Shown here piece after piece: positions 1-64,000 of a DNA stretch of 64,000 nucleotides. Position 1 is the first letter of the stretch, and every line of letters starts with the position of its first letter. The translations under genes were made by a program, and so were the position numbers. The notes below the pieces were generated by a model that was given only the letters and a program-made list of their open reading frames with translations, was not told where the DNA came from and did not search any database. Source of the stretch: Flavobacteriales bacterium (lineage in GTDB: Bacteria; Bacteroidota; Bacteroidia; Palsa-965); NCBI GenBank assembly GCA_002737665.1, contig NSIF01000001.1:350-64349 (forward strand), written 5' to 3'.

Positions 1-445
1 CATTGAAGAATTTTATTACGAAAGCCAGCTTTCATGAACTTATACATTCCTTCACCTGAACCTAGTCCATCGCCGTGTCCTATGTAAAATTTCTTGTTAT
101 TCCATACTCTTTCAATAGGGTCATGGTAAATTTTTACTCCACATTCATCCGATAAATAACCAAATAGCCAAACATCATGATTACCTGAAAAAACATGTAC
201 TTGAATTCCAGCATCTGTAAACTCTGCAATCTTTGCGAGTAACCTAACAAATCCTTTAGGAACGACTCTCTTGTATTCAAACCAAGCATCAAAGATATCA
301 CCAACCAAAAATAACTCATCACAGTCGCCTTGAATTGTATTCATCCATCTTACAATTCGTTTTTCACGCTCTACACTAGTAGCATGGTCAGGCGCTCCGA
401 GATGAAAATCGGATGCGAAATATATTTTTCCTTGACGTTCAATCA
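1..445 (-). CDS. lpxH: UDP-2,3-diacylglucosamine diphosphatase LpxH. Partial: the start codon is at 443-445 and the C-terminus runs off the window edge.
   Basis: Reverse translation begins MIERQGKIYFASDFHLGAPD...GNHDVWLFGY...GHGDGLG. These are calcineurin-like phosphoesterase motifs typical of LpxH. Confidence 0.8.
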
Positions 446-3400
446 TTATTGGAGGTCTATGTTTTTAATAAGTTGAAATGGATTCAATTTATTTAAATTA
501 AGTTCAAACCGAATTAAATTAGGAAACTTAATGCCATTCGCTAAATTATAATCTTTTACGTCTGGAGAAATTAATAAAGGAATATAAATAAAACATGGTC
601 CCAATACAAGTTGAATTCCCGCTCCGTATGCTGTTAGGATGTTCTTATTCGCAGAAACGTTGTAAGGGTTGGTGTTGCATACTCCGAAATCGCCATAAAA
701 ATTAATAATACTAAGTAGTTTGTTTTTGAAGGGCATTGGGAGCGTAAAGTTAAGAGCGGTCAGCCACGAATTGCTTTGTCCCGATGTAGAGAAAACTTTA
801 AACCCACCATCTTCAGTTATCATCTGGTGTGAAAGAAGTCCGCTCGTTTCGCTTCTTCCCAATAAAATATTGTCAAATAAATAATCTTGCATTCCAAAAT
901 TATTTCCTGAAGTGCCCCAACTACTCATGCGAAAACGATAATCTCCAGTGCTTGTGTTTCCTAAAAATGTACCAGCAAATACTCTGATATTAATTATTTT
1001 TTTGGCGTTGATGTTGATTTTGTAATTTCCGGTAGCTTGTAATTTATTCATAAAATCACCGCTCTGAAATTTCACCAAAAAATTATATGCATTCAGGGCA
1101 CGTTTATTTTTAAATAGGTACGATACTTCATAAAAAGTTCTTTCCACATTACCTACAGACCAAGTGCTGCCACCATCTCGATCGTACGTTTCATCTATTT
1201 TATTTGTTTTTAAGTACACTGCCCTTAATAATATTTGTTGTGAAATTGGACTTCGGGCATAACTTTTTTGGATGTCAAAATTTATTTCTGGCGCAATTTT
1301 TATAAAGCCCAATCTTTTATTTAATTCTCGACCGCCAATAGGTAAATCAGCGCTTTGGATTTTGTAAAAATTATATTGATTTGCATTTACACCGATACAA
1401 ATATTTCGAAAAACATTTTTTGGGTAAATAGTGTAGCTCGCATCCGCATGTCCAACTAAACTTTTATCTCCTGAACTATACATGGGCATAGCACACCATT
1501 CCAATTTTTTTCCGGGCATCACATGATTGTAAATGGCAGCGCCTACCATGAACTTGTCATAGCTGTTGAATCCAACTGTTGGCATCCAAAATAGTTGTGT
1601 TCGTTTAGGGTTATCTAAACTTCCAGCCAGTTGAATTTTTAATGGTTCTACCTTTCTAAAAATTCCATGTGTATAAATTGTATTGTTTTTGCGATTGACC
1701 TCTGGCATTTTTCCCAATTGGTCAATACTAATTTCATCATAGTCTCCTTTTGGAAATAGCAAGCCTGCTTTTCCAGTGAAACCTTCGTACCAAATTGTAT
1801 TTACAACTATTTTATTCTTCATTGCTTGAACACAAACAGGTCCTTTGATCTCACCCGTATTTTTTACCATTACAAGAATTTCGTCTTTTAATTTTTTTTC
1901 TGGATCATTTATTTTTGGAACATGACAGATTTTATAATCCATCTGTTTAGTAGTCTGAATGAGATCTTCAAAAAACCAAGAAAGATTTTTTCCACTTGTC
2001 TGTTCAAAAACAGCACGAATGTCTTCTGGCATCGGATGTTTCCAATGCCATTTATCAAAATAGGTTTGGAAACAATTATCATATAAAGAATCCCCAAGAT
2101 AGGTACGGAGATAATCAAATACAACGGCACTTTTCATATACATTATTGTTCCATAATTGAGAGAAACAAAATCTTTAGAATGCGTTTCAATTGGCTGATC
2201 GGAATTTGTTTTAGCACAAAAAGTATATCCTAGATAATATTGAGCACTTCGTTTATACTGTGCAAGGTCAAACATTTTTGTTAATTTGGTTGGAACTTCT
2301 AAAAGTGCACGTTTAGGATATTTGGTTTCCACATATCGCAATTCGTTGGCAGAATTAATTCCTTCATCCATCCATCCATGTACACGTTCATTGCTTCCAA
2401 GCATTCCGTAAAACCAATTGTGTCCCACTTCATGGGTAATGACAATATCTAACAGCAATGGAGTTGGTGCAGCTCCAATAACAGTTATGTTTGGGTATTC
2501 CATTCCTCCACCCGCGCTCAATGCTCCATCTACTGCAGTGCAAACATCGTAGGTGTAATCGCCATTCCATTTTGAATAATAAAAGAGCGCGTCATTTACA
2601 TATGCAATAGCATCTTTCCAAACGTTTGCATATTGATTGGTGTACATCACCCAAGTAGTTACTTTATTTTTTGTATGAGGAAGTTCTACCTCACCTTTCA
2701 ATACATGGTATCGTTTATCACAAAACCACGCGAAATCATGAATGTGTGATTGCCGATAGTGCAAAGTTTTTGTTTGCTTCGAGGAAGCAGGAAATGAATC
2801 GTTTTTTGTATCATATTTGTTGATGAGTTTCGTGGCACTTGCTATAGAGTCCATAAACAATACTTCTTCTGGGTTGTCAATTAAATCACCGGTTGATCCC
2901 AACACATAATTTTTGGGAATTGTGATGAATACATCGAAAGTTCCGAATTCCGAATAAAATTCTCCTTGAGTTAAATAAGGAATCTCTTGCCAGCCATTTT
3001 TGTCATAGACAGCCGGTTTTGGATACCATTGTGTAATTTGATATTGCTGATCGATGTGTCCAAGTCGTGAAATTTTTCCACTTGGAAGTTTAACATGAAA
3101 AGGAGTTGTGATTTCAATTTGACTTCCAGATTGTAAAGGTGAATTTAAAATAATTTTTCCAATATCAGGATTTCCTTCTACGTAATCAAACTTTACCGTT
3201 TGTCCATCAACTTTGAAATCAAGACTATCGATGTAGCCCCGATCTTTCGTAGCTGCATAATTGAAAAATAAATTTCCATCTTCTTTAAGTTGCTTAGCAA
3301 GTGCAGTTTTGGTGCTTTTATAGGCATTCGGCCACAGGTGCATATAGATGAATGAAAGGGCATCGGGAGAATTATTTTTATAAATAATTGTTTCAAATGC

Positions 3401-3532
3401 ATTTAATTCATGTTTGGTGTCATCTAAAGATACACGAATGGTATAGGCCAAATCCTGTTGGAAATAGGACTTTTGAGCAGTAATAAAATTACTTGAAAGT
3501 AGGATTGCAAGCAGAAGAACATTGTATTTCAT
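446..3532 (-). CDS. Secreted M1-family zinc metallopeptidase, aminopeptidase-N-like, with a ~480-aa C-terminal extension of unknown function.
   Basis: Signal peptide MKYNVLLLAILLSSNFITAQ. GAMEN-like GGMEYPN motif. HEVGHNWFYG...18 aa...E (HExxH-18-E) zinc site. Confidence 0.8.
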   Translation of the reverse strand: MKYNVLLLAILLSSNFITAQKSYFQQDLAYTIRVSLDDTKHELNAFETIIYKNNSPDALSFIYMHLWPNAYKSTKTALAKQLKEDGNLFFNYAATKDRGYIDSLDFKVDGQTVKFDYVEGNPDIGKIILNSPLQSGSQIEITTPFHVKLPSGKISRLGHIDQQYQITQWYPKPAVYDKNGWQEIPYLTQGEFYSEFGTFDVFITIPKNYVLGSTGDLIDNPEEVLFMDSIASATKLINKYDTKNDSFPASSKQTKTLHYRQSHIHDFAWFCDKRYHVLKGEVELPHTKNKVTTWVMYTNQYANVWKDAIAYVNDALFYYSKWNGDYTYDVCTAVDGALSAGGGMEYPNITVIGAAPTPLLLDIVITHEVGHNWFYGMLGSNERVHGWMDEGINSANELRYVETKYPKRALLEVPTKLTKMFDLAQYKRSAQYYLGYTFCAKTNSDQPIETHSKDFVSLNYGTIMYMKSAVVFDYLRTYLGDSLYDNCFQTYFDKWHWKHPMPEDIRAVFEQTSGKNLSWFFEDLIQTTKQMDYKICHVPKINDPEKKLKDEILVMVKNTGEIKGPVCVQAMKNKIVVNTIWYEGFTGKAGLLFPKGDYDEISIDQLGKMPEVNRKNNTIYTHGIFRKVEPLKIQLAGSLDNPKRTQLFWMPTVGFNSYDKFMVGAAIYNHVMPGKKLEWCAMPMYSSGDKSLVGHADASYTIYPKNVFRNICIGVNANQYNFYKIQSADLPIGGRELNKRLGFIKIAPEINFDIQKSYARSPISQQILLRAVYLKTNKIDETYDRDGGSTWSVGNVERTFYEVSYLFKNKRALNAYNFLVKFQSGDFMNKLQATGNYKININAKKIINIRVFAGTFLGNTSTGDYRFRMSSWGTSGNNFGMQDYLFDNILLGRSETSGLLSHQMITEDGGFKVFSTSGQSNSWLTALNFTLPMPFKNKLLSIINFYGDFGVCNTNPYNVSANKNILTAYGAGIQLVLGPCFIYIPLLISPDVKDYNLANGIKFPNLIRFELNLNKLNPFQLIKNIDLQ

Positions 3533-3553
3533 ATCAGCAAATTAACAATTAAA

Positions 3554-4741
3554 TTATTTCTCTTTAAAAATTTCAGCAAGCTTTTTGGTCAATGCTTCTC
3601 CATGTAAGTCGCGTGCTATAATTTTTCCAGATTTGTCTAAAAGTACTGTGGTAGGAATTTGACTAATTCGGTACAGCTCTTTCATTGGTGTTTGCCATTG
3701 TAATAAATCGCTTACATGATTAGGCCAAACCAATCCCAATGATTTTATTCCATCTACCCATAAATTCTTGTCGCTGTCAAGGGAAACACTGAAGATTTCA
3801 AATCCTTGCTTATTGTATTTTGTATAATGTTTTATAAGTGTAGGAAGTTCTACTCTACAAGGCCCACACCAAGTAGCCCAAAAATCGATTAAAACAATTT
3901 TGTTTTTTAGTGACGAAAGTTTTCTTGGTGCTCCAGTTGGGTCACTCAGAATTATATCGGGTGGTGTTTGACCAATGCAATAAGGACGTTCCCGTTCAAC
4001 ATAATTTCGAAGCATTTTTACATTGGGTACATCTTTGTATTTTATTTCTAATGTATTTATTGTTTTTTCATAATAACTAAAGTTGATATATGGTTTTAAC
4101 AATCGTAATCCAGCAATATTTGCGAATGAACTGGAGTCTTGGTCAATAAAAGCATGCATGAAACTTACTCCATCCTCTTCAATTTTATTTAATTTAGTTT
4201 GTGCTGTGTCGAATAATGGTCCAAATTGTTGATCCAATTTTTTCATTTTAACACTGTCACTTTTCTGAAACATGCTAATTTGGAATTGAAATGTTTGTTG
4301 GAGAGAATCTAAATAATTTGTAATTGGGGTTCGTTTTTTTTCAATATTAATTATGAATTTATTCAATTCCTCAAAACGTGCTGATTCTTTCGATCCATCA
4401 GTTTTCCAAGTGTAACCTAGGTTTTTAGCATCACCTTTTATGTTAATTGTATCACCAGGTTCAATGATCATTACTGCAAACTGTTGTGTTGTTTTTCCTA
4501 CATTAATGTTATAAAATCCTTTCTTATTTATTTGAGTATGAAAGGTAAAGGAACCGTCGATTTCTGCTATAGCGGAATCAATTACTTCAAATTCTGGTTT
4601 ATTGACATCGACAATAAAAAGGGTGTCGCCTGAACAATTAGAAAAATTACCAGTGATTACAACATTTCCTTTTTTAATATTATTTCCGCAAGAAGTAAAA
4701 AACGCAATGGAAACCGTTACAATTAATATTATTTTTTTCAT
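3554..4741 (-). CDS. TlpA-like thiol:disulfide oxidoreductase lipoprotein: an N-terminal DUF4369-like domain plus a thioredoxin fold.
   Basis: Lipoprotein signal ...FFTSCGNN. WATWCGPCRVELP thioredoxin CxxC motif in the C-terminal domain. Confidence 0.75.
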   Translation of the reverse strand: MKKIILIVTVSIAFFTSCGNNIKKGNVVITGNFSNCSGDTLFIVDVNKPEFEVIDSAIAEIDGSFTFHTQINKKGFYNINVGKTTQQFAVMIIEPGDTINIKGDAKNLGYTWKTDGSKESARFEELNKFIINIEKKRTPITNYLDSLQQTFQFQISMFQKSDSVKMKKLDQQFGPLFDTAQTKLNKIEEDGVSFMHAFIDQDSSSFANIAGLRLLKPYINFSYYEKTINTLEIKYKDVPNVKMLRNYVERERPYCIGQTPPDIILSDPTGAPRKLSSLKNKIVLIDFWATWCGPCRVELPTLIKHYTKYNKQGFEIFSVSLDSDKNLWVDGIKSLGLVWPNHVSDLLQWQTPMKELYRISQIPTTVLLDKSGKIIARDLHGEALTKKLAEIFKEK

Positions 4742-4800
4742 TTTATTGAAATTTAAAAAACGAATTAGATTTTGTAGGTTATGATTTAATAGTTTGTTAC

Positions 4801-6273
4801 TTATTGAATCTCCGTATCATCCTGAAGTACTTTTTTGAGTAATTCACTTGTGGCCTTAGGATCAGCTTTACCTTTAGATAGTTTCATGACTTCACCCATA
4901 AACAAGCCAAGCAAATTCACTTTTCCATTTTTATATTCCAAAACTTTTTCCGGGTATTTCCCAATGGCCTCCTTAATCATCTCAAGTAAAGCATCGGAGT
5001 CGGACTCTTGAACAAGATTTTGCTCTTCTGCAATTGCTAATGGTGATTTAGTTAGTTCTTTTGTCATTATTGGAAATAGGCGTTGACTCGCCATTGCAAA
5101 AGAAATTTTCCCTGAATCGATAATGGCAATTAATTCTGCGAGACGTTCTGCAGCAATTGGAAATTGGGAAATGTGTAAACCATTTTCATTTAGGAAAGAC
5201 TTTACGGGACCCATTACCCAATTGGCTGCCGCTTTTGCATTGTTTGTGTGTTTCAAAACATTTTCAAAAAATAATGCAATTTCTTTTGCGTCAGTAAGCA
5301 CACCCGCATCATACATTGTCAATCCAAGTTGTTTCGTGTATTTAGCAATTAACTCGGCAGGTAAAGGAGGAAGTGCTGCTTTTACTTTTGCTATTTCTGC
5401 AACTGTTATTATTACTGGCTGCAAATCGGGCTCTGGAAAATACCTGTAATCATTTGCCGCTTCTTTGCTTCGAAGAGAAGAGGTTGTTCCAGTCATTGCA
5501 TCAAATCCACGCGTATCCTGATCAACAATTTCTCCATTTTCAATTAAATCAATCTGACGTATAATTTCATGTTCAATCGCTCTTTTTACATTGCTAATTG
5601 AATTCATGTTTTTTACTTCCACTCTTCTTCCATATTCTTTTGCATCCTTCAACATCACAGAAACATTCGCATCGCAACGCAAAGAACCTTCTTCCATATT
5701 TCCATCACAAATGTCGAGGTAACGTACTAGTCGGCGGATTTCAGTCAAATATTTATACGCTTCATCTGAACTTCTTAGGTCAGGTTCACTTACAACTTCT
5801 AACAACGCAACACCTGCTCGATTTAAATCAACAAGTGTTTCATCAGGAACTACATCGTGCATGCTTTTCCCGGCATCTTCTTCCATGTGAATACGAGTGA
5901 TGCCGATGCGTTTTTCAGTTCCATCGTTTTGTTTGATAAAAATAAAACCATCGTTACAAATTGGAGTTTTATCCTGTGTAATTTGATATCCTTTCGGAAG
6001 ATCGGCGTAGAAATAATTTTTACGTGCATATTCGTTCCGCTCACGAATTTTGCAATTTGTTGCAATACCAAGCCTAATTCCAAATTCAATAACACGTTTA
6101 TTTGTAAAGGGCAAAGTGCCAGGAAGTCCTAGCGTAACAGGACTAACCAATGAGTTTGGTAAGGCACCATATTCTGCGGCATCACTGGAGTAGGCTTTGC
6201 TATTTGTAAGCAATTGTGCGTGTACTTCTAGTCCTATGACGGCTTGGTATTTATCGTAATTCTTATTATTCAT
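4801..6273 (-). CDS. gatB: Asp-tRNA(Asn)/Glu-tRNA(Gln) amidotransferase subunit B.
   Basis: N-terminus YQAVIGLEVHAQLLTNSKAYSSD... The length of 490 aa is typical of GatB. Confidence 0.9.
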   Translation of the reverse strand: MNNKNYDKYQAVIGLEVHAQLLTNSKAYSSDAAEYGALPNSLVSPVTLGLPGTLPFTNKRVIEFGIRLGIATNCKIRERNEYARKNYFYADLPKGYQITQDKTPICNDGFIFIKQNDGTEKRIGITRIHMEEDAGKSMHDVVPDETLVDLNRAGVALLEVVSEPDLRSSDEAYKYLTEIRRLVRYLDICDGNMEEGSLRCDANVSVMLKDAKEYGRRVEVKNMNSISNVKRAIEHEIIRQIDLIENGEIVDQDTRGFDAMTGTTSSLRSKEAANDYRYFPEPDLQPVIITVAEIAKVKAALPPLPAELIAKYTKQLGLTMYDAGVLTDAKEIALFFENVLKHTNNAKAAANWVMGPVKSFLNENGLHISQFPIAAERLAELIAIIDSGKISFAMASQRLFPIMTKELTKSPLAIAEEQNLVQESDSDALLEMIKEAIGKYPEKVLEYKNGKVNLLGLFMGEVMKLSKGKADPKATSELLKKVLQDDTEIQ

Positions 6274-6360
6274 TTGTTATGCGATTTCTTTTATTCTTTT
6301 TTCATTAGGAATGAAAACGATTACGCATTTTTAATTAATTCTTTATTTTAAGATAAAGGA

Positions 6361-7776
6361 CTATTTTGTTTTTGCAAGTTTGCAATTGCCTGAAAAAGTT
6401 TGGCCTTCTACTTTTAGTGTATAAATTCCTGGTAGTAATTCTTCCGCAGGAACTTCGAGTATTGCTTTTCCATTCGGCATTTGTGATTTATTTTGAATTA
6501 CTAATCTCCCAGCATTATCAAAAATGGAGTATTGAATAGTTTGAGCAGTTGTTAGATTTATTGAAAGACAAAAATTAGTGTTAAATGGATTAGGGTATGC
6601 ATCAACGAAGTTATTGATATCAAAAAGTTGCTCGTTAGTACTTGCTATTGCAGCTGAAATATCTAAAGTATATAATCCATTTTGCATATCGGCAGCAAGC
6701 AAAATCCCACTTGGTAAAAAAGGATCAGCACCCCAGCAGCCATGGTAGGCCTGTGTATAATTGGGAAAATTAATTAAGGTGTCGGTGTCAAAGTATCCTG
6801 CCAAAACACAATTCGAAGGATTCGAAATGTTGTAAAGTTGAATACCATCTGTATAATTTGCAGCAATTAAAAAATCATTTCCTAAAATATACGGATTGTG
6901 TGGAGTATTTCCAGTGTGAGATCGAAATATCTGATTCATTGTTACATTTCCCATATTGGAAACATCCAATGATTTGATTCCCATCCCAACGGGCACCTCA
7001 TCCATAAAAATTAATGTTCTCCCATCTGATGATAAAAAACTACTGTGATTGTATCCTGATTCCGGATAATTAGTAAGTACTGCTAACTGGGTGAATTGCT
7101 GGTTGGTTGTACTATTGAATTTGTAAATTCCCAATCCGCCAAAACCACAGGATGCGTATACCGTATCATTACGTACAAACATATCGTGTACTTGTTGAAC
7201 CGAAGGATAGTCTTGATCAATTGTCCGCAATAGTGGTGGATTTATTGGGTTAATACTTAAATCGTAAACAGCCATTGGATAGTAAGTGTTATTGGAAAGA
7301 GTAACACTTCCACCATAAAGTTTGTCGCCATCAATAAAAATAGTATGACATTTTTCAAATAATGTGTTGTCATTTCGCACAACATGTACAGAGTCGGGTA
7401 GGTAGGACATATCTGCAATAATAAAACTATTAGGAGCATTGTCGTCACTTACGATATAGCAGTACTGGTGCCAAGTTTTAATTTCATGCCAAATTAAATT
7501 TCCATGTGTTGCGGGAATGTAATCGCAGGCAACGAGCGCTGTTGGATTGGTGACATCCACAAATTGAGTTCCTGTTGAAGTTCCTATAATTGCATATTCG
7601 CGGTTTGTTGTGGTGTCTTTCCAGCCACATACACCTTGGTACTTGATTCCATAAACAGGTTCAGCAGGTTGTGTTGGGTTGTTCCAATTTCCTAATAATG
7701 AAATATTTTGAGATTGATAATTTTGTGCTTGTAAAACAAATGGCGTGAGCATTAATAGTATTAGAATTTTTTTCAT
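6361..7776 (-). CDS. Secreted beta-propeller-like protein (choice-of-anchor-B / LVIVD-like N-terminal region) with a T9SS type-A C-terminal sorting domain.
   Basis: Signal peptide MKKILILLMLTPFVLQAQ. C-terminus YPNPFNTNFCLSINL...GIYTLKVEGQTFSGNCKLAKTK matches the type-A CTD pattern. The N-terminal domain assignment is tentative. Confidence 0.6.
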   Translation of the reverse strand: MKKILILLMLTPFVLQAQNYQSQNISLLGNWNNPTQPAEPVYGIKYQGVCGWKDTTTNREYAIIGTSTGTQFVDVTNPTALVACDYIPATHGNLIWHEIKTWHQYCYIVSDDNAPNSFIIADMSYLPDSVHVVRNDNTLFEKCHTIFIDGDKLYGGSVTLSNNTYYPMAVYDLSINPINPPLLRTIDQDYPSVQQVHDMFVRNDTVYASCGFGGLGIYKFNSTTNQQFTQLAVLTNYPESGYNHSSFLSSDGRTLIFMDEVPVGMGIKSLDVSNMGNVTMNQIFRSHTGNTPHNPYILGNDFLIAANYTDGIQLYNISNPSNCVLAGYFDTDTLINFPNYTQAYHGCWGADPFLPSGILLAADMQNGLYTLDISAAIASTNEQLFDINNFVDAYPNPFNTNFCLSINLTTAQTIQYSIFDNAGRLVIQNKSQMPNGKAILEVPAEELLPGIYTLKVEGQTFSGNCKLAKTK

Positions 7777-7815
7777 GTTTTTTGTTTTTGTGAATTTAAA
7801 ATAAAATAGTAGTCC

Positions 7816-8631
7816 TTACAATTGTTTGATTATTTCTTTTATTATCAGTGTCATTTTCTTTTCTGCAATTTCTGCAACTTTCTGGACTTCTGCATGGGAC
7901 ACTTCTACAATTTTACCTGGTACGCCGAGGTCTGTAATAACTGACATTGCAAATACAGGAATTCCCATATGGCGAGCTGCGATTACTTCTGGAACGGTAC
8001 TCATGCCAACTGTATCCCCACCAATATTTCGAACGTATTTATATTCTGCTGGTGTTTCAAAGGTGGGGCCACTCATGCCGACATAAATTCCATAGACAAC
8101 CTTAATCTTTAATTCTTCAACAATTGTTTTGGCTAAGGCAATCATTTTATGATCATAGGGTTCACTCATATCAGGAAAACGAGGTCCAAATCTTTTGTCA
8201 TTTGCGCCAATCAGTGGATTTCCAGGGAATAAATTAATATGATCAGTTTGAATCATTAAATCTCCAATTTCAAAGTCGGGATTTACTCCGCCACTTGCAT
8301 TTGAAACAAACAATCGTTGTATTCCTAATAGTTTCATTACGCGAACTGGAAAAATAACTTGTTGTAGCGTATAGCCTTCGTAGTAGTGAAATCGACCTTG
8401 CATAGCAACTACATTTTTACCTGAAAGTTTACCGAAAATTAATTTTCCGGAATGTCCTTCCACAGTAGAAATTGGGAAATTTGGAATTGATTCGTAAGGC
8501 AAAATATACTCAGCTTCAATTTCATTCACTAAACCGCCGAGACCTGTACCAAGAATAATTCCAAATTCTGGAGCAAAATTATTTGTTTTCTGTTTTATAA
8601 ATGTTGCAGTTGAATCTATGAGTTCGTACAT
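7816..8631 (-). CDS. Purine nucleoside phosphorylase (PNP family I, inosine/guanosine type).
   Basis: GIILGTGLGGLV...MQGRFHYYEG...GMSTVPEV are conserved PNP motifs. 271 aa. Confidence 0.85.
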   Translation of the reverse strand: MYELIDSTATFIKQKTNNFAPEFGIILGTGLGGLVNEIEAEYILPYESIPNFPISTVEGHSGKLIFGKLSGKNVVAMQGRFHYYEGYTLQQVIFPVRVMKLLGIQRLFVSNASGGVNPDFEIGDLMIQTDHINLFPGNPLIGANDKRFGPRFPDMSEPYDHKMIALAKTIVEELKIKVVYGIYVGMSGPTFETPAEYKYVRNIGGDTVGMSTVPEVIAARHMGIPVFAMSVITDLGVPGKIVEVSHAEVQKVAEIAEKKMTLIIKEIIKQL

Positions 8632-9700
8632 AATTATTTATTTGTTGGTTAAAACCAATTGCGTCTTGGTCTTGAAATGCAACTTCAATTGGCAAGTAAT
8701 AAATTGGAAGTTCTGCAAGATAGTCAGCAAGTATTGGATTTTGCAAACGCATCGCATCTTTTTCTGTTGTAATTATAATTTTTTTGTCATTTTTTATAGT
8801 TTCGTATACTTCTTTTAATTCCAATATTTCAGCGGTTTTAAATTCATGATGATCGCTGAAACGCATAGGTAGTAATGCCGCCACTTTATCCTTTAGAAAA
8901 TATTCTAACGGTTTGGAGTTGGCAATACCTGTTAGTAATACGACAGAATAATTTGTCTCAGTAAATGTGGATAGTGAAAGCACTTTCTTATCCAATTTAT
9001 TTTCAATCGGCATTAAATTCCCATATACAATTTTAGAAAAATAAATTTTTTGATGAGGTTTTAATTTTATTTCTTGAATAATTCTTTTCCTTTCCAGAGG
9101 AGAAAAAAAATCAGGGGTTTTACTTACCACAATGATGTCAGCTCTTTTCATACCCGATTTTGGCTCACGCAAATACCCTGTTGGCAACATGTAATCCTTA
9201 TAAAAGAGTGCTGCGTAATCAGTCAGTAAAATTTGCAGACCAGGTTTAATGCTTCTGTGTTGAAAAACATCATCTAATAAAACAACGTCTAAGAAAGGAA
9301 AATTTTGAATCAATTGTTTCACTCCATTGACACGATTTGCATCCACCGCTACAGGTATTTCAATTGGAAAACGATTGCGAAATTGTTTTGGCTCATCTCC
9401 AATTTCTGAAGCAGTACTCGTTGTTGCTGCTTGCTGGAAGCCAGTTGTTTTACGTCCGTACCCACGACTTAATGTTGCAACTTTATAATGTGGGTGTAAA
9501 AGATTAATCAAGTATTCAATGTGTGGGGTTTTGCCAGTTCCTCCAGCGCTGAGATTTCCAACTCCAATGAGGGTGACCTCTTTAAATTCTGTTTTGGATA
9601 ACACAGAAAAGTTGAAAAGTAGATTGCGGATAAGCATAGCAATGCCATACAAAAAAGACAAAGGCCAGATTAATAGTCGGAACAACTTCATTCCATACAA
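8579..9700 (-). CDS. lpxK: Tetraacyldisaccharide 4'-kinase.
   Basis: IGVGNLSAGGTGKTPHIEYL P-loop typical of LpxK. N-terminal membrane anchor. Overlaps the PNP start by about 50 nt. Confidence 0.85.
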   Translation of the reverse strand: MYGMKLFRLLIWPLSFLYGIAMLIRNLLFNFSVLSKTEFKEVTLIGVGNLSAGGTGKTPHIEYLINLLHPHYKVATLSRGYGRKTTGFQQAATTSTASEIGDEPKQFRNRFPIEIPVAVDANRVNGVKQLIQNFPFLDVVLLDDVFQHRSIKPGLQILLTDYAALFYKDYMLPTGYLREPKSGMKRADIIVVSKTPDFFSPLERKRIIQEIKLKPHQKIYFSKIVYGNLMPIENKLDKKVLSLSTFTETNYSVVLLTGIANSKPLEYFLKDKVAALLPMRFSDHHEFKTAEILELKEVYETIKNDKKIIITTEKDAMRLQNPILADYLAELPIYYLPIEVAFQDQDAIGFNQQINNYVRTHRFNCNIYKTENK

Positions 9701-9869
9701 AATTAGTCAAAACAGATTGGATTTAAGTCCCATTTGATTTGGAAACCCTAAAACATTAATTCTCCTTTTGGGACTTGTTTTTTTTAGTTTGTTTTGTGCT
9801 TTGGTATTTATGCCTATTTCCGTTAATTTTGATTTTTATTTTCTACAATTCCATATAAAATATTTCGAA

Positions 9870-10967
9870 ATGCTTTTAGCTAAAATAATTACCCATTTAG
9901 AATCTATTGCTCACCCCATTTTTCAGGAGAGCTATGACAACTGCGGACTCCTAGTAGGTAATCGAAATATGGAGGTAACTGGAATTTTAGTCGCGCTTGA
10001 TTCAATCGAAGCGATAGTTGACGAGGCAATTGAAAAGAAGTGTAATCTCATTGTAGCCCATCACCCAATTGTATTTTCTGGTTTGAAGAAAATCAATGGC
10101 AATAGTTATGTGGAACGTGTACTCATTAAAGCAATAAAGAATGATATAGCTATTTATGCTATTCATACTAATCTTGACCATGTTCTTAGTGGTGTTAATT
10201 CTAAAATTTGTGAGAAAATAGGCATTCAGAATTATAAAATTTTAGCACCTAAAAAAGGATTATTGCGCAAGCTTGTTACGTATTGCCCAAAGCAGCATAC
10301 AGCAGCCGTTCGAAAATCTTTGTGGGACGCTGGTGCAGGTGAAATTGGGAATTATTTTGAAGTAAGTTTTTCAGCAGAGGGAATAGGCACTTTTAAAGGC
10401 AATGAGAATTCAAACCCAGTTTTTGGTGTAAAAGGCGAGTTAATTGAGGAGTCAGAAGACCGGCTTGAAATTATTTATTCTGTTAACAAAGAGACAGCAA
10501 TACTTTCTGCTTTATTTAAGAGTCATCCCTATGAAGAGGTTGGATATGAGTTAATTCCAATTGCAAATTCTTGGCAGGATGTGGGTTCAGGTATGATTGG
10601 TAACTTGAATACGCCCATTCCACTAAATGATTTCCTACAGACATTAAAAGTTGCCATGAATACTGCTGTTATTCGTTACACACCAATAGCGGGTAAAATG
10701 ATAGCTAAAGTTGCCGTTTGTGGTGGAGCAGGAAGTTTTTTGGTGCAGGATGCGCTATCAGCAGGTGCAGATATTTTGATTTCTGCTGACTTTAAATACC
10801 ATCAGTTTTTTGATGGAGAAGGGGAAATGGTGATCGCTGATATTGGACACTTTGAAAGTGAGCAGTTTACAATTGATTTGTTAGCTGACCTACTAAAACA
10901 AAAATTACCTACCTTTGCAATCCTTAAAACCGGCATAAATACCAATCCGATAACATATCTCACATGA
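9870..10967 (+). CDS. Nif3-like dinuclear-metal-centre protein (YqfO / GTP cyclohydrolase 1 type 2 homologue).
   Basis: AHHPIVFSGLKKI and HTNLDHV motifs. The six-frame ORF begins at 9768, but the start is more likely MLLAKIITHL at 9870. Confidence 0.8.
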   Translation: MLLAKIITHLESIAHPIFQESYDNCGLLVGNRNMEVTGILVALDSIEAIVDEAIEKKCNLIVAHHPIVFSGLKKINGNSYVERVLIKAIKNDIAIYAIHTNLDHVLSGVNSKICEKIGIQNYKILAPKKGLLRKLVTYCPKQHTAAVRKSLWDAGAGEIGNYFEVSFSAEGIGTFKGNENSNPVFGVKGELIEESEDRLEIIYSVNKETAILSALFKSHPYEEVGYELIPIANSWQDVGSGMIGNLNTPIPLNDFLQTLKVAMNTAVIRYTPIAGKMIAKVAVCGGAGSFLVQDALSAGADILISADFKYHQFFDGEGEMVIADIGHFESEQFTIDLLADLLKQKLPTFAILKTGINTNPITYLT

Positions 10968-11797
10968 ACTTGAAATCTAAAACTGAGGGCAAATCTGAAC
11001 TTCCTATTGAAGAAAAGCTTCGCGCCATTTACGAATTGCAACAAATCCATTCTGAAATTGATAGAATACGTACTGTCCGTGGAGAACTTCCACTAGAAGT
11101 GCGTGATCTTGAAGACGAAGTTGCAGGACTTGATACCCGTGCAAATAATTTGCATGAAGAAATCAAACGTCTAGAAGATGCAATTGCTGATAAAAAGAAC
11201 GTGATTAAAGATGCTGGCATTGCAATCAAAAAGTACGAAGCACAGCAAGGTAAAGTTCGTAATAATCGCGAGTTTGATTCCTTAAGCAAAGAAATTGAAT
11301 TTCAAAATTTAGAAATTGCAATATCTGAAAAGCGAATCAAGGAATACAAAGTTCAAATTGTACTTAAAAAAGAAATAATTGATGGTTCTCAGTCTGCTTT
11401 GGATGACAGAAAAAATGACCTCAAATTAAAAAAGGAAGAATTAGAAGACATCGTTTCTGAAACAAGAAAAGAAGAGGAAGAATTGCAGGCACGTTCAAAA
11501 GTTGCTGAAGTAAAAGTAGAAGGTCGTTTATTACACGCATACTCAAGGGTTCGTCAAAATTTCCGTAATGGTCTTGCTGTTGTTCCAGTTGAACGCGATG
11601 CTTGTGGCGGTTGTTTTAATAAAATCCCACCTCAGCGTCATTTAGATATTCGCACACACAAGAAAATTATTGTTTGTGAGCATTGTGGTCGTATTCTTGT
11701 TGATGCTGATTTTCTTTTAGGAAATGTAAAGCCTGAAGTTCCTGTAGTAGCAGCTAAAAAAACGGCAAGAAAAAAAGCAGCAACTGCTAAAAAATAA
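10964..11797 (+). CDS. COG1579-type coiled-coil protein with a C4 zinc ribbon. It is the conserved partner of Nif3.
   Basis: Long coiled-coil segment, then CGGCFNKIPPQ...CEHCGRIL. A 4-nt overlap with the nif3 stop indicates translational coupling. Confidence 0.75.
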   Translation: MNLKSKTEGKSELPIEEKLRAIYELQQIHSEIDRIRTVRGELPLEVRDLEDEVAGLDTRANNLHEEIKRLEDAIADKKNVIKDAGIAIKKYEAQQGKVRNNREFDSLSKEIEFQNLEIAISEKRIKEYKVQIVLKKEIIDGSQSALDDRKNDLKLKKEELEDIVSETRKEEEELQARSKVAEVKVEGRLLHAYSRVRQNFRNGLAVVPVERDACGGCFNKIPPQRHLDIRTHKKIIVCEHCGRILVDADFLLGNVKPEVPVVAAKKTARKKAATAKK

Positions 11798-11814
11798 AAT
11801 AGTTTTTTAGAATA

Positions 11815-11852
11815 GCAAAAAAAGTCTCGCAAAGAACGCGAGACTTTTTTTT
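11815..11852. terminator. Bidirectional rho-independent terminator between convergent genes.
   Basis: A-tract, then AGTCTCGC aaagaa GCGAGACT hairpin, then T8-tract. Confidence 0.65.
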
Positions 11853-11856
11853 GTAC

Positions 11857-13305
11857 TTAAAATCTATAACCACACGTTACTACTACATTCACAACTTTTG
11901 AAGTGTTATTTACAGGATTGACTAAACTCTGATCGTAGAAATAGTAATTGCTTTTTTCTCTTGAGGTAATAATTCCAAGATCAATAAAAAGTAAATCTTT
12001 TGGTACACGATAGCCAAGCCCTCCAGTTAAATACAGTTTGCTGGAATTATTATTTACTCCTTCTGTGTATGGGCTTCCGTAATATGCAAAACCTGCTCTT
12101 AAAATAATCGGAAATACTCGAACCTCTGCTCCAACTCGAATAGTAGATGCTGTTTTGTATTTACTTTTTATATTCGCATTGGCTACTGAGAAGGCATAGC
12201 TCGATGATTTTAAACGAGCATCGGCATAATCTACCAGTTCATAGTCAGCCGATATTAATCCTAGTTTTCCAATTACAACACCAACGCTACCAAGCATTCG
12301 CATGGGAGTTCTAATGGAATAATTAAAACTTCCATCTTGTGCAATACTTTCTCTAGTTATTCCTCCAATTACCGATTGCATTTGAGCGCCATACGTGTCA
12401 GAAAGTTTTAGTAAGGTTGGTGTGTGAAATGCAAAGCCAATACGCAACATATCTATGGGTCTATATATAAATCCTATTTTTAAATTAAAACCTTTGCCTG
12501 TAGTTGTAAGGAATTGATCAAACTTAAAGTATTCAAAATTTGAAACGGTGTCATTTATTTCAGTTTCTGAGTAGGCGTTTACTTCTTCATATTTTACTTG
12601 CTGAATTCCCAAGGAAGCACCAACATAAAATTTGTTGGAGTAGTTTCCACCTATTCCAATTAGCCACTCTCCTAATCCTCCACGTATGTTGGAGTTTTTT
12701 TCTTGTGCCAAAAAATCTCCATCAGGAATTGTATCGGTATAATGTGATGAGTCGCCCGAAATTTGATTTAGTAAATAAGTATTCCATGCCAATCCTTCAT
12801 TGTAGCCATCAAGTGTGCTCGGTCCATTTCCTCCTGCCGTTTTTGCCCACGAATCCATCATTGATGTATAAGAGTTCCCTTTCATCGTTAGGTTGGTTTG
12901 GAATGAACCGTAGCGGTTGTAAATAATTCCAATTCCTGTTGTTTGCCAACCTTCTGCCAAAGTATTTTCTGTTTTGCCAGCAAGAACAATTCCGCAGTTA
13001 TCAACGCGCATATTAAATCGTGAATCGCTTGAACTCGTTTCATTGTAAACTGAGTTTACCTTCTGGTTGTAAAATGATGGCGTAAAACAAAATTCATTTT
13101 TACGATAAAATCCAAGCCCTGCTGGATTTGTTCCGATTGCTGACATATCAGCACCGAGTGCTCCAAACGCACCAGCCATTGCTGAATATCGAGCTGTGCC
13201 GCCAAAGCCAATTCTAGAATACCTTAATGCGTCTACTTCATTTTGTGCTACACAAGCACCATAAATTGCCAACACGGATAATCCGGTTAGAAAATAACGT
13301 CTCAT
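11857..13305 (-). CDS. Outer-membrane beta-barrel of the FadL/OmpP1/TodX-like superfamily (PorV/PorQ-like).
   Basis: Signal peptide. N-terminus IGFGGTARYSAMAGAFGALGADMSAIGTNPAGLGF resembles the FadL-family N-terminal hatch signature. C-terminal aromatic residues ...TCGYRF. Confidence 0.55.
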   Translation of the reverse strand: MRRYFLTGLSVLAIYGACVAQNEVDALRYSRIGFGGTARYSAMAGAFGALGADMSAIGTNPAGLGFYRKNEFCFTPSFYNQKVNSVYNETSSSDSRFNMRVDNCGIVLAGKTENTLAEGWQTTGIGIIYNRYGSFQTNLTMKGNSYTSMMDSWAKTAGGNGPSTLDGYNEGLAWNTYLLNQISGDSSHYTDTIPDGDFLAQEKNSNIRGGLGEWLIGIGGNYSNKFYVGASLGIQQVKYEEVNAYSETEINDTVSNFEYFKFDQFLTTTGKGFNLKIGFIYRPIDMLRIGFAFHTPTLLKLSDTYGAQMQSVIGGITRESIAQDGSFNYSIRTPMRMLGSVGVVIGKLGLISADYELVDYADARLKSSSYAFSVANANIKSKYKTASTIRVGAEVRVFPIILRAGFAYYGSPYTEGVNNNSSKLYLTGGLGYRVPKDLLFIDLGIITSREKSNYYFYDQSLVNPVNNTSKVVNVVVTCGYRF

Positions 13306-13319
13306 AATTATTAAATTAA

Positions 13320-14495
13320 TTATCGTGGTCGACTTGAAGTTCTACCACTATTTGAATTTCCTTGTGAAGGATTTGCTCTCACTGGAGTAGAAAATTCGGT
13401 ATTATTACCTCTAGAAGTCGAATTATTTATAGGATTTCTACTTGGACTGCTTGTGTTGGATGAAGGAGAATTTAAATTCATATTACTGGATGGCTTTTGT
13501 GTTGCGTCAATTGCAGTACCTTCATTATTAAATATTGGAGCAGGAGGTGTAATACGAGTATGGTCTAAATTAGTGTTGTTAGGTTGGTACTTTTCTGCGT
13601 CAATAGAAGGATAGTTCACACTTGGTTTGTCGAAATTATTTTTGACAGGAGGAATACCTACAATTTGGTTTATTTCTGCTCGCGTTGGATTTATAAGATT
13701 ATTTTCTTGAGCAATTTCGCTTGCAAATCGTTCTCCAAATGTTGGCCCGCCTGAACCCGATACGCGTCCATCTGAAGAGCTAGGGGTATTTCTTGGTCCA
13801 TAGTAATTACTGTTGTTGTCGAAACTATTGTAGTAGTAATTATTGTACCCATTATTCCCGTATCCGTTGTTATTGTATGGGTTATTACCAAAACTATTGT
13901 AACCGTATCCGTAATTTGAATTATTACCCCATGTATTCCAAGGATCGTAATAATTGCCCCAACTATTTCCCCATCCATTGTTATATCCTGTTCCCCAACT
14001 CCAACCATTATTCCAATTCCAATAAGAGCTTGGGCAATAGTTGTAGGCATAATAGGACGGGCCCCAGAATTGGTAACCATTGTAAATACTGCTACCGTAA
14101 TTATAAGGATTCTGGTTATAGAAGTAGGAGTTTGTGTAGTAATTGTCGTAGTAGCCGTAATTTTTTACGGGGTGATTAAATCGGCGAAGACGGGCAGCAT
14201 ACTCATCATCGTAATAATCATCATAGTTAAAATCTTCTTTATAATATTCGGATCCCTTATTTGCCCTCGCCGCTGCCGTTTCTTTTTCTAATATTAGTTG
14301 ATTTGCCTGCGCTTCCTCTTGTTTTTGCCTTGCAGCCAATCGAATTTGATCTGCTTTTTTATCTTTCTTTGCATCTTTTAGTGAATAATAGACATCATCT
14401 GAATTTTGCTGAGAGTTTACCTGTTTCATGCTAGTGCATGACGTAAAACCAAGTAAAAATGTGGCACCTAAACAAATAATTGGAAAGCATTTCAT
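13320..14495 (-). CDS. Lipoprotein with an extreme Y/N/G/W-rich low-complexity core and an S/T/N/P-rich tail.
   Basis: Lipobox ...LLGFTSC. Residues ~100-240 are almost exclusively Y, N, G, W, S (e.g. NYGYGYNSFGNNPYNNNGYGNNGYNNYYYNSF). A 14-bp gap to the upstream beta-barrel gene suggests one operon. Confidence 0.6.
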   Translation of the reverse strand: MKCFPIICLGATFLLGFTSCTSMKQVNSQQNSDDVYYSLKDAKKDKKADQIRLAARQKQEEAQANQLILEKETAAARANKGSEYYKEDFNYDDYYDDEYAARLRRFNHPVKNYGYYDNYYTNSYFYNQNPYNYGSSIYNGYQFWGPSYYAYNYCPSSYWNWNNGWSWGTGYNNGWGNSWGNYYDPWNTWGNNSNYGYGYNSFGNNPYNNNGYGNNGYNNYYYNSFDNNSNYYGPRNTPSSSDGRVSGSGGPTFGERFASEIAQENNLINPTRAEINQIVGIPPVKNNFDKPSVNYPSIDAEKYQPNNTNLDHTRITPPAPIFNNEGTAIDATQKPSSNMNLNSPSSNTSSPSRNPINNSTSRGNNTEFSTPVRANPSQGNSNSGRTSSRPR

Positions 14496-14626
14496 GGTTT
14501 AAGTTTTAGAATTTAATATTTCATTTCTGCAATTTTAATTAAAGGAGCTATTTGTGCTATTTTTGCAGGAATAATAAAAGTAAAAATACAATAATCATTC
14601 CAATTTATACTTATTATTAATTTTTT

Positions 14627-16102
14627 ATGGCCAAAGAACTTACCAAGCGCTCCACCGACTATTCCAAATGGTATAATGAACTTGTTGCAAATGCTGATTT
14701 AGCTGAACATTCTGCAGTAAAAGGTTGCATGGTCATTAAACCATACGGCTATGCAATTTGGGAAAATATGCAGGCAGTACTTGATAAAATGTTCAAGGAA
14801 ACAGGTCATGTGAATGCTTATTTTCCTTTATTCGTTCCTAAAAGTTTGTTTGAGGCAGAAGAAAAAAACGCAGCTGGTTTTGCGAAGGAGTGTGCTATTG
14901 TTACGCACTATCGCTTAAAGGCAAATCCAGATAAGCCAGGTTCGTTGATGGTTGATCCTGATTCTAAATTGGAAGAGGAGTTGATTGTTCGTCCAACTAG
15001 TGAAGCAATTATTTGGAAAACATACAAGGGCTGGATTCAGTCCTATCGTGACCTTCCATTGTTGATTAATCAATGGGCGAATGTGGTTCGTTGGGAAATG
15101 CGAACGCGTCTTTTTTTACGAACGACAGAATTTCTTTGGCAAGAGGGACACACAGCGCACGCTACACGTGAAGAGGCAATAGAAGAAACAGAAAAAATGT
15201 TAGGTGTGTATGCTGATTTTTCAGAAAATTTTCTTGCCATTCCTGTCTTACGCGGCATTAAATCGGCGAATGAACGCTTTGCCGGTGCCGAAGAAACTTA
15301 TTGTATTGAGGCCTTGATGCAAGATGGAAAAGCATTGCAGGCCGGAACATCGCATTTTCTTGGACAGAATTTTGCGAAAGCATTTGATGTTAAATTTTCA
15401 AATAAAGAAGGAAAGTTGGATTACGTTTGGGCTTCTTCCTGGGGTGTTTCAACACGATTGATGGGAGCACTTATTATGGCACATAGCGATGACCATGGTT
15501 TGATTATTCCTCCAAAAATGGCTCCGATTCAAGTTGTGATCGTTCCAATTTATAAAACGGATGAAGAACATGCAAAAATTGTAGAACATGTTTCCGTTTT
15601 GAAAAAAGAGTTAGAAGCACAAAATATCCGTGTTAAATTTGATGATCGTGACACACAGCGACCTGGATTTAAATTTGCGGAACACGAATTGCGTGGTGTG
15701 CCTGTTCGTTTGGGAATAGGACCAAAAGATTTAGAAAGTGGAAAAATTGAATTGGCTCGTCGTGATACTTTGACAAAGGAAAGTGTGGAACGAACTAATG
15801 TTGTAGCAATTGTTGTTGCATTGATGGTGGAAATTCAGACTTCAATGTTTAATTTAGCACTTCAACGAAGAGCGGAATCGACAAGCGTTGTCAATACTTG
15901 GGAAGAGTTTGAGGCAGCATTGGAGAAAGGAGGATTTATTTATGCGCATTGGGACGGAACACCTGAATCAGAACAGAAAATAAAAGAAAAGACGAAAGCT
16001 ACCATTCGTTGTATTCCAATTGATAATATAAAGGAAAATGGTAAGTGCATTCTTACTGGCAATGATTCTAAACAGCGAGTTGTATTTGCAAGGGCTTATT
16101 AG
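14627..16102 (+). CDS. proS: Proline--tRNA ligase (archaeal/eukaryote-like class II, as found in Bacteroidota).
   Basis: N-terminus [20 protein letters not shown]...[19 protein letters not shown]. 491 aa. Confidence 0.9.
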
Positions 16103-16135
16103 TAATTTTAGTTTCGAAATAGTACAAAAAATAGG

Positions 16136-16828
16136 ATGATGGAAAATAAAACTAACGAAATTATTTTAGAATTACTGAAAGAAAAATCCTCCTTGAAGCA
16201 GGATGTTTTTTACAGTACACTTTCGGTTTTCAAGGAGTTGAAGGATGTGGTGAAAGAAGTTGTCAATGATTTAAAACCGAAGGTTGCTGCTATCGATAAA
16301 CGATTAATTATTAATTATAAAGATAAAACTGAATTTGAAATTGAATTGCAAGTTGCTGGCGATGTATTGATTTTTCAAATGCACACCAACGTTTTTGAAT
16401 TTGATATTTCGCATCAAATTTGGAAGACCTCTTATGTAAAAGAGCAACCAAGCAATTCATTTTGTGGTGTAATTAATATTTATAATTTTCTTGCCGATTC
16501 ATTTAAATATAATCGCAGTAACGATTTAGGTTACTTAGTTGCCAGAATTTTTCAGAATAGAGAGCATCATTATTTTGTGGAGGGTAAACGGCAGCTTGGG
16601 TTTTTGTACAACGATTTTTCAAATGCATTAATGAATCGGGCAGAATTGAAGAAAATTGTTGAGTCTGCTGTTGTTTATTGCCTCAGTTTCGATTTATTTA
16701 CGCCGCCTTTTGAGGAAGTGCGGGTGGTTAGTGTAGGGCAAACGGAGCAGCAAAACTTTTTAATGTCTGTAAAAACGGGCAAAAGGTTGGGTTTTAGATT
16801 TCAAACCGATACCGACGAATTGGATTAA
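16136..16828 (+). CDS. Hypothetical protein, 230 aa, with no recognisable motif.
   Basis: Clean ORF in a tight gene context, but no signal peptide or motif that I recognise. Confidence 0.45.
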   Translation: MMENKTNEIILELLKEKSSLKQDVFYSTLSVFKELKDVVKEVVNDLKPKVAAIDKRLIINYKDKTEFEIELQVAGDVLIFQMHTNVFEFDISHQIWKTSYVKEQPSNSFCGVINIYNFLADSFKYNRSNDLGYLVARIFQNREHHYFVEGKRQLGFLYNDFSNALMNRAELKKIVESAVVYCLSFDLFTPPFEEVRVVSVGQTEQQNFLMSVKTGKRLGFRFQTDTDELD

Positions 16829-16862
16829 ATAAAATTTATATTGTTTCTTTTTGCTTCATATG

Positions 16863-16892
16863 TTGCAAAATTGGAATTTCGGTATAAATTTG
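16863..16892 (+). promoter_or_regulatory. Bacteroidota sigma-A type promoter for the tRNA-Glu gene.
   Basis: TTG at 16863, a 19-bp spacer, then TAAATTTG at 16885-16892. The tRNA starts 19 nt downstream. Confidence 0.4.
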
Positions 16893-16910
16893 CACTCCCA
16901 AAATAGGCAT

Positions 16911-16983
16911 GGCCCGTTCGTCTAGGGGTTAGGACAGCAGATTTTCATTCTGTAAACACGAGTTCGATTCTCGTACGGGCTAC
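16911..16983 (+). tRNA. tRNA-Glu (anticodon UUC).
   Basis: Manual cloverleaf fold. Acceptor GGCCCGT/ACGGGCT, D-stem GTCT/GGAC, anticodon stem GCAGA/TCTGT with loop TTTTCAT (U33, TTC at 34-36, A37), T-arm ACGAG-TTCGATT-CTCGT, discriminator A. Confidence 0.85.
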
Positions 16984-16986
16984 ATA

Positions 16987-17022
16987 AAATCTCTGAACTT
17001 CAATAGTTTAGAGATTTTTTCT
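16987..17022 (+). terminator. Rho-independent terminator after the tRNA.
   Basis: AATCTCTGAAC ttcaata GTTTAGAGATT hairpin followed by a T-tract. Confidence 0.5.
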
Positions 17023-17068
17023 TTTTTTAGTACTTCAATGAATTATCATTCAAATTTTTAGATTTTCA

Positions 17069-17097
17069 TTTGCATTTCGTTTAAATTGTTACCTTTG
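17069..17097 (+). promoter_or_regulatory. Promoter of the rpsF-rpsR-rplI operon.
   Basis: TTTG at 17069-17072, then TACCTTTG at 17090-17097. This is followed by a ~45-nt leader containing a CCCGA-aagaa-TCGGG hairpin. Confidence 0.4.
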
Positions 17098-17145
17098 CCG
17101 TCCCCAAACCCGAAAGAATCGGGAGGGTAAATAAAAAACAAAACA

Positions 17146-17505
17146 ATGTATCATTACGAAACCGTCTTCATTTTAACTCCCGTTTTGTCTGAAGATCAGG
17201 CAAAGGAGGCGGTGGGCAAGTTCCGCAAGACCATAAAGGATCTTGATGCGAGCATCATTCACGAGGAATCTTGGGGCTTAAGAAAGCTAGCTTACCAGAT
17301 CCAAAAGAAGTCCACCGGCCATTATCACTTATTTGAGTTCACTGCTAATGATGGCAAAGCTATCGCAGAACTTGAAGTTACTTTCAAACGTGATGAACGT
17401 ATATTACGTTTCATGACCGTGGCTCTTGACAAACATGGTGTTGCTTATGCTGAAAGGCGTCGCACCAGGTTGAAAAACTTGAAAAAAGAAAAAGAATCAG
17501 TTTAA
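17146..17505 (+). CDS. rpsF: 30S ribosomal protein S6.
   Basis: [18 protein letters not shown]... is the S6 signature. 119 aa. Confidence 0.9.
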
Positions 17506-17522
17506 CCTCAACATAAAAAAAA

Positions 17523-17792
17523 ATGGCAGAAAATAGCTCTGAAATCCGCTATCTCAACCCACCATCTGTTGAGATAAAAAAGAAAAAATATTGTCGCTTT
17601 AAAAAAGCCGGTATTAAGTACATTGACTACAAAGACGCAGCTTTCTTATTGAAGTTCGTTAACGAGCAAGGCAAGTTGTTGCCACGCCGTCTCACAGGAA
17701 CATCTGTAAAATACCAGCGCAAAGTTGGTAGTGCAGTTAAACGCGCTCGACACATTGCACTTATGCCATACGTGGCCGACCAACTTAAATAA
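17523..17792 (+). CDS. rpsR: 30S ribosomal protein S18.
   Basis: [19 protein letters not shown]...RRLTGTS is the S18 signature. Confidence 0.9.
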
Positions 17793-17804
17793 ACGCAGGA
17801 AAAC

Positions 17805-18254
17805 ATGGAAGTTATTCTTAAACAAGACGTAAAAAACCTCGGCTATAAAGACGACGTTGTAAATGTTCGCCCCGGCTTCGGTCGTAATTTTCTTATTCCT
17901 AAAGGAATGGCTATTACTGCTGATGTTACTGCGAAAAAAATTCACGCTGAGAACGTTAAACAACGTGCTCATAAAGAAATTAAAATAAAAGCAGAAGCTG
18001 AAAAAAATGCAGCTAAACTTTCTGGAATGATTGTAAAAGTTGGTGCGAAAACTGGTGATAATGGAAAAATTTTCGGATCAATTACTAGCGTTCAATTAAC
18101 AGATGCAATAAAAAAACTTGGATTCGAAATTGACCGTCGAAACATTACGATTGAAAACGAAGACACCGTGAAAACAATTGGAACCTATAAGGCGAAAGTT
18201 CGTTTACACAAAGAGGTTGTTGCTGCATTCGACTTTGAAGTAATTTCTGAGTAA
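17805..18254 (+). CDS. rplI: 50S ribosomal protein L9.
   Basis: MEVILKQDVKNLGYKDDVVNVRPGFGRNFLIPKGMA is the L9 N-domain. Confidence 0.9.
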   Translation: MEVILKQDVKNLGYKDDVVNVRPGFGRNFLIPKGMAITADVTAKKIHAENVKQRAHKEIKIKAEAEKNAAKLSGMIVKVGAKTGDNGKIFGSITSVQLTDAIKKLGFEIDRRNITIENEDTVKTIGTYKAKVRLHKEVVAAFDFEVISE

Positions 18255-18318
18255 GACTTCGATTCATCCGCGGACACTCAGTCTGACAAGTCAGAAAATC
18301 AGTTTATCAATTTAAAAA

Positions 18319-18346
18319 GCCTTCTGAGAAATCAGAGGGCTTTTTT
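18319..18346 (+). terminator. Rho-independent terminator of the S6 operon.
   Basis: GCCTTCTGA gaaa TCAGAGGGC hairpin plus a T6 tract. Confidence 0.7.
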
Positions 18347-18367
18347 GGTTTTGAATTATTGTAAATT

Positions 18368-19606
18368 TTATTCGTAACGTAACGCTTCAATCGGATCTAA
18401 GCGTGATGCTTTTATCGCTGGATAAATTCCTGCAATCAGACCAACCAAAAAACAAATGGTAAGTCCTAATCCAATCCATCCCCATGGCATTACAAATGCC
18501 GATTGCATGAAAAACGAAATAGCAAATCCAATGGCAAGAGCAAATAGTACTCCCAGCAGTCCGCCCAATTGACAGATTACAATTGCTTCAGTCAGAAATT
18601 GATTGCGGATGGACGATTTTGTAGCACCTAATGCTTTTCGAATACCAATTTCTCTGGTTCGTTCGGTAACAGAAACAAGCATGATATTCATGAGGCCAAT
18701 TGCGGCACCTAATAATGTGATGAACGCAATAATAGTTGCACCAATAGTTACATATTTTAGATTTTCAAATAGTGCTTTTGCGAAGCTGTCACTTTTTATA
18801 ATGTCAAAATTATCTGTCTCTTCGATTTTAACTTTACGTATAATTCTAAATAATCCAATTGCTTCACTAACTGTATTGTTCATTATGCGTGCATCTTTAG
18901 AAAGAACACTAATTGTAAAGGTCATATTTGGTTTTGCAAAATACTGCCTTACATTTTCTATGGGTAGCAATGTCGTTTTGTCGCCTCCAAAACCCATAGA
19001 GCTCCCTTTTGTTTTTAATGTTCCAATTACGATGTACTTGCCGGCTCCAACAGAAATTTGTTGGCCTATTGGGTTTTCTTTTTTAAATAAAGTAGTTGTA
19101 ATGTCGTGACCAAGTAACACGACATGTGCGCCACTACTAGCTTCTAGACGAGAAAAGTTTCTTCCTTTTTCAATTTCGAAACCTGAGGTAGCAAGGTAAT
19201 TCTGATCGACACCGTACACTTGAATATTAGGATTCGTTTTTTGTGATTTAAATTTTAATGTTGAGGCCATCGAAGCCATTGTAGAAACTGAAACTGTACC
19301 GGTTGAATTAAATTGCTCCGAGAAGTTCATTGCTTCATTAAAAGTAATCGCACGAAATTTTTGTGGTTTTTTTCCACCTTTGCCAATTCGAATTCTGAAT
19401 TCTTTATTGCGAATTGTAAAGGTATTGGCGCCCATACTTGTGAAATTATTGGATAGCGATCCTTTCAGGACATCTATAGCTGTTAATGTGCCTACTAATG
19501 CAGTAATTCCAAGCGCAATAATTAGCATGGTAAGAAAGGCACGAAGGGATTGTGCTTTTATAGATGAAATTGCAATGAGTAAATTTTCGCTAAACCGAGA
19601 ATTCAT
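18368..19606 (-). CDS. ABC transporter permease, FtsX/MacB-like.
   Basis: N-terminal TM helix, large periplasmic domain, and three C-terminal TM helices with a typical FtsX layout. 412 aa. No adjacent ATPase. Confidence 0.75.
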   Translation of the reverse strand: MNSRFSENLLIAISSIKAQSLRAFLTMLIIALGITALVGTLTAIDVLKGSLSNNFTSMGANTFTIRNKEFRIRIGKGGKKPQKFRAITFNEAMNFSEQFNSTGTVSVSTMASMASTLKFKSQKTNPNIQVYGVDQNYLATSGFEIEKGRNFSRLEASSGAHVVLLGHDITTTLFKKENPIGQQISVGAGKYIVIGTLKTKGSSMGFGGDKTTLLPIENVRQYFAKPNMTFTISVLSKDARIMNNTVSEAIGLFRIIRKVKIEETDNFDIIKSDSFAKALFENLKYVTIGATIIAFITLLGAAIGLMNIMLVSVTERTREIGIRKALGATKSSIRNQFLTEAIVICQLGGLLGVLFALAIGFAISFFMQSAFVMPWGWIGLGLTICFLVGLIAGIYPAIKASRLDPIEALRYE

Positions 19607-19830
19607 AGGGCTGTAAATTTACCTATTCGCTTTGATAAAAAGCTTTTGGGCTAAGCAAATTAGTTAAAATTGTTTTTGTAGGTCTTAATTAACGAAGAAA
19701 ACAAATGCTAGTCCGAATTGCAAAAACATATTCTCTGAAATTATCCAAAAGTATCTAATGAATTTGTAAATTTGTCTTGTGCCATAAGCATTGGGCACAT
19801 AAAAAAACTCAAAAATTAAAATTCATAGAA

Positions 19831-22098
19831 ATGGTTTTCGATCTTGAAATGATTAAGCAGTTATATGCAGGACTTCCTGCAAAAGTTGAAGCAGCGCGTA
19901 AGCTCACTGGTAGACCGTTAACGCTAACTGAGAAAATTTTATATGCGCATCTTTCTAGTCATATGCCGACAACTGCATTCGGACGTGGGAAGGATTATGT
20001 TGATTTTAATCCAGATCGTGTGGCCATGCAGGATGCAACTGCTCAAATGGCTTTATTGCAATTTATGCAGGCGGGAAGAAATAAAGTAGCTGTTCCCTCT
20101 ACCGTCCATTGTGACCATTTGATTACCGCAAAAGTTGGAGCCAAAGATGATTTAGCTGTTGCGAATACAGAAAGTAAAGAAGTTTATGATTTTCTAGCAT
20201 CTGTTTCGAACAAATATGGGATTGGTTTTTGGAAACCGGGCGCTGGCATAATACACCAAGTTGTATTAGAAAACTACGCCTTTCCAGGAGGTTTGATGAT
20301 TGGAACGGATTCACACACTGTGAATGCTGGTGGATTAGGGATGGTTGCTATTGGAGTGGGTGGCGCTGACGCGTGCGATGTGATGGCAGGACTTCCTTGG
20401 GAATTAAAATTTCCGAAATTAATTGGTGTAAAATTGATTGGAAAGTTGAGTGGCTGGACTGCGCCGAAAGATGTGATTTTAAAAGTTGCAGGAATCCTTA
20501 CTGTTAAAGGCGGAACTGGAGCGATTGTAGAATATTTTGGTGAAGGTGCAACTTCCATGTCTTGTACTGGAAAAGGAACAATTTGCAACATGGGCGCAGA
20601 AATTGGTGCTACAACTTCAACATTTGGTTATGATGAATCCATGTCGCGTTACTTAACTGCAACAGGAAGAGCGGAAGTAGCAAAATTGGCTGATGGTGTG
20701 AAGGAACACCTCACCGGTGATAAAGAAGTTTATGAAAACCCAAATGAATATTTTGATCAAGTAATTGAAATTAATTTATCTGAACTTGAGCCACATTTGA
20801 ATGGACCTTTCACGCCAGATTTAGCAACCCCAATTTCTAAAATGAAAGAGGTGGCAAAATTAAATGGTTGGCCTACAAATATTCAAGTAGGACTAATTGG
20901 TTCTTGCACGAATTCATCCTATGAAGATATTTCCCGAGCAGTTTCCATTGCGAGGCAGGTGAGTGAAAAGGGCTTAAAGACAAAGTCGGAATTTTTAATT
21001 AATCCAGGTTCTGAACAAATTCGTTTCACAATTCAGCGAGATGGATTTATAGATGTATTGGAAGGAATTGGAGCTACATTATTTACAAATGCATGTGGAC
21101 CATGTATTGGAATGTGGGATAGAATGGGAGCTGAAAAACAGGAGCGAAATACAATTGTGCATTCCTTCAATAGAAATTTTGCTAAGCGTGCCGATGGAAA
21201 TCCGAATACGATGGCATTTGTTGCTTCACCTGAATTGGTAACAGCACTTGCAATTGCTGGTGATTTAACTTTTAATCCGATTACTGATTTTTTGATCAAC
21301 GAAAAAGGAGAAAAAGTTAAGTTAGATGAGCCCAATGGAGATGAACTTCCTAAACGTGGCTTTGCTGTTGATGATCCAGGTTATCAAGAACCGGCTGCTG
21401 ATGGAAATGAAATTCAAGTAAGTGTTTCTGCTACTTCCAATCGTTTGCAATTGTTAGATCCATTTGCTGCTTGGGAAGGTGTTGATTTGAAAGGATTAAA
21501 ATTATTAATTAAGGCAAAGGGAAAATGTACCACAGATCATATTTCAATGGCAGGACCGTGGTTGAAATTTCGTGGACACCTTGATAATATTTCGAACAAC
21601 ATGTTAATTGGAGCAGTCAATTTTTTTAATGAAAAAACGGACAACGTAAAAAATCAATTAACTGGTGAGTATAATACCGTTCCAAAAGTTCAACGCGATT
21701 ACAAAGCGAAGGGAATTGGATCTATTGTAGTGGGTGACGAAAATTATGGAGAAGGTTCATCACGTGAGCATGCAGCGATGGAACCTCGTCACTTAGGTGT
21801 TCGTGCAGTTCTTGTGAAATCATTTGCACGTATCCATGAAACGAATTTGAAAAAACAAGGGATGCTTGGGTTGACATTCGTGAATAAAGACGATTACAAT
21901 AAAATCCTCGAGGATGATTCAATCGATATTCTTGGCTTAACTACATTTGCGCCTACTAAAGCATTGACTTTAGTTTTGAATCATGCCGATGGAACAACAG
22001 CTGAAATTTCAGTGAATCACACTTATAATGAACAACAGATTGAGTGGTTCAAAGCAGGTGGCGCCTTGAATATCATAAGAGCTAGTTTGAAGTCTTAA
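19831..22098 (+). CDS. acn: Aconitate hydratase.
   Basis: DSHT, GIGSC/CTNSS and Fe-S cluster cysteine motifs. The six-frame ORF begins at 19777, but the likely start is MVFDLEM at 19831. Confidence 0.85.
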
Positions 22099-22168
22099 TG
22101 CTATTTGCTTTTCTTGCAAATGCTGCTAGTAAATTTGTGTTGTAAAATTTAGTTGATTAAAAAATAAA

Positions 22169-22375
22169 ATGCAAAACTTTAAAATAAAAGGTGAATTTAT
22201 TGAGTTGATTCAGTTACTTAAAGTTTTAAGTATTGCTGAAACGGGGGGGCATGCAAAAATTATTGTTGACGACGGCTTAGTAAAATTGAATGGTGTGGTG
22301 GAAATTCGAAAACGCGCCAAATTAAGAGTGGGCGATAAGGTGGAAGTAGATGGTGAAATTATTGTAATGGAATAA
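22169..22375 (+). CDS. S4-domain RNA-binding protein (YbcJ-like, ribosome-associated).
   Basis: 68 aa, with an alpha-L S4 fold pattern ...VDDGLVKLNGVVEIRKRAKLRVGDKVEV. Confidence 0.7.
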   Translation: MQNFKIKGEFIELIQLLKVLSIAETGGHAKIIVDDGLVKLNGVVEIRKRAKLRVGDKVEVDGEIIVME

Positions 22376-22396
22376 TTTTTTCTATTATTAAATCCC

Positions 22397-23503
22397 ATGC
22401 AAAAATTTGTCTTGTTGAAATTCATCTTTTTTTTCTTGTGCCTACCTAAAATTGTATCTGCTCAATTTTTGCAGCAATCCAGAAGAGATTCAATGCGTAT
22501 TTGTCATAATACTGTAGATACGAATTATGTTAGCAAATATCCTGACCGTTTTATTTTTACGCTTTCTCAATCTTATCGAAATTATGAAATTCGATTCACA
22601 CAAACTTTAGTACCCGATACTTCTAATTTTAGTGCGCCGAAATGGATTGCCGACGCGAATGTCGCTTCATCCGCTTCTATTGATTTTGATAAATTTTCTA
22701 TATCCTTTGGTTTGAAAACGTTGCCTTCTGCTGATACAATCGTGCAGCGTAAGGGAAAAACAACGTATCAATCTTTCAGTTTTTCTTTCAGTCTTTATCG
22801 TTTCAGAGTAGAAAGCAGTTATCGAAATTATCGCGGATTTTATGATTCCAAATCTGCAGTTTACGATACTAGTTTTAATACCCATCGGATTTTTGTTCAG
22901 AATCCTTCTATGAATATGCGATCCTTACTTGTTAAATCTATTTTTATTTTTAATAAAAATAAATTCTCCTATAATTCGTCCTTTTACAATACAGCCCGAC
23001 AGTTAAAATCGGCAGCTTCTTTTTTAATTGTTAGTAGTATTTATTCTTATCAGCTTGGTGCCGACACTTCATTGATTCCAAAAGTCTCACAGCCATTTTA
23101 CAATAAGTTTAGTGATTTAAATTTTTTTAATGCCAATGGATTTTCAATTGGTCCTGGTTATGCTATGAATTTAGTTTTATGGAAAACACTTTATTTTAAT
23201 GCAACAATTTCTACACTATTTGACATGCAGCAACGATATTACAGTACGTTCAATAAAAATTATGAGCAGCGAGATTGGCGTCTCGGCTTTGCTGGTGATT
23301 TACGTTTAGCTGTTGGGCTTAACGGGAAAAGATTTTTTTATTCCATTACTTCAAAAATGGATAGCAATTCATACTTAGGAAATGGTTTTGTTATTTCTCC
23401 TAGATTTATTTCTGCTGCTGTTAATATAGGTTATCGCTTTCCTGTTAAGCAACGCGAATGGATTAAAAAGGTGAAGGCAAATAAATGGTATCAGCTAATT
23501 TAA
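22397..23503 (+). CDS. Hypothetical signal-peptide protein, possibly an outer-membrane beta-barrel.
   Basis: Signal peptide ...LPKIVSAQ. Alternating aromatic/hydrophilic residues. C-terminal ...KWYQLI. Confidence 0.45.
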   Translation: MQKFVLLKFIFFFLCLPKIVSAQFLQQSRRDSMRICHNTVDTNYVSKYPDRFIFTLSQSYRNYEIRFTQTLVPDTSNFSAPKWIADANVASSASIDFDKFSISFGLKTLPSADTIVQRKGKTTYQSFSFSFSLYRFRVESSYRNYRGFYDSKSAVYDTSFNTHRIFVQNPSMNMRSLLVKSIFIFNKNKFSYNSSFYNTARQLKSAASFLIVSSIYSYQLGADTSLIPKVSQPFYNKFSDLNFFNANGFSIGPGYAMNLVLWKTLYFNATISTLFDMQQRYYSTFNKNYEQRDWRLGFAGDLRLAVGLNGKRFFYSITSKMDSNSYLGNGFVISPRFISAAVNIGYRFPVKQREWIKKVKANKWYQLI

Positions 23504-23524
23504 CTCCTTAAAATTCATTTTTTA

Positions 23525-23794
23525 TTACAAAGAAATGATTCCTTCAATAGCAGCTGCTTTCACATAAATTTCAATAATTGCTGAAGCGTCTAACATGACT
23601 TGTCGAATTGTTATGCTGGTGTATTTCCCATTTGTAGAAGCCTGCATCTTTATTTCAGCGTCGTCTTCAAAAAAACTTTCTATCAGTGCAATTTTATGAT
23701 TGTCGGAGGGAACAATAAACTTAAACATATAAATGGCTGGCCAAGATTCATTATCTAGCTTTTTACGAAGCTCATCGAATTTAGAATTTGTCAT
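23525..23794 (-). CDS. DUF493 / YbeD-like small protein.
   Basis: 89 aa. The pattern ...YMFKFIVPSD...NGKYTSITI...IEIY...L resembles YbeD. Confidence 0.6.
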   Translation of the reverse strand: MTNSKFDELRKKLDNESWPAIYMFKFIVPSDNHKIALIESFFEDDAEIKMQASTNGKYTSITIRQVMLDASAIIEIYVKAAAIEGIISL

Positions 23795-23931
23795 CCTGCA
23801 AATTTACTCAATTATATCCTTTTTGTTTTGTCATAAGTGTCATTTTTAAATTTGTAATTTGCATTTTTAAAAATTTTCAATTTGTAATTAATTTTTTCTA
23901 GTTTTTAACTATGCTAGCTAATAAATTAATT

Positions 23932-25260
23932 TTACAACCTAAATTGTTTTGTCGCCATTTCTTCAATTGATTTTCCAATCGACAGACAAGCGGTTGCGGC
24001 TGGCGAAGGGGCATTCAAGACATGGATGGCATTGCCGTGAAATTCAATTTTAAAATCGTCCAACATTTCGCCTTGTTTCGAAAGCGCCATCGCACGAACC
24101 CCACTGCGACTTGCAACGATATCTTCGTATTGCAATGTTGGTATTAATGTTCTTAATCGTTTCAGAAAATATTTTTTTGAAAAAGCACCGAGGTATTCAT
24201 CTATGCCGAATTTCATATTCTTTGCAAAAAATTTCCAGGTTCCTGCAAAGCCAAATGCGGAAGCCGTGTCGAGAAAGCTGAACGATGTTTTTCCATAACC
24301 TTCGCGCTTAAATACAAAAACGGCATTGGGGCCACATTCTACACCTCCATGTATCATGCGCGTATAATGAACGCCTAAAAAAGGATACTTTGGATTTGGA
24401 ACTGGGTAGATAAGATGATTTACTTTTTTTCTTCCCTTTTCTGTGAGATCATAATAATCGCCCCTGAATCCAACTATGGCTGCGTCTGACTTTGCGCCTT
24501 CTTTTTTTGCCAGGCGATCACTTTGTAATCCGCCACAGGTAACAATGTGTTTTGCAGAAAAAATTCCACGATTAGTGATAATATCAGTTGTTTCACCTTT
24601 GTGAACAAAATCTTTTACTTCGGTTGAAAGAAATACTTTACTTCCTTGAAATTGTTCTACAATTAATGCTGCGAGCTTTGCAGTAACATCAGGAAAGTCA
24701 ATTATTCCCGTACAGCCAACTCTAATTCCTGCAATTCCTTCTACAAAGGGTTCTATGTCTTTTATTTGTTTTGCATTCACTAATTCCATGTCTTCCACAC
24801 CGTTTGCAATACCATTTGCAAAAACTTTATTCATGTGTGCCAATTCATTTTCATGAGTAGCAACAATTAATTTACCGCAAATGTCATGCGCAATTTTATG
24901 TTCTTTAGCAAAAGCAACAATTTCTCTTCTCCCTTCTACGCAATTGCGTGCTTTCTCAGATCCTGGTTTGTAGTAAATTCCAGAATGAATAACACCAGAA
25001 TTGTGTCCGGTTTGGTGTGGGGCAACCCGATCTTCTTTTTCAAGTACCGCTACTTTTAAATGAGGATGTCGCAAATTAATTTTCCATGCAGCTGCAAGAC
25101 CTACGCAACCACCACCTACTACTACAATATCGAATTGATGAATTTCTTGGCTCACAACATTTATTTTTGCCAAAGATAAGCGTAGTCTTTTGTCTGTCCT
25201 CCCTTGTATGACTTTTTTGTTGAAAATGTTCAAGTTTGACAATTTTATGACTTGCGCCAA
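23932..25260 (-). CDS. lhgO: FAD-dependent L-2-hydroxyglutarate oxidase/dehydrogenase-like oxidoreductase.
   Basis: [15 protein letters not shown] Rossmann motif, 442 aa. The motif begins ~40 aa after the annotated Met, so the true start may be internal. Confidence 0.75.
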
Positions 25261-25283
25261 CTTGCAACGCTTACTTTTGTATC

Positions 25284-26312
25284 ATGTTACAAAATGATTT
25301 GATTCTTCGTGCTGCAAAAGGTGAAAAAACGGAGCGCACCCCTGTTTGGATGATGCGACAGGCAGGACGAATTTTACCAGAGTATCGCTTAGTGCGTTCA
25401 AAAATGGGTGGCTTTATTGAATTGGTAAAATCACCTGAATTTGCTGCTGAAGTAACGGTACAACCAGTTGATATTCTTGGTGTAGATGCCGCAATTATTT
25501 TTTCAGATATTTTAGTTATCCCAGAGGCAATGGGTTTGCCATATAAAATGGTGGAATCAAAAGGTCCATGGTTTGAAAATACTATTCAATCTGCTGCTGA
25601 TATTGAAAAATTAAAAATTGCTGATGGGCCAAACGATCTCCATTATGTATGTGAAGCAATTCGCTTGACAAAATCGGCACTTTCAAATCGTGTTCCATTA
25701 ATTGGATTTGCAGGAGCACCATGGACGCTTCTAAGTTATATGGTTGAAGGTAGTGGGTCAAAAACTTTTTCGAAAGCAAAAAAGTTTCTTTACAGTGAAT
25801 CCAAGCAAGCACATTTGCTACTTGAAAAAATTACACAAAGTGTGATTTCTTACCTTAAGGCACAAGTGGAAGCTGGCGCTGACATGATTCAGATTTTTGA
25901 TTCTTGGGCAGGCGTATTATCGCCCGATCAATACAGAGAATTTTCATTGCGTTACATAACTAGAATTTGCGATGAAATTCAACCACTTGTTCCTGTTACA
26001 GTATTTGCGAAAGATGCACATTTTATTCGTAAAGATTTAGGATCTATAAATTGTGCTACCATTGGACTCGACTGGACGATGGACATTACTGAATCAAGAG
26101 CAATGATAGGTAATGAAAAAACATTGCAAGGCAATCTCGACCCTTGTTTATTGTATGCTGATTTTGCAACAATAAAAATGGAAACTGAAAAAATGCTTCG
26201 TGCTTTTGGTCCTAATCGACACATTGCAAATTTGGGCCATGGATTATATCCGGATACGGATGTAGAGAAGGTTAAGTTTTTTGTGGATACCGTAAAGAAC
26301 TTCCGTTTCTAA
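25284..26312 (+). CDS. hemE: Uroporphyrinogen decarboxylase.
   Basis: [11 protein letters not shown]-terminal signature. Confidence 0.9.
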
Positions 26313-26437
26313 TTGTAAAGCTTTTTTTTATTTTTGCAATGTATGCAAATACGCATTTTCTTTTTTGCATAATTTAATAAATCCCATAAAAAAGTATCTG
26401 TTTATATAAATGTTTTTGAATTGGCATTTGTTATTGA

Positions 26438-26445
26438 TATATTTG
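26438..26445 (+). promoter_or_regulatory. -7 promoter element (TATATTTG) of the TonB-dependent receptor gene.
   Basis: Matches the Bacteroidota TAnnTTTG consensus 20 nt upstream of the ATG. Confidence 0.35.
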
Positions 26446-26465
26446 GTTAAATCAAATAAAAAATA

Positions 26466-28853
26466 ATGAGAAAAATTTTATACTTATTTCCACTTCTGTT
26501 ACTATCTAGTTTTGTTTTTTCTCAAAACACGCAAACAATTCGTGGGCAAATTGCCGATAAAGAAAATAAAATGGCCTTGCCTGCAGTTGTTACTTTGTAT
26601 AGGGATTCAGGATTGGTTACAGGTGCATCAGCTGATGTAAATGGGAATTATAAAATGGTAAATATCCCTGTGGGGAGATATACAATGAGAATTCAGTTTC
26701 TCGGTTACAATTCCACTAGCATTTCAAACCTAATTGTTATTTCAGGGAAGGAAAGCATCATAAATATTGAGTTAGAGGAATCTATTTTAACTAAGGAAGA
26801 AGTTGTTATTGTAGGAACAAATAGGGAGCGTACAATAAATGATTTTGGTACTGGCAGTGGTAGGCAGTTTTCTGTGGAGGAAACGAATCGTTATGCTGGA
26901 AGTAGGGGTGATCCTGCGCGTATGGCATCTAATTTTGCAGGTGTTCAAGGTTCTAATGATTCCCGAAACGATATTGTAGTAAGAGGAAATTCCCCGAGCG
27001 GTGTTTTGTGGCGTTTTGAAGGAGTCGATATTCCTAATCCAAATCATTTTGCAATTGAAGGTACTACTGGAGGACCCGTCAGCATTTTGAATGGTAAAGT
27101 ATTGTCTAATTCTGATTTTTTTACTGGTGCTTTTCCCGCTGAGTATGGAAACGGTGTTGCTGCGGCATTTGATTTGAGAATGAGAAGTGGCAATAATGAA
27201 AAAGTTGAGTTTACAGGTCAATTTGGATTTCTTGGAACTGAAATTTGTGCGGAGGGTCCAATCAGTAAATCAAAGGGTTCTTCTTTTTTAGTTTCTTATC
27301 GTTATTCTACCTTAAAATTATTTGATGCAATGAAGATTCCAATTGGAACAGGTGCTGTTCCAAATTACCAAGATGCTGCATTTAAATTAAATTTTCCAAT
27401 GAAAAAGGGCGGAACTTTGGCTGTTTTTGGAATTGGAGGATTAAGTAAAATTGATATTGTTGTAAGTGATTATACGGAGTATTCGGATGAATTATATGGA
27501 ATAGATAATAGGAATCAATATTTCAAGACTGGAATGGGCGTTGCTGGCATTACGTATCTAAAATCACTAAACGAAAAGACATATTTCAGAGCTGTTATTG
27601 CTGGGTCTAGTCGTTTTTCTTCTTCCCATCATGATCTTGTTTGGCGAGATGCTAATTTCAAATTAGATTCCATCACTCCTAAAATGGGATATAATAATAA
27701 AGAGTCTAAAATTGCGGCAAATTTTTTCTTTACGCATAAGTTTGGACCTAAAAGTTCTATCAAGTTCGGTATGACGAATGATTATTTTATAAATGATTTA
27801 AAAGATAGTATTCACAGTGAAATTACAAATCAGTTTCAGAATCGTCAAGACTATCATGGGACATCTTTTCTGATGCAACCGTATGTTCAATGGAAATATA
27901 AACAATCGCAACGGCTTACCTATAATTTAGGTGTGCACGGACAGTATTTTACTTTGAACGGAAGTACTTCCATTGAACCACGTGCGGGCCTCAATTTTAA
28001 TGTGAATGAAAAACAAACTTTGAATTTTGGCCTTGGTTTACACAGCCAAATGCTACCTGCTTATGTTTATTACATGCATCTTCCATCTAATTCAGCACCG
28101 TATGTTTTGCATAATAAAAATGTCGGCTTTATGAAGAGTGCTCATTCTATATTGGGGTATGATATTGTTGCTGCGAAAAATATGCACATCAAGGTGGAAA
28201 CCTATTATCAATACCTCTATAATGTTCCCGTAGAAAAGAAGAGTTCTACTTTCTCTGTGCTTAATCAGGGGAGTGGTTTTAGTCGATTTTTCCCAGACAC
28301 TTTAGTGAATGAAGGAACGGGTTATAATGTTGGAGCGGAAATTACTGTTGAGAAATATTTTAGTAAACAGTTTTTCTTTATGGCTACAGCTTCTGTTTTT
28401 GATGCAAAATATAAGGGTAGTGATGGGGTACTTCGCAATTCTGATTTTAATACACATTATGCTGTTAATGTTTTGGGTGCGCGTGAATTTAAATTAGGAT
28501 CGAAACAAACATTGGAAGCGGGCCTTAAATTTACAATGGCTGGTAAACGCTACTATACTCCAATTGATACCGCGGCATCTCGTTTGGAAAATGATGAGGT
28601 CACCATCGATTCGCTTCGTAATACCAAAACATTCAGCACAGCTTATGTTCGTCTCGATGCTCGTATCGTTTGGAAATTAAACACTAAAAGTTTTACGCAC
28701 GAGATTGGGCTTGACTTAGTCAATGTACTGAATAGAAAAAATATTCTGTCGCTTACTTATAGTCCTAATCAACGAGTTCCAAATGCAAGTCCAGTAATTG
28801 AGCAGTACCAGTTGGGATTCTTACCATTATTTTATTATAAGCTAGATTTTTAA
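26466..28853 (+). CDS. TonB-dependent outer-membrane receptor with an N-terminal carboxypeptidase-regulatory-like domain.
   Basis: Signal peptide. IRGQIADKEN...VVTLYRD...NGNYKMVNIPVGRYTM (CarbopepD_reg-like). Plug and barrel follow. C-terminal ...YKLDF. Confidence 0.8.
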   Translation: MRKILYLFPLLLLSSFVFSQNTQTIRGQIADKENKMALPAVVTLYRDSGLVTGASADVNGNYKMVNIPVGRYTMRIQFLGYNSTSISNLIVISGKESIINIELEESILTKEEVVIVGTNRERTINDFGTGSGRQFSVEETNRYAGSRGDPARMASNFAGVQGSNDSRNDIVVRGNSPSGVLWRFEGVDIPNPNHFAIEGTTGGPVSILNGKVLSNSDFFTGAFPAEYGNGVAAAFDLRMRSGNNEKVEFTGQFGFLGTEICAEGPISKSKGSSFLVSYRYSTLKLFDAMKIPIGTGAVPNYQDAAFKLNFPMKKGGTLAVFGIGGLSKIDIVVSDYTEYSDELYGIDNRNQYFKTGMGVAGITYLKSLNEKTYFRAVIAGSSRFSSSHHDLVWRDANFKLDSITPKMGYNNKESKIAANFFFTHKFGPKSSIKFGMTNDYFINDLKDSIHSEITNQFQNRQDYHGTSFLMQPYVQWKYKQSQRLTYNLGVHGQYFTLNGSTSIEPRAGLNFNVNEKQTLNFGLGLHSQMLPAYVYYMHLPSNSAPYVLHNKNVGFMKSAHSILGYDIVAAKNMHIKVETYYQYLYNVPVEKKSSTFSVLNQGSGFSRFFPDTLVNEGTGYNVGAEITVEKYFSKQFFFMATASVFDAKYKGSDGVLRNSDFNTHYAVNVLGAREFKLGSKQTLEAGLKFTMAGKRYYTPIDTAASRLENDEVTIDSLRNTKTFSTAYVRLDARIVWKLNTKSFTHEIGLDLVNVLNRKNILSLTYSPNQRVPNASPVIEQYQLGFLPLFYYKLDF

Positions 28854-28862
28854 TGACCTTAA

Positions 28863-29549
28863 TTAAAAATCTATCCAATTAATAGGACTTTTTTTATTTT
28901 GCTTCAGCAAATAATTTGTTTTAGAAAAGTGTCGACAACCGAAAAATCCCCTTACAGAAAGTGGGGAAGGGTGAGCTGCTTCTAGAACGAAATGTTTGTT
29001 CATATTAATTAGTAGTTTTTTATTTTGCGCATGTTTTCCCCAAAGAATAAAAACAATTCCTTCTTTTTTTCCCGAAAGCGTTTTAATGACAACATCGGTA
29101 AATTCTTCCCATCCTTTTCCTTTATGAGATGCAGGTTTATGCTGCCGAACCGTCAATGTGGTGTTGAGTAGTAAAACACCTTGCTTGGCCCAAGCATCCA
29201 AATCACCGGATGCTGTGTAGGAAACATTTAAATCTTTTTGCAATTCCTTCAAAATATTTACCAGTGAGCGGGGATGTTTTAATCCGGCTGAAACCGAAAA
29301 ACAAAGCCCATTTGCTTGTCCGGGACCATGGTATGGGTCTTGGCCTAAAATAACCACTTTTACAGCGTCAAATGGAGTGCTGTTAAAAGCTTTAAAAATG
29401 AATGGCTCAGGCGGGTAAATTGGGGCTTCTTTCTTTTCCTTATTTAGAAATGCACTTAAATCCTTAAAATATTTTTTTTGAAATTCAGCAGAAAGGACTT
29501 TTTTCCAACCTTTTTCAATCTTAGGATTGGCACGTGTGATACTATTCAT
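28863..29549 (-). CDS. ung: Uracil-DNA glycosylase, family 1.
   Basis: VVILGQDPYHGPGQANGLCFSV and HPSPLS motifs. Confidence 0.9.
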   Translation of the reverse strand: MNSITRANPKIEKGWKKVLSAEFQKKYFKDLSAFLNKEKKEAPIYPPEPFIFKAFNSTPFDAVKVVILGQDPYHGPGQANGLCFSVSAGLKHPRSLVNILKELQKDLNVSYTASGDLDAWAKQGVLLLNTTLTVRQHKPASHKGKGWEEFTDVVIKTLSGKKEGIVFILWGKHAQNKKLLINMNKHFVLEAAHPSPLSVRGFFGCRHFSKTNYLLKQNKKSPINWIDF

Positions 29550-29704
29550 TTAGGGTATTTTAAATACTAAATTATGAGATTATTGACCAAATAAAGGGCC
29601 TAATTTTATCATTTTAATATTGTTAACAAAAAAACTCTGCAATAGGTTAAATTGTGTGCCTAAAAATTATATTTTTGCATACAAATTTATCACATACACA
29701 AAAA

Positions 29705-29845
29705 ATGAAAATGATGAAAAAAATATTTTTTGCCATAATTATATTCACTAGTTCAGCTTTTTGCCTTGTTTCTTGTAAAGCAAAGGAAAAATGCGATGCT
29801 TATAAATCCAGCGCGCCAGCTCATACTAATGAAAGAAATAATTAA
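29705..29845 (+). CDS. Putative small lipoprotein, 46 aa.
   Basis: MKMMKKIFFAIIIFTSSAFCLVSC lipobox. TATTTTTG -7 motif ~25 nt upstream. No similarity support. Confidence 0.3.
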   Translation: MKMMKKIFFAIIIFTSSAFCLVSCKAKEKCDAYKSSAPAHTNERNN

Positions 29846-29911
29846 GGGGTAGTTTTTTTTAAGAAAGCACTATTTTCTCATTTTCCTTATCGGAGTTTCC
29901 TCCTTATTATA

Positions 29912-30316
29912 TTACCAGTTAAATTTTATCATTTGCTTTACATCAGGGTGTAGGCTTTTTGCAACCGGGCAGGTTTTTGCTGCATTTTCTAAAAGTAGTT
30001 TGTTTGCATCCGAGAAATTGTTTTTTGGAAAATTCAAATCAACTCTAATTTCACCAACTCTTCTGGGATTTTCTTCCATTTTTTTAGTGATTTCAAGTTT
30101 TGTACCTTTTATGTCTAATAAGTGGCGATCAGCAATAATTCCCATTATAGTAGCCATACAGCATCCTAATGAAGTAGCAAGTAAATCGGTCGGAGAAAAT
30201 GCTTCTCCTTTACCATTATTATCTGTTGGAGCATCTGTAATGATCGAAACCCCTGATTGGTGGTGAATGCATGTTGTTCTTAGTTTGCCGAGATACTCAA
30301 TGGTGGATAGGTTCAT
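29912..30316 (-). CDS. OsmC/Ohr-family peroxiredoxin-like protein.
   Basis: TDLLATSLGCCMATIMG and CPV motifs. 134 aa. Confidence 0.8.
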   Translation of the reverse strand: MNLSTIEYLGKLRTTCIHHQSGVSIITDAPTDNNGKGEAFSPTDLLATSLGCCMATIMGIIADRHLLDIKGTKLEITKKMEENPRRVGEIRVDLNFPKNNFSDANKLLLENAAKTCPVAKSLHPDVKQMIKFNW

Positions 30317-30377
30317 TTCTTGTGGTTTTTAAGATTTCTTATTAACTTTGGGCATCGAACCAAAATTAAGATAAAAG

Positions 30378-31148
30378 ATGCGCCAAACGCTTCTACTCTT
30401 AGGTGTTTTTTTTCTTTTTAATATTCTTCCTGCTCAGGTTGAAACGGAAACCATCAATGTGAATTCAAACATATATGATGAGACAAAACTTTTGTATAGG
30501 AACGAGGGTAACGCTGGGTTAATTGCTACTTCACATGGATTAGGTATAAATTATAGAAGGGGTTTTCATGTTACCAATGCTCGTAAGCGTGTTTTTGAAA
30601 TTGAAGGCGTCTCTTACCGTCATCCAAAGGAAGTGAAAATTACAAATGAATATTTTGACCATCCAAAGGGTTATTATTATGGTAAATTAAATTCGCTCTT
30701 TATACTTCGACCTGGAGTTGGTTACCAGACTGTCTTTTACTCTAAGCCCGAGCACAATGGAATTGAAATTCGTTGGATAGCTTTCGTTGGAGTTTCACTT
30801 GGCTTTGCTAAGCCAGTTTACTTGGAGGTTTTGGAGTTAACTCCTATTAGTGGTCAAAGAATTATAACTACAGTAAAGTATGACCCAGCAATTCATTTTA
30901 TTGACAACATTTATGGTCGAGCTGCATTTAAGAAAGGTATTACTGAGACTAAAATTTACCCAGGTGGATATTTGAAACTAGGATTAAATTTTGAATACGG
31001 TTCTTTGGATACGGAAACAAAATCAATAGAAACAGGATTAACAATTGATGCTTATCCCAAAACAATTCCAATAATGGCAAATGAGCTTAATACTCCTATT
31101 TTATTTTCATTGTATCTTAATTTTAATTTTGGTAGAAAGTGGTATTAA
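30378..31148 (+). CDS. Hypothetical secreted protein, probably an outer-membrane beta-barrel.
   Basis: Signal peptide MRQTLLLLGVFFLFNILPAQ. Beta-strand periodicity. C-terminal ...FNFGRKWY. Confidence 0.45.
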   Translation: MRQTLLLLGVFFLFNILPAQVETETINVNSNIYDETKLLYRNEGNAGLIATSHGLGINYRRGFHVTNARKRVFEIEGVSYRHPKEVKITNEYFDHPKGYYYGKLNSLFILRPGVGYQTVFYSKPEHNGIEIRWIAFVGVSLGFAKPVYLEVLELTPISGQRIITTVKYDPAIHFIDNIYGRAAFKKGITETKIYPGGYLKLGLNFEYGSLDTETKSIETGLTIDAYPKTIPIMANELNTPILFSLYLNFNFGRKWY

Positions 31149-31163
31149 TCCCTTTGCATTATA

Positions 31164-32039
31164 ATGGATATTGAAAAAATAGATGCCCCGATAATTTCTG
31201 AACGAGTAAAAAAACCAGATTGGCTGCGCGTAAAATTGCCTATGGGTGAAAATTACTTGCATGTTCGTAGTCTCGTTGATAAATATAAACTTCATACTAT
31301 ATGTGAAAGTGGAAATTGTCCCAACATGGGAGAGTGTTGGGGCGCTGGTACTGCTACGTTTATGATTCTTGGAAATGTATGCACTCGTTCCTGTGGATTT
31401 TGTGCAGTTGCAACAGGGCGACCATTAAGTGTCGATTACAATGAACCCATTCACGTTGCTGAATCAATTAAATTAATGGGCGTAAAACATTGCGTTATAA
31501 CTTCGGTTGATAGAGATGAATTGAAAGATGGTGGATCTATAATTTGGAAAGAAACCATTGAAGCCATTCGAAGAATTAGTCCGGGCACAACGATAGAAAC
31601 TTTAATTCCAGATTTTCAGGGTATAGCTGAAAACATTCAGAGAATAATTGATGCAAGGCCAGAAATTGTGTCGCATAACTTGGAAACTGTAAGGCGGTTA
31701 ACAAAAAAAGTTCGCATTCAAGCAAAATACGATCGCAGTCTAGCTGTTTTAAAATTATTGAAAGATGGTGGTTGCAAAACTAAATCGGGTGTCATGCTCG
31801 GTTTGGGAGAGCGAGAGGAAGAGGTTGTTGAAACCATTTGTGATTTAGTCAATGTAGGTGTTGAGATTTTGACTTTGGGACAATATTTACAACCAACGAA
31901 AAAACACCTTCCGGTGAGTGAATTTATCCATCCTGATACTTTCGCCAAGTATAAAGAAATAGCACTTGCAAAGGGATTTCGATATGTTGAAAGTGGGCCA
32001 TTAGTACGCTCTTCTTATCGTGCCGAAAAACACCTTTGA
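31164..32039 (+). CDS. lipA: Lipoyl synthase.
   Basis: CxxxCxxC radical-SAM motif ([10 protein letters not shown]) plus the upstream [12 protein letters not shown] cluster. Confidence 0.9.
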
Positions 32040-32180
32040 GTGTGCTATCAAGTTTTTGTGCAGAAAGAATTGTTTTTTATGCCTTTTGCTATTTTGCAAA
32101 TCGTTTAAAAACCTTATTTTTGGATTCTAATAAAATTGCAGAGTACATAAAAATTATTTGATCAAACTAAATCAATCAAA

Positions 32181-35100
32181 ATGAAAAACAAATTTTCGCT
32201 TGCACTAACTTCTATTATTGTTGTTACCCTTGTAGTATTCACCGCATTTATTGGTTTTAACCAATCAAAATCTATTTATAAACCTGCTGCAAAAGTTGAA
32301 TTTAAAACTTTAGCTGAGGACGGTGAGTCGGAAGGTTTCCGCGGAGCATCTGAATGGTTATTTAACCGTTTGAAGAATCAGGTTTCTGGTGAGATAGATG
32401 AAACTGAAGCAATTCGAATGCAGGCGTTAGCGTTTCAGTCTATTGCTACATCAAATACACAAAGAAACGGTAACCCTTCTTCAGTTGCTGCAACACAATG
32501 GACAGAGCTAGGTCCTGATAATGTTGGTGGCCGCACTCGTGCAGTACTTTTTGATAATTTGGATCCAACTCATAAACACATGTGGGCTGGTGGTGTAACT
32601 GGAGGACTTTGGGAATCTAATGATGCAGCAGCAACTTGGCACCGTTGTGCAGGTTATTTTGCTCTGCCAGATGCAGTTTCGACTGTTGTTACCATTGCTC
32701 AAGCTCCGAATGGAGATTTATATGTTGGTACTGGAGAGGGAAATTTTTATTTTCTCGCAGGTACAGGAGTAGCAGGCTTTACAGGAAATGGAATTTTCAA
32801 ATCAACTGACGATGGCATAACATGGACATCTTTAACTTCAACTCAACCAACAAGTCAAAATACAATTTCTAGTGCTTGGATTGGAGTGAATAAAATTCAA
32901 GTCGATCCTAACAATTCAAATCATATTTACGCTGGTACAAATAAAGGGCTTAAAATTTCTAATGATGCTGGCAATACTTGGGTAAGTGCAGTTGGGCCAT
33001 CAGTAAATGGTTCTTCAACAGATGTTCAAGTTTCTAATGGTCGTGTCATTGCTATCGTTTCAGATAAGCCATGGCTTTCTGTTGATAATGGTGCAACATT
33101 TACTAATGTAAGTCTAACAGGTTCTGGTTGGGCAAGCACAGCTTCGAGTCGTGTTACAATTTCAATTGCACCTTCCGATGAAAATTTTGTTTATGCATTT
33201 TTAGCTGCAACGACTGGAGCAATGCAAGGAGTTTATGTTTCTACTAATGGTGGTGTAAATTGGACTATGGTTTGTGGTGCAGGAAATGCACAATTTGATC
33301 CATTCGGTGGTAATGGTCAAGGAGATTACGATAATATTGTTTCTGTAGATCCAACTAATAAATACCGTGCAATTTTTGGTGGCACTGCATTGTATGAGTT
33401 TCGTATTGATTCAACACAAAATCCGGTTGCCGGACAATGGACTCAGATTGCTTCTGAATTCCCTGCAAGCCCATATAATCCTTTTTATGTTCACTCCGAT
33501 AAACATTCCATCACTTGGCATCCAAGTCAGGTTGGAATATTTTATGTTGGATGTGATGGAGGAATTTTTAGGTCAAACTTGCATCCTACTTATGGTTTAA
33601 CATTCATTCCAATGAATTCTGGATATAACATTACACAATGTTATTCTATAGCTATTGAAAATACGGTTGCTGCAAAAAACCAAGCAATGGCTGGTACCCA
33701 AGATAACGGAACGCACTTTATTGATGGTTCTGGTAATACTGCTATGTCATCGATTGCTACAGGGGGTGGTGACGGTGGTTGGTGTGATTTTTCATTTTTA
33801 AATCCATTAGCAACATTTCAAACAGTTTATTATGGTTCATTGTCACGCTCCAATAATCGTGGTTCAGGTTCCTCTTCGTTTTATGATTTAAGAATTGATC
33901 CTGCTACGAATAGTCCAGTAGGCGAGAACCCATCTTTTGCAAGTTTTGTTACTCCAATTAGATTATGGGAAAGCACTACTGATATTTTGACAGGAGATTC
34001 TATTTCATTTACTAATTCAATGGCTGCTCAAAATAAAGATGTCACCAACGGAACTTCTGCAACTTATTCTGGAACGCTTACTGTACCAATGCCAATTGTT
34101 TCGCCTGCTGCAGTAGTAGTATTGAATACTTTACTGTTTGTTGCAGGTGCTGATACTATTACTTGTACTTCAGGTGGAGTATTAGGAGGTGATGGTACTG
34201 GTAACGTAAATGGGACAACAGGAGCATACCAGCTTACATTTAATACTTTACCTGCGGCAAATATTGTTTTAAAAGCATTCTTTTATGTTCAATATGGAGC
34301 AGGAACAATATTTACATTAAATAGTAATGTAGCAGGAAAATTTATTAATCACACTGTTAGTAGCATTGTTAATCCAGATGACGTTGTTAAAGTGCAGGAT
34401 GTGATTCAATCTCATCTTGCAGTTGGATTTACAAGCAATAATGGAGTTTATATAACACGTCGACCGCTAGATTTTTCTACAACACCATTATGGATAAAAG
34501 TTGCAGGAACAAATTCGGCGCCAGATTTATTTTCAGGACAAGCAAATTGTTTAGCTTGGTCACCAAACGGGGATCATTTATTTGTTGGAACTTCAAGTGG
34601 TTTAGTTTTTCGTATTAGCAATCTTGCATCTGTAACTGATTCAGCTAATGGAGATGTCGATTATGGAACTGCTCCAAATCCAACTTGTCAAGTTGTTTGC
34701 ACACGCATAGGTAATTTTTCTAGTAGGGAAATAACTTCAATTGATGTAAATCCAAATAATCCAGATCAAGTGATTGTTTGTCTTGGTAATTATTCCAATA
34801 CACAATATGTTTATTTGTCAACCAATGCAACAACTGCAACTGGAATTACTGGAACTTTTGCTGACAAAACTGGAAATCTTGATAACATTGGAGGCGTTCC
34901 TTGCTTTACTGTAACGTTTGATAAGTATGTTGCGAATAGAGCTCTCGTTGGAACGGAGCATGGTATTTATGAAACAAGCAGCATTACAGCTGCATCTGTA
35001 TCGTGGGCTCCTGCAATGACCGGACTTGATTATTGTCCTGTAGATATGATTCGTCAACAACGTTGGGAGCCATGGCAAGTTCCTAATGCTGGATGTTTTT

Positions 35101-35468
35101 ACATTGGTACACATGGTCGAGGAATGTGGAGAGATGATTCATCATTCCAAGCGCCAACTTCTATTAATAACCCATCAAACCCATATTTCTCTAACGGAAA
35201 TGGTTCAAATAGTGACTTAAGAGTGTTTCCGAACCCGGTTGTTGATAACTCTAATGTGACCTTTAATCTTGATAAAAAAGGCACTGCTACAGTAAAAATC
35301 TACGATCTTACAGGTAAAGTTGTTTTCGAAAATGACTATGAAAATCTAAGTTTAGGAACCAATACAATTGAATTTGAAACAAGTGAAATGTTAAAGGGAA
35401 TTTACATCATCACTGTGCTACAAGCCAATAAACGTATAGGAAGTGGACGTTTCATCAAAATGAATTAG
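32181..35468 (+). CDS. Large secreted BNR/Asp-box repeat protein (sortilin/VPS10- or GH74-like propellers) with a T9SS type-A C-terminal sorting domain.
   Basis: Multiple S-x-D-x-G-x-T-W Asp-boxes (STDDGITW, SNDAGNTW, SVDNGATF, STNGGVNW). C-terminal VFPNPVVDNSNVTFNL...GIYIITV CTD. Confidence 0.7.
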   Translation: MKNKFSLALTSIIVVTLVVFTAFIGFNQSKSIYKPAAKVEFKTLAEDGESEGFRGASEWLFNRLKNQVSGEIDETEAIRMQALAFQSIATSNTQRNGNPSSVAATQWTELGPDNVGGRTRAVLFDNLDPTHKHMWAGGVTGGLWESNDAAATWHRCAGYFALPDAVSTVVTIAQAPNGDLYVGTGEGNFYFLAGTGVAGFTGNGIFKSTDDGITWTSLTSTQPTSQNTISSAWIGVNKIQVDPNNSNHIYAGTNKGLKISNDAGNTWVSAVGPSVNGSSTDVQVSNGRVIAIVSDKPWLSVDNGATFTNVSLTGSGWASTASSRVTISIAPSDENFVYAFLAATTGAMQGVYVSTNGGVNWTMVCGAGNAQFDPFGGNGQGDYDNIVSVDPTNKYRAIFGGTALYEFRIDSTQNPVAGQWTQIASEFPASPYNPFYVHSDKHSITWHPSQVGIFYVGCDGGIFRSNLHPTYGLTFIPMNSGYNITQCYSIAIENTVAAKNQAMAGTQDNGTHFIDGSGNTAMSSIATGGGDGGWCDFSFLNPLATFQTVYYGSLSRSNNRGSGSSSFYDLRIDPATNSPVGENPSFASFVTPIRLWESTTDILTGDSISFTNSMAAQNKDVTNGTSATYSGTLTVPMPIVSPAAVVVLNTLLFVAGADTITCTSGGVLGGDGTGNVNGTTGAYQLTFNTLPAANIVLKAFFYVQYGAGTIFTLNSNVAGKFINHTVSSIVNPDDVVKVQDVIQSHLAVGFTSNNGVYITRRPLDFSTTPLWIKVAGTNSAPDLFSGQANCLAWSPNGDHLFVGTSSGLVFRISNLASVTDSANGDVDYGTAPNPTCQVVCTRIGNFSSREITSIDVNPNNPDQVIVCLGNYSNTQYVYLSTNATTATGITGTFADKTGNLDNIGGVPCFTVTFDKYVANRALVGTEHGIYETSSITAASVSWAPAMTGLDYCPVDMIRQQRWEPWQVPNAGCFYIGTHGRGMWRDDSSFQAPTSINNPSNPYFSNGNGSNSDLRVFPNPVVDNSNVTFNLDKKGTATVKIYDLTGKVVFENDYENLSLGTNTIEFETSEMLKGIYIITVLQANKRIGSGRFIKMN

Positions 35469-35487
35469 TAATATGTTTTTTTTAATT

Positions 35488-35526
35488 ACATCCCGATTAT
35501 TAAAATAATCGGGATGTTTTTTTTTA
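35488..35526 (+). terminator. Rho-independent terminator.
   Basis: ACATCCCGATTATT aaa AATAATCGGGATGT perfect 14-bp hairpin plus a T9 tract. Confidence 0.75.
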
Positions 35527-35675
35527 TTGAATTTTTGTAAAAAGTATAAAATAAAACGTTCCTTTTGGTTTTTTGTGTTTGGCATCAAATTCGCTTGTAA
35601 AAGTCCATTTTTTGCCTTTTTACCGACAACTTATTAACCATAGCGAAAAACGAGTTTATGTATAACATTTTATAT

Positions 35676-35683
35676 TATTTTTG
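35676..35683 (+). promoter_or_regulatory. -7 promoter element (TATTTTTG) of the SWIB gene.
   Basis: TAnnTTTG consensus 40 nt upstream of the ATG. Confidence 0.35.
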
Positions 35684-35723
35684 GCTTACCAATTGGTATA
35701 AATAATAACAAACAAAAAAAATC

Positions 35724-36056
35724 ATGGCAAAAAAAGCAACAAAAAAAGTAGCTAAAAAAGCTCCTAAAAAAGCAGCTAAAAAAGCAGCTAAAAAGAAAAC
35801 AGCTCGTAAACCGAATGCTGCATTCATGAAAGCTCTAACTCTTAGTGCATCTCTTGCGGATGTAGTTGGTAGCACACCAATTCCACGTACAGAAATTGTA
35901 AAAAAGATTTGGGTTTACATTAAGAAGAACGGTCTTCAAGACAAAAAGAACCGTCGAATGATTAATGCAGATGCGAAGTTAAAAGTACTTTTCGCAGGGA
36001 AAGCACAAATTTCCATGTTTGAACTTGCAAAAGTTATTTCAAAGCACGTAAAATAG
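35724..36056 (+). CDS. Histone-H1-like lysine/alanine-rich tail fused to a SWIB/MDM2 domain.
   Basis: N-terminal AKKATKKVAKKAPKKAAKKAAKKK repeats. C-terminal ...LADVVGSTPIPRTEIVKKIWVYIKKNGLQD...MFELAKVISKHV matches the SWIB fold pattern. Confidence 0.7.
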   Translation: MAKKATKKVAKKAPKKAAKKAAKKKTARKPNAAFMKALTLSASLADVVGSTPIPRTEIVKKIWVYIKKNGLQDKKNRRMINADAKLKVLFAGKAQISMFELAKVISKHVK

Positions 36057-36076
36057 TTTCTAAACTATTTTTAGAG

Positions 36077-36101
36077 AAAGGGGCTTTACGCCCCTTTTTT
36101 T
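36077..36101 (+). terminator. Rho-independent terminator.
   Basis: AAAGGGGC tttac GCCCCTTT hairpin plus a T-tract. Confidence 0.75.
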
Positions 36102-36237
36102 ATGTACGAATTTTTTGTAACCTATTTTGTTTTATGATATAGGATATTATAGACAGAACTAATTAATTTTATAATGTTTTTCATTCCACTATCAAATAAA
36201 GTTTTGATAGTTGTAACTTTGAATAAAATACTTTTCT

Positions 36238-37236
36238 ATGAAACCAATTAAAGTTGCCATCAATGGTTTCGGTCGTATTGGCCGCGTTTCTCTTCGGGTA
36301 ATTTTTGAACGCAATGATATAGAAGTTGTCGCCATCAATGATTTGGCAGACGCACGTACACTTGCCCATTTGTTAAAGTACGATTCCGTTCATCGTCGTT
36401 TTCCGGGAGAGGTAATTGTAGATGGAAATTCAATTATTGTAAATGGTAAATCGATTCCAGTTACCGCTGAAAAAGATCCGTCAAAACTAAATTGGGGAAA
36501 ATTTGAAACAGATATCGTTATCGAATCTACGGGTAGATTTTTGGATATTCCATCTGCTACGATGCATTTGAAGGCGGGAGCAAAAAAGGTTTTATTATCA
36601 GCTCCTCCTGATGGGAATGACATTAAGTCGATTGTAATGGGTGTCAATGATTCCATTTTAACTAAGGATGATTTAATTATTTCCAACGCATCTTGTACAA
36701 CAAATTGTGCTGCTCCAATGATTAAAGTGCTCGATGATAACTGGGGAATAGCAGACGGCTATATAACTACAATTCACTCTTATACTGGTGACCAACGTTT
36801 GCACGATTCGCCTCACAAGGATTTACGTCGTGCGCGTGCTGCTGCAGTATCAATGGTTCCAACTTCAACGGGTGCTGCTAAGGCAATAACCAAAATTTTT
36901 CCACATCTTGATGGTAAATTAGGCGGTTGTGGAATTCGTGTTCCAGTACCTGATGGATCTTTGACCGATATTACGTGTGTACTGAATAAATTAGCTTCCG
37001 TGCAGGAAATCAACGCTGCGTTTAAAAAAGCTTCTGAAGGAGCTTTAAAGGGGGTTTTGGAGTACACCGAAGACCCAATCGTTTCCATTGATTGTGTTGG
37101 AAATCCGCATTCTTGTATTTACGATGCTGAATTTACTTCTGTAGTCGGCAACATGGTGAAGTTAATGGGCTGGTATGATAATGAAATGGGGTATTCGAGC
37201 CGACTTGTAGATTTGATTCAAAAAATGTGGAAATAA
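36238..37236 (+). CDS. gap: Glyceraldehyde-3-phosphate dehydrogenase.
   Basis: INGFGRIGR and SCTTNC motifs. TAACTTTG -7 element at 36214-36221. Confidence 0.9.
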   Translation: MKPIKVAINGFGRIGRVSLRVIFERNDIEVVAINDLADARTLAHLLKYDSVHRRFPGEVIVDGNSIIVNGKSIPVTAEKDPSKLNWGKFETDIVIESTGRFLDIPSATMHLKAGAKKVLLSAPPDGNDIKSIVMGVNDSILTKDDLIISNASCTTNCAAPMIKVLDDNWGIADGYITTIHSYTGDQRLHDSPHKDLRRARAAAVSMVPTSTGAAKAITKIFPHLDGKLGGCGIRVPVPDGSLTDITCVLNKLASVQEINAAFKKASEGALKGVLEYTEDPIVSIDCVGNPHSCIYDAEFTSVVGNMVKLMGWYDNEMGYSSRLVDLIQKMWK

Positions 37237-37245
37237 AATTCAATG

Positions 37246-38064
37246 TTATTTTTTGTTGAAAATCTGCAGCTTATTTTCTTTTAAAATAAAAAACGCTTTT
37301 TTTTCGATTCGTACAACCAATGCTTCAGGATCTATTCCATCGAATACTGTTTTTTCTAAAGTCGTAATATTGATTTCTGACAGTTCGGGTTTTCTATAAT
37401 AAATAATGTGTTCGTCAAGCACTTGAAAGTTTTTCAATTCTTTTTCTGGTATAGTTTTCGAGTAGGTTCCGAAAATATCGAATATCATAATTCCTGTGGA
37501 AGGATTATTCAGAAATAAACGATTGTCTTTTTCAATGATAAAATTGGGTTGTAATTCTATTCCAAGAACTTGGGAAAGATTTCCTGTACGATTTTCTATT
37601 TGAAGGTTTCTGTTGAGCCGAACCAATTCGAAATTGGTCTGGTCGTATATCCATAAGCCATTGTCATGCGATGCTGCAGCGAGGGCTGTTAATGGAAATC
37701 CAATTGTTTCTAATGCCGTCGCTTCACCAATTTCGCTCAGCGTATTATCGAGTGTAATGATGCGATTAAAATCTTTGTAAAATAAAATGATTCGCAACGC
37801 ATTTGTAGCATCTGCAGAAGTAATTGCACCAAAATTTTTGTTGCTGAATGATTTTTGTAAAACACCTATCGAGTCAAATTTATTAATTGTAGCTCCATCA
37901 ATGAGGTATGCATTTCCGAGGTTATCTGTAACTAATTTTTCAGCTTCTGTTTTAATGGTGGCATGGGGTGTTTGTGCCACAATTGGGAATGCGAAAGCGA
38001 ACTGTACAATAATTAGTAAACTATATTTTAATAATCTAAACATCTTGTAAAGATATGTAAGCAA
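37246..38064 (-). CDS. Hypothetical secreted protein.
   Basis: Probable start at MFRLLKY (38043) with the signal peptide ...FAFAFPIVAQ. No recognisable domain. Confidence 0.4.
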   Translation of the reverse strand: MLTYLYKMFRLLKYSLLIIVQFAFAFPIVAQTPHATIKTEAEKLVTDNLGNAYLIDGATINKFDSIGVLQKSFSNKNFGAITSADATNALRIILFYKDFNRIITLDNTLSEIGEATALETIGFPLTALAAASHDNGLWIYDQTNFELVRLNRNLQIENRTGNLSQVLGIELQPNFIIEKDNRLFLNNPSTGIMIFDIFGTYSKTIPEKELKNFQVLDEHIIYYRKPELSEINITTLEKTVFDGIDPEALVVRIEKKAFFILKENKLQIFNKK

Positions 38065-38111
38065 CGGTTGAATTACGCAGCACTACTGATTTATTCAATT
38101 TCTAGTTGTCA

Positions 38112-39635
38112 TTATTTTAACGCCAAAATTTCATCGGCAAACTTTCTGTCGTTTGAAAGCCTTCGTATTTTGTGTTGTCCTCCAAGTTTATCTTTTGATT
38201 TTAACCAATTGTAAAATGTTCCTTTTGAGAGACTGCTGATTATGGGCGCCTGCATCACCAAATTATTATAACGTTTAGCTTCGTAATCGGAATTGATTGT
38301 TTTTAAAGCATTATCGAGAAGCTCCGTAAAATAATTTAAATCGTTAGGAGGAATCCTAAATTCAATCAGCCATTCATGCGCACCTGAACCGTTTTGGTTA
38401 TTCATAAAAATTGGTGCAGCCGTATACTCTTCTATTTCTGCTCCAGTTTTTTCGCAAGCAATACGTAGCGCTTTATCTGCATTTCCAATCATGAGTTCTT
38501 CTCCAAAAGCATTTATAAAATGTTTTGTTCTTCCTGTGATTCGGAATCGGTAGGGGAGCAGATTTGTAAATTCTATAGTGTCTCCGACATTGTAGCGCCA
38601 AAGACCACCAGTTGTTGAAACAATTAAAGCGTAATTTTTCCCTATTACAACTTCATCGAGGTTTAAAGTTTTACAAGGTGTAACATTTGAATCAGCTAAA
38701 CCTTCTTCTGCAGGAAGAAATTCATAATATATTCCATAATCCAGCAACAATAATAATTCATCAGATTCGCGTTGGTCTTGCATACCAAAAAATCCTTCTG
38801 AGGCATTGTATAATTCTAATAAATTTATATCAAATCCAAGAACCTCATTTACTTGCTTTTTATATGGTAAATAATTTACACCACCGTGAAAATAGACTTC
38901 CAGGTTGGGCCAAATTTCTTTGATGGATTTTTTCCCCGTGTCCTTTAAAATTTTTTGAAGTAAAATAAGCATCCACGATGGTACGCCGGCTAAACTCACA
39001 ACATTATCATTGATGGTTGACGTTGCTAGTTGTTTTAGCTTCTCTTCCCACTTACTTATTAATGCAATGGCTACGCTCGGTGAGCGAAAATAATCGGCAA
39101 TCATGGGAAGATTCTGAATTATAATAGCAGATACATCTCCAGTAAAAGTTTTATTTGAATCATTTGACTCTGTTTGATAACTACCTCCAAGTGCTAGGTT
39201 TTTACCAGTGAATAAATGATGATCGGGATAATTAGCGCAATAAAAAGTAATCATGTCTTTACCGCCTTTGTAATGACAGCCCTTTAAGGATTCTTCGGTA
39301 ATGGGAATAAATTTGCTTTTATCGCTTGTTGTTCCTGCTGACTTAGCAAACCATTTTACCGCAGTTGGCCACAATAAAAATTGTTCGCCCTGTCTTAAGC
39401 GGTCAATGTATGGTTTGATGGATTCGTAGGATTGTACAGGAACCTCTCTTCTAAATTGTTCTGTGTTTTTGATGGTATTGAAACCATGTATATTTCCAAA
39501 TTCTGTTTTTCTTCCAGCTTCAATTAATTTTTGAAAACATTCGTCTTGTACTTCATGGGGAAACTTCCGAAACAAATCAATTTGATGAATTCGTTTGGTC
39601 ATGTACCAAGAAGCTATGGAATTTAAAATTGTCAA
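38112..39635 (-). CDS. GH3 (auxin-responsive promoter) family acyl-adenylate-forming enzyme homologue.
   Basis: 507 aa. Overall architecture and motifs match the GH3-family proteins common in Bacteroidota. Confidence 0.65.
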   Translation of the reverse strand: MTILNSIASWYMTKRIHQIDLFRKFPHEVQDECFQKLIEAGRKTEFGNIHGFNTIKNTEQFRREVPVQSYESIKPYIDRLRQGEQFLLWPTAVKWFAKSAGTTSDKSKFIPITEESLKGCHYKGGKDMITFYCANYPDHHLFTGKNLALGGSYQTESNDSNKTFTGDVSAIIIQNLPMIADYFRSPSVAIALISKWEEKLKQLATSTINDNVVSLAGVPSWMLILLQKILKDTGKKSIKEIWPNLEVYFHGGVNYLPYKKQVNEVLGFDINLLELYNASEGFFGMQDQRESDELLLLLDYGIYYEFLPAEEGLADSNVTPCKTLNLDEVVIGKNYALIVSTTGGLWRYNVGDTIEFTNLLPYRFRITGRTKHFINAFGEELMIGNADKALRIACEKTGAEIEEYTAAPIFMNNQNGSGAHEWLIEFRIPPNDLNYFTELLDNALKTINSDYEAKRYNNLVMQAPIISSLSKGTFYNWLKSKDKLGGQHKIRRLSNDRKFADEILALK

Positions 39636-39641
39636 TTTATA

Positions 39642-41270
39642 TTATTGCTTAGTTTTTGTTTTTTTTGATTCAAACCACTTTGTAATTTCTTCCAAATTCA
39701 TTGCATTCAAGCAAGTTTCTTTTGTCAACATTCCTTTGCGCGCTGCTGCTGTTCCCCAATGTAAATCCAGTAATCCTTCTGTTTCGTGCGCGTCTGGATT
39801 GATAGAAATTAAAACACCTTTGTCAATGCAATAGGGAATCCATGTCCAGTCAATGTCTAATCGATAGGGATGTGCATTTAATTCTATCGCGACGCCATTT
39901 GCTGCGCAGGCCTCTATTATTTTTTTATGATCTATCGGATATCCTTCGCGTGAAAGCAATAATCGTCCTGTAGGATGACCAAGTATTGTTGTAAACGGAT
40001 TTTCTATTGCTTTAAGTAGTCTTGCTGTGGCTTTTTCCTGATCCATTTTTAAATTGGAATGAATAGATGCTACAACAAAGTCAAATGTTTCAAGAATTTC
40101 TTTTTTATAATCGAGCGATCCATCGTTTAAAATATCCGATTCAATGCCTTTGAATATTTTGAACGATGCCATTTTATTATTCAGTTCATCTATCTCTAAC
40201 TGTTGCTCCAAAACTGTTTCTGGTTTCATCCCATTGGCGTAAAAAGCAGATTGTGAATGATCGCAAATTCCAAAGTAGGAATAACCTAATTCACGGCATC
40301 TATTAGCCATTTGTGCTAAGGTATTCATCCCATCGCTGTACTTGCTATGATTATGTAAAATACCTTTTAGGTCAGTTGCTTCAATTAGTTTTGGTAAATT
40401 ATTATTTTGTGCTAAATTCAATTCACCTCTTCCTTCGCGTAGTTCTGGTTCAATGTATTCTAATTCATATCCTGCATACAAATCTTCCTCCGTTTCTGGA
40501 TTTAAATCGCCTCGGTATGAAAATGTTTCTAATTGTTTTATGTGTGAACTATTTCCAGTTGTTTGAAATAAAACTTGAGCAAATGATTCTTCATCGCAGG
40601 TGTGAATTTGTATGGGTATTTGTCTTTCATTTATAAAGTTTTCTAATTTAATTTCCTTTTCAGAAACGGCGGCAACAATTTCAATTTTTTCTATGATTAT
40701 AGATTTTCTACGAACATCGCCACTGAGTGAAATAAATGCCGAACCTGTTTGTGTTTTTAAGTATTCTACTAAAGCCAATGCAGTTGCCTCACAGGATGCG
40801 TAATGGAATTTACCTTTACTCTCCATAGAAAATTCGATGTATTTTTTTACTGCCGCCTGTGTTTTTTCTCCAAATCCTTTTAAAGTAACTAATCGATTTT
40901 CATTGCAGGCATACAATAATTCACCAGGTGATTCCACTTCAAGCTCTTTCCATAGTTGTCCAACTTTTTTAGGACCAATACCTTTTATTCTTAACATTTC
41001 TATAACTCCAATTGGTGTTATTGATAAGGCCTCTTCCAATTCCTCTAATTTCCCAGTTGTTTGTAGCTCATAAATTTTTGAAGCGATGCCTTTTCCGATA
41101 CCTTCAAGAGCTGCTAATTCTTCTATGTTTTTCCCTTCTAAATTTATGTCGGTTTTGTCTAACCTATATGCAGCATTAATAAGCGCTTTCACTTTAAACG
41201 GATTTTGTCCGTGCAATTCCTGTAATTGTCCTGTCAGTTTAAGTTTTGCAGCTATTTTTTCTGTATTCAT
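39642..41270 (-). CDS. DNA polymerase X family protein with a C-terminal PHP phosphoesterase domain.
   Basis: N-terminal HhH ...LEGIGKGIASKI. PolX fingers/palm region. C-terminal HNHSKYSDG...GICDHS PHP motifs. Confidence 0.75.
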   Translation of the reverse strand: MNTEKIAAKLKLTGQLQELHGQNPFKVKALINAAYRLDKTDINLEGKNIEELAALEGIGKGIASKIYELQTTGKLEELEEALSITPIGVIEMLRIKGIGPKKVGQLWKELEVESPGELLYACNENRLVTLKGFGEKTQAAVKKYIEFSMESKGKFHYASCEATALALVEYLKTQTGSAFISLSGDVRRKSIIIEKIEIVAAVSEKEIKLENFINERQIPIQIHTCDEESFAQVLFQTTGNSSHIKQLETFSYRGDLNPETEEDLYAGYELEYIEPELREGRGELNLAQNNNLPKLIEATDLKGILHNHSKYSDGMNTLAQMANRCRELGYSYFGICDHSQSAFYANGMKPETVLEQQLEIDELNNKMASFKIFKGIESDILNDGSLDYKKEILETFDFVVASIHSNLKMDQEKATARLLKAIENPFTTILGHPTGRLLLSREGYPIDHKKIIEACAANGVAIELNAHPYRLDIDWTWIPYCIDKGVLISINPDAHETEGLLDLHWGTAAARKGMLTKETCLNAMNLEEITKWFESKKTKTKQ

Positions 41271-41315
41271 AAAAATTATTAGAGTACAAAAATGAAGAAA
41301 TTTCTGTCATAACAA

Positions 41316-42926
41316 TTGCCTTTTTACGATTATATTTGTAGCATGAGTTGCAAATTTTCCCATTTAAAACACTTTCCACTTTTTTTTGTTTTTTTCGTGG
41401 TTTCGGACGTTATAGCGCAACAAGTCCCTTTTACCGTGGAAATCGAGCCTGTCATTGCTGGGCCACTTCCTAAAATGCATTCTTTTGCATTTGCTCAATC
41501 TGGTTCGAAGTGGTTATTTGTAGGAGGTAGAACAAATGGACTTCATGGCTTTTCTACGAACGATAGTTTTGATGTCATCTATGCAAGTGATGTGATTACT
41601 GTAATTGATACTGCAACTTGGTCCTGGTATTCTTCTCCACTTGGAGTTTTGCCAACTGCGGTTGCAGATCCATTGCGTACAACAAATATGCAATACACGC
41701 GAATTGGAGATTATCTTTATTTGACTGGTGGTTTTGGCTGGGATAGTATTGCGAATGGGTTTCGAACCTTTCCTACACTTACAGCAATCCATATTGATAA
41801 CATGATTAATGCAGTTGTTTATGGAACACCAATTGCTTTAAATATCCGTCAAATTTATGATACTAATTTTAGAATATCAGGTGGTGAAATGCAACAGATG
41901 AATGGTGAATGTTTTCTTTTTTTTGGACATAATTTTTCTGGACGTTATTCGGATCCACCTCAACCAACTTTTACTCAGGTTTATTCTCCCCAAATAAAAC
42001 GATTTACAATTAATGACGATGGTATAAACTTATCCGTTTCAAATTTTACTTTTTTAACGGATACAAATAATTTCCATCGTCGCGATTTAAATGTTGGTAA
42101 TGTGGTTCATCCAGATGGAACTTTTGGATGGTGTGCATACAGTGGTGTTTTTAGAAAGGATTGTAACATGCCGTATTTATGGCCTATAAACTTTGATCCA
42201 ACAAATGGAGCTGTTGTTGATTCTTCATTTTCTCAAACAATGAATAATTATACTTGTGCAATGGAACCTCTTTTTGATTCTGTTCAAAAAACGATGTACA
42301 CAATTTTATTTGGTGGTGAAAGTCAATATGAATTCAATCCTGTTACACAACAATTGATTTTAGATTCATTGGTGCCTTTTGTAAGTGATATTTCTGTTCT
42401 TGTTCACGACCAGGCGGGCCAATGGTCCCAATTACCTTTGCAGCTACAAATGCCCGGTTTGCAGGGATCAAATATGAAATTTGTTCCCAATACTTTCGTC
42501 CCTTCTTACTCCAACGAGGTTGTTAAATTGCGAGAACTCAGTGGAAGAGTACTTGTAGGATATTTAGTAGGAGGTATTGTTGCTGTTGTTCCGAATGGTC
42601 ATCCCTCAAGTTGGGCTAATGATACTGTTTACCGTGTTTGGATTTCTCCTGACCAAGTTTTACTTGCTGTAAATGATTTGAACCCATTAGGTCAAGTGAA
42701 TATTTTTCCAAATCCTGCGAATAATCAAGTAACTATTCGTACAAATTTTAATGGAGCAGTTGCGATTTCATTGCTCGATGCACAAGGACGTGTATTGCGA
42801 TCTGAAAATAGATTTGAAAGGAAGGATGTTATTTTTAATACTCAAAATCTTTCAATGGGAATTTATACAATTCAAGTAACCATTGGTGATTCGATATCGC
42901 AGTCTAAACTTGTTATTGTACGCTAA
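41316..42926 (+). CDS. Secreted Kelch-like beta-propeller protein with a T9SS type-A C-terminal sorting domain.
   Basis: An alternative start is at 41343 (MSCKFS..., signal peptide). Kelch-like motifs are GGRTNG and YLYLTGGFGW. C-terminal NIFPNPANNQVTIRTNF...GIYTIQV CTD. Confidence 0.6.
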   Translation: MPFYDYICSMSCKFSHLKHFPLFFVFFVVSDVIAQQVPFTVEIEPVIAGPLPKMHSFAFAQSGSKWLFVGGRTNGLHGFSTNDSFDVIYASDVITVIDTATWSWYSSPLGVLPTAVADPLRTTNMQYTRIGDYLYLTGGFGWDSIANGFRTFPTLTAIHIDNMINAVVYGTPIALNIRQIYDTNFRISGGEMQQMNGECFLFFGHNFSGRYSDPPQPTFTQVYSPQIKRFTINDDGINLSVSNFTFLTDTNNFHRRDLNVGNVVHPDGTFGWCAYSGVFRKDCNMPYLWPINFDPTNGAVVDSSFSQTMNNYTCAMEPLFDSVQKTMYTILFGGESQYEFNPVTQQLILDSLVPFVSDISVLVHDQAGQWSQLPLQLQMPGLQGSNMKFVPNTFVPSYSNEVVKLRELSGRVLVGYLVGGIVAVVPNGHPSSWANDTVYRVWISPDQVLLAVNDLNPLGQVNIFPNPANNQVTIRTNFNGAVAISLLDAQGRVLRSENRFERKDVIFNTQNLSMGIYTIQVTIGDSISQSKLVIVR

Positions 42927-42945
42927 TTGGAAATTCAGCTAATTT

Positions 42946-45408
42946 ATGATACGTACAGATTATTTCGCTGATGTAGTTCTCCCGCTTTCACTTCCTGCTC
43001 TTTTTACCTATAGAATTCCCCAAACGCTAAACAATCAAATTCAACCTGGGATGCGTGTGGTGGTACAATTTGGTAAAAACAAATTGTATGCTGCAATAGT
43101 TTGGAAGGTTCACGAAACTTCACCTGCTTACATCACCAAATACATTGACTCTGTTTTAGATGAACGACCTGTAGTTACAGTACTACAATTGAATTTTTGG
43201 GAGTGGATGTCGAATTATTATTTATGTGCTAAAGGTGATATTATGCTTGCAGCGCTTCCTTCTGGATTGCGTTTAACAAGTGAAACAAGAATTTTGTTAA
43301 ATCCAAATTGGGAGGGAGATCGAAAAGATTTAGATGATGAAACTTTTGCGTTGTGTGAAGCTTTAGATGTTAAGGTCACTTTAACCATCGATGATATTGC
43401 TGCAATTTTGGATAAAAAAACTGTTTATCCCATTATTAGAAAATTATTAGATGAAGGTGTGATATTAGTTTATGAAGAAATTCAACAGCGTTATCAACCC
43501 AAGTTTGAAACGTATGTTCGTTTAGGAGATGAGTATGCAGATGAAGAAAAATTGAAAGCGATTTTTGTAAAGTTAGAGAAACGTTCTTTTAAGCAATTAC
43601 AATTAGTAATGGCGTACTTGCATTTGTCAGCACATTATAGTAACAATCCTAAGCAAGTAAGGAAAGCAGATCTTTTGAAATATGCTGGAGTAGGTGATGG
43701 GATATTTTCTGCAGTTGTAAAAAAAGGGTTATTCTTGATTGAAGAATTTGAGATTTCAAGATTAATCCTCAAGCAAAGTAGTAATGAGACTTTGACCTTA
43801 AGTTCACATCAAGAGCACGCTATTAGTACTATTCGTAATCATTTTGAAACCAAGGACATTTGTCTGTTACATGGTGTTACTTCGAGTGGCAAAACAGAAG
43901 TATATATTCGATTAATTTCTGAACAAATTTCTTTAGGTAAACAGGTTTTGTATTTACTTCCAGAAATAGCATTAACAACCCAATTAATAGTTCGTTTGCA
44001 AAAACATTTTGGCGAGAAGGTTTTAGTTTATCATTCTCGTTTCAATGAAAATGAGCGGGTAGAAGTGTGGAATGAAGTTTTAAAAAATAAACCTGTTGTT
44101 GTTATTGGAGCTCGCTCTGCAATTTTTTTACCATTTGGTAATTTAGGAATTATTATTATTGACGAAGAGCATGATTCCTCTTTCAAACAACATGATCCTT
44201 CACCAAGATACAATGCACGAGAGTGCGGAATTTGGCTAGCGAAAATGCATGGTGCAAAAACACTGTTAGGATCAGCAACTCCTTCTATTGAGTCTTTTTA
44301 CCACGCTCAGCATAGCCGTTATGGGTTGGCAATATTGACCGAACGTTATGGAGGTACTTCACTTCCAGAAATTACAGTTGTTGATATCAAAGAACTTGCT
44401 CGAAAACGATTGATGAAATCACATTTTTCACCTTATTTAATTGAGCGAATTGAAGTTGCATTAGCTGCAAAAGAACAAGTTATTTTATTTCAAAATAGGA
44501 GGGGATTTGCTCCTTCCATTGCTTGTCAGGATTGCAGTCATATATCAAACTGTGTGCGTTGTGCTGTTAGTTTGACTTATCATAAAAATTCTAATCAGCT
44601 GCGCTGTCATTATTGTGGTTGGACCATTTTACCTCCAACACAATGTGCTGCATGTGGTAGTACCGAGTTAAAAATGAAAGGTTTTGGAACGGAGAAGATT
44701 GAAGAGGAGCTTCAGTTAATTTTACCAGATGCGAAAATTGCGCGCATGGACTTGGATACCACACGTGGTAAATTTAGTTTGCAACATTTAATTAATGATT
44801 TTGAATTACAAAATATTAATATTCTTGTTGGAACACAAATGGTTACCAAGGGATTGGATTTTGGAAATGTTTCACTTGTAGGCGTTTTAGCTGCTGACCA
44901 ATTAATGAGTTATCCTGATTTTCGCGCTGCGGAGAGAGGTTTTCAACTCATGGCACAAGTTGCAGGTCGTGCTGGAAGGAGGGATAAAGTAGGCGAAGTA
45001 ATTATTCAATCGTACAATCCCGAGCACTCGATTATTAAGTGCGTAGTGGGGCATGATTTTGCAACCATGTATCGTAATGAATTGGCAGAGCGTATGGAAT
45101 TCCATTATCCTCCTTTTTATCGACTAATCCGTTTGTCATTGAAATCTAAAGATCATGTCATGTTGGATGTTGGCGCAAAATATTTAGCGGATAGATTAAG
45201 AGTACAATTTGCTGATCGTATACTTGGTCCTGAATTCCCTCCTGTGGGGAAAGTACGCGATGAATTTGTAAAAAATATTTTAGTTAAAATAGCTCGTGAA
45301 TCAAATAGCACTTCAGTAAAAGATATAATAGTTCGCGAACTCGTTTTGTTTAAAACAAATGTAGATTTTAAGAAGGTTAGGGTAGTTTGTGACGTTGATC
45401 CCAACTAA
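42946..45408 (+). CDS. priA: Primosomal protein N' (replication-restart helicase).
   Basis: GVTSSGKTEVY Walker A. DEEH box. Cys4 zinc-binding insert (CQDC...CVRC...CHYC...CAAC). Confidence 0.9.
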   Translation: MIRTDYFADVVLPLSLPALFTYRIPQTLNNQIQPGMRVVVQFGKNKLYAAIVWKVHETSPAYITKYIDSVLDERPVVTVLQLNFWEWMSNYYLCAKGDIMLAALPSGLRLTSETRILLNPNWEGDRKDLDDETFALCEALDVKVTLTIDDIAAILDKKTVYPIIRKLLDEGVILVYEEIQQRYQPKFETYVRLGDEYADEEKLKAIFVKLEKRSFKQLQLVMAYLHLSAHYSNNPKQVRKADLLKYAGVGDGIFSAVVKKGLFLIEEFEISRLILKQSSNETLTLSSHQEHAISTIRNHFETKDICLLHGVTSSGKTEVYIRLISEQISLGKQVLYLLPEIALTTQLIVRLQKHFGEKVLVYHSRFNENERVEVWNEVLKNKPVVVIGARSAIFLPFGNLGIIIIDEEHDSSFKQHDPSPRYNARECGIWLAKMHGAKTLLGSATPSIESFYHAQHSRYGLAILTERYGGTSLPEITVVDIKELARKRLMKSHFSPYLIERIEVALAAKEQVILFQNRRGFAPSIACQDCSHISNCVRCAVSLTYHKNSNQLRCHYCGWTILPPTQCAACGSTELKMKGFGTEKIEEELQLILPDAKIARMDLDTTRGKFSLQHLINDFELQNINILVGTQMVTKGLDFGNVSLVGVLAADQLMSYPDFRAAERGFQLMAQVAGRAGRRDKVGEVIIQSYNPEHSIIKCVVGHDFATMYRNELAERMEFHYPPFYRLIRLSLKSKDHVMLDVGAKYLADRLRVQFADRILGPEFPPVGKVRDEFVKNILVKIARESNSTSVKDIIVRELVLFKTNVDFKKVRVVCDVDPN

Positions 45409-45411
45409 TAA

Positions 45412-46260
45412 TTAGCGACCAAAATAATCATCGAGGGAGAATTTGTTTTTTACACGAACGCCTCTTTCTGTTTCTTCAACAGTGCAACATTCATTCACCC
45501 CATCGTGTTCGAAAAACAAAACAAATTCTTCTTTTGCAGCTTGGGGTAAAAAACTTTCTTTTTCTTTCAATGTCTCTAATGGACAAACATCATAAGCCAT
45601 AATCCAGGGTAAAGGAATGTGCGCAACACTTGGTAAAAGGTCTGCCATAAAAACAACTTTTTTCCCTTTGTAACTAATGATAGGATGCATCATTGCACGA
45701 GTATGGCCATTGGTAATCATAATTTTGATTCCTGGAATTAAATCTTCGTTTGGGTTGATAAATTTTAATTGCCCGCTTTCTTGTATTGGTAAAATATTTT
45801 CTTTTAGGAAGCTTGCCTTTTCTCGGGCATTTGGATTGGTGGCCCAATTCCAATGTTCTTCATTACTCCAATATGTTGCGTTTGGAAATTCAGTTGTTAG
45901 TTTTGTGCGATCTTCATTGTATTTTATACTTCCTCCACAATGATCAAAATGCAAATGCGTTAAAAACATATCTGTAATATCACTTCTTTCATATCCTTTA
46001 GCTCGCAACGATTTTTCTAAAGATGCTTCACCATTCAGAAAATAGTGACCAAAAAATTTAGCATCTTGTTTGTTTCCCATGCCATTGTCGATGAGCATTA
46101 AGCGATTGCCATCTTCTATAAGCAAACACCGCATGGCCCAATTACACATATTTTTTTCGTCCGGTACATTTTCCTTGCTCCATAAACTTTTTGGTACAAC
46201 TCCGTGCATTGCCCCTCCGTCGAGTTTAAAAAAACCTGTTTCGATCGAATGTAGTTTCAT
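45412..46260 (-). CDS. MBL-fold metallo-hydrolase.
   Basis: THLHFDHCGG metal-binding motif. Confidence 0.75.
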   Translation of the reverse strand: MKLHSIETGFFKLDGGAMHGVVPKSLWSKENVPDEKNMCNWAMRCLLIEDGNRLMLIDNGMGNKQDAKFFGHYFLNGEASLEKSLRAKGYERSDITDMFLTHLHFDHCGGSIKYNEDRTKLTTEFPNATYWSNEEHWNWATNPNAREKASFLKENILPIQESGQLKFINPNEDLIPGIKIMITNGHTRAMMHPIISYKGKKVVFMADLLPSVAHIPLPWIMAYDVCPLETLKEKESFLPQAAKEEFVLFFEHDGVNECCTVEETERGVRVKNKFSLDDYFGR

Positions 46261-46469
46261 AAATTATAAAGAGTTTTGTGTTTTGATGAAAAGTAATATT
46301 TGTTATTATTTATTTGCTTAAAGATAGGAAATTGAAATGTAGAAATCCAAAATTTCAATTTTGTTTATTTTAATATATTTTGTGGTCATTAACATTTTTA
46401 TGTTTAAAAGACCTTTGTTTTTTGAATTTTGATAATCCAATTTAGAGTAGTTTAGTTGAAATATAAAAA

Positions 46470-47828
46470 ATGAAAATACATTTCATCGCAATCGGTGGTA
46501 GCGCAATGCATAATATGGCAATTGCAATGAAACTTAAGGGGAATGAAGTGACGGGTTCGGATGATGAAATCAATGAGCCATCGCGGAGTAGGTTGGCTAA
46601 ATATGGGATTTTACCAACTGAGTTGGGCTGGTATCCGCATCTGTTAACTGCTGCTATTGACGAAGTGATTCTTGGAATGCATGCGCGTGCTGATAATCCA
46701 GAATTGGTTCGTGCGCAAGAACTCGGACTGAGAATATTTTCATATCCAGAATATTTATACGAACAGAGCAAAACAAAAACTCGAATTGTAATTGGTGGTA
46801 GTCATGGAAAGACCTCTATTACTGCTATGGTTTTGCATGTTTTGAAGTACTGTAATGTTGATACAGATTACATGGTTGGAGCTCAATTGGCGGGTTTTGA
46901 AACAATGGTCAAAACAACTGTAGAAGCAAAAAGTATTGTGTTGGAAGGAGATGAATACCTAGCATCACCCGTTGACCGGCGCCCGAAATTTCATTTGTAT
47001 CATCCGCATATTGCTTTGCTTAGTGGAATTGCATGGGATCATATAAATGTGTTTCCAACATTCGATATTTACGTGGAGCAATTCAGAATATTTGTAAATC
47101 TCATTGAGCAAAATGGAACGCTTGTTTATTGCAAGGAAGATAAAGTTTTAATGGAAGTTGCAGGCAAGGCAAGGAAAGACATTGTATTGAAACCCTATGG
47201 AGTTCCTGCTCATGAAATTGTAGATGGAACAACTTATCTATTGCGCAATGGGAAACGCATTCCACTATTGATTTTTGGTGATCACAATCTCATGAATGTG
47301 GAAGGAGCGTGTTTGGTGTGTGAAGGAATGGGAGTGAGTGAATCACAATTTGTTGAAGCGATACAATCGTTTTCAGGAGCAGCTAAGCGTTTGGAATTGG
47401 TCCGCAAGGAAGGAACATTTTCTTGTTACAAAGATTTTGCACATTCTCCTTCAAAGTTAAAGGCAACTACTGCAGCTGTTAAAAAACAATTTCCAAATAG
47501 GAAAATTGTGGCTTGTATGGAATTGCACACATTCAGTTCTCTAACTGCCGATTTTCTGAAAGAATACAATGGAGCAATGGATACTGCCGATGAGGCATTT
47601 GTATATTACAATCCTCATACTATAGAACATAAAAAACTGTCTGCGATTTCAGTTTCACAAGTGAAAGATGCTTTTGCAAGAACTGATTTGAAAGTTTCTA
47701 CGGATTCCAATTCTTTAATAGCAGAATTATCATCTCGTAATTGGAATAATTCTGTTTTACTATTAATGACTTCAGGGAATTTTGATGGAGTAGATTTTAC
47801 TCAATTTGCCAACTCACTTAAGTTGTAG
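46470..47828 (+). CDS. mpl: Mur-ligase-family protein, Mpl-like (UDP-N-acetylmuramate:L-Ala-gamma-D-Glu-meso-DAP ligase).
   Basis: HFIAIGGSAMHNMA N-terminus and GGSHGKTSITAM P-loop. Confidence 0.7.
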   Translation: MKIHFIAIGGSAMHNMAIAMKLKGNEVTGSDDEINEPSRSRLAKYGILPTELGWYPHLLTAAIDEVILGMHARADNPELVRAQELGLRIFSYPEYLYEQSKTKTRIVIGGSHGKTSITAMVLHVLKYCNVDTDYMVGAQLAGFETMVKTTVEAKSIVLEGDEYLASPVDRRPKFHLYHPHIALLSGIAWDHINVFPTFDIYVEQFRIFVNLIEQNGTLVYCKEDKVLMEVAGKARKDIVLKPYGVPAHEIVDGTTYLLRNGKRIPLLIFGDHNLMNVEGACLVCEGMGVSESQFVEAIQSFSGAAKRLELVRKEGTFSCYKDFAHSPSKLKATTAAVKKQFPNRKIVACMELHTFSSLTADFLKEYNGAMDTADEAFVYYNPHTIEHKKLSAISVSQVKDAFARTDLKVSTDSNSLIAELSSRNWNNSVLLLMTSGNFDGVDFTQFANSLKL

Positions 47829-47832
47829 CTTA

Positions 47833-48321
47833 TTAACTAAGACGCTTTTCTTTTAATCTAAAAATTACGGTCACGAGTACAGTTACTGCAAAACCCAATA
47901 AAAAATTTGGATTACTCCAGTACCTTGCGCGGTCTGCCATATTTTGTTTTGTTATCGATGCTAAAAATTCCTGTATTTCACTTCCTCTCCCTGTTTCCAT
48001 CATATGTTTTAAATCTGCAGCAACATTGATATGGGTAAGTGCTATAAAAAATGCAATTCCCCAAATGATAGTGATAATAATTGCTGTTATGCCACCTGCT
48101 TTTAGGCATCGTTTAAAAGTTGATGTGGTAGCTGATTGCATTTCTGCAACCATTTTAATGCTCATGTATATGCACGTGAAGTATGCTAGTTGAGGACTGT
48201 AATAGAGAAACATTTCAACTATTCCTGATGGACCAGTTGACATTGATAACATCATAGAATAGAATTGTAGCATACCTACTACAATTCCACCTATCAATCC
48301 AATAAACACTGGGATTTTCAT
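47833..48321 (-). CDS. Membrane protein (DUF4199-like), four TM helices.
   Basis: Hydrophobic helices. No catalytic motif. Confidence 0.5.
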   Translation of the reverse strand: MKIPVFIGLIGGIVVGMLQFYSMMLSMSTGPSGIVEMFLYYSPQLAYFTCIYMSIKMVAEMQSATTSTFKRCLKAGGITAIIITIIWGIAFFIALTHINVAADLKHMMETGRGSEIQEFLASITKQNMADRARYWSNPNFLLGFAVTVLVTVIFRLKEKRLS

Positions 48322-48368
48322 TTACTATTCAAACTAAATTATTACACCAAAATAGTTTTTAAAATTCC

Positions 48369-50234
48369 TTAACCATTCATGGAAATTAGAAACTCCTCAT
48401 TCGAGTTTGTATTCTTCATTTGAGATTTAAGGAAATCCATTGCTTCTTGTGGATTCATATCAGCAAGGTGATTACGTAAAATCCAAATACGTTGTTGCAT
48501 TTCTTTATCCATCAATAAGTCATCACGTCGAGTAGAAGATGCAACCAAATCAATTGCAGGGAACACACGTTTGTTTGCGAGTTTGCGATCGAGTTGTAAT
48601 TCCATGTTACCTGTTCCTTTGAATTCCTCGAAAATAACTTCGTCCATTTTAGAACCGGTGTCAATCAAAGCTGTTGCAATGATTGTCAATGATCCGCCAC
48701 CTTCAATTTTACGCGCAGCTCCGAAGAATCGTTTTGGTTTTTGTAAAGCATTTGCTTCTACACCACCAGAGAGTACTTTTCCTGATGCAGGTTGAACGGT
48801 ATTGTAAGCACGAGCAAGTCGTGTGATAGAATCAAGAAGAATAACAACATCATGTCCGCACTCAACCATACGTTTTGCTTTTTCCAAAACGATGTTGGCA
48901 ATTTTCACATGTCGATCAGCAGGTTCATCGAATGTTGATGCGATAACTTCTGCTTGAACACTTCTTGCCATATCCGTTACTTCCTCGGGACGTTCATCAA
49001 TTAGAAGTATCATTAGATATGCTTCAGGATGATTATCGGCAATTGCATTTGCAACTTCTTTAAGTAAAATTGTTTTACCAGTTTTCGGTTGAGCAACAAT
49101 TAATCCACGCTGACCTTTTCCAATTGGAGTAAACATATCCATAATTCGCATGGACATATTTGTTTTAGATTTTCCAGTATTGCAAAGGTTGAATTTTTCT
49201 TTAGGAAAAAGAGGTGTTAAAAAATCAAATGGAACACGGTCGCGCACGAAAGCAGGATCTCGGCCAGATATTTTATCAACTTTTACCAATGGAAAATATT
49301 TTTCCCCTTCTTTTGGAGGTCGTACTGCTCCCTTTACGGTATCACCTGTTTTTAATCCGAAAAGTTTTATTTGCGATTGAGAAACGTAAACATCATCAGG
49401 TGAATTTAAATAATTATAATCTGATGATCGTAGGAAACCATAGCCATCGGGCATAATTTCAAGCACACCTTCGGCAACTACAATGTTGTCGAAATTGTAC
49501 ATTTCTTCAATTGGTTTATTTTGTTGAAAAGGTTGTCGATTAAAATCGCCAGGAGTATTTTGATTTTGTTGATTTTGTTGAAATTGCTGACGTTGCTGTG
49601 GGTAATTTTGATGTTGCGGAGGTCGTGGGTTGGGAGTTGGATTAGTGTTTGGAGTTGGATTATTTACCTCATTAGGTAATTTTTGATTTTCATTTTGTTG
49701 TTCACCTGTTTTTTGAATGTTATCTTTTGCAGCTTGTGCCTGTATAAATGCAGGAGGTTGGTTGTATGCAGGCGGGGCAGGAGGTGGGCTTGAATTTTTG
49801 TTATTTTGGTGTGACTTCTGGTAAGGATTTGTAGGGTGAATATTTGGGGTTGTAGGCTGTTGATTTTGTTGTGGAGCTGTTGGACTACTATTTACGCTGT
49901 TAGCTGTGTCAGATGGGATTAAATTAATTTTAGCAGGTTGCTTTTCTGTTGTTTCTTCCAAGGAAACAAATCTTGAATCTACTTTATTTTCAGTGTTTAG
50001 TATTGCAGGTGTTTCTTCTGCAACGATTTCTATTTTAGGTTTGCGTCCCCTTTTCGGTTTTTCATCTCCCGAATCTTTTATTTCATTTTTTGCTCCGCTC
50101 ATTGCTTGTAGATCTAGAATTTTGTAAATAAGTTCTTGTTTTTTAAAGCTTTCAAACTTTGGAATATTGAGACCCTGTGCGATTTCACGGATTTCCCCAA
50201 CCAGTTTGCTGTTTAGGTCTATTATGTCGTACAT
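48369..50234 (-). CDS. rho: Transcription termination factor Rho with a ~200-aa Q/N/P-rich N-terminal insertion domain.
   Basis: Rho_N ([20 protein letters not shown]...). Cold-shock-like RNA-binding domain. P-loop [15 protein letters not shown]. The insertion between Rho_N and the CSD is low-complexity Q/N/P/T. Confidence 0.9.
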
Positions 50235-50518
50235 ATGATGTTGTGAGAATTGATAAAAAGATTTGTTTAAATTTATTTTTGGATTTTGAACATGGAAATA
50301 GAAAGGATAAAAAATTCCACGGATGAAAGATGGTTTATTTTACATGCTTTTGTTAAGAGATTTTTTGGGAAGTGAAAGCCACAGGGCTTTCTCACGCGAA
50401 CATTAGATTGCAATAATACGAAGATTATTTTAATTACAAGCAATTATTGTCTTTTTTTAATGTTTTGTTGACTCAATTTGATTCAGTTTCTTTGTATTTA
50501 ATAAACAAGATTACTATG

Positions 50519-50884
50519 CTGCAGCGTTTTCAATCGATTATCCTTGGACTTATTATTGTATTCTTATTTATAGGACATTTTGTGATTGCTAATGCTAAGC
50601 CATTTTTATTTATTTCAATGATCAGTATTGCTTTCCTTTCCTTTGTTACACTTTTGAGTTTTAAAAAGCGTAAGCGACAAATAGCACTGTGTAAAATCGG
50701 TATTGTTTTATGTTTGTTGATTTCTGTTGGTTTAATGCTGTGGCCTGGAAACTTTTTACAGCATCAGCAAAAAACATCTTTTGAGAATTATTTGTTTTTA
50801 GTTATAGTATTTCTTTTTTTATTGGCTGCGTATTTTATTAAAAAAGACGACAATCTAGTAAAAGGTGCAGATCGGTTAAGATAG
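50519..50884 (+). CDS. Small membrane protein (DUF4293-like), divergent from rho.
   Basis: Four predicted TM helices. The six-frame ORF begins at 50447, but the likely start is MLQRF at 50519. Confidence 0.5.
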   Translation: MQRFQSIILGLIIVFLFIGHFVIANAKPFLFISMISIAFLSFVTLLSFKKRKRQIALCKIGIVLCLLISVGLMLWPGNFLQHQQKTSFENYLFLVIVFLFLLAAYFIKKDDNLVKGADRLR

Positions 50885-50961
50885 TATTTTAGAAATTCAG
50901 ATCATTCATTTCTATGTGAATGATGGAGCTGTTCGTACAGATTAATATTTGATACTATTTT

Positions 50962-53900
50962 TTATCGAATTAAAGAAACGTGACCAATTAAGTTATGTCT
51001 TCGACTTAAACTATCCATCGCTGTTATTTTCCAAACATAAACATCTACTTGGCATTCATTAGAACGACCTTGAACACAGCCATTCCAACCTTTAGCAAGG
51101 TCTGTTGTATTGAAAATTAGATTACCCCAACGATCGAAAATCCATATTTCGAAACGATCTGGATCTATTCCAAAGCTTTGTGATAAAAACAAATCATTAT
51201 CACCATCTCCATTTGGAGTGAAAGCGTTTGGTACATAAAGAGTAACATCGGGGTCTATGCAAATTTGATGTGTAATACTATTTGCACATCCATTAGTACT
51301 GGTAACTGTTAATACTACATCAAAGCAACCTGGTCCACCATAATCATACGTTGGGTTCTGTAAAAACGAACCTGCGTTTAACAAATCTCCAAACGACCAA
51401 CTCCAAGTATTTGCATTTATTGAAAGATCTGTAAAAATAATTACTGGATTTAATTCGGTCGTTGGTTGAGGTGAGGAAGAGAATTCTGCAATAGGGACAG
51501 AATCAACTGTAATGTAATTTATAATTGTATCTGTGAAGACGCAACCACTAGCAGTCTTTACTGATAGTATAACTGTAAATACACCAGCATTTAAATAGCA
51601 ATGTGTTGGGTTTTGAGACGTGGAAACATCACCATCGCCAAAATCCCAATCCCATCCGACAATAGATCCAGATGAAACTGATGAGAGATCAGAAAAATTT
51701 ACACACAATGGCGCGCATCCTGCAAGTGTATCACCGACAAATGCTGCAATTGGATTTGGATAAACAAATAATACAACTGTGGCAGTAGCTGTACATAAAT
51801 TAGCGTCTGTTACATTTACTGTGTAATTCTGAGTTGCAGCAGGAGTTAAAATTTGTACAGGTCCAACTAATGGCCCAGGATTCCATCCATATGTGTAAGC
51901 TGGAGTTCCTCCCAGTGCAGTTCCTGTTATTGTAATAGATTGACCTACGCAAATAGCAGGCGGACTCGCAATTCCTGTAACTGTTAAGAGTGGAGGTTGT
52001 GTGATGGTTAAATTAACGATTGAAGTACATCCTGCAGAATCAGTTACAACAACAGTACAAGCACCAGCAATTAGATTAGTTGCTGAGTTTGTAGTACTAG
52101 ATGAACAATTCCAAGAGTAGCTTATAAGGCCTGTGCCTCCGGTTACATTAATTGATGCCGTTCCATTTGTTCCTCCAAAACAAGAAACAGGTGTTAAGTT
52201 TCCTGCTGTTGCAGTCACACCTGGAATATTGTTGATTGTTACGGAGGCAGTATCATCGCATCCGTTTGCATCTGTCACCACTACAAAATAATTTCCTGCG
52301 ACTACGTTTGTTAGATTTGGCCCCAATGACATAGGGAAATACCAAATTGGAGTTAATGTTCCAGTTCCACCAGAAAACACAGAAGTAGCAGCGCCATCAG
52401 GAAGGTTACAATGTGCATCAATCGCTGTTGCCGTTACAACAACCGCTGATGGTTCGGTAACAGTTGTTGTTGAAGTTGCAGTACAACCATTCAAGTCAGT
52501 AACAATAACAGTATAATTTCCAGCACAACTATTAGAACAGTTTGCTGTGATGCATCCACTGCTCCATGCAAATGAATAACCAGGTGTTCCTCCTTGGGGA
52601 ATAGCCACTACTTGACCATTGCATGCACCAAAGCAGGTAGCGTTTGTTGCTGCTGAACTAGTGCTTAGTAGTGTTGGTTGTGAAATAGTAAATGATTGTG
52701 TTAATGTACAACTATTTAAATCTGTTATAAGGCATGAGTAGACACCAGCACATAGTCCAGTAGCTGTTGGGTTAATACCACCTGACGGAGACCATAAATA
52801 GGTATATCCGGGAGTTCCACCGGAAACAGCAACTGTTGCGCTTCCATTACAAATTGAATTACATGTTAAATTAATTTGTGATTGAATACTTGTTAAAGCT
52901 AAGGGTTGCGTAATTAATACAGTTGTTGTAGAAGTGCATAAATTAAAGTCGGTAATTGTACATGTGTAACTTCCTATGCACAAACCAGTAGCTGTGGTAT
53001 TTGTTCCACCACTTGGTGCCCATGAGTAAGTATAAGGAGGTACACCACTTGATCCAACCACGGTTGCAGTTCCATCGCAAAAGCTGTTACAGGTAACGTT
53101 CGTACTGTTTAAAAGTGTTACTGTTGGTGATGCAGCATTTGTAACGGTAACGGTAGTGATATAAGTACATAAATTAAAATCTGTAATTACGCATGTGTAA
53201 ATTCCTGCAAGTAAATTTATTGCTGTTAATGTTGTTTGGTTGGATGGAGTCCAAAGTATCGAGTAGGGTGGAACACCTCCACTTGGATTAACAGTTGCCG
53301 ATCCATTTGCGTTACCACATGTTGTTCCAACAGATGAAGTGGTAGCAGTTATAGCAGACGGTTGTGTTATTGTGAACGATCTTGTTAAAGTGCATCCTAA
53401 TGGAGAACTTATTGTACAGGTATAAGTTCCTGCACATAAGCCAATGGCAGTAGGAGCTGTTCCACCTGATGGCGCCCAAGCATAAGTATAAATACCTGTT
53501 CCTCCAGCTGCAACTACTGTTGCCGTTCCGATGCACACGCCATTGCAAGATACGTTAACTTGAGATTGGGTTGCTGTAATTTGTGGAGGTTGTGTAATTG
53601 TAAATAATTGTGTTATAAAACAACCTGTAGGTGAACTTATTGTGCAGGTATAGTTTCCAGCGCACAATCCAATTGCCGTAGCGGCATTTCCACCTGATGG
53701 TGCCCAAGCGTAGGTATAGTTACCTGTCCCACCAGCTGCAATAACTGTAGCTGTTCCAGCACATACGCCATTGCACGTGAGGTTAACTTGTGATTGAGTG
53801 GCTGTAATTTGTGGAGGTTGAGTAATTATAAATGATTGTGTTATAAAACAACCATTTGGTGAGCTGATGGTACAGGTGTAGGTTCCGGCACACAATCCAA

Positions 53901-56397
53901 TTGCCGTTGCTGCATTTCCGCCAGTAGGTGCCCAAGCATAGGTGTAAATTCCTGTTCCGCCTGCGGCCACAACCGTAGCTGTGCCATTACAAACACCATT
54001 ACACGTAACATCAACTTGCGATTGGGTAGCTGTAATTTGTGGAGGTTCTGTGATTGTGAATGTTTGTGTTATAAAACAATTTACAGGAGAACTTATTGTA
54101 CACGTGTATGTTCCGGCACACAAGCCGGTGGCAGTAGCAGCAGTTCCTCCAGAAGGTGCCCATGCATAAGTGTAAATTCCATTTCCACCACTTGCTGTAA
54201 CGGTAGCTATTCCCGTACAACCACCAAAACAAGTAACGTTTGTTTGAGTAGGTATTGCTACGATTAGTGGTGCCTGTGTAATTGTAAATATTTGATTTAC
54301 AATACAATTAATAGGAGAACTAACAGTACACGTATATGTTCCTGCGCATAAACCAGTTGCACTTGCTGCCGTTCCTCCTGAGGGTGCCCATAAATATGTA
54401 AACGTTCCGTTACCACCCGACGCTACAACTGCTGCACTTCCAGTACATCCTCCAAAACAATCTATATTTATTTGAGAAGGTACGACTGTAATGGGTGGAG
54501 GTTGTGTAATTGTAAAGGTTTGCGTAATTGAACATCCTAATGGCGAACTAATAGTACAGGTGTAGTTTCCTGCGCACAATCCGGTTGCAGCGGATGCTGT
54601 TCCACCAGTTGGTGACCATAAATAAGTAAATGTGCCATTTCCACCAGATGCAACAACATTAGCGGAACCCTGACATTGTCCATTGCAGTCAAGATCTATT
54701 TGGTGAGGGATTGCTACAATTGGAGGAGGTTCTGTGATTGTGAATGTTTGTGTTATAAAACAATTTACAGGTGAACTAATTGTACAAGTATATGTTCCAG
54801 CACAAAGTCCAGTCGCAGTGGCAGCTGTTCCTCCAGATGGCGCCCAAGCGTAGGTATAGATCCCTGTTCCACCAGACGCAATAACAGTAGCAGTTCCATT
54901 ACAAACCCCGTTACAGTTTGCGTTTACTTGTGATTGTGTTGCGGTGATTACTGGCGACTGAGTAATTGTTACAATACTTGTATCTATGCATCCATTGAGG
55001 TCTGTTACAGTGAGTGTATAAGATCCTGCACAAAGGGCGGTGGCATTATTTACGTTACCTACTGTTGTGTTTGCAACTATAGGCGCCCACACAAACGTGT
55101 AAGGGCTTGTTCCACCAAGTGCTGTATTTGTTGTGGCACCAGTGCAACCCCCATTGCAAATAACATTTATTTGATTGCCTGTAAGAGCCAACGGACTGAA
55201 GGATTGAGCAACTACAACTGAATCTATTCCTATAACGCAACCTCCATTACCTGTAACTGTTACCGTGTAGGTGCCAGGACATAAACCCGTAGCAGTAGCC
55301 GCTGTTCCACCTGAAGGTGCCCAAGCGTAGGTGTAGGGAGCTGTTGCATTTGTTACTGATGTAACTGTTGCTGTACCATTACAATTTGTGCAAACTGCAC
55401 TTGTATTGCTGGTAGTAAGTATCATATTAGAAAGTGGGCATTGGGTGCATGTTGTTTTATAGTACAACCCAATCATAGAGACGTTGTAGCAATCATTGGG
55501 TGCATAAAACGCATAGTTCACTGAATTTTGAGCATTCGTTAGTGAAGTGGTCACTTGAGCATAGTTCCACCAATTTGGTGAAAACGGCGCATTAATGCTG
55601 TTCATTGTACAGGTCTGTCCACCCACATTGCATTGCATATCACCCATTAAACAAAATGCAATTGCGTTTGGTTGATTTACAGTTTGGCATGCTGAAAAAT
55701 TATTTACCGCGCGTGTTGTACCGCCCCCAAGCATTACTACTGCTCCGTCGTGAATTACAATTGTACCTGCATAATTTACAGTGGGATCACTGTAAATTAC
55801 GAATAAGGTTGCCCCATCCATATCATTACCAGAGGTGGGTGGGTTGGTCATTAATCCACTGATATTATAGGTGCCATTTCCTCCAATGACCGATGTGACA
55901 TCGGCTCTGTAGGTGTGGGAACCTGAATAGCCCCAGCATTTATCTGCTGCTGAGCCAACCAGCAGTACTGGAATATTTGCATTACCAAACGGACCAGTTA
56001 TTACAGCTGTTTGTGCTGCACCGTTTCCAGAACCCTCTGCCCAAAGGAATGCTTTTTCAATAACGGCACATGCTGGTAAACCACTGATTACATAAGCCAT
56101 TGGTTGGTTAGGACTAGCAGGAGGGCAAGTTGCACCAAATCTTTTACCTACTTTTTTAGTAACCTGTTTGAAGTTTAGTCCACATTTGGTGAAATTGTAG
56201 ATTTGTCCTAATGAACTATTCCCATTTTGTGGCGTAGGTTCCGGTGCTAAACGTAAATTAAATTGATTTGAAGAAAAACTACAAGCGCCAGGAATCCCGG
56301 TACTATCATATGAGGCACGAACAATTGCTTGACTAAATGAAATAGTTGGAGTTGCTAAGAAAAAAAGGAAACATAAAATTTTTAGCAATCTTTTCAT
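50962..56397 (-). CDS. Giant cell-surface adhesin-like protein (1811 aa). It has a novel N-terminal domain, about 17 SprB repeats, a PKD domain, and a T9SS type-B (gliding-motility-associated) C-terminal domain.
   Basis: Signal peptide. ~77-aa repeats with the C..C.G.ATV...GG..PYTY.W.P SprB signature. PKD segment ...CAPLCVNFSDLS...NPTHCY. C-terminal TLYVPNAFTPNGDGDNDLF...WGNLIF...VYVW gliding CTD. Confidence 0.8.
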   Translation of the reverse strand: MKRLLKILCFLFFLATPTISFSQAIVRASYDSTGIPGACSFSSNQFNLRLAPEPTPQNGNSSLGQIYNFTKCGLNFKQVTKKVGKRFGATCPPASPNQPMAYVISGLPACAVIEKAFLWAEGSGNGAAQTAVITGPFGNANIPVLLVGSAADKCWGYSGSHTYRADVTSVIGGNGTYNISGLMTNPPTSGNDMDGATLFVIYSDPTVNYAGTIVIHDGAVVMLGGGTTRAVNNFSACQTVNQPNAIAFCLMGDMQCNVGGQTCTMNSINAPFSPNWWNYAQVTTSLTNAQNSVNYAFYAPNDCYNVSMIGLYYKTTCTQCPLSNMILTTSNTSAVCTNCNGTATVTSVTNATAPYTYAWAPSGGTAATATGLCPGTYTVTVTGNGGCVIGIDSVVVAQSFSPLALTGNQINVICNGGCTGATTNTALGGTSPYTFVWAPIVANTTVGNVNNATALCAGSYTLTVTDLNGCIDTSIVTITQSPVITATQSQVNANCNGVCNGTATVIASGGTGIYTYAWAPSGGTAATATGLCAGTYTCTISSPVNCFITQTFTITEPPPIVAIPHQIDLDCNGQCQGSANVVASGGNGTFTYLWSPTGGTASAATGLCAGNYTCTISSPLGCSITQTFTITQPPPITVVPSQINIDCFGGCTGSAAVVASGGNGTFTYLWAPSGGTAASATGLCAGTYTCTVSSPINCIVNQIFTITQAPLIVAIPTQTNVTCFGGCTGIATVTASGGNGIYTYAWAPSGGTAATATGLCAGTYTCTISSPVNCFITQTFTITEPPQITATQSQVDVTCNGVCNGTATVVAAGGTGIYTYAWAPTGGNAATAIGLCAGTYTCTISSPNGCFITQSFIITQPPQITATQSQVNLTCNGVCAGTATVIAAGGTGNYTYAWAPSGGNAATAIGLCAGNYTCTISSPTGCFITQLFTITQPPQITATQSQVNVSCNGVCIGTATVVAAGGTGIYTYAWAPSGGTAPTAIGLCAGTYTCTISSPLGCTLTRSFTITQPSAITATTSSVGTTCGNANGSATVNPSGGVPPYSILWTPSNQTTLTAINLLAGIYTCVITDFNLCTYITTVTVTNAASPTVTLLNSTNVTCNSFCDGTATVVGSSGVPPYTYSWAPSGGTNTTATGLCIGSYTCTITDFNLCTSTTTVLITQPLALTSIQSQINLTCNSICNGSATVAVSGGTPGYTYLWSPSGGINPTATGLCAGVYSCLITDLNSCTLTQSFTISQPTLLSTSSAATNATCFGACNGQVVAIPQGGTPGYSFAWSSGCITANCSNSCAGNYTVIVTDLNGCTATSTTTVTEPSAVVVTATAIDAHCNLPDGAATSVFSGGTGTLTPIWYFPMSLGPNLTNVVAGNYFVVVTDANGCDDTASVTINNIPGVTATAGNLTPVSCFGGTNGTASINVTGGTGLISYSWNCSSSTTNSATNLIAGACTVVVTDSAGCTSIVNLTITQPPLLTVTGIASPPAICVGQSITITGTALGGTPAYTYGWNPGPLVGPVQILTPAATQNYTVNVTDANLCTATATVVLFVYPNPIAAFVGDTLAGCAPLCVNFSDLSSVSSGSIVGWDWDFGDGDVSTSQNPTHCYLNAGVFTVILSVKTASGCVFTDTIINYITVDSVPIAEFSSSPQPTTELNPVIIFTDLSINANTWSWSFGDLLNAGSFLQNPTYDYGGPGCFDVVLTVTSTNGCANSITHQICIDPDVTLYVPNAFTPNGDGDNDLFLSQSFGIDPDRFEIWIFDRWGNLIFNTTDLAKGWNGCVQGRSNECQVDVYVWKITAMDSLSRRHNLIGHVSLIR
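53330..54950 (-). repeat. Seven tandem, near-identical 231-bp coding repeats (SprB-repeat units) inside the giant adhesin gene.
   Basis: Units ITATQSQVN...TFTITEPP recur. Units 1 and 4 share a 47-aa identical stretch and at least 44 nt of identical DNA (ggttctgtgattgtgaatgtttgtgttataaaacaatttacagg at ~54045 and ~54727). Confidence 0.7.
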
Positions 56398-56486
56398 TGG
56401 TTAAATGCAGTGCTTAAGTTATATTATTATAAATGTTTTATTACGATATAAAATTTAGGGCAATTATTATGAAATCAAATACTTGG

Positions 56487-58904
56487 CTATCTTATTAGGT
56501 TAACATGTCCAATTACTTTACGCTTTTTACCACCATTTATTTCTCTGTAATTTATGACCCAAACATAGGTATCTATTTGCGCTAGTTTTTTTCCATCATT
56601 GGCCTTTCCGTCCCATCCTTTGAGTTGGTCATAGGATTCGAAAATCATATTTCCCCAACGGTCAAATACCATCATGTGAAAATCATCAACATATTCACCG
56701 ATTGCAAAGAATATTTCATTCAAGCCATTTCCATTTGGAGTAAAAGTGTTTGGCACAAACAATGAGGTGTATGGATTTACATAAATGTCATAACGAATTG
56801 TATCCGCACATCCATATTGATTCACAACAATTTCTGTAACATGATAAAGTCCTGTATCAGCATATGTATTTGATACGTCACCACATCCAACAACTATTAG
56901 TGTATTTCCATCACCGAAGTCCCAATAGCAGGTATCTCCTCCTATACTTAAATCATCAATTACAGCTACGGGTTCTAATAGTGTTGAAGGATTTTCAGAA
57001 GTAATATTGAAAGCAGCAACAGGTGTTGGATAGGTATTAATGTAATTGACGATAGTCATTGAATCGACACAACCGTTATTATCACTTAAAACTAGCGTAA
57101 CTGCAAAGCTTCCAACATTAATGTAACAATGTGTCGGGTTGGCACCAATTCCATAAGAATTGTCTCCAAAATTCCATGCACAACTTCCAATTCCTGAGTT
57201 TGATACAGCTGTAAATGTTACGCAATGTGGAGCGCAGCCACTTAATATATCACCTGTATAACTAATTACAGGAAGTGGGTTTACAATTATTGTAAATACT
57301 GCAGTATCATGAATTGTAAAACAAGCATCTGCAATTATAACTGAATAAGTTGTGGTTGTGGTTGGGCTGACAGTTATTGTATTGGTAGTATTAACTGCGT
57401 TGATCCATGAATAAGTATAGGGTGGTGCGCCTCCAAGAACACTTACGGATAAGATGCTTGATTGTCCAATGCAAATTGGAGTAGGTCCTACAATTGTGCC
57501 AACAATTGGGACGTTTGCAGGTTCGGTTATTGTAAAAGTTGCGGATGTCTGACAGCCAAAATTATCTGAAACATTTACTGTATAAATACCAGCACCAAGA
57601 TTAATGGCGCTATTTGTATTACTTACGTTTGGTGACCAAACATATGTGTATGGCGGATTTCCTCCGGTTGGATTGAATGTGGCTGTTCCAATGGTATCTC
57701 CGTAGCAGAGATTATTGGTAGAAACTTGCGTAAAAGTTAATATTCCTGTTGCCAGTACCACTACAGAATCAATAGTTGTGCAACCTAATGCATCAGTTAC
57801 AGAACAAACATAAACACCAGGAGGAAGACCAACTGCTGTTTGTGTATTTTGAACTGGCACTGTGTTCCATGTGTATGTAAAGTTTCCTGATCCACCAAGT
57901 GGAGTAGCAGTTGCGGTACCTATAGAAGCGGAACAAGTACTAGGGATGGAATCCATATCAAGTAAGAATGGAGTTGGACAGCAAGAAGAGCAGTTTGATT
58001 GCCAATATAAGCCCATAACACAAAAGTTATAGCAATCTCCACCCGAACTATTACCAAAGGCAGAAGATGTTTGCCCTGGTGTAACTATTGTAGGAACGTC
58101 AATCCAATTCCACCAATCCTCAACACAAACTATTGGAAAAACCCCATTTAATGTAAGCTGAGAACCGAGATTTTGTAAATCGCCTTGTGCCATAAAAGCT
58201 CTTGCATTGCTAGTAGTACCTGTACAAGCTGCAAATCCTGTAATTGTTTGTGTTGTACTTCCGCCATTAATAACCACGCATCCATCCCAAATTACAATAT
58301 CTCCCTGCCAGGTTTGTGTTGGATTGCTCCAAATTACCATCATCGTTGCCCCATCTATGTCCTCCCCAGATGTTGGAGGATTTGTTGGAAATCCACTAAT
58401 TGTATAATTTCCATTTCCCGTTATATGAGAAGTAACATCTGCTCTGTATGTAAATGTTCCTGTATAGCCCCAGCACTTATCTTGATCTTGCCCTATCATA
58501 GTCATAGGAAATGGAGAAGAATTAGCAAGCGGATTGGTGACATTTAAAGTTATTGGAATCCCTGTGCCAGAACCCTCACACCAAACATAAGCTTTTTGAA
58601 TAACGGCAGATGCTGGGATTCCAGAAATTGCAAATGTTGCTGGCTGAACTGAACTTGGTGAGTTTAACAATGGAAATCGCATCCCTATTTTTTGACTTGC
58701 AGTGGTATAATTTACACCACAATCACTAATTGAATAGGTTGCTCCAAGAAATGTACTTCCATCCTGTGGTGAACTTGGTTTTACAGATTGGGAAGTTGAG
58801 TATTTTAAAGCGGGATTTTGACCATTTATGGGAGTAGATCCTGTTTGTGCACTAAGGGTGAAACATACCCCTATGCAAATTGATAACAATAAAGTGGCTC
58901 TCAT
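56487..58904 (-). CDS. Paralogous adhesin-like protein (805 aa). It has the same N-terminal domain as the giant gene, about three SprB repeats, a PKD domain, and a T9SS type-B C-terminal domain.
   Basis: DKCWGYTGTFTYRADVTSHITGNGNYTISGFPTNPPTSGEDIDGATMMVIWSNPT aligns with the giant protein N-domain. GGNPPYTYVWSP SprB signature. C-terminal SLFVPNTFTPNGNGLNEIFF...WGNMIF...YVWV. Confidence 0.75.
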   Translation of the reverse strand: MRATLLLSICIGVCFTLSAQTGSTPINGQNPALKYSTSQSVKPSSPQDGSTFLGATYSISDCGVNYTTASQKIGMRFPLLNSPSSVQPATFAISGIPASAVIQKAYVWCEGSGTGIPITLNVTNPLANSSPFPMTMIGQDQDKCWGYTGTFTYRADVTSHITGNGNYTISGFPTNPPTSGEDIDGATMMVIWSNPTQTWQGDIVIWDGCVVINGGSTTQTITGFAACTGTTSNARAFMAQGDLQNLGSQLTLNGVFPIVCVEDWWNWIDVPTIVTPGQTSSAFGNSSGGDCYNFCVMGLYWQSNCSSCCPTPFLLDMDSIPSTCSASIGTATATPLGGSGNFTYTWNTVPVQNTQTAVGLPPGVYVCSVTDALGCTTIDSVVVLATGILTFTQVSTNNLCYGDTIGTATFNPTGGNPPYTYVWSPNVSNTNSAINLGAGIYTVNVSDNFGCQTSATFTITEPANVPIVGTIVGPTPICIGQSSILSVSVLGGAPPYTYSWINAVNTTNTITVSPTTTTTYSVIIADACFTIHDTAVFTIIVNPLPVISYTGDILSGCAPHCVTFTAVSNSGIGSCAWNFGDNSYGIGANPTHCYINVGSFAVTLVLSDNNGCVDSMTIVNYINTYPTPVAAFNITSENPSTLLEPVAVIDDLSIGGDTCYWDFGDGNTLIVVGCGDVSNTYADTGLYHVTEIVVNQYGCADTIRYDIYVNPYTSLFVPNTFTPNGNGLNEIFFAIGEYVDDFHMMVFDRWGNMIFESYDQLKGWDGKANDGKKLAQIDTYVWVINYREINGGKKRKVIGHVNLIR

Positions 58905-59136
58905 TGCAATATTTTAGTTAACCAAAGATACAAATAAATAATGAAACGCTAACTATTTTACCTGATTTTATAGGGCTTAAGGCGTAGAAGTTAATACCCT
59001 CATTTTTTTGCATTTTCAGTGAGCATAGATTTACTCAGTTTGGCATTCTTAGTGTAATTCTGAAATGTCAGAATGTAATTGTAGGCGGTAGTTTTAGTAG
59101 CAATATTGCAAATGAAAAAATAGTTTAATAGTAAAC

Positions 59137-59811
59137 TCACCAATCTTTAGAATTGCTACGATCATATCCAAGTTTTTTAATTCTATGCTTCATACGTTCC
59201 CGGATTTTTGTTTCATTGTCTTTTAAAGCATTTAACATTTGTTGTGCTTCTTCTTTGCTCATGGCAGGGTTAGGTTCTTGCTGATCTGTCTTTTTTTCTT
59301 TTTTATCTGGCTCTTTATCTTTTTGTTTTTTGTTTTGTTTGTTCTTGTTTTTTTTAGGTGATTGTTTTTTTAATTTTGATTGTGCGTAGGCAAGATTGTA
59401 CCTCGTTTGTTCATCACTTGGTTTTAATTTTAGTGCTTGTTTAAAAGCATTTATACTTTCTTCATATTTTTTCTGTGCTAACATAGCATTTCCAAGGTTG
59501 TGCCAAGTTTTAGATAGGGAATCAGCATTTAATCCTCCTGTTGCGTTGGCAAATGCCTGTGCTGCCTCGTCGTATTTTTTTAGTTTATATAATGTATTTC
59601 CTAAATTAAAATTAGCTGCATTTTTATTTGCATCGTATTTTGTTGCAGCATTATATTTTTTCTCTGCGGTATTAAAATCCCCTTTTTTAAAGCTCTTGTT
59701 TCCAGCTCTCGTATTTTTGTAATTATCGATAGTTTCCGTTTGTGGTTGTTGAGCATTCAATACTTGAATGAAAGTGATACAAAGAATTTTAATTAATATT
59801 TTGCGCTTCAT
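59137..59811 (-). CDS. batC: TPR-repeat protein, BatC-like (aerotolerance operon).
   Basis: Signal peptide. Three to four TPR units. K/Q/E-rich tail. Operon position after two VWA genes. Confidence 0.6.
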   Translation of the reverse strand: MKRKILIKILCITFIQVLNAQQPQTETIDNYKNTRAGNKSFKKGDFNTAEKKYNAATKYDANKNAANFNLGNTLYKLKKYDEAAQAFANATGGLNADSLSKTWHNLGNAMLAQKKYEESINAFKQALKLKPSDEQTRYNLAYAQSKLKKQSPKKNKNKQNKKQKDKEPDKKEKKTDQQEPNPAMSKEEAQQMLNALKDNETKIRERMKHRIKKLGYDRSNSKDW

Positions 59812-60833
59812 AAATTATTTTCATTAGTGCTATTTCTTTTTCCTTCTGGGAGCAATCCTTCAATCAAAAAAAGTAAAATAGAAACGATCAGAAACCATTG
59901 GAATAATGGAGTTTGGTGTGTCGTTCTCCAAGTATCTTTTGTTGTTTTATTAATGTTTTTTAAAAGCTTATAAATTGCAACAATTCCTAAATCGTTTTTT
60001 GAAGCATGTACATAAATTCCTTGACCTTCTTTTGCTATTTCTTTTAACACAACTTCATCTAGTTTTGAAATAATTACTTTTCCATTTTCATCTTTTTTAT
60101 TGGTGATCACAGTGCTATTATCATTCAATTCTGGTATGGTTGTCCCTACAAGTGATCCGATTCCGATGGTACACACAATTACGCCATTAGCTGCCGCTCT
60201 ACGCGCTGCTTTAACAGCATCACCGTCATGATTTTCTCCATCAGTAATTAAAATTATCGCTTTCCCACGATCTTTCTCCACCTTTATAATGGATGCCAGC
60301 GCATTGTCTAATGCAAAACCAATTGAAGTGCCTTGCATGGAAATCATTTCTGGAGTTATGGATTGCAACAGCATGGCAGCTGCAGCATGGTCGCTGGTTA
60401 GTGGTAGACATGTGTAAGCTTGAGCGGCAAAAACAACGATTCCAAACCGATCTGTTCCCATTGTTGCAAGCAGTTGTTGCAAAGCTAATTTTGCGCAATC
60501 AATTCTATTGGGTAGTATGTCTTGTGCTTTCATACTATTTGAAACATCAAGGGCAATAATAATATCAATGCCACTTATTTTTATTTTTTCTTTTCCACTT
60601 GCATAGTTAGGGCCACTACATGCTAAAATTAAAAAAACGATGGCCATTAAAAATAAAATGAAATGTGTTTTGCGAAGTCCTTCATGGTTGCCAATATGTA
60701 ATTTTTCGTCAAAAGCACCTTCGGTGAATTTTCTAATTTTAATTGCTCGTTTTTTTACAGCTCTTCTCCAGACCAGTATTATGGGAATGACTAGCAACAA
60801 TACTAAAAGCATCCAAGGGTTTTCGAAGCTCAT
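59808..60833 (-). CDS. batB: VWA-domain membrane protein, BatB-like.
   Basis: N-terminal TM. MIDAS DVSNSM...TDGE. C-terminal TM. 4-nt overlaps with neighbouring genes. Confidence 0.7.
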   Translation of the reverse strand: MSFENPWMLLVLLLVIPIILVWRRAVKKRAIKIRKFTEGAFDEKLHIGNHEGLRKTHFILFLMAIVFLILACSGPNYASGKEKIKISGIDIIIALDVSNSMKAQDILPNRIDCAKLALQQLLATMGTDRFGIVVFAAQAYTCLPLTSDHAAAAMLLQSITPEMISMQGTSIGFALDNALASIIKVEKDRGKAIILITDGENHDGDAVKAARRAAANGVIVCTIGIGSLVGTTIPELNDNSTVITNKKDENGKVIISKLDEVVLKEIAKEGQGIYVHASKNDLGIVAIYKLLKNINKTTKDTWRTTHQTPLFQWFLIVSILLFLIEGLLPEGKRNSTNENNL

Positions 60834-61858
60834 GTTAAGTTGTTGAAGAAGGTATAGCGCAAACTAAATTCTAATACAATAAATAAGAACCCTAATAGTA
60901 AGAATGGTAAAAACTCTTCTTTTCGCTGTTCGATTTCTTTCTTTTCAAATTTATTTTTTTCAAGTTTGTTGATTTCACCATAAATTCTTTTTAAGTTTTT
61001 TGAATCGGAGGCACGGAAATATCTCCCCCCTGTAGTAGTTGCAATTTCACGCAGCGTACTTTCATCAATTGCGACATCTCTAAATTCGTAATTTATTGTT
61101 CCATCAGGATTTTGCGATACGGGTGTTTGAACTTTTCCATGGGTTGCACTAAGACCAATGGTATAAATACGAACTCCAAATGTTTTGGCCATTTGTGCGG
61201 CCTCGATTGGCTGGATGGTTCCTTTTCCATTTTCTCCGTCTGTCAATAAGATAATCACTTTACTTTTTGCTTTACTTTCAATTATTCTTTCTACTGCTTT
61301 TGCCAGACCCATTCCAATGGCAGTGCCTTGTTCCAATTCGCCACCATTTATTTCAATGTTATCAATTAATAATTTTAATGCTTCATGGTCTGTTGTTAAT
61401 GGACAAATGGTGAATGCTTCGCCACTAAATACCACCATTCCAATTCGGTCGGCTGGTCGTTCATCTACAAAATTTATTGCTTGTGCTTTTGCTGCTTCCA
61501 TTCTTGAAGGCCTTCCATTTCCCTCGTCGCGCGCGTCCATACTTGTACTAATGTCAATGGTTAATAGGATATCGATTCCTTCGCCATAGGTTACTTTATA
61601 ACCTCTGAGCGATTGCGGTTTTGCAAATGCTGTAAGTAATAAAATAAGACTTAAAAAGCGCAAGCAATAAAGAACTGGTCTCCATTTAACTTTTGTTGGA
61701 ATTCGTATTCCATGCAAATAGTTTAAAGTTGAAATTTTTAGTGCTGATCTTTTTTTCTTTGCTAAATAATATGTGCTAATTATAAAAAATGGAACGATAG
61801 GGAATAACCAAAATACCCATTGCTCTGCAAAAATTAAAGTTTGCCACCAGTTCATCAT
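60830..61858 (-). CDS. batA: VWA-domain membrane protein, BatA-like.
   Basis: N-terminal TMs. DISTSMDARD...TDGEN MIDAS. Confidence 0.7.
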   Translation of the reverse strand: MMNWWQTLIFAEQWVFWLFPIVPFFIISTYYLAKKKRSALKISTLNYLHGIRIPTKVKWRPVLYCLRFLSLILLLTAFAKPQSLRGYKVTYGEGIDILLTIDISTSMDARDEGNGRPSRMEAAKAQAINFVDERPADRIGMVVFSGEAFTICPLTTDHEALKLLIDNIEINGGELEQGTAIGMGLAKAVERIIESKAKSKVIILLTDGENGKGTIQPIEAAQMAKTFGVRIYTIGLSATHGKVQTPVSQNPDGTINYEFRDVAIDESTLREIATTTGGRYFRASDSKNLKRIYGEINKLEKNKFEKKEIEQRKEEFLPFLLLGFLFIVLEFSLRYTFFNNLT

Positions 61859-62820
61859 TGTATTGGTGAAATTATAGGTTCGGGATAAATAGCAGTAGTT
61901 TTCACAAAATTAATTGCGAGTTCAAGGCAGTTTTCGTTTTCTTCAGGTTTGGGAAATTCCTTTGCAAACTTTACCCTATCGGATTTTCTTAGTACGGATT
62001 CTAATTTTTGTGTTGCATCTGAATTGGATTGTAATTTAAGTAGTGTATTAATTATTTCTTCAGTTGTTAATTCTAAAGCGTGAATTTGGTATCGGGTTAC
62101 AAGCCAGTTTCGTAAAATTTCAGTAAGTGTTATGTGAAATATTTTTAGTTCTCCATGAAGCCAAGGTTTTTTTTGGCCTAAAGCTATCAGCAGTGCTAAG
62201 GTTTTTTCGTGTGGTGGAATGGCTATAACTTTAGACTCAATTGGAATGGATTTATTTTTCTTGTTACTAAAATATAGGAACAGAATTATACTCATCAATA
62301 TCAGAAACACTCCGCTTATTCCAAGCCATTTTAGTACAGAATATTTCGTTGTTTCTATTGGAGCTGCTGGAACTTCGTAAATATCTTTGATGTCTTTTAT
62401 TGGTTGAGTTGTGTCGATGGGAACCGTTGTGACAATAAGTAAAAGTTTATTGGTGTATACCGTGTCGTTGTTAATGATAAAAGTTTGCGATGGGATAACG
62501 TAAGTGCCCGAGTCAAATGCTGTGATGATTACGGATCTTGTTTGTTGGTATAAAACAGATGATTGGCTGATAAGAATGGTTGTGATGGAGTCAATTTTAA
62601 TTATTTCTAAACCATAGGAAAGTGTATCCTTAAGATTGGGCCATGTAATTTTTGTTTTTTTTGTTCCTTCGTGGTAGCTCACAGAAAATTTTAATTCTGT
62701 TTGTTCTCCTATTTTTATTTGTGTTTGCATCAACAGCGCTTCCGCCTCAGCGCGTTGCGCGGAAATAGTGTTGCTTAAAAAAAATAGCAATGAAAAAAGA
62801 AGATGTATTTTCGATTTCAT
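61855..62820 (-). CDS. Hypothetical signal-peptide/TM protein of the Bat cluster, between DUF58 and BatA.
   Basis: Signal peptide. One mid-protein TM (WLGISGVFLILMSIILFLYF). Operon position. Confidence 0.5.
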   Translation of the reverse strand: MKSKIHLLFSLLFFLSNTISAQRAEAEALLMQTQIKIGEQTELKFSVSYHEGTKKTKITWPNLKDTLSYGLEIIKIDSITTILISQSSVLYQQTRSVIITAFDSGTYVIPSQTFIINNDTVYTNKLLLIVTTVPIDTTQPIKDIKDIYEVPAAPIETTKYSVLKWLGISGVFLILMSIILFLYFSNKKNKSIPIESKVIAIPPHEKTLALLIALGQKKPWLHGELKIFHITLTEILRNWLVTRYQIHALELTTEEIINTLLKLQSNSDATQKLESVLRKSDRVKFAKEFPKPEENENCLELAINFVKTTAIYPEPIISPIQ

Positions 62821-62823
62821 TTA

Positions 62824-63699
62824 TTAAAGACGTTTTTCTCTTTTTCGGAAAAGGGCAGATAATATTTTAATGTAGCCAGCACCTGTTGCGATATGGGCTA
62901 CATCAACACCACTTTTTTTGAATAAATCATTTAGACTCAATTGATGTATTTTGGATGCTTGTTCGTATTGCTTACGTACGTTAGCGTCAGCTGTATCAAC
63001 CCAAAGCAATTCGTTTGTTTCTGAATCGATGAGTTGGACTAATCCAATATTGGGTAATTCTAACTCCCGGCGGTCAAAAATATGTAAGGCCACAACATCG
63101 TGCCTTTGATTTGCAATTTTTAATGCCTTATCGAATTGAGGGCACATAAAATCGGATATTAAAAAAACAATACTGCGATTTTTTATAGCATTGGTACAAT
63201 ATTCCAAAGCAACTGCAAGGTTTGTTCCTGCTCCTGTAGCTTTGAATTGCAAGGACTCGCTGATCATTCGAAGTATGTGTTTTTTTCCTTTTTTAGGTGG
63301 AATAAATTTTTCCACTTTATCACTAAAAAAGAGTACACCTACTTTATCATTATTGAGCATGGCGGAAAATGAAATTACTGCGGATAATTCAGTAATGAGT
63401 TCTTGTTTAAGTTGTGCCTGAGTTCCAAATGTGCCCGACTTACTTACGTCAACTAATAGTATGATTGAAAGTTCTCGTTCTTCTTGAAAAACTTTTACAT
63501 AGGGATGGTTAAATCGTGCTGTAACGTTCCAATCTATGGTTCGTACTTCGTCACCCGGTTGGTATTCTCTTACCTCAGAAAATGTCATGCCACGACCTTT
63601 GAAAGCACTGTGATATTCTCCCGAAAAAACTTGGTTTGTTAGTCCGCGTGTTTTCAATTCTATCTTTCTAACTTTTTTAAGAATGTCGTTTGTCTCCAT
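62824..63699 (-). CDS. DUF58-family protein (MoxR-associated, VWA-like).
   Basis: EYQPGDEVRTIDWNVTAR motif typical of DUF58. Confidence 0.75.
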   Translation of the reverse strand: METNDILKKVRKIELKTRGLTNQVFSGEYHSAFKGRGMTFSEVREYQPGDEVRTIDWNVTARFNHPYVKVFQEERELSIILLVDVSKSGTFGTQAQLKQELITELSAVISFSAMLNNDKVGVLFFSDKVEKFIPPKKGKKHILRMISESLQFKATGAGTNLAVALEYCTNAIKNRSIVFLISDFMCPQFDKALKIANQRHDVVALHIFDRRELELPNIGLVQLIDSETNELLWVDTADANVRKQYEQASKIHQLSLNDLFKKSGVDVAHIATGAGYIKILSALFRKREKRL

Positions 63700-63753
63700 T
63701 AAAAAAATGAGGTGTGGATGTTTTTAGTTAACTGCTTATTGAAAAAATTACAT

Positions 63754-64000
63754 TTAAGGTACTTGAACTGCGGCTAAAACATCTTTAATAATTTCTTCTG
63801 TGCTGATATTTTCTGCTTCTGCTTCATAGGTAAGTCCTATTCTATGTCGAAGTACGTCGTATGCAATGGCACGGATATCGTCGGGGATTACAAATCCTCT
63901 ATGGTGTAAGAATGCGTATGCTTTAGCAGCTTGAGCAAGACTAATGGAAGCTCGTGGTGAACCGCCGAAAGAAATTATATTCTGTAATTTTTGTAATTTA
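63754..64000 (-). CDS. MoxR-family AAA+ ATPase. Partial: only the C-terminal end is in the window.
   Basis: Reverse translation ...NIISFGGSPRASISLAQAAKAYAFLHHRGFVIPDDIRAIAYDVLRHRIGLTYEAEAE...VP* is the conserved MoxR C-terminal lid. Confidence 0.75.
   Translation of the reverse strand, partial: KLQKLQNIISFGGSPRASISLAQAAKAYAFLHHRGFVIPDDIRAIAYDVLRHRIGLTYEAEAENISTEEIIKDVLAAVQVP

Follow-up and report, generated by a model that had tools for sequence, protein, structure and literature searches.

To our knowledge, the classical channels FadL, TodX and TbuX work without a dedicated lipoprotein partner. Pairs of a FadL-type barrel and a lipoprotein are known as BamG/BamH and BamG2/BamH2, the latter encoded in one operon. 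BamG has a conserved N-terminal extension of 10-12 aa that threads the lateral opening, and BamH is a surface lipoprotein with an acidic export signal and a folded domain. Curli (CsgA/CsgG) and Fap (FapC/FapF) operons combine an Asn/Gly-rich biased protein with an outer-membrane barrel; in both, the subunit is a beta-solenoid of imperfect repeats that is SPI-secreted and has a dedicated pore (CsgG or FapF). In Flavobacterium johnsoniae, the gene order Fjoh_4939 (Proline--tRNA ligase), Fjoh_4940 (SPII lipoprotein) and Fjoh_4941 (FadL/TodX OMP) is found (PMC12045153, supplement). Both Fjoh_4940 and Fjoh_4941 were detected in outer-membrane fractions, and upon TamL depletion they went up 2.6-fold and 5.6-fold, respectively. 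The authors of the TamL study suggested a functional link between the two and classed Fjoh_4940 as periplasm-facing (PMC12045153). Fjoh_4941 is a 55-kDa OMP, the level of which falls upon BamG depletion (PMC12611786, supplement). Fjoh_4941, BamG (Fjoh_1412) and BamG2 (fjoh_1686) are three separate genes in F. johnsoniae.

We analyzed a 64,000-nt stretch of DNA from a Flavobacteriales bacterium (the window), in which a tyrosine-rich lipoprotein gene lies directly upstream of a barrel gene. The features referred to below are the following.

11857 to 13305, minus strand: barrel gene, 482 aa, FadL superfamily, outer-membrane (ORF list)
13096 to 13245, minus strand: mature N-terminus and hatch (plug) of the barrel, residues 21-70 (conservation; model)
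13120 to 13128, minus strand: NPA motif of the barrel, N60-P61-A62 (conservation)
13306 to 13319, minus strand: 14-nt intergenic spacer, with the lipoprotein gene upstream of the barrel gene (sequence)
13320 to 14495, minus strand: lipoprotein gene, 391 aa, tyrosine-rich, outer-membrane (ORF list; homologue searches)
13323 to 13640, minus strand: hypervariable S/T/N/P tail, residues 286-391, with the basic C-terminus RPR (column consensus; C-terminal tripeptides)
13659 to 13739, minus strand: short predicted helix-turn-helix, residues 253-279 (AlphaFold2)
13776 to 13841, minus strand: conserved core 2, residues 219-240 (column conservation)
13842 to 14000, minus strand: G/Y/N/W low-complexity segment of variable length, residues 166-218 (composition; occupancy)
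14001 to 14246, minus strand: Tyr-rich core 1, residues 84-165 (column conservation)
14262 to 14381, minus strand: predicted charged K/E/Q/A helix, residues 39-78 (AlphaFold2)
14385 to 14399, minus strand: DDVYY motif, residues 33-37, located 10-13 residues past the lipid-anchor Cys (conservation; spacing)
14436 to 14495, minus strand: signal peptide and lipobox, residues 1-20, LLGFTS-C20 (FTSC, Cys20) (Cys conservation; lipobox pattern)
14627 to 16102, plus strand: proS (prolyl-tRNA synthetase), divergent neighbor (Pfam families; adjacency in related loci)

An earlier reading made from the sequence only had given the same coordinates, shared strand and 14-nt separation for the two genes, and these match the ORF list and the sequence. 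A terminator scan of the spacer detected no terminator-like site between the genes, which are probably cotranscribed. Scanning the locus for Rfam families, promoters and terminators returned only sub-threshold or chance-level matches, and the strict Bacteroidetes promoter pattern was without a match upstream of the operon. The surrounding genes are housekeeping genes and give no hint of a substrate.

The window and F. johnsoniae share the order of a divergent proS, an SPII lipoprotein and a FadL/TodX-family OMP of approximately 55 kDa. When six tryptic peptides of Fjoh_4941 were compared to the barrel, one reached z = 4 (SGLISLDYSIK versus GLISADYEL), a weak similarity, and the others were weak. 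Based on gene order, size and this one weak peptide similarity, Fjoh_4940/4941 is probably the counterpart of the pair. By contrast, uncultured Bacteroidia MAGs were the source of all best matches listed for the family in the window, and the best matches listed in three homologue searches, one of them seeded with the barrel of a "Flavobacteriaceae" MAG, included no named isolate. The passing remark on Fjoh_4940/4941 (PMC12045153) was the sole mention that we found in the literature, in agreement with the sequence-only reading, which had not recognized the pair as a described system.

Synteny across other Bacteroidota revealed that the pair is kept. In 77 of 80 related loci from different species, the barrel gene came directly after the lipoprotein gene and had the same orientation; the remaining three stop at a contig edge. 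Across these loci the identity of the barrel was 30-69%, and proS was divergently upstream in 74 of them, as well as in locus L085. The gap between the two genes was typically 2-185 nt, with a median of approximately 35 nt (78 related loci). Two more distant loci have the pair as well; there, the partner has 539-553 aa and the same motifs. Furthermore, lipoproteins and barrels had correlated pairwise distances (r = 0.93). With ProRS controlled for, the partial correlation was 0.85, a value which none of 2,000 permutations reached; the roughly fourfold slower evolution of ProRS may have inflated it. An apparent lipoprotein-barrel fusion at locus L053 was not real; it was a scaffold gap of Ns. 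We conclude that the lipoprotein and barrel genes form a genuine two-gene module of the Bacteroidota outer membrane.

The composition of the lipoprotein is as extreme as first noticed: Y, N, G and W make up 68% of its best 140-aa stretch, compared to 34% for the second-ranking ORF, which is the barrel itself, and to a median of 23% for all 38 ORFs in the window with a length of 200 aa or more. Tyr accounts for 10.2% of the protein (median, 3.4%). The layout described from the sequence was also recovered, with a lipobox, a charged K/E/Q/A segment (residues 39-80), a Y/N/G/W stretch (81-240) and an S/T/N/P tail (286-391). At the DNA level, the only tandem repeats were two very short ones, and the stretch is thus not a recent repeat expansion. 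Nor is it a lineage-specific insertion, which was checked as a counter-case: the unusual composition was common to all homologues examined. Pfam, NCBIfam and PDB sequence searches with the lipoprotein gave no true match, and Pfam and NCBIfam searches with members of its family gave only spurious low-complexity matches (Pfam Cwf15, Extensin), plus a single JGI "RcnB" label.

The elements of the lipoprotein are conserved to very different degrees. At least 90% of the 118 aligned sequences have Cys20; a Cys is present upstream of a DD[VILA][YF] motif in 118 of 120 homologues, and the strict lipobox pattern was matched in 92 of the 120. DDVYY has two invariant residues, D33 and Y36, and at least 90% of the 118 sequences retain D34, the spacing from the Cys being 12 (45 sequences), 13 (43), 11 (15) or 10 residues (13). 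The following helix is predicted with a pLDDT of 83-92 across most of its length. Its sequence is weakly conserved (0.34-0.49), shortened or swapped for other sequence in some homologues, and it is probably a rigid spacer. The best-conserved part of the protein is residues 91-160, with a column consensus of 0.67-0.95 and approximately 20 invariant positions among the 118 sequences; core 1 follows the pattern YY..F.YDDYYD.EYA.RLRRF...GYYDNYYTNSY.YN.NPY.YG.S.YNGY.FWGPSY, with aromatic residues at alternating positions. Core 2 (NYYYNSFD.NS.YYGPR) contains the invariant residues Y221, N223 and D226 and the residues N228, S229, Y232, G233, P234 and R235, which are at least 90% conserved, and its motif is also present in the distant 539-553-aa members. 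Taken together, the conservation of residues 91-160 and 221-240 is position-specific (0.67-0.95; approximately 22 invariant columns).

Truly low-complexity sequence is confined to residues 166-218, which are 89% Y/N/G/W/S, have an occupancy of 0.47-0.91 and differ in length among homologues. Further downstream, AlphaFold2 predicted helices at 253-264 and 272-279 (pLDDT 84-93), the sequence of which is weakly conserved. The column consensus of the tail (286-391) is 0.07-0.47; nevertheless, its last residue is 97% conserved, and 89 of 120 homologues end in RPR, the remainder in PRR, RKR, KPR or PRK. As judged from the alignment, the Tyr-rich core is a strictly conserved motif region hidden behind a "prion-like" composition. 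Its pLDDT was only 42-59, and thus no autonomous fold is predicted. A segment that is conserved yet unfolded as an AlphaFold2 monomer shows a pattern typical of regions that become ordered only on a partner.

In Bacteroidota, the signal for export of lipoproteins to the surface consists of at least two acidic residues just after the lipidated Cys (PMC12578637). At positions Cys+1 to Cys+5, 94 of 118 family members have no D or E, 24 have one, and none has two or more. Because this acidic signal is absent in all 118 members, the lipoprotein probably faces the periplasm and is off the cell surface, in line with the classification of Fjoh_4940 in the TamL study (PMC12045153). Of the dedicated export or anchor module with a surface cargo envisaged in the sequence-only reading, the dedicated pairing was supported (77 of 80 loci), and the surface cargo and the export were not.

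The barrel reached the threshold of the Pfam family Toluene_X (FadL/TodX, PF03349) marginally (29.8 bits; threshold, 29.7), and many of its homologues carry a precomputed PF03349 match. With the NCBIfam model PorV_fam (NF033709) it scored 27 bits and did not reach the cut-off of 90; the match to the PorV_fam/FadL N-terminal profile spans residues 37-100. Since the Toluene_X threshold was just reached and the PorV_fam cut-off failed, its initial description as FadL/PorV-like is correct in the FadL part and weak in the PorV part; an identity as PorV was rejected on these bits and on the structure comparison. In the model, 14 strands are plugged by an N-terminal hatch, as is characteristic of the FadL family, with short helices ahead of the first strand. 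In FadL channels, a kink in strand 3 creates a lateral opening; the third strand of the model is broken at residues 135-136 (DSSP string), and a large extra insertion is present at about residues 146-198. The N-terminus holds a conserved QNE.DALRYS tail. Among 108 sequences, R28, Y29, R39, N60 and P61 are invariant, and Q21, N22, D25, L27 and A62 are at least 90% conserved. A PDB sequence search with the N-terminal 91 aa returned nothing useful. Compared to the classical channels (PDB 1T16, 3DWO and 3BRZ), the barrel showed 11-16% identity and differed by the insertion and by a longer, strictly conserved N-terminal tail, which we take to be approximately 7 residues longer before NPA than that of E. 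coli FadL. Neither the FadL fold nor the NPA motif is proof of transport, because BamG and PorV, which are FadL-fold barrels of Bacteroidota, have non-transport roles.

Considering its composition, the lipoprotein might be a surface prion-like or amyloid protein for which the barrel is the dedicated exporter or anchor, as in curli and Fap; this was the sequence-only reading. The extreme Y/N/G/W content, the core without a predicted fold, the tight operon linkage to a barrel and an S/T/P-rich tail resembling those of many surface proteins are consistent with it. Like a prion-like domain, the lipoprotein has a strong compositional bias, but it does not keep its composition with positions left free; the position-specific conservation of residues 91-160 is unlike that of a drifting low-complexity region. 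Furthermore, there are no meaningful amyloid-type imperfect repeats in the lipoprotein, AlphaFold2 predicted neither beta structure in its core nor a beta-solenoid, and the surface-export signal is missing. The curli and Fap traits named above are thus not found here, and the lipid anchor and the type of barrel also led us to discard the amyloid or prion reading, which we regard as very improbable. Neither the amyloid nor the export readings are supported. Even more improbable is a PorV/PorQ-type T9SS shuttle with the lipoprotein as a T9SS accessory: the organism does encode T9SS cargo (Por_Secre_tail, CHU_C, SprB repeats) and the barrel has the weak N-terminal PorV_fam match, but its score is far from the cut-off and the lipoprotein has no T9SS C-terminal domain.

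Two further explanations place the lipoprotein in the periplasm. It could be mainly an envelope tether, the core of which binds peptidoglycan or another glycan while the Pro-rich tail crosses the periplasm. Through the barrel, it would then tie the outer membrane to the inner membrane or the cell wall, and would have no part in transport. Sugars are commonly bound by aromatic- and Asn-rich surfaces. The order of lipid anchor, rigid charged helix, aromatic-rich core, long Pro/Ser/Thr tail and basic end suits a tether, as do the TonB-like KP/EP-type repeats in the tails of some homologues and the upregulation of the probable counterpart under envelope stress. We nevertheless consider a tether unlikely, since none of the known peptidoglycan-binding domains in Pfam (OmpA_C, LysM, SPOR) was matched and a FadL-type barrel with intact transport motifs as the specific partner is left unexplained. 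The pair could also be an accessory or alternative BAM unit, with a BamG-like scaffold barrel and a lipoprotein that acts from the periplasm on BamA or client OMPs, e.g., as an aromatic beta-signal mimic like the BamP loop. The known BamG/BamH and BamG2/BamH2 pairs offer a precedent, the mature N-terminal tail of the window barrel is highly conserved, like that of BamG (PMC12578637), the EL3 loop of Bacteroidota BamA has the same Tyr/Gly/Asn bias, and the alternation of aromatic residues in the core as well as the response of the probable counterpart to TamL depletion, an envelope-biogenesis stress, would fit. However, the identity of the barrel to BamG-BamH and BamG2-BamH2 structures (PDB 9HJ3, 9HIV, 9HJM and 9N2D) was 12-17%, no BamG chain in the PDB was matched by a 37- or a 108-sequence barrel profile, even at E ≤ 10, and the barrel is approximately 60-70 aa longer than BamG and BamG2. 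An identity as BamG or BamG2 was rejected at the sequence level, orthology to the BamG proteins Bt4367, Fjoh_1412 and PgBamG included, and the F. johnsoniae locus tags differ too. In addition, only BamA, D, G, H, M and P were present in the BAM complex purified from F. johnsoniae, Fjoh_4941 has the behavior of a BAM client, and, in contrast to BamH, the lipoprotein has neither the surface-export signal (118 members) nor a folded two-domain architecture with a carbohydrate-binding-like domain (AlphaFold2). A BAM unit therefore appears rather unlikely to us.

The explanation that we favor, with moderate confidence, is that the barrel is a channel of the FadL type and the lipoprotein its dedicated, periplasm-facing partner, and that the two function in the traffic of hydrophobic molecules or in outer-membrane homeostasis. 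Both proteins would be exported by Sec, and the lipoprotein would be lipidated at Cys20 and kept periplasm-facing, with its anchor in the inner leaflet of that membrane's lipid bilayer, the outer membrane. From there it may dock on the barrel, and possibly also on a second partner, via three conserved elements: DDVYY at 10-13 residues from the anchor, the Tyr-rich core, and the basic RPR that ends the long flexible tail. The barrel, which probably keeps the transport hallmarks of its family (N-terminal hatch with NPA, predicted break in strand 3), would let hydrophobic molecules such as fatty acids or lipid-like compounds pass by lateral diffusion of the FadL type. The aromatic-rich lipoprotein might gate the channel, receive the cargo or couple the channel to the periplasm, and by this the module would contribute to outer-membrane lipid homeostasis. 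More tentatively, the lipoprotein could be a largely disordered, periplasm-spanning partner that folds onto the FadL-type channel and contacts a second envelope component with its C-terminus. It would then connect the transit of hydrophobic molecules or lipids across the outer membrane with the periplasm or inner membrane, and would join the homeostasis response to TamL depletion. If true, such a disordered channel partner would be a previously unrecognized system of Bacteroidota, and the crossing of the periplasm by FadL substrates would become testable. The function is directly testable, because the probable counterpart Fjoh_4940/4941 responds to TamL loss in the genetically tractable F. johnsoniae, and it may bear on outer-membrane lipid homeostasis.

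The lipoprotein family, for which we found no model, structure or literature, has an unusual design in that a strictly conserved Tyr-rich segment is predicted to lack a fold of its own; its "prion-like" composition invites a misreading that the conservation by position corrects. A word-indexed search detected 312 homologues at E ≤ 1e-3. Among representatives of 50%-identity clusters, an exhaustive profile search matched 1,960 at E ≤ 1e-3, 993 at E ≤ 1e-10 and 367 at E ≤ 1e-30. The pair is thus widespread, with approximately 1,000 such clusters at E ≤ 1e-10, and a motif scan detected 313 species genomes.

The sequence-only reading had placed a lipoprotein gene 14 nt ahead of a barrel gene on the same strand. 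Both ORFs were found at this distance, arranged in tandem on the minus strand, and a terminator scan of the locus revealed no terminator-like site between them. The locus is laid out as follows.

11857-13305, minus strand: barrel gene, 482 aa
13320-14495, minus strand: lipoprotein gene, 391 aa
14627-16102, plus strand: proS, divergent from the lipoprotein gene
16136-16828, plus strand: 230-aa ORF directly downstream of proS
16911-16982, plus strand: tRNA gene (Rfam RF00005, 61 bits)

The 230-aa ORF had no Pfam match. An equal-sized ORF is present at the same place in near-identical loci (L001-L003) and in a distant locus (L085); the ORF may belong to the conserved surroundings of the proS-lipoprotein-barrel cluster. 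The tRNA gene sits between this ORF and the ribosomal protein genes rpsF-rpsR-rplI.

The lipoprotein and the barrel are co-conserved, as expected for the proposed pair. Related loci from different species, 80 in all, were compared: in 77, the barrel gene is located directly downstream of the lipoprotein gene on the same strand, and in the other three the contig stops first. The pair is kept at barrel identities as low as 30%, with a short intergenic gap (median, ~35 nt). Furthermore, the pairwise distances of the two proteins were correlated (r=0.93), and the partial correlation controlling for ProRS was 0.85, a value reached by 0 of 2,000 permutations, although this control is imperfect because the evolutionary rate of ProRS is about fourfold lower. 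Two more distant loci, found via barrel homologues, harbor an upstream protein of 539 to 553 aa that shares the lipoprotein's motifs and likewise has a basic C-terminus; one of them has proS upstream.

Among the 80 loci, 74 have a divergent proS upstream. It was absent within 6 kb upstream of the pair in L014 and L015, which belong to a clade of lipoproteins starting with MKKLTLLALSG, and was also missing upstream in L034, where the contig ends ahead of any barrel gene. Thus, linkage to proS is frequent, not obligatory. An apparent 942-aa lipoprotein-barrel fusion (locus L053, 3968-6796) was rejected as a scaffold-gap artefact, in which Ns between the genes were translated as XX. In locus L059 (7231-7880), the barrel match begins at query residue 165, following a 538-nt gap after the lipoprotein gene; this barrel gene may be frameshifted or disrupted, or the assembly may be in error.

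The lipoprotein has the parts claimed for it, namely a signal peptide with lipobox Cys20, a charged K/E/Q/A segment, a Tyr/Asn/Gly/Trp-rich stretch, and an S/T/N/P tail. Its extreme composition was borne out: Y+N+G+W make up 68% of its best 140-aa stretch, a clear outlier compared to 34% in the next ORF of the window and a median of 23% in the 38 window ORFs of at least 200 aa. No DNA tandem repeats were detected beneath the Tyr/Asn/Gly/Trp-rich stretch, and no Pfam model, NCBIfam model, or PDB sequence matched the protein. The protein nevertheless has many relatives in sequence. A word-indexed search retrieved 312 homologues, the best 120 of which are 226 to 495 aa long (nearly all 380 to 495 aa), come almost all from Bacteroidota metagenome bins, and almost all lack functional annotation; labels on a few of these 120, among them "RcnB" and a serine/threonine kinase name, are evidently spurious. 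An exhaustive profile search of 1.84 billion cluster representatives yielded 1,960 matches at E≤1e-3, 993 at E≤1e-10, and 367 at E≤1e-30, and a motif scan detected relatives in 313 species genomes. With family means of 11.8% Tyr and 36.5% Y+N+G+W (120 proteins), the biased composition is a trait of the whole family.

Conservation was measured on a 118-sequence alignment. Residues 91-160 showed a column consensus of 0.67-0.95, with about 20 invariant residues in the motif YDDYYD.EYA.RLRRF ... GYYDNYYTNSY.YN.NPY.YG.S.YNGY.FWGPSY, and residues 221-240 (YYNSFD.NS.YYGPR) were conserved to a similar degree. Variation in length and sequence is confined to residues 166-218, which retain the G/Y/N/W bias. 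Thus, the "low-complexity" stretch is mostly conserved position by position, and the Tyr-rich core is a motif region. The lipobox Cys is also conserved, a DD[VIL]Y motif follows it at a fixed spacing of 10 to 13 residues, and a basic C-terminus is kept at the end of the hypervariable tail (RPR in 89 of 120 sequences).

AlphaFold2 modeling of the lipoprotein on the 118-sequence alignment gave a mean pLDDT of 57.5. Only a charged helix (residues 39-78) and a short helix-turn-helix (253-279) were confident, and the conserved Tyr-rich core mostly had a pLDDT of 35-60. That the core is strictly conserved but has no autonomous fold suggests that it orders on a partner. PMC12578637 takes at least two acidic residues in the five positions following the Cys as the mark of surface lipoproteins in Bacteroidota. 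None of the 118 family members has this export signal, which predicts a periplasm-facing lipoprotein, contrary to the surface location first proposed.

The barrel had been called FadL/PorV-like. The FadL part of this assignment held, since the Pfam model Toluene_X was marginally passed (29.8 bits; threshold, 29.7) and the fold agrees; the PorV part did not, since NCBIfam PorV_fam scored 27 bits against a cut-off of 90. An AlphaFold2 model based on 108 sequences was confident (pLDDT, 90.5; pTM, 0.84) and showed a helical hatch at the N-terminus followed by the barrel. Structural comparison scored 29.9 for E. coli FadL (1T16), 29.6 for P. gingivalis BamG, 29.5 for F. johnsoniae BamG, 29.0 for TodX, 28.1 for a P. 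aeruginosa FadL homologue, 27.9 for B. thetaiotaomicron BamG, 24.2 for PorV, and 11.8 for FapF. In Foldseek, BtBamG was the top hit (E 4.5e-17), with FadL homologues close behind. Identity to the compared FadL, TodX, BamG, PorV, and FapF structures was 10-17%. The barrel family profiles did not match any BamG chain at the sequence level and matched, weakly, only the P. aeruginosa FadL homologue. The structural closeness to both FadL and BamG and the missing BamG sequence match make the barrel a separate FadL-superfamily clade, about equidistant from transport FadLs and BamG. The NPA hatch motif is kept (N60 and P61 are invariant), the third strand of the modeled barrel is interrupted, and the mature N-terminus QNE.DALRYS is strongly conserved. 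Bacteroidota prefer Gln after signal peptidase I cleavage, and the invariant N-terminal Gln agrees with this.

We favor, at slightly better than even confidence, a FadL-type channel with a dedicated periplasm-facing lipoprotein partner that would become ordered only on binding; such a module would act in hydrophobic-molecule traffic or outer-membrane lipid homeostasis. The nearest structural precedent is the Bacteroidota BAM complex, which contains the FadL-like barrel BamG bound to the surface lipoprotein BamH, and BamG2/BamH2 is a paralogous pair encoded in an operon (PMC12578637, PMC12611786; 2025). In F. johnsoniae, BamG is Fjoh_1412 and BamG2/BamH2 are fjoh_1686/fjoh_1685. Apart from these genes, the same genome shows the window's gene order in Fjoh_4939, which encodes Proline--tRNA ligase, Fjoh_4940, whose SPII lipoprotein product has no known function and was classed as facing the periplasm, and Fjoh_4941, which encodes a FadL/TodX OMP (PMC12045153 supplement). 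Fjoh_4940 was likened to the lipoprotein by gene order; of six tryptic peptides of Fjoh_4941 compared with the barrel, one aligned at z=4. Both proteins were present in outer-membrane fractions, TamL depletion increased Fjoh_4940 2.6-fold and Fjoh_4941 5.6-fold, and the authors remarked on a possible functional link between them (PMC12045153). The level of Fjoh_4941, a 55-kDa OMP, drops on BamG depletion (PMC12611786 supplement), as expected for a BAM client, not a subunit. Beyond the TamL and BamG-depletion studies, no mention of Fjoh_4940/4941 was found in the searched literature. That the pair is a BAM-associated accessory unit is unlikely, and a role of the lipoprotein as an envelope tether has a similarly low probability.

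The window also encodes proteins with type IX secretion (T9SS) features.

6361-7776, minus strand: Por_Secre_tail protein
32181-35468, plus strand: Por_Secre_tail protein
50962-56397, minus strand: 1811-aa gene, adjoining the next
56487-58904, minus strand: 805-aa gene

The two adjacent genes encode SprB repeats, PKD domains, and a CHU_C type-B T9SS signal. Together with the Por_Secre_tail proteins, they point to a type IX secretion or gliding repertoire in this organism. A T9SS role of the barrel similar to that of PorV is nevertheless the least probable explanation. The surface prion-like or amyloid lipoprotein with a dedicated export barrel, as originally suggested by the composition, is very unlikely: the core is conserved position by position, repeats are absent, the protein is lipid anchored, and the barrel is of a different type. 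GC content rises to 0.42-0.43 at 52-56 kb, which is where the SprB-repeat gene lies.

Within a known superfamily, the barrel forms a new clade. Pairing of a barrel with a lipoprotein is already familiar in Bacteroidota; the lipoprotein family and this specific pairing are undescribed, except for one passing remark.

Residues 159-167 of the lipoprotein (13995-14021, minus strand) read WNWNNGWSW, similar to the darobactin core WNWSKSF, a mimic of the BamA beta-signal. The family as a whole does not keep this exact motif (consensus, GWGWG), so the likeness is probably a coincidence. Extracellular loop 3 of Bacteroidota BamA, which is disordered, 38 residues long, Tyr/Gly/Asn-rich, and of unknown function (PMC12578637), shares its bias with the variable segment of the lipoprotein (13842-14000). 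By analogy, Tyr/Gly/Asn-rich segments in the Bacteroidota envelope may have a property in common.

Follow-up and report, generated by a model that had tools for sequence, protein, structure and literature searches.

Two adjacent genes in the 64-kb stretch of DNA that was analysed (the window) probably encode a tandem pair of T9SS type B surface fibres, in which a DUF3344-like head is carried on a stalk of SprB repeats and the outer-membrane shuttle is encoded elsewhere in the genome. Both open reading frames lie on the minus strand where the initial annotation had placed them, and the architecture that it had proposed was recovered in both proteins by Pfam (SprB, PKD/PKD_4 and CHU_C) and NCBIfam (TIGR04131). 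Their N-termini are indeed homologous, with 46% identity across 267 aa (E 2e-79; E 7e-87 for the whole proteins), and the three motif blocks previously quoted as shared are found in both translations. The pair and its closest surroundings comprise the following features:

50447..50884, plus strand: convergent DUF4293 membrane-protein gene, a conserved neighbour downstream of the cassette formed by the pair (Pfam and related-locus comparison).
50962..56397, minus strand: large paralogue, 1811 aa, with signal peptide, DUF3344-like head, about 16 SprB repeats, PKD domains and type B CTD.
56332..56397, minus strand: signal peptide of the large protein, residues 1-22, MKRLLKILCFLFFLATPTISFS, followed by QA; Sec-type, read from the translation, cleavage site inferred.
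56398..56486, minus strand: 89-bp spacer separating the small gene from the large one; a search for a TAnnTTTG motif and a terminator-like hairpin found neither.
56487..58904, minus strand: small paralogue, 805 aa, with signal peptide, DUF3344-like head, three SprB-type repeats, PKD domains and type B CTD.
58848..58904, minus strand: signal peptide of the small protein, residues 1-19, MRATLLLSICIGVCFTLSA, followed by QT; hydrophobic and Sec-type, read from the translation, cleavage site inferred.

A gap of 77 bp separates the end of the large gene from the DUF4293 ORF. Read by eye, each N-terminus has one or more basic residues together with a hydrophobic core, and its junction is of the A/S-Q kind; the short segment that follows the Sec-type N-terminus is of low confidence in the structure model of each protein. 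The heads come next:

55426..56247, minus strand: head of the large protein, DUF3344-like, residues 51-324 (HMM envelope, reverse profile match and an all-beta, double jelly-roll-like model).
57969..58784, minus strand: head of the small protein, DUF3344-like, residues 41-312 (local HMM envelope and a reverse profile match from validated DUF3344 segments, E 2.3e-31).

Intermediate sequences place the head in Pfam DUF3344 (PF11824), as a divergent branch from Bacteroidota. The head had been described as unrecognised, and for direct searches with curated models this description holds: neither N-domain has a Pfam or NCBIfam match even at E<=1, neither reaches by itself the DUF3344 gathering score of 27.2 bits (no match at E<=0.1), and none of the 26 members of head alignment A1 matches DUF3344 at E<=1. 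Nevertheless, a named family does exist, and profile-to-sequence, profile-profile and reciprocal profile searches all lead to it. In a database of 5.8 billion sequences, the N-domain profile A2 matched proteins from Anaerolineales, Terriglobales and other groups (E 1e-29 to 1e-10), with values of 1e-29 to 1e-20 for sequences P0225-P0240. Seven of the non-Bacteroidota matches exceed the DUF3344 gathering score, at 34-50 bits, and cover its 275-position model largely or almost completely. Alignment of A2 with P0225 by hhalign gave a probability of 99.8% (E 1.4e-28) over 234 columns that correspond to the DUF3344 region of P0225. Conversely, a reverse profile built solely from the seven validated DUF3344 segments returned the head of the small protein as well as that of the large one (E 2.8e-28).

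Since the window proteins fall below the Pfam DUF3344 HMM, membership rests on these intermediates. Of what the initial annotation had named as evidence against its reading, a match to a known family, only a part was found: no function is assigned to DUF3344, and the window proteins themselves miss its HMM. A precomputed PF11824 flag on three other sequences, P0020, P0201 and P0211, was not reproduced with the Pfam copy used (no DUF3344 match at E<=1 for the first, nor at E<=0.01 for the other two), and the DUF3344 link is based on the non-Bacteroidota intermediates instead. The profile search of representatives used A1, whose columns still held a SprB repeat; as a result, its best matches were dominated by giant SprB proteins and its family-size counts were unusable, and only about 37 matches with an N-terminal full-domain alignment were kept from it. 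Profile searches of PDB sequences returned nothing for the head, and their two weak matches fell on SprB-repeat columns.

Homology between DUF3344 and the window heads extends over about 235 of 275 positions and includes the core motifs C-W, YRaDVT, GNG.Y.I.G, DGA.L.vIYsDP, I.DG, GD.Q and DC. DUF3344 is likewise joined to PKD and other extracellular modules. In contrast to the rest of the family, the Bacteroidota branch lies under the current Pfam HMM (no match at E<=1), has extra conserved cysteines and, in many members, a CPGVPGACGY-type leader, and occurs in fusion with SprB repeats and T9SS CTDs.

DUF3344 is a domain of unknown function found in bacterial and archaeal proteins that are secreted or exposed on the cell surface, including surface proteins encoded on Methanoperedens plasmids. 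In the survey of fibrillar adhesins by Monzon and Bateman, it is a terminal domain of predicted fibrillar adhesins and forms cluster 23, a candidate adhesive domain of 'ambiguous function' (PMC9210967). The best structural match of that cluster suggests a protease-associated domain, and catalysis was explicitly left possible (PMC9210967). This raises the alternative that the head is catalytic and that the proteins are 'fibrillar enzymes', whose stalk would carry a hydrolase or some other enzyme, instead of adhesins. Several nearly invariant polar residues of the head family (C, W, R and D, in DKCW...YRADVT, DGAT, GD.Q and DC) are compatible with such a role, as are weak Foldseek matches to beta-sandwich domains of glycosidases and PNGase F, although these domains are themselves non-catalytic. 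The head models are confidently all-beta (pLDDT 82.8, pTM 0.80; pLDDT 92.6 for the first lobe), but their structural matches in the PDB are generic jelly-rolls only, with TM <= 0.41, and no enzyme family was matched by sequence in Pfam, NCBIfam or PDB profiles. Moreover, the conserved cysteines are equally explicable as disulfides of a secreted domain, and a position at the tip of a stalk is typical of binding domains. An enzymatic head is therefore considered unlikely.

The stalks and the domains that follow them are located as follows:

51523..51756, minus strand: PKD domain of the large protein, residues 1548-1625 (Pfam).
51763..55410, minus strand: stalk of the large protein, residues ~330-1545, about 16 SprB-type repeats, limits approximate (Pfam SprB and motif spacing).
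53405..54898, minus strand: DNA tandem array within the stalk of the large protein, period 228 bp (76 aa), 6.6 copies, 72% matches.
57051..57272, minus strand: PKD domain of the small protein, residues 545-618, followed by a second, weaker PKD (Pfam).
57285..57962, minus strand: stalk of the small protein, residues ~315-540, three SprB-type units of ~77 aa, limits approximate (Pfam SprB; YTY.W spacing of 77 aa).

Pfam SprB (PF13573) is above threshold in both proteins, with 12 stretches in the large one (E 9.3e-84) and three in the small one (E 3.1e-12), and motif spacing places 13 of the approximately 16 repeats of the large stalk at a regular 76 aa. Like fibrillar adhesins, the proteins combine a globular head at the N-terminus with a repetitive stalk and an anchor signal at the C-terminus, and their stalk length varies by repeat expansion (here the 228-bp array; homologues range from 550 to 3130 aa). 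They differ from other fibrillar adhesins in their predicted anchoring, which would be of the T9SS type B and not by sortase/LPXTG or as an autotransporter. The corresponding signals are at the extreme C-termini:

50965..51234, minus strand: type B CTD of the large protein (CHU_C/TIGR04131), residues 1722-1811 (Pfam and NCBIfam).
56490..56759, minus strand: type B CTD of the small protein (CHU_C/TIGR04131), residues 716-805 (Pfam and NCBIfam).

Both exceed the curated cut-offs of CHU_C (PF13585; 49.8 bits for the large and 52.9 for the small protein, cut-off 27) and TIGR04131 (47.8 and 44.9 bits, respectively; cut-off 35). No T9SS core genes are found in the window, and a T9SS in the host is implied by the type A CTDs (Por_Secre_tail) of three other window proteins. 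As stated in the initial annotation, the window also lacks a sprF or porP gene: Pfam scans of its ORFs of >=200 aa found none, and a jackhmmer profile of six Pfam-validated PorP_SprF proteins matched none of its ORFs of >=70 aa. However, the absence of an adjacent partner is not the anomaly that it had been taken for, as orphan type B substrates are already documented and adjacency is the exception in related loci of the head family, with a neighbouring PorP/SprF in only 3 of 71. In F. johnsoniae, a cognate PorP/SprF is adjacent for 9 of 12 type B substrates and is thus usual but not obligatory, while 3 of the 12 are 'orphans' that have a common, unlinked and distant shuttle, Fjoh_1677 (PMC12618676). 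These orphans resemble the window proteins in their SprB-repeat stalk, their C-terminal TIGR04131/PF13585 domain and the lack of a porP/sprF next door, and by analogy the window proteins would also be displayed through a PorP/SprF barrel encoded elsewhere. By contrast, the window proteins form part of a conserved tandem cassette of two or three genes and are much shorter than SprB. The earlier reading, namely a truly new adhesin domain with an unusual, possibly new, mode of export or anchoring without a cognate sprF, could draw on the lack of a direct curated HMM match, of a PDB sequence match and of PorP_SprF in 64 kb. Nevertheless, it is largely refuted by the reciprocal and highly significant homology to DUF3344, and orphan substrates are an experimentally resolved category (PMC12618676), which makes it highly improbable.

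The pair forms an ancient cassette of two or three genes in conserved order, which is new in this analysis. In about 20 species-level MAGs, the cassette lies between the bat operon and rho, with a gene of ~805 aa first and then one or two long genes, and in a neighbour-joining tree all of these first genes form one clade. A recent duplication of the pair was rejected, since this tree splits small from long paralogues before the divergence of the species. In about 20 species, the orthologues of the small gene have stayed at 802-832 aa, and an identical small gene is present in independent assemblies. At one related locus, L019, the small gene is split. The head family as a whole comprises at least 107 ORFs at 71 loci in 48 species-level assemblies; these counts are lower bounds, as the scan was made from a tighter alignment, A3, and depended on two peptide patterns. 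Among the 107 ORFs, the C-terminus is a type B CTD in 81 and a type A CTD in 3; the other 23 are truncated at contig ends. The head lies at the N-terminus of nearly all homologues that were examined, ahead of SprB repeats and a T9SS CTD.

Upstream of the cassette, the window contains:

58923..58930, minus strand: TATCTTTG, which fits the -7 promoter motif of Bacteroidota, TAnnTTTG, and precedes the ATG of the small gene by 19-26 nt.
59137..63699, minus strand: co-oriented remnant of a bat operon, with DUF58, a 321-aa BatD-domain protein, BatA, BatB and TPR/BatC.

In syntenic genomes batD occupies this place; it is absent from the window, where it has been lost. In the approximately 20 MAGs, batD is followed after 17-133 bp by the first cassette gene, which has the same orientation, and the bat operon genes upstream of the cassette overlap by 4 bp. 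This spacing, together with the lack of a PorP/SprF within 10 kb at any bat-linked cassette locus, would fit a cassette that is a functional part of the Bat (MoxR-VWA aerotolerance) system and is co-expressed, assembled or anchored through Bat proteins; anchoring of this kind would account for the lack of a linked PorP/SprF. However, rho and a Mur ligase, which are unrelated housekeeping genes, belong to the synteny just as much, a sign that gene order was conserved vertically, and where DUF3344-like type B proteins occur in other lineages or elsewhere in the same MAGs, no bat genes adjoin them. In addition, the window retains both adhesin genes intact without batD, a TAnnTTTG motif stands just upstream of the small gene, and a literature search found no link between Bat proteins and the T9SS. 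Membership in the Bat system is thus very unlikely. The motif itself is a weak candidate for the small gene's own promoter, as TAnnTTTG is not enriched in the window overall; scans of the window for sigma-70 promoters and intrinsic terminators gave chance-level results. As an extension of Bat/MoxR-VWA function, the Bat envelope complex, and not a dedicated PorP/SprF, might help to assemble, anchor or regulate the fibres of the cassette. This is a long shot, but if true it would provide a concrete output for the long-enigmatic Bat operon and a PorP-independent fate for type B cargo.

The missing shuttle and the lost batD next door, along with the split gene at L019, might also suggest that the genes are decaying relics whose export was lost. 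Nevertheless, the ORFs are intact over 805 and 1811 codons, the CTDs score above curated cut-offs, and both the constant small-gene length and its identity in independent assemblies argue against decay, which is extremely unlikely.

For the favoured reading, that of type B fibres served by a distant shuttle, the export steps are modelled on what is established for the T9SS. Once exported by Sec, each protein would be guided by its type B CTD through the SprA translocon, where an outer-membrane shuttle of the PorP/SprF type, with its gene at another place in the genome, would collect it. The CTD would not be cleaved and would stay on the shuttle barrel, so that the stalk would hold the DUF3344-like head off the cell. 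Judging from the architecture, the head may bind a ligand, for which a glycan or another surface is the most plausible candidate, the difference in stalk length may place related heads nearer to or farther from the cell, and the proteins may ride the gliding track like SprB.

Both the possible role of DUF3344 as the adhesive tip of fibrillar adhesins and the existence of orphan type B substrates are already known, the bat-adjacent cassette and the batD loss are minor points of comparative genomics, and the practical value overall is modest. The finding also contributes a natural and well-populated case of orphan type B substrates, which could be used to study the rules of CTD-shuttle pairing. 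For DUF3344, the predicted position at the distal tip of a fibre gives the family a consistent structural context, which supports a binding role. Finally, the current Pfam model misses a sizeable Bacteroidota branch whose members nearly always carry SprB repeats and a T9SS CTD as well, and adding this branch to DUF3344 would provide an annotation for the heads of many 'hypothetical' T9SS surface proteins.

Two co-oriented genes, separated by a spacer of 89 bp, encode fibrillar surface proteins of the T9SS that belong to the orphan type B class, that is, type B CTD substrates without an adjoining sprF/porP gene. They are an ordinary kind of object, and the features concerned are as follows.

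56487-58904, minus strand: small gene, ORF of 805 aa
50962-56397, minus strand: large gene, ORF of 1811 aa
58923-58930, minus strand: TATCTTTG, a TAnnTTTG-type motif upstream of the small gene that might, tentatively, mark a separate transcript start

In both proteins, Pfam matches SprB repeats (12 stretches in the large protein, E 9e-84, and 3 in the small one), PKD/PKD_4 and a C-terminal CHU_C, and the NCBIfam model for the T9SS type B sorting domain, TIGR04131, covers the last ~90 residues above its curated cut-off. Thus, Pfam and TIGR04131 confirm the SprB, PKD and type B CTD regions described in the initial annotation. The two proteins align over their full length (E 7e-87), and their shared N-terminal domains, or heads, of which the large one spans residues 51-324, are 46% identical across 267 residues (E 2e-79), which bears out the homology proposed for them; the motif blocks quoted in its support are all present. 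Likewise, the convergent DUF4293 ORF does lie 77 bp beyond the end of the large gene.

The head had been described as an unrecognised domain. This holds insofar as no Pfam or NCBIfam model matches either N-domain directly, but profile searches in both directions place the head in DUF3344. A word-indexed search with the N-domain of the large protein returned 25 homologues, all from uncultured Bacteroidia or metagenomes, in which the head is followed by SprB repeats and then by a type B or type A T9SS CTD. The AlphaFold2 model built from their alignment is confident (pLDDT 82.8, pTM 0.80) and all-beta, with ~16 strands preceded by a linker of low confidence; for the first ~150 residues, modelled separately, the pLDDT was 92.6. 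Foldseek, run against the PDB, gave only weak, generic jelly-roll matches (TM at most 0.27 for the whole head and at most 0.41 for the first lobe), namely GH86 accessory domains, PNGase F, Cry toxin domains, and viral capsid and TNF/C1q-type jelly-rolls. None of the PDB sequence profiles matched the head.

A trimmed and more diverse head alignment of 29 sequences (A2) retrieved 106 proteins as a profile. Ranked after the Bacteroidota group, with E values from 1e-29 to 1e-10, were proteins of Anaerolineales, Terriglobales, Patescibacteria and one actinobacterium. PF11824 (DUF3344) is a precomputed annotation for many of these, and 7 clear the Pfam DUF3344 gathering score with matches that span most or nearly all of the model's 275 positions. 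When A2 was compared by hhalign with P0225, one of the retrieved proteins, the probability was 99.8% (E 1.4e-28) over 234 columns that correspond to the DUF3344 region of P0225, with C-W, YRADVT, GNG.Y.I.G, DGA.L.VIYSDP, I.DG, GD.Q and DC as common motifs. Nearly invariant residues of the head fall within DKCW, YRADVT, GNG and DGAT. In the reverse direction, an HMM made from only the 7 Pfam-validated DUF3344 segments recovered both heads, with E 2.3e-31 for that of the small protein and E 2.8e-28 for that of the large one. The head is therefore a divergent branch of DUF3344 in Bacteroidota, one that lies beyond the reach of the present Pfam HMM. The family is named but uncharacterised.

The metagenomic protein P0128 (800 aa) has two tandem DUF3344-like domains (residues 34-298 and 451-711) and, as assigned by eye, an apparent type A CTD. 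This combination points to the head as a mobile module, untied from type B export.

A scan of GTDB representatives, with one genome per species, found 107 ORFs with the head domain in 71 loci from 48 assemblies. These are Bacteroidota MAGs almost throughout, with one cultured strain, Emticicia sp. BO119. Some family contigs carry other labels, namely L002, L055 and L056 (Synechococcus sp.), L070 (Akkermansia sp.) and L031 (Competibacteraceae); these are probably mis-binned or mislabelled, the family being otherwise restricted to Bacteroidota and linked to T9SS. The head directly follows the signal peptide in almost all ORFs, 81 of which end in a type B CTD and 3 in a type A CTD, with 23 cut by a contig end.

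Tandem arrays are common, and in these a gene of ~802-832 aa comes first, followed by one or two long genes of ~1190-2190 aa. When the heads were placed in a neighbour-joining tree, all first-position proteins of ~805 aa, including the small protein of the window, formed one clade apart from the long ones. The window pair are therefore ancient paralogues kept in a fixed order, and did not arise by a recent duplication. The length of the long genes varies through repeat expansion; for instance, the large gene holds at 53405-54898 a tandem array of 228 bp (76 aa) units, with 6.6 copies and 72% matches, that encodes SprB repeats.

Some irregular gene calls were also observed. In other contigs of the same population, the large gene is called shorter or truncated (1506, 698 and 557 aa); these contigs may end inside it, in which case the assembly would have broken within the repeats. 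In locus L019, the first-position gene is split into ORFs of 200 and 578 aa (3217-3819 and 3913-5649), explained either by pseudogene formation or by a frameshift error in sequencing. Mini-ORFs of ~200 aa follow the third cassette gene in L006 (14651-15241), L008 (14616-15221) and L009 (201 aa, 49 bp after the long gene). They consist only of a PKD domain and a type B CTD, as checked with Pfam for L008 alone, and could represent remnants or a minimal form of type B cargo.

The initial annotation had noted that the window holds no SprF-like ORF, and this absence is real across the 64 kb. Pfam finds no PorP_SprF among window ORFs of at least 200 aa. In L030, a PorP_SprF gene overlaps the stop codon of a DUF3344-headed gene, and a jackhmmer profile seeded from it recovered 6 PorP_SprF genes in related loci, each of them Pfam-confirmed, and none among window ORFs of at least 70 aa. 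A missing partner is, however, no anomaly. [quoted passage not shown] PorP/SprF directly adjoins the family in 3 of the 71 loci (downstream in L030, upstream in L065 and L043) and accounts for one of 35 ORFs immediately downstream of a locus's last DUF3344-headed gene. The orphan state is thus the rule among DUF3344-headed Bacteroidota proteins.

The window also encodes three secreted proteins with type A CTDs (Por_Secre_tail; 6361-7776, minus strand; 32181-35468, plus; 41316-42926, plus), which indirectly argue for a working T9SS in this organism. Elsewhere, at 11857-14495 on the minus strand, a 391-aa ORF that has no Pfam match is followed directly downstream by the gene for a FadL/Toluene_X-like outer-membrane protein (482 aa); the two look like an uncharacterised two-gene outer-membrane unit.

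The cassette, as we call the ordered DUF3344-headed genes, occupies the same position in ~20 species-level MAGs. The conserved order, corresponding to 46470-63699 of the window, is DUF58, a 321-aa protein, batA, batB, batC (TPR), batD, the cassette, convergent DUF4293, rho, a 162-aa ORF and a convergent Mur ligase. It persists with Rho identity down to ~66% (L003, L004, L008, L019, L022, L025, L029, L038, L041, L042 and others). In the ~20 syntenic loci, batC and the cassette are separated by a gene for BatD (Pfam PF13584, 558-584 aa), which overlaps the batC stop codon. In the window, only 232 bp (58905-59136) separate batC (59137-59811) from the small gene and batD is absent; the same gap and the same absence are seen in L001, a Logan contig from the same organism that is independent of the window. 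A tblastn search of the whole 64 kb recovered no trace of batD. DUF3344-headed genes in other lineages, or elsewhere in these MAGs, have no bat neighbours. Because of this, and because the block holds unrelated housekeeping genes, we take the bat adjacency for inherited gene order, with functional coupling as the less likely reading. Among the same 35 downstream ORFs, 8 match Metallophos_2 (phosphoesterase), and these are probably the ORFs of 164-179 aa in L003, L004, L025, L029, L038, L057, L060 and others; the corresponding window position has no such ORF.

From established T9SS biology (PMC10202324, PMC9143113, PMC12618676), both proteins would be exported by Sec, recognised by their CTD and passed through the SprA translocon, and then captured by a PorP/SprF-type barrel encoded elsewhere. 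The uncleaved CTD would stay on the barrel, with the SprB-repeat stalk pushing the head outward. Going by architecture alone, the head is a putative binding module, and the short and long paralogues may present related heads at different heights. The main rival reading, a catalytic head, seems improbable to us.

A substantial Bacteroidota branch thus escapes the Pfam DUF3344 model. Its members consistently sit at the distal tip of SprB-repeat T9SS proteins, and its genes make up, next to the bat operon, a conserved cassette with a set order.
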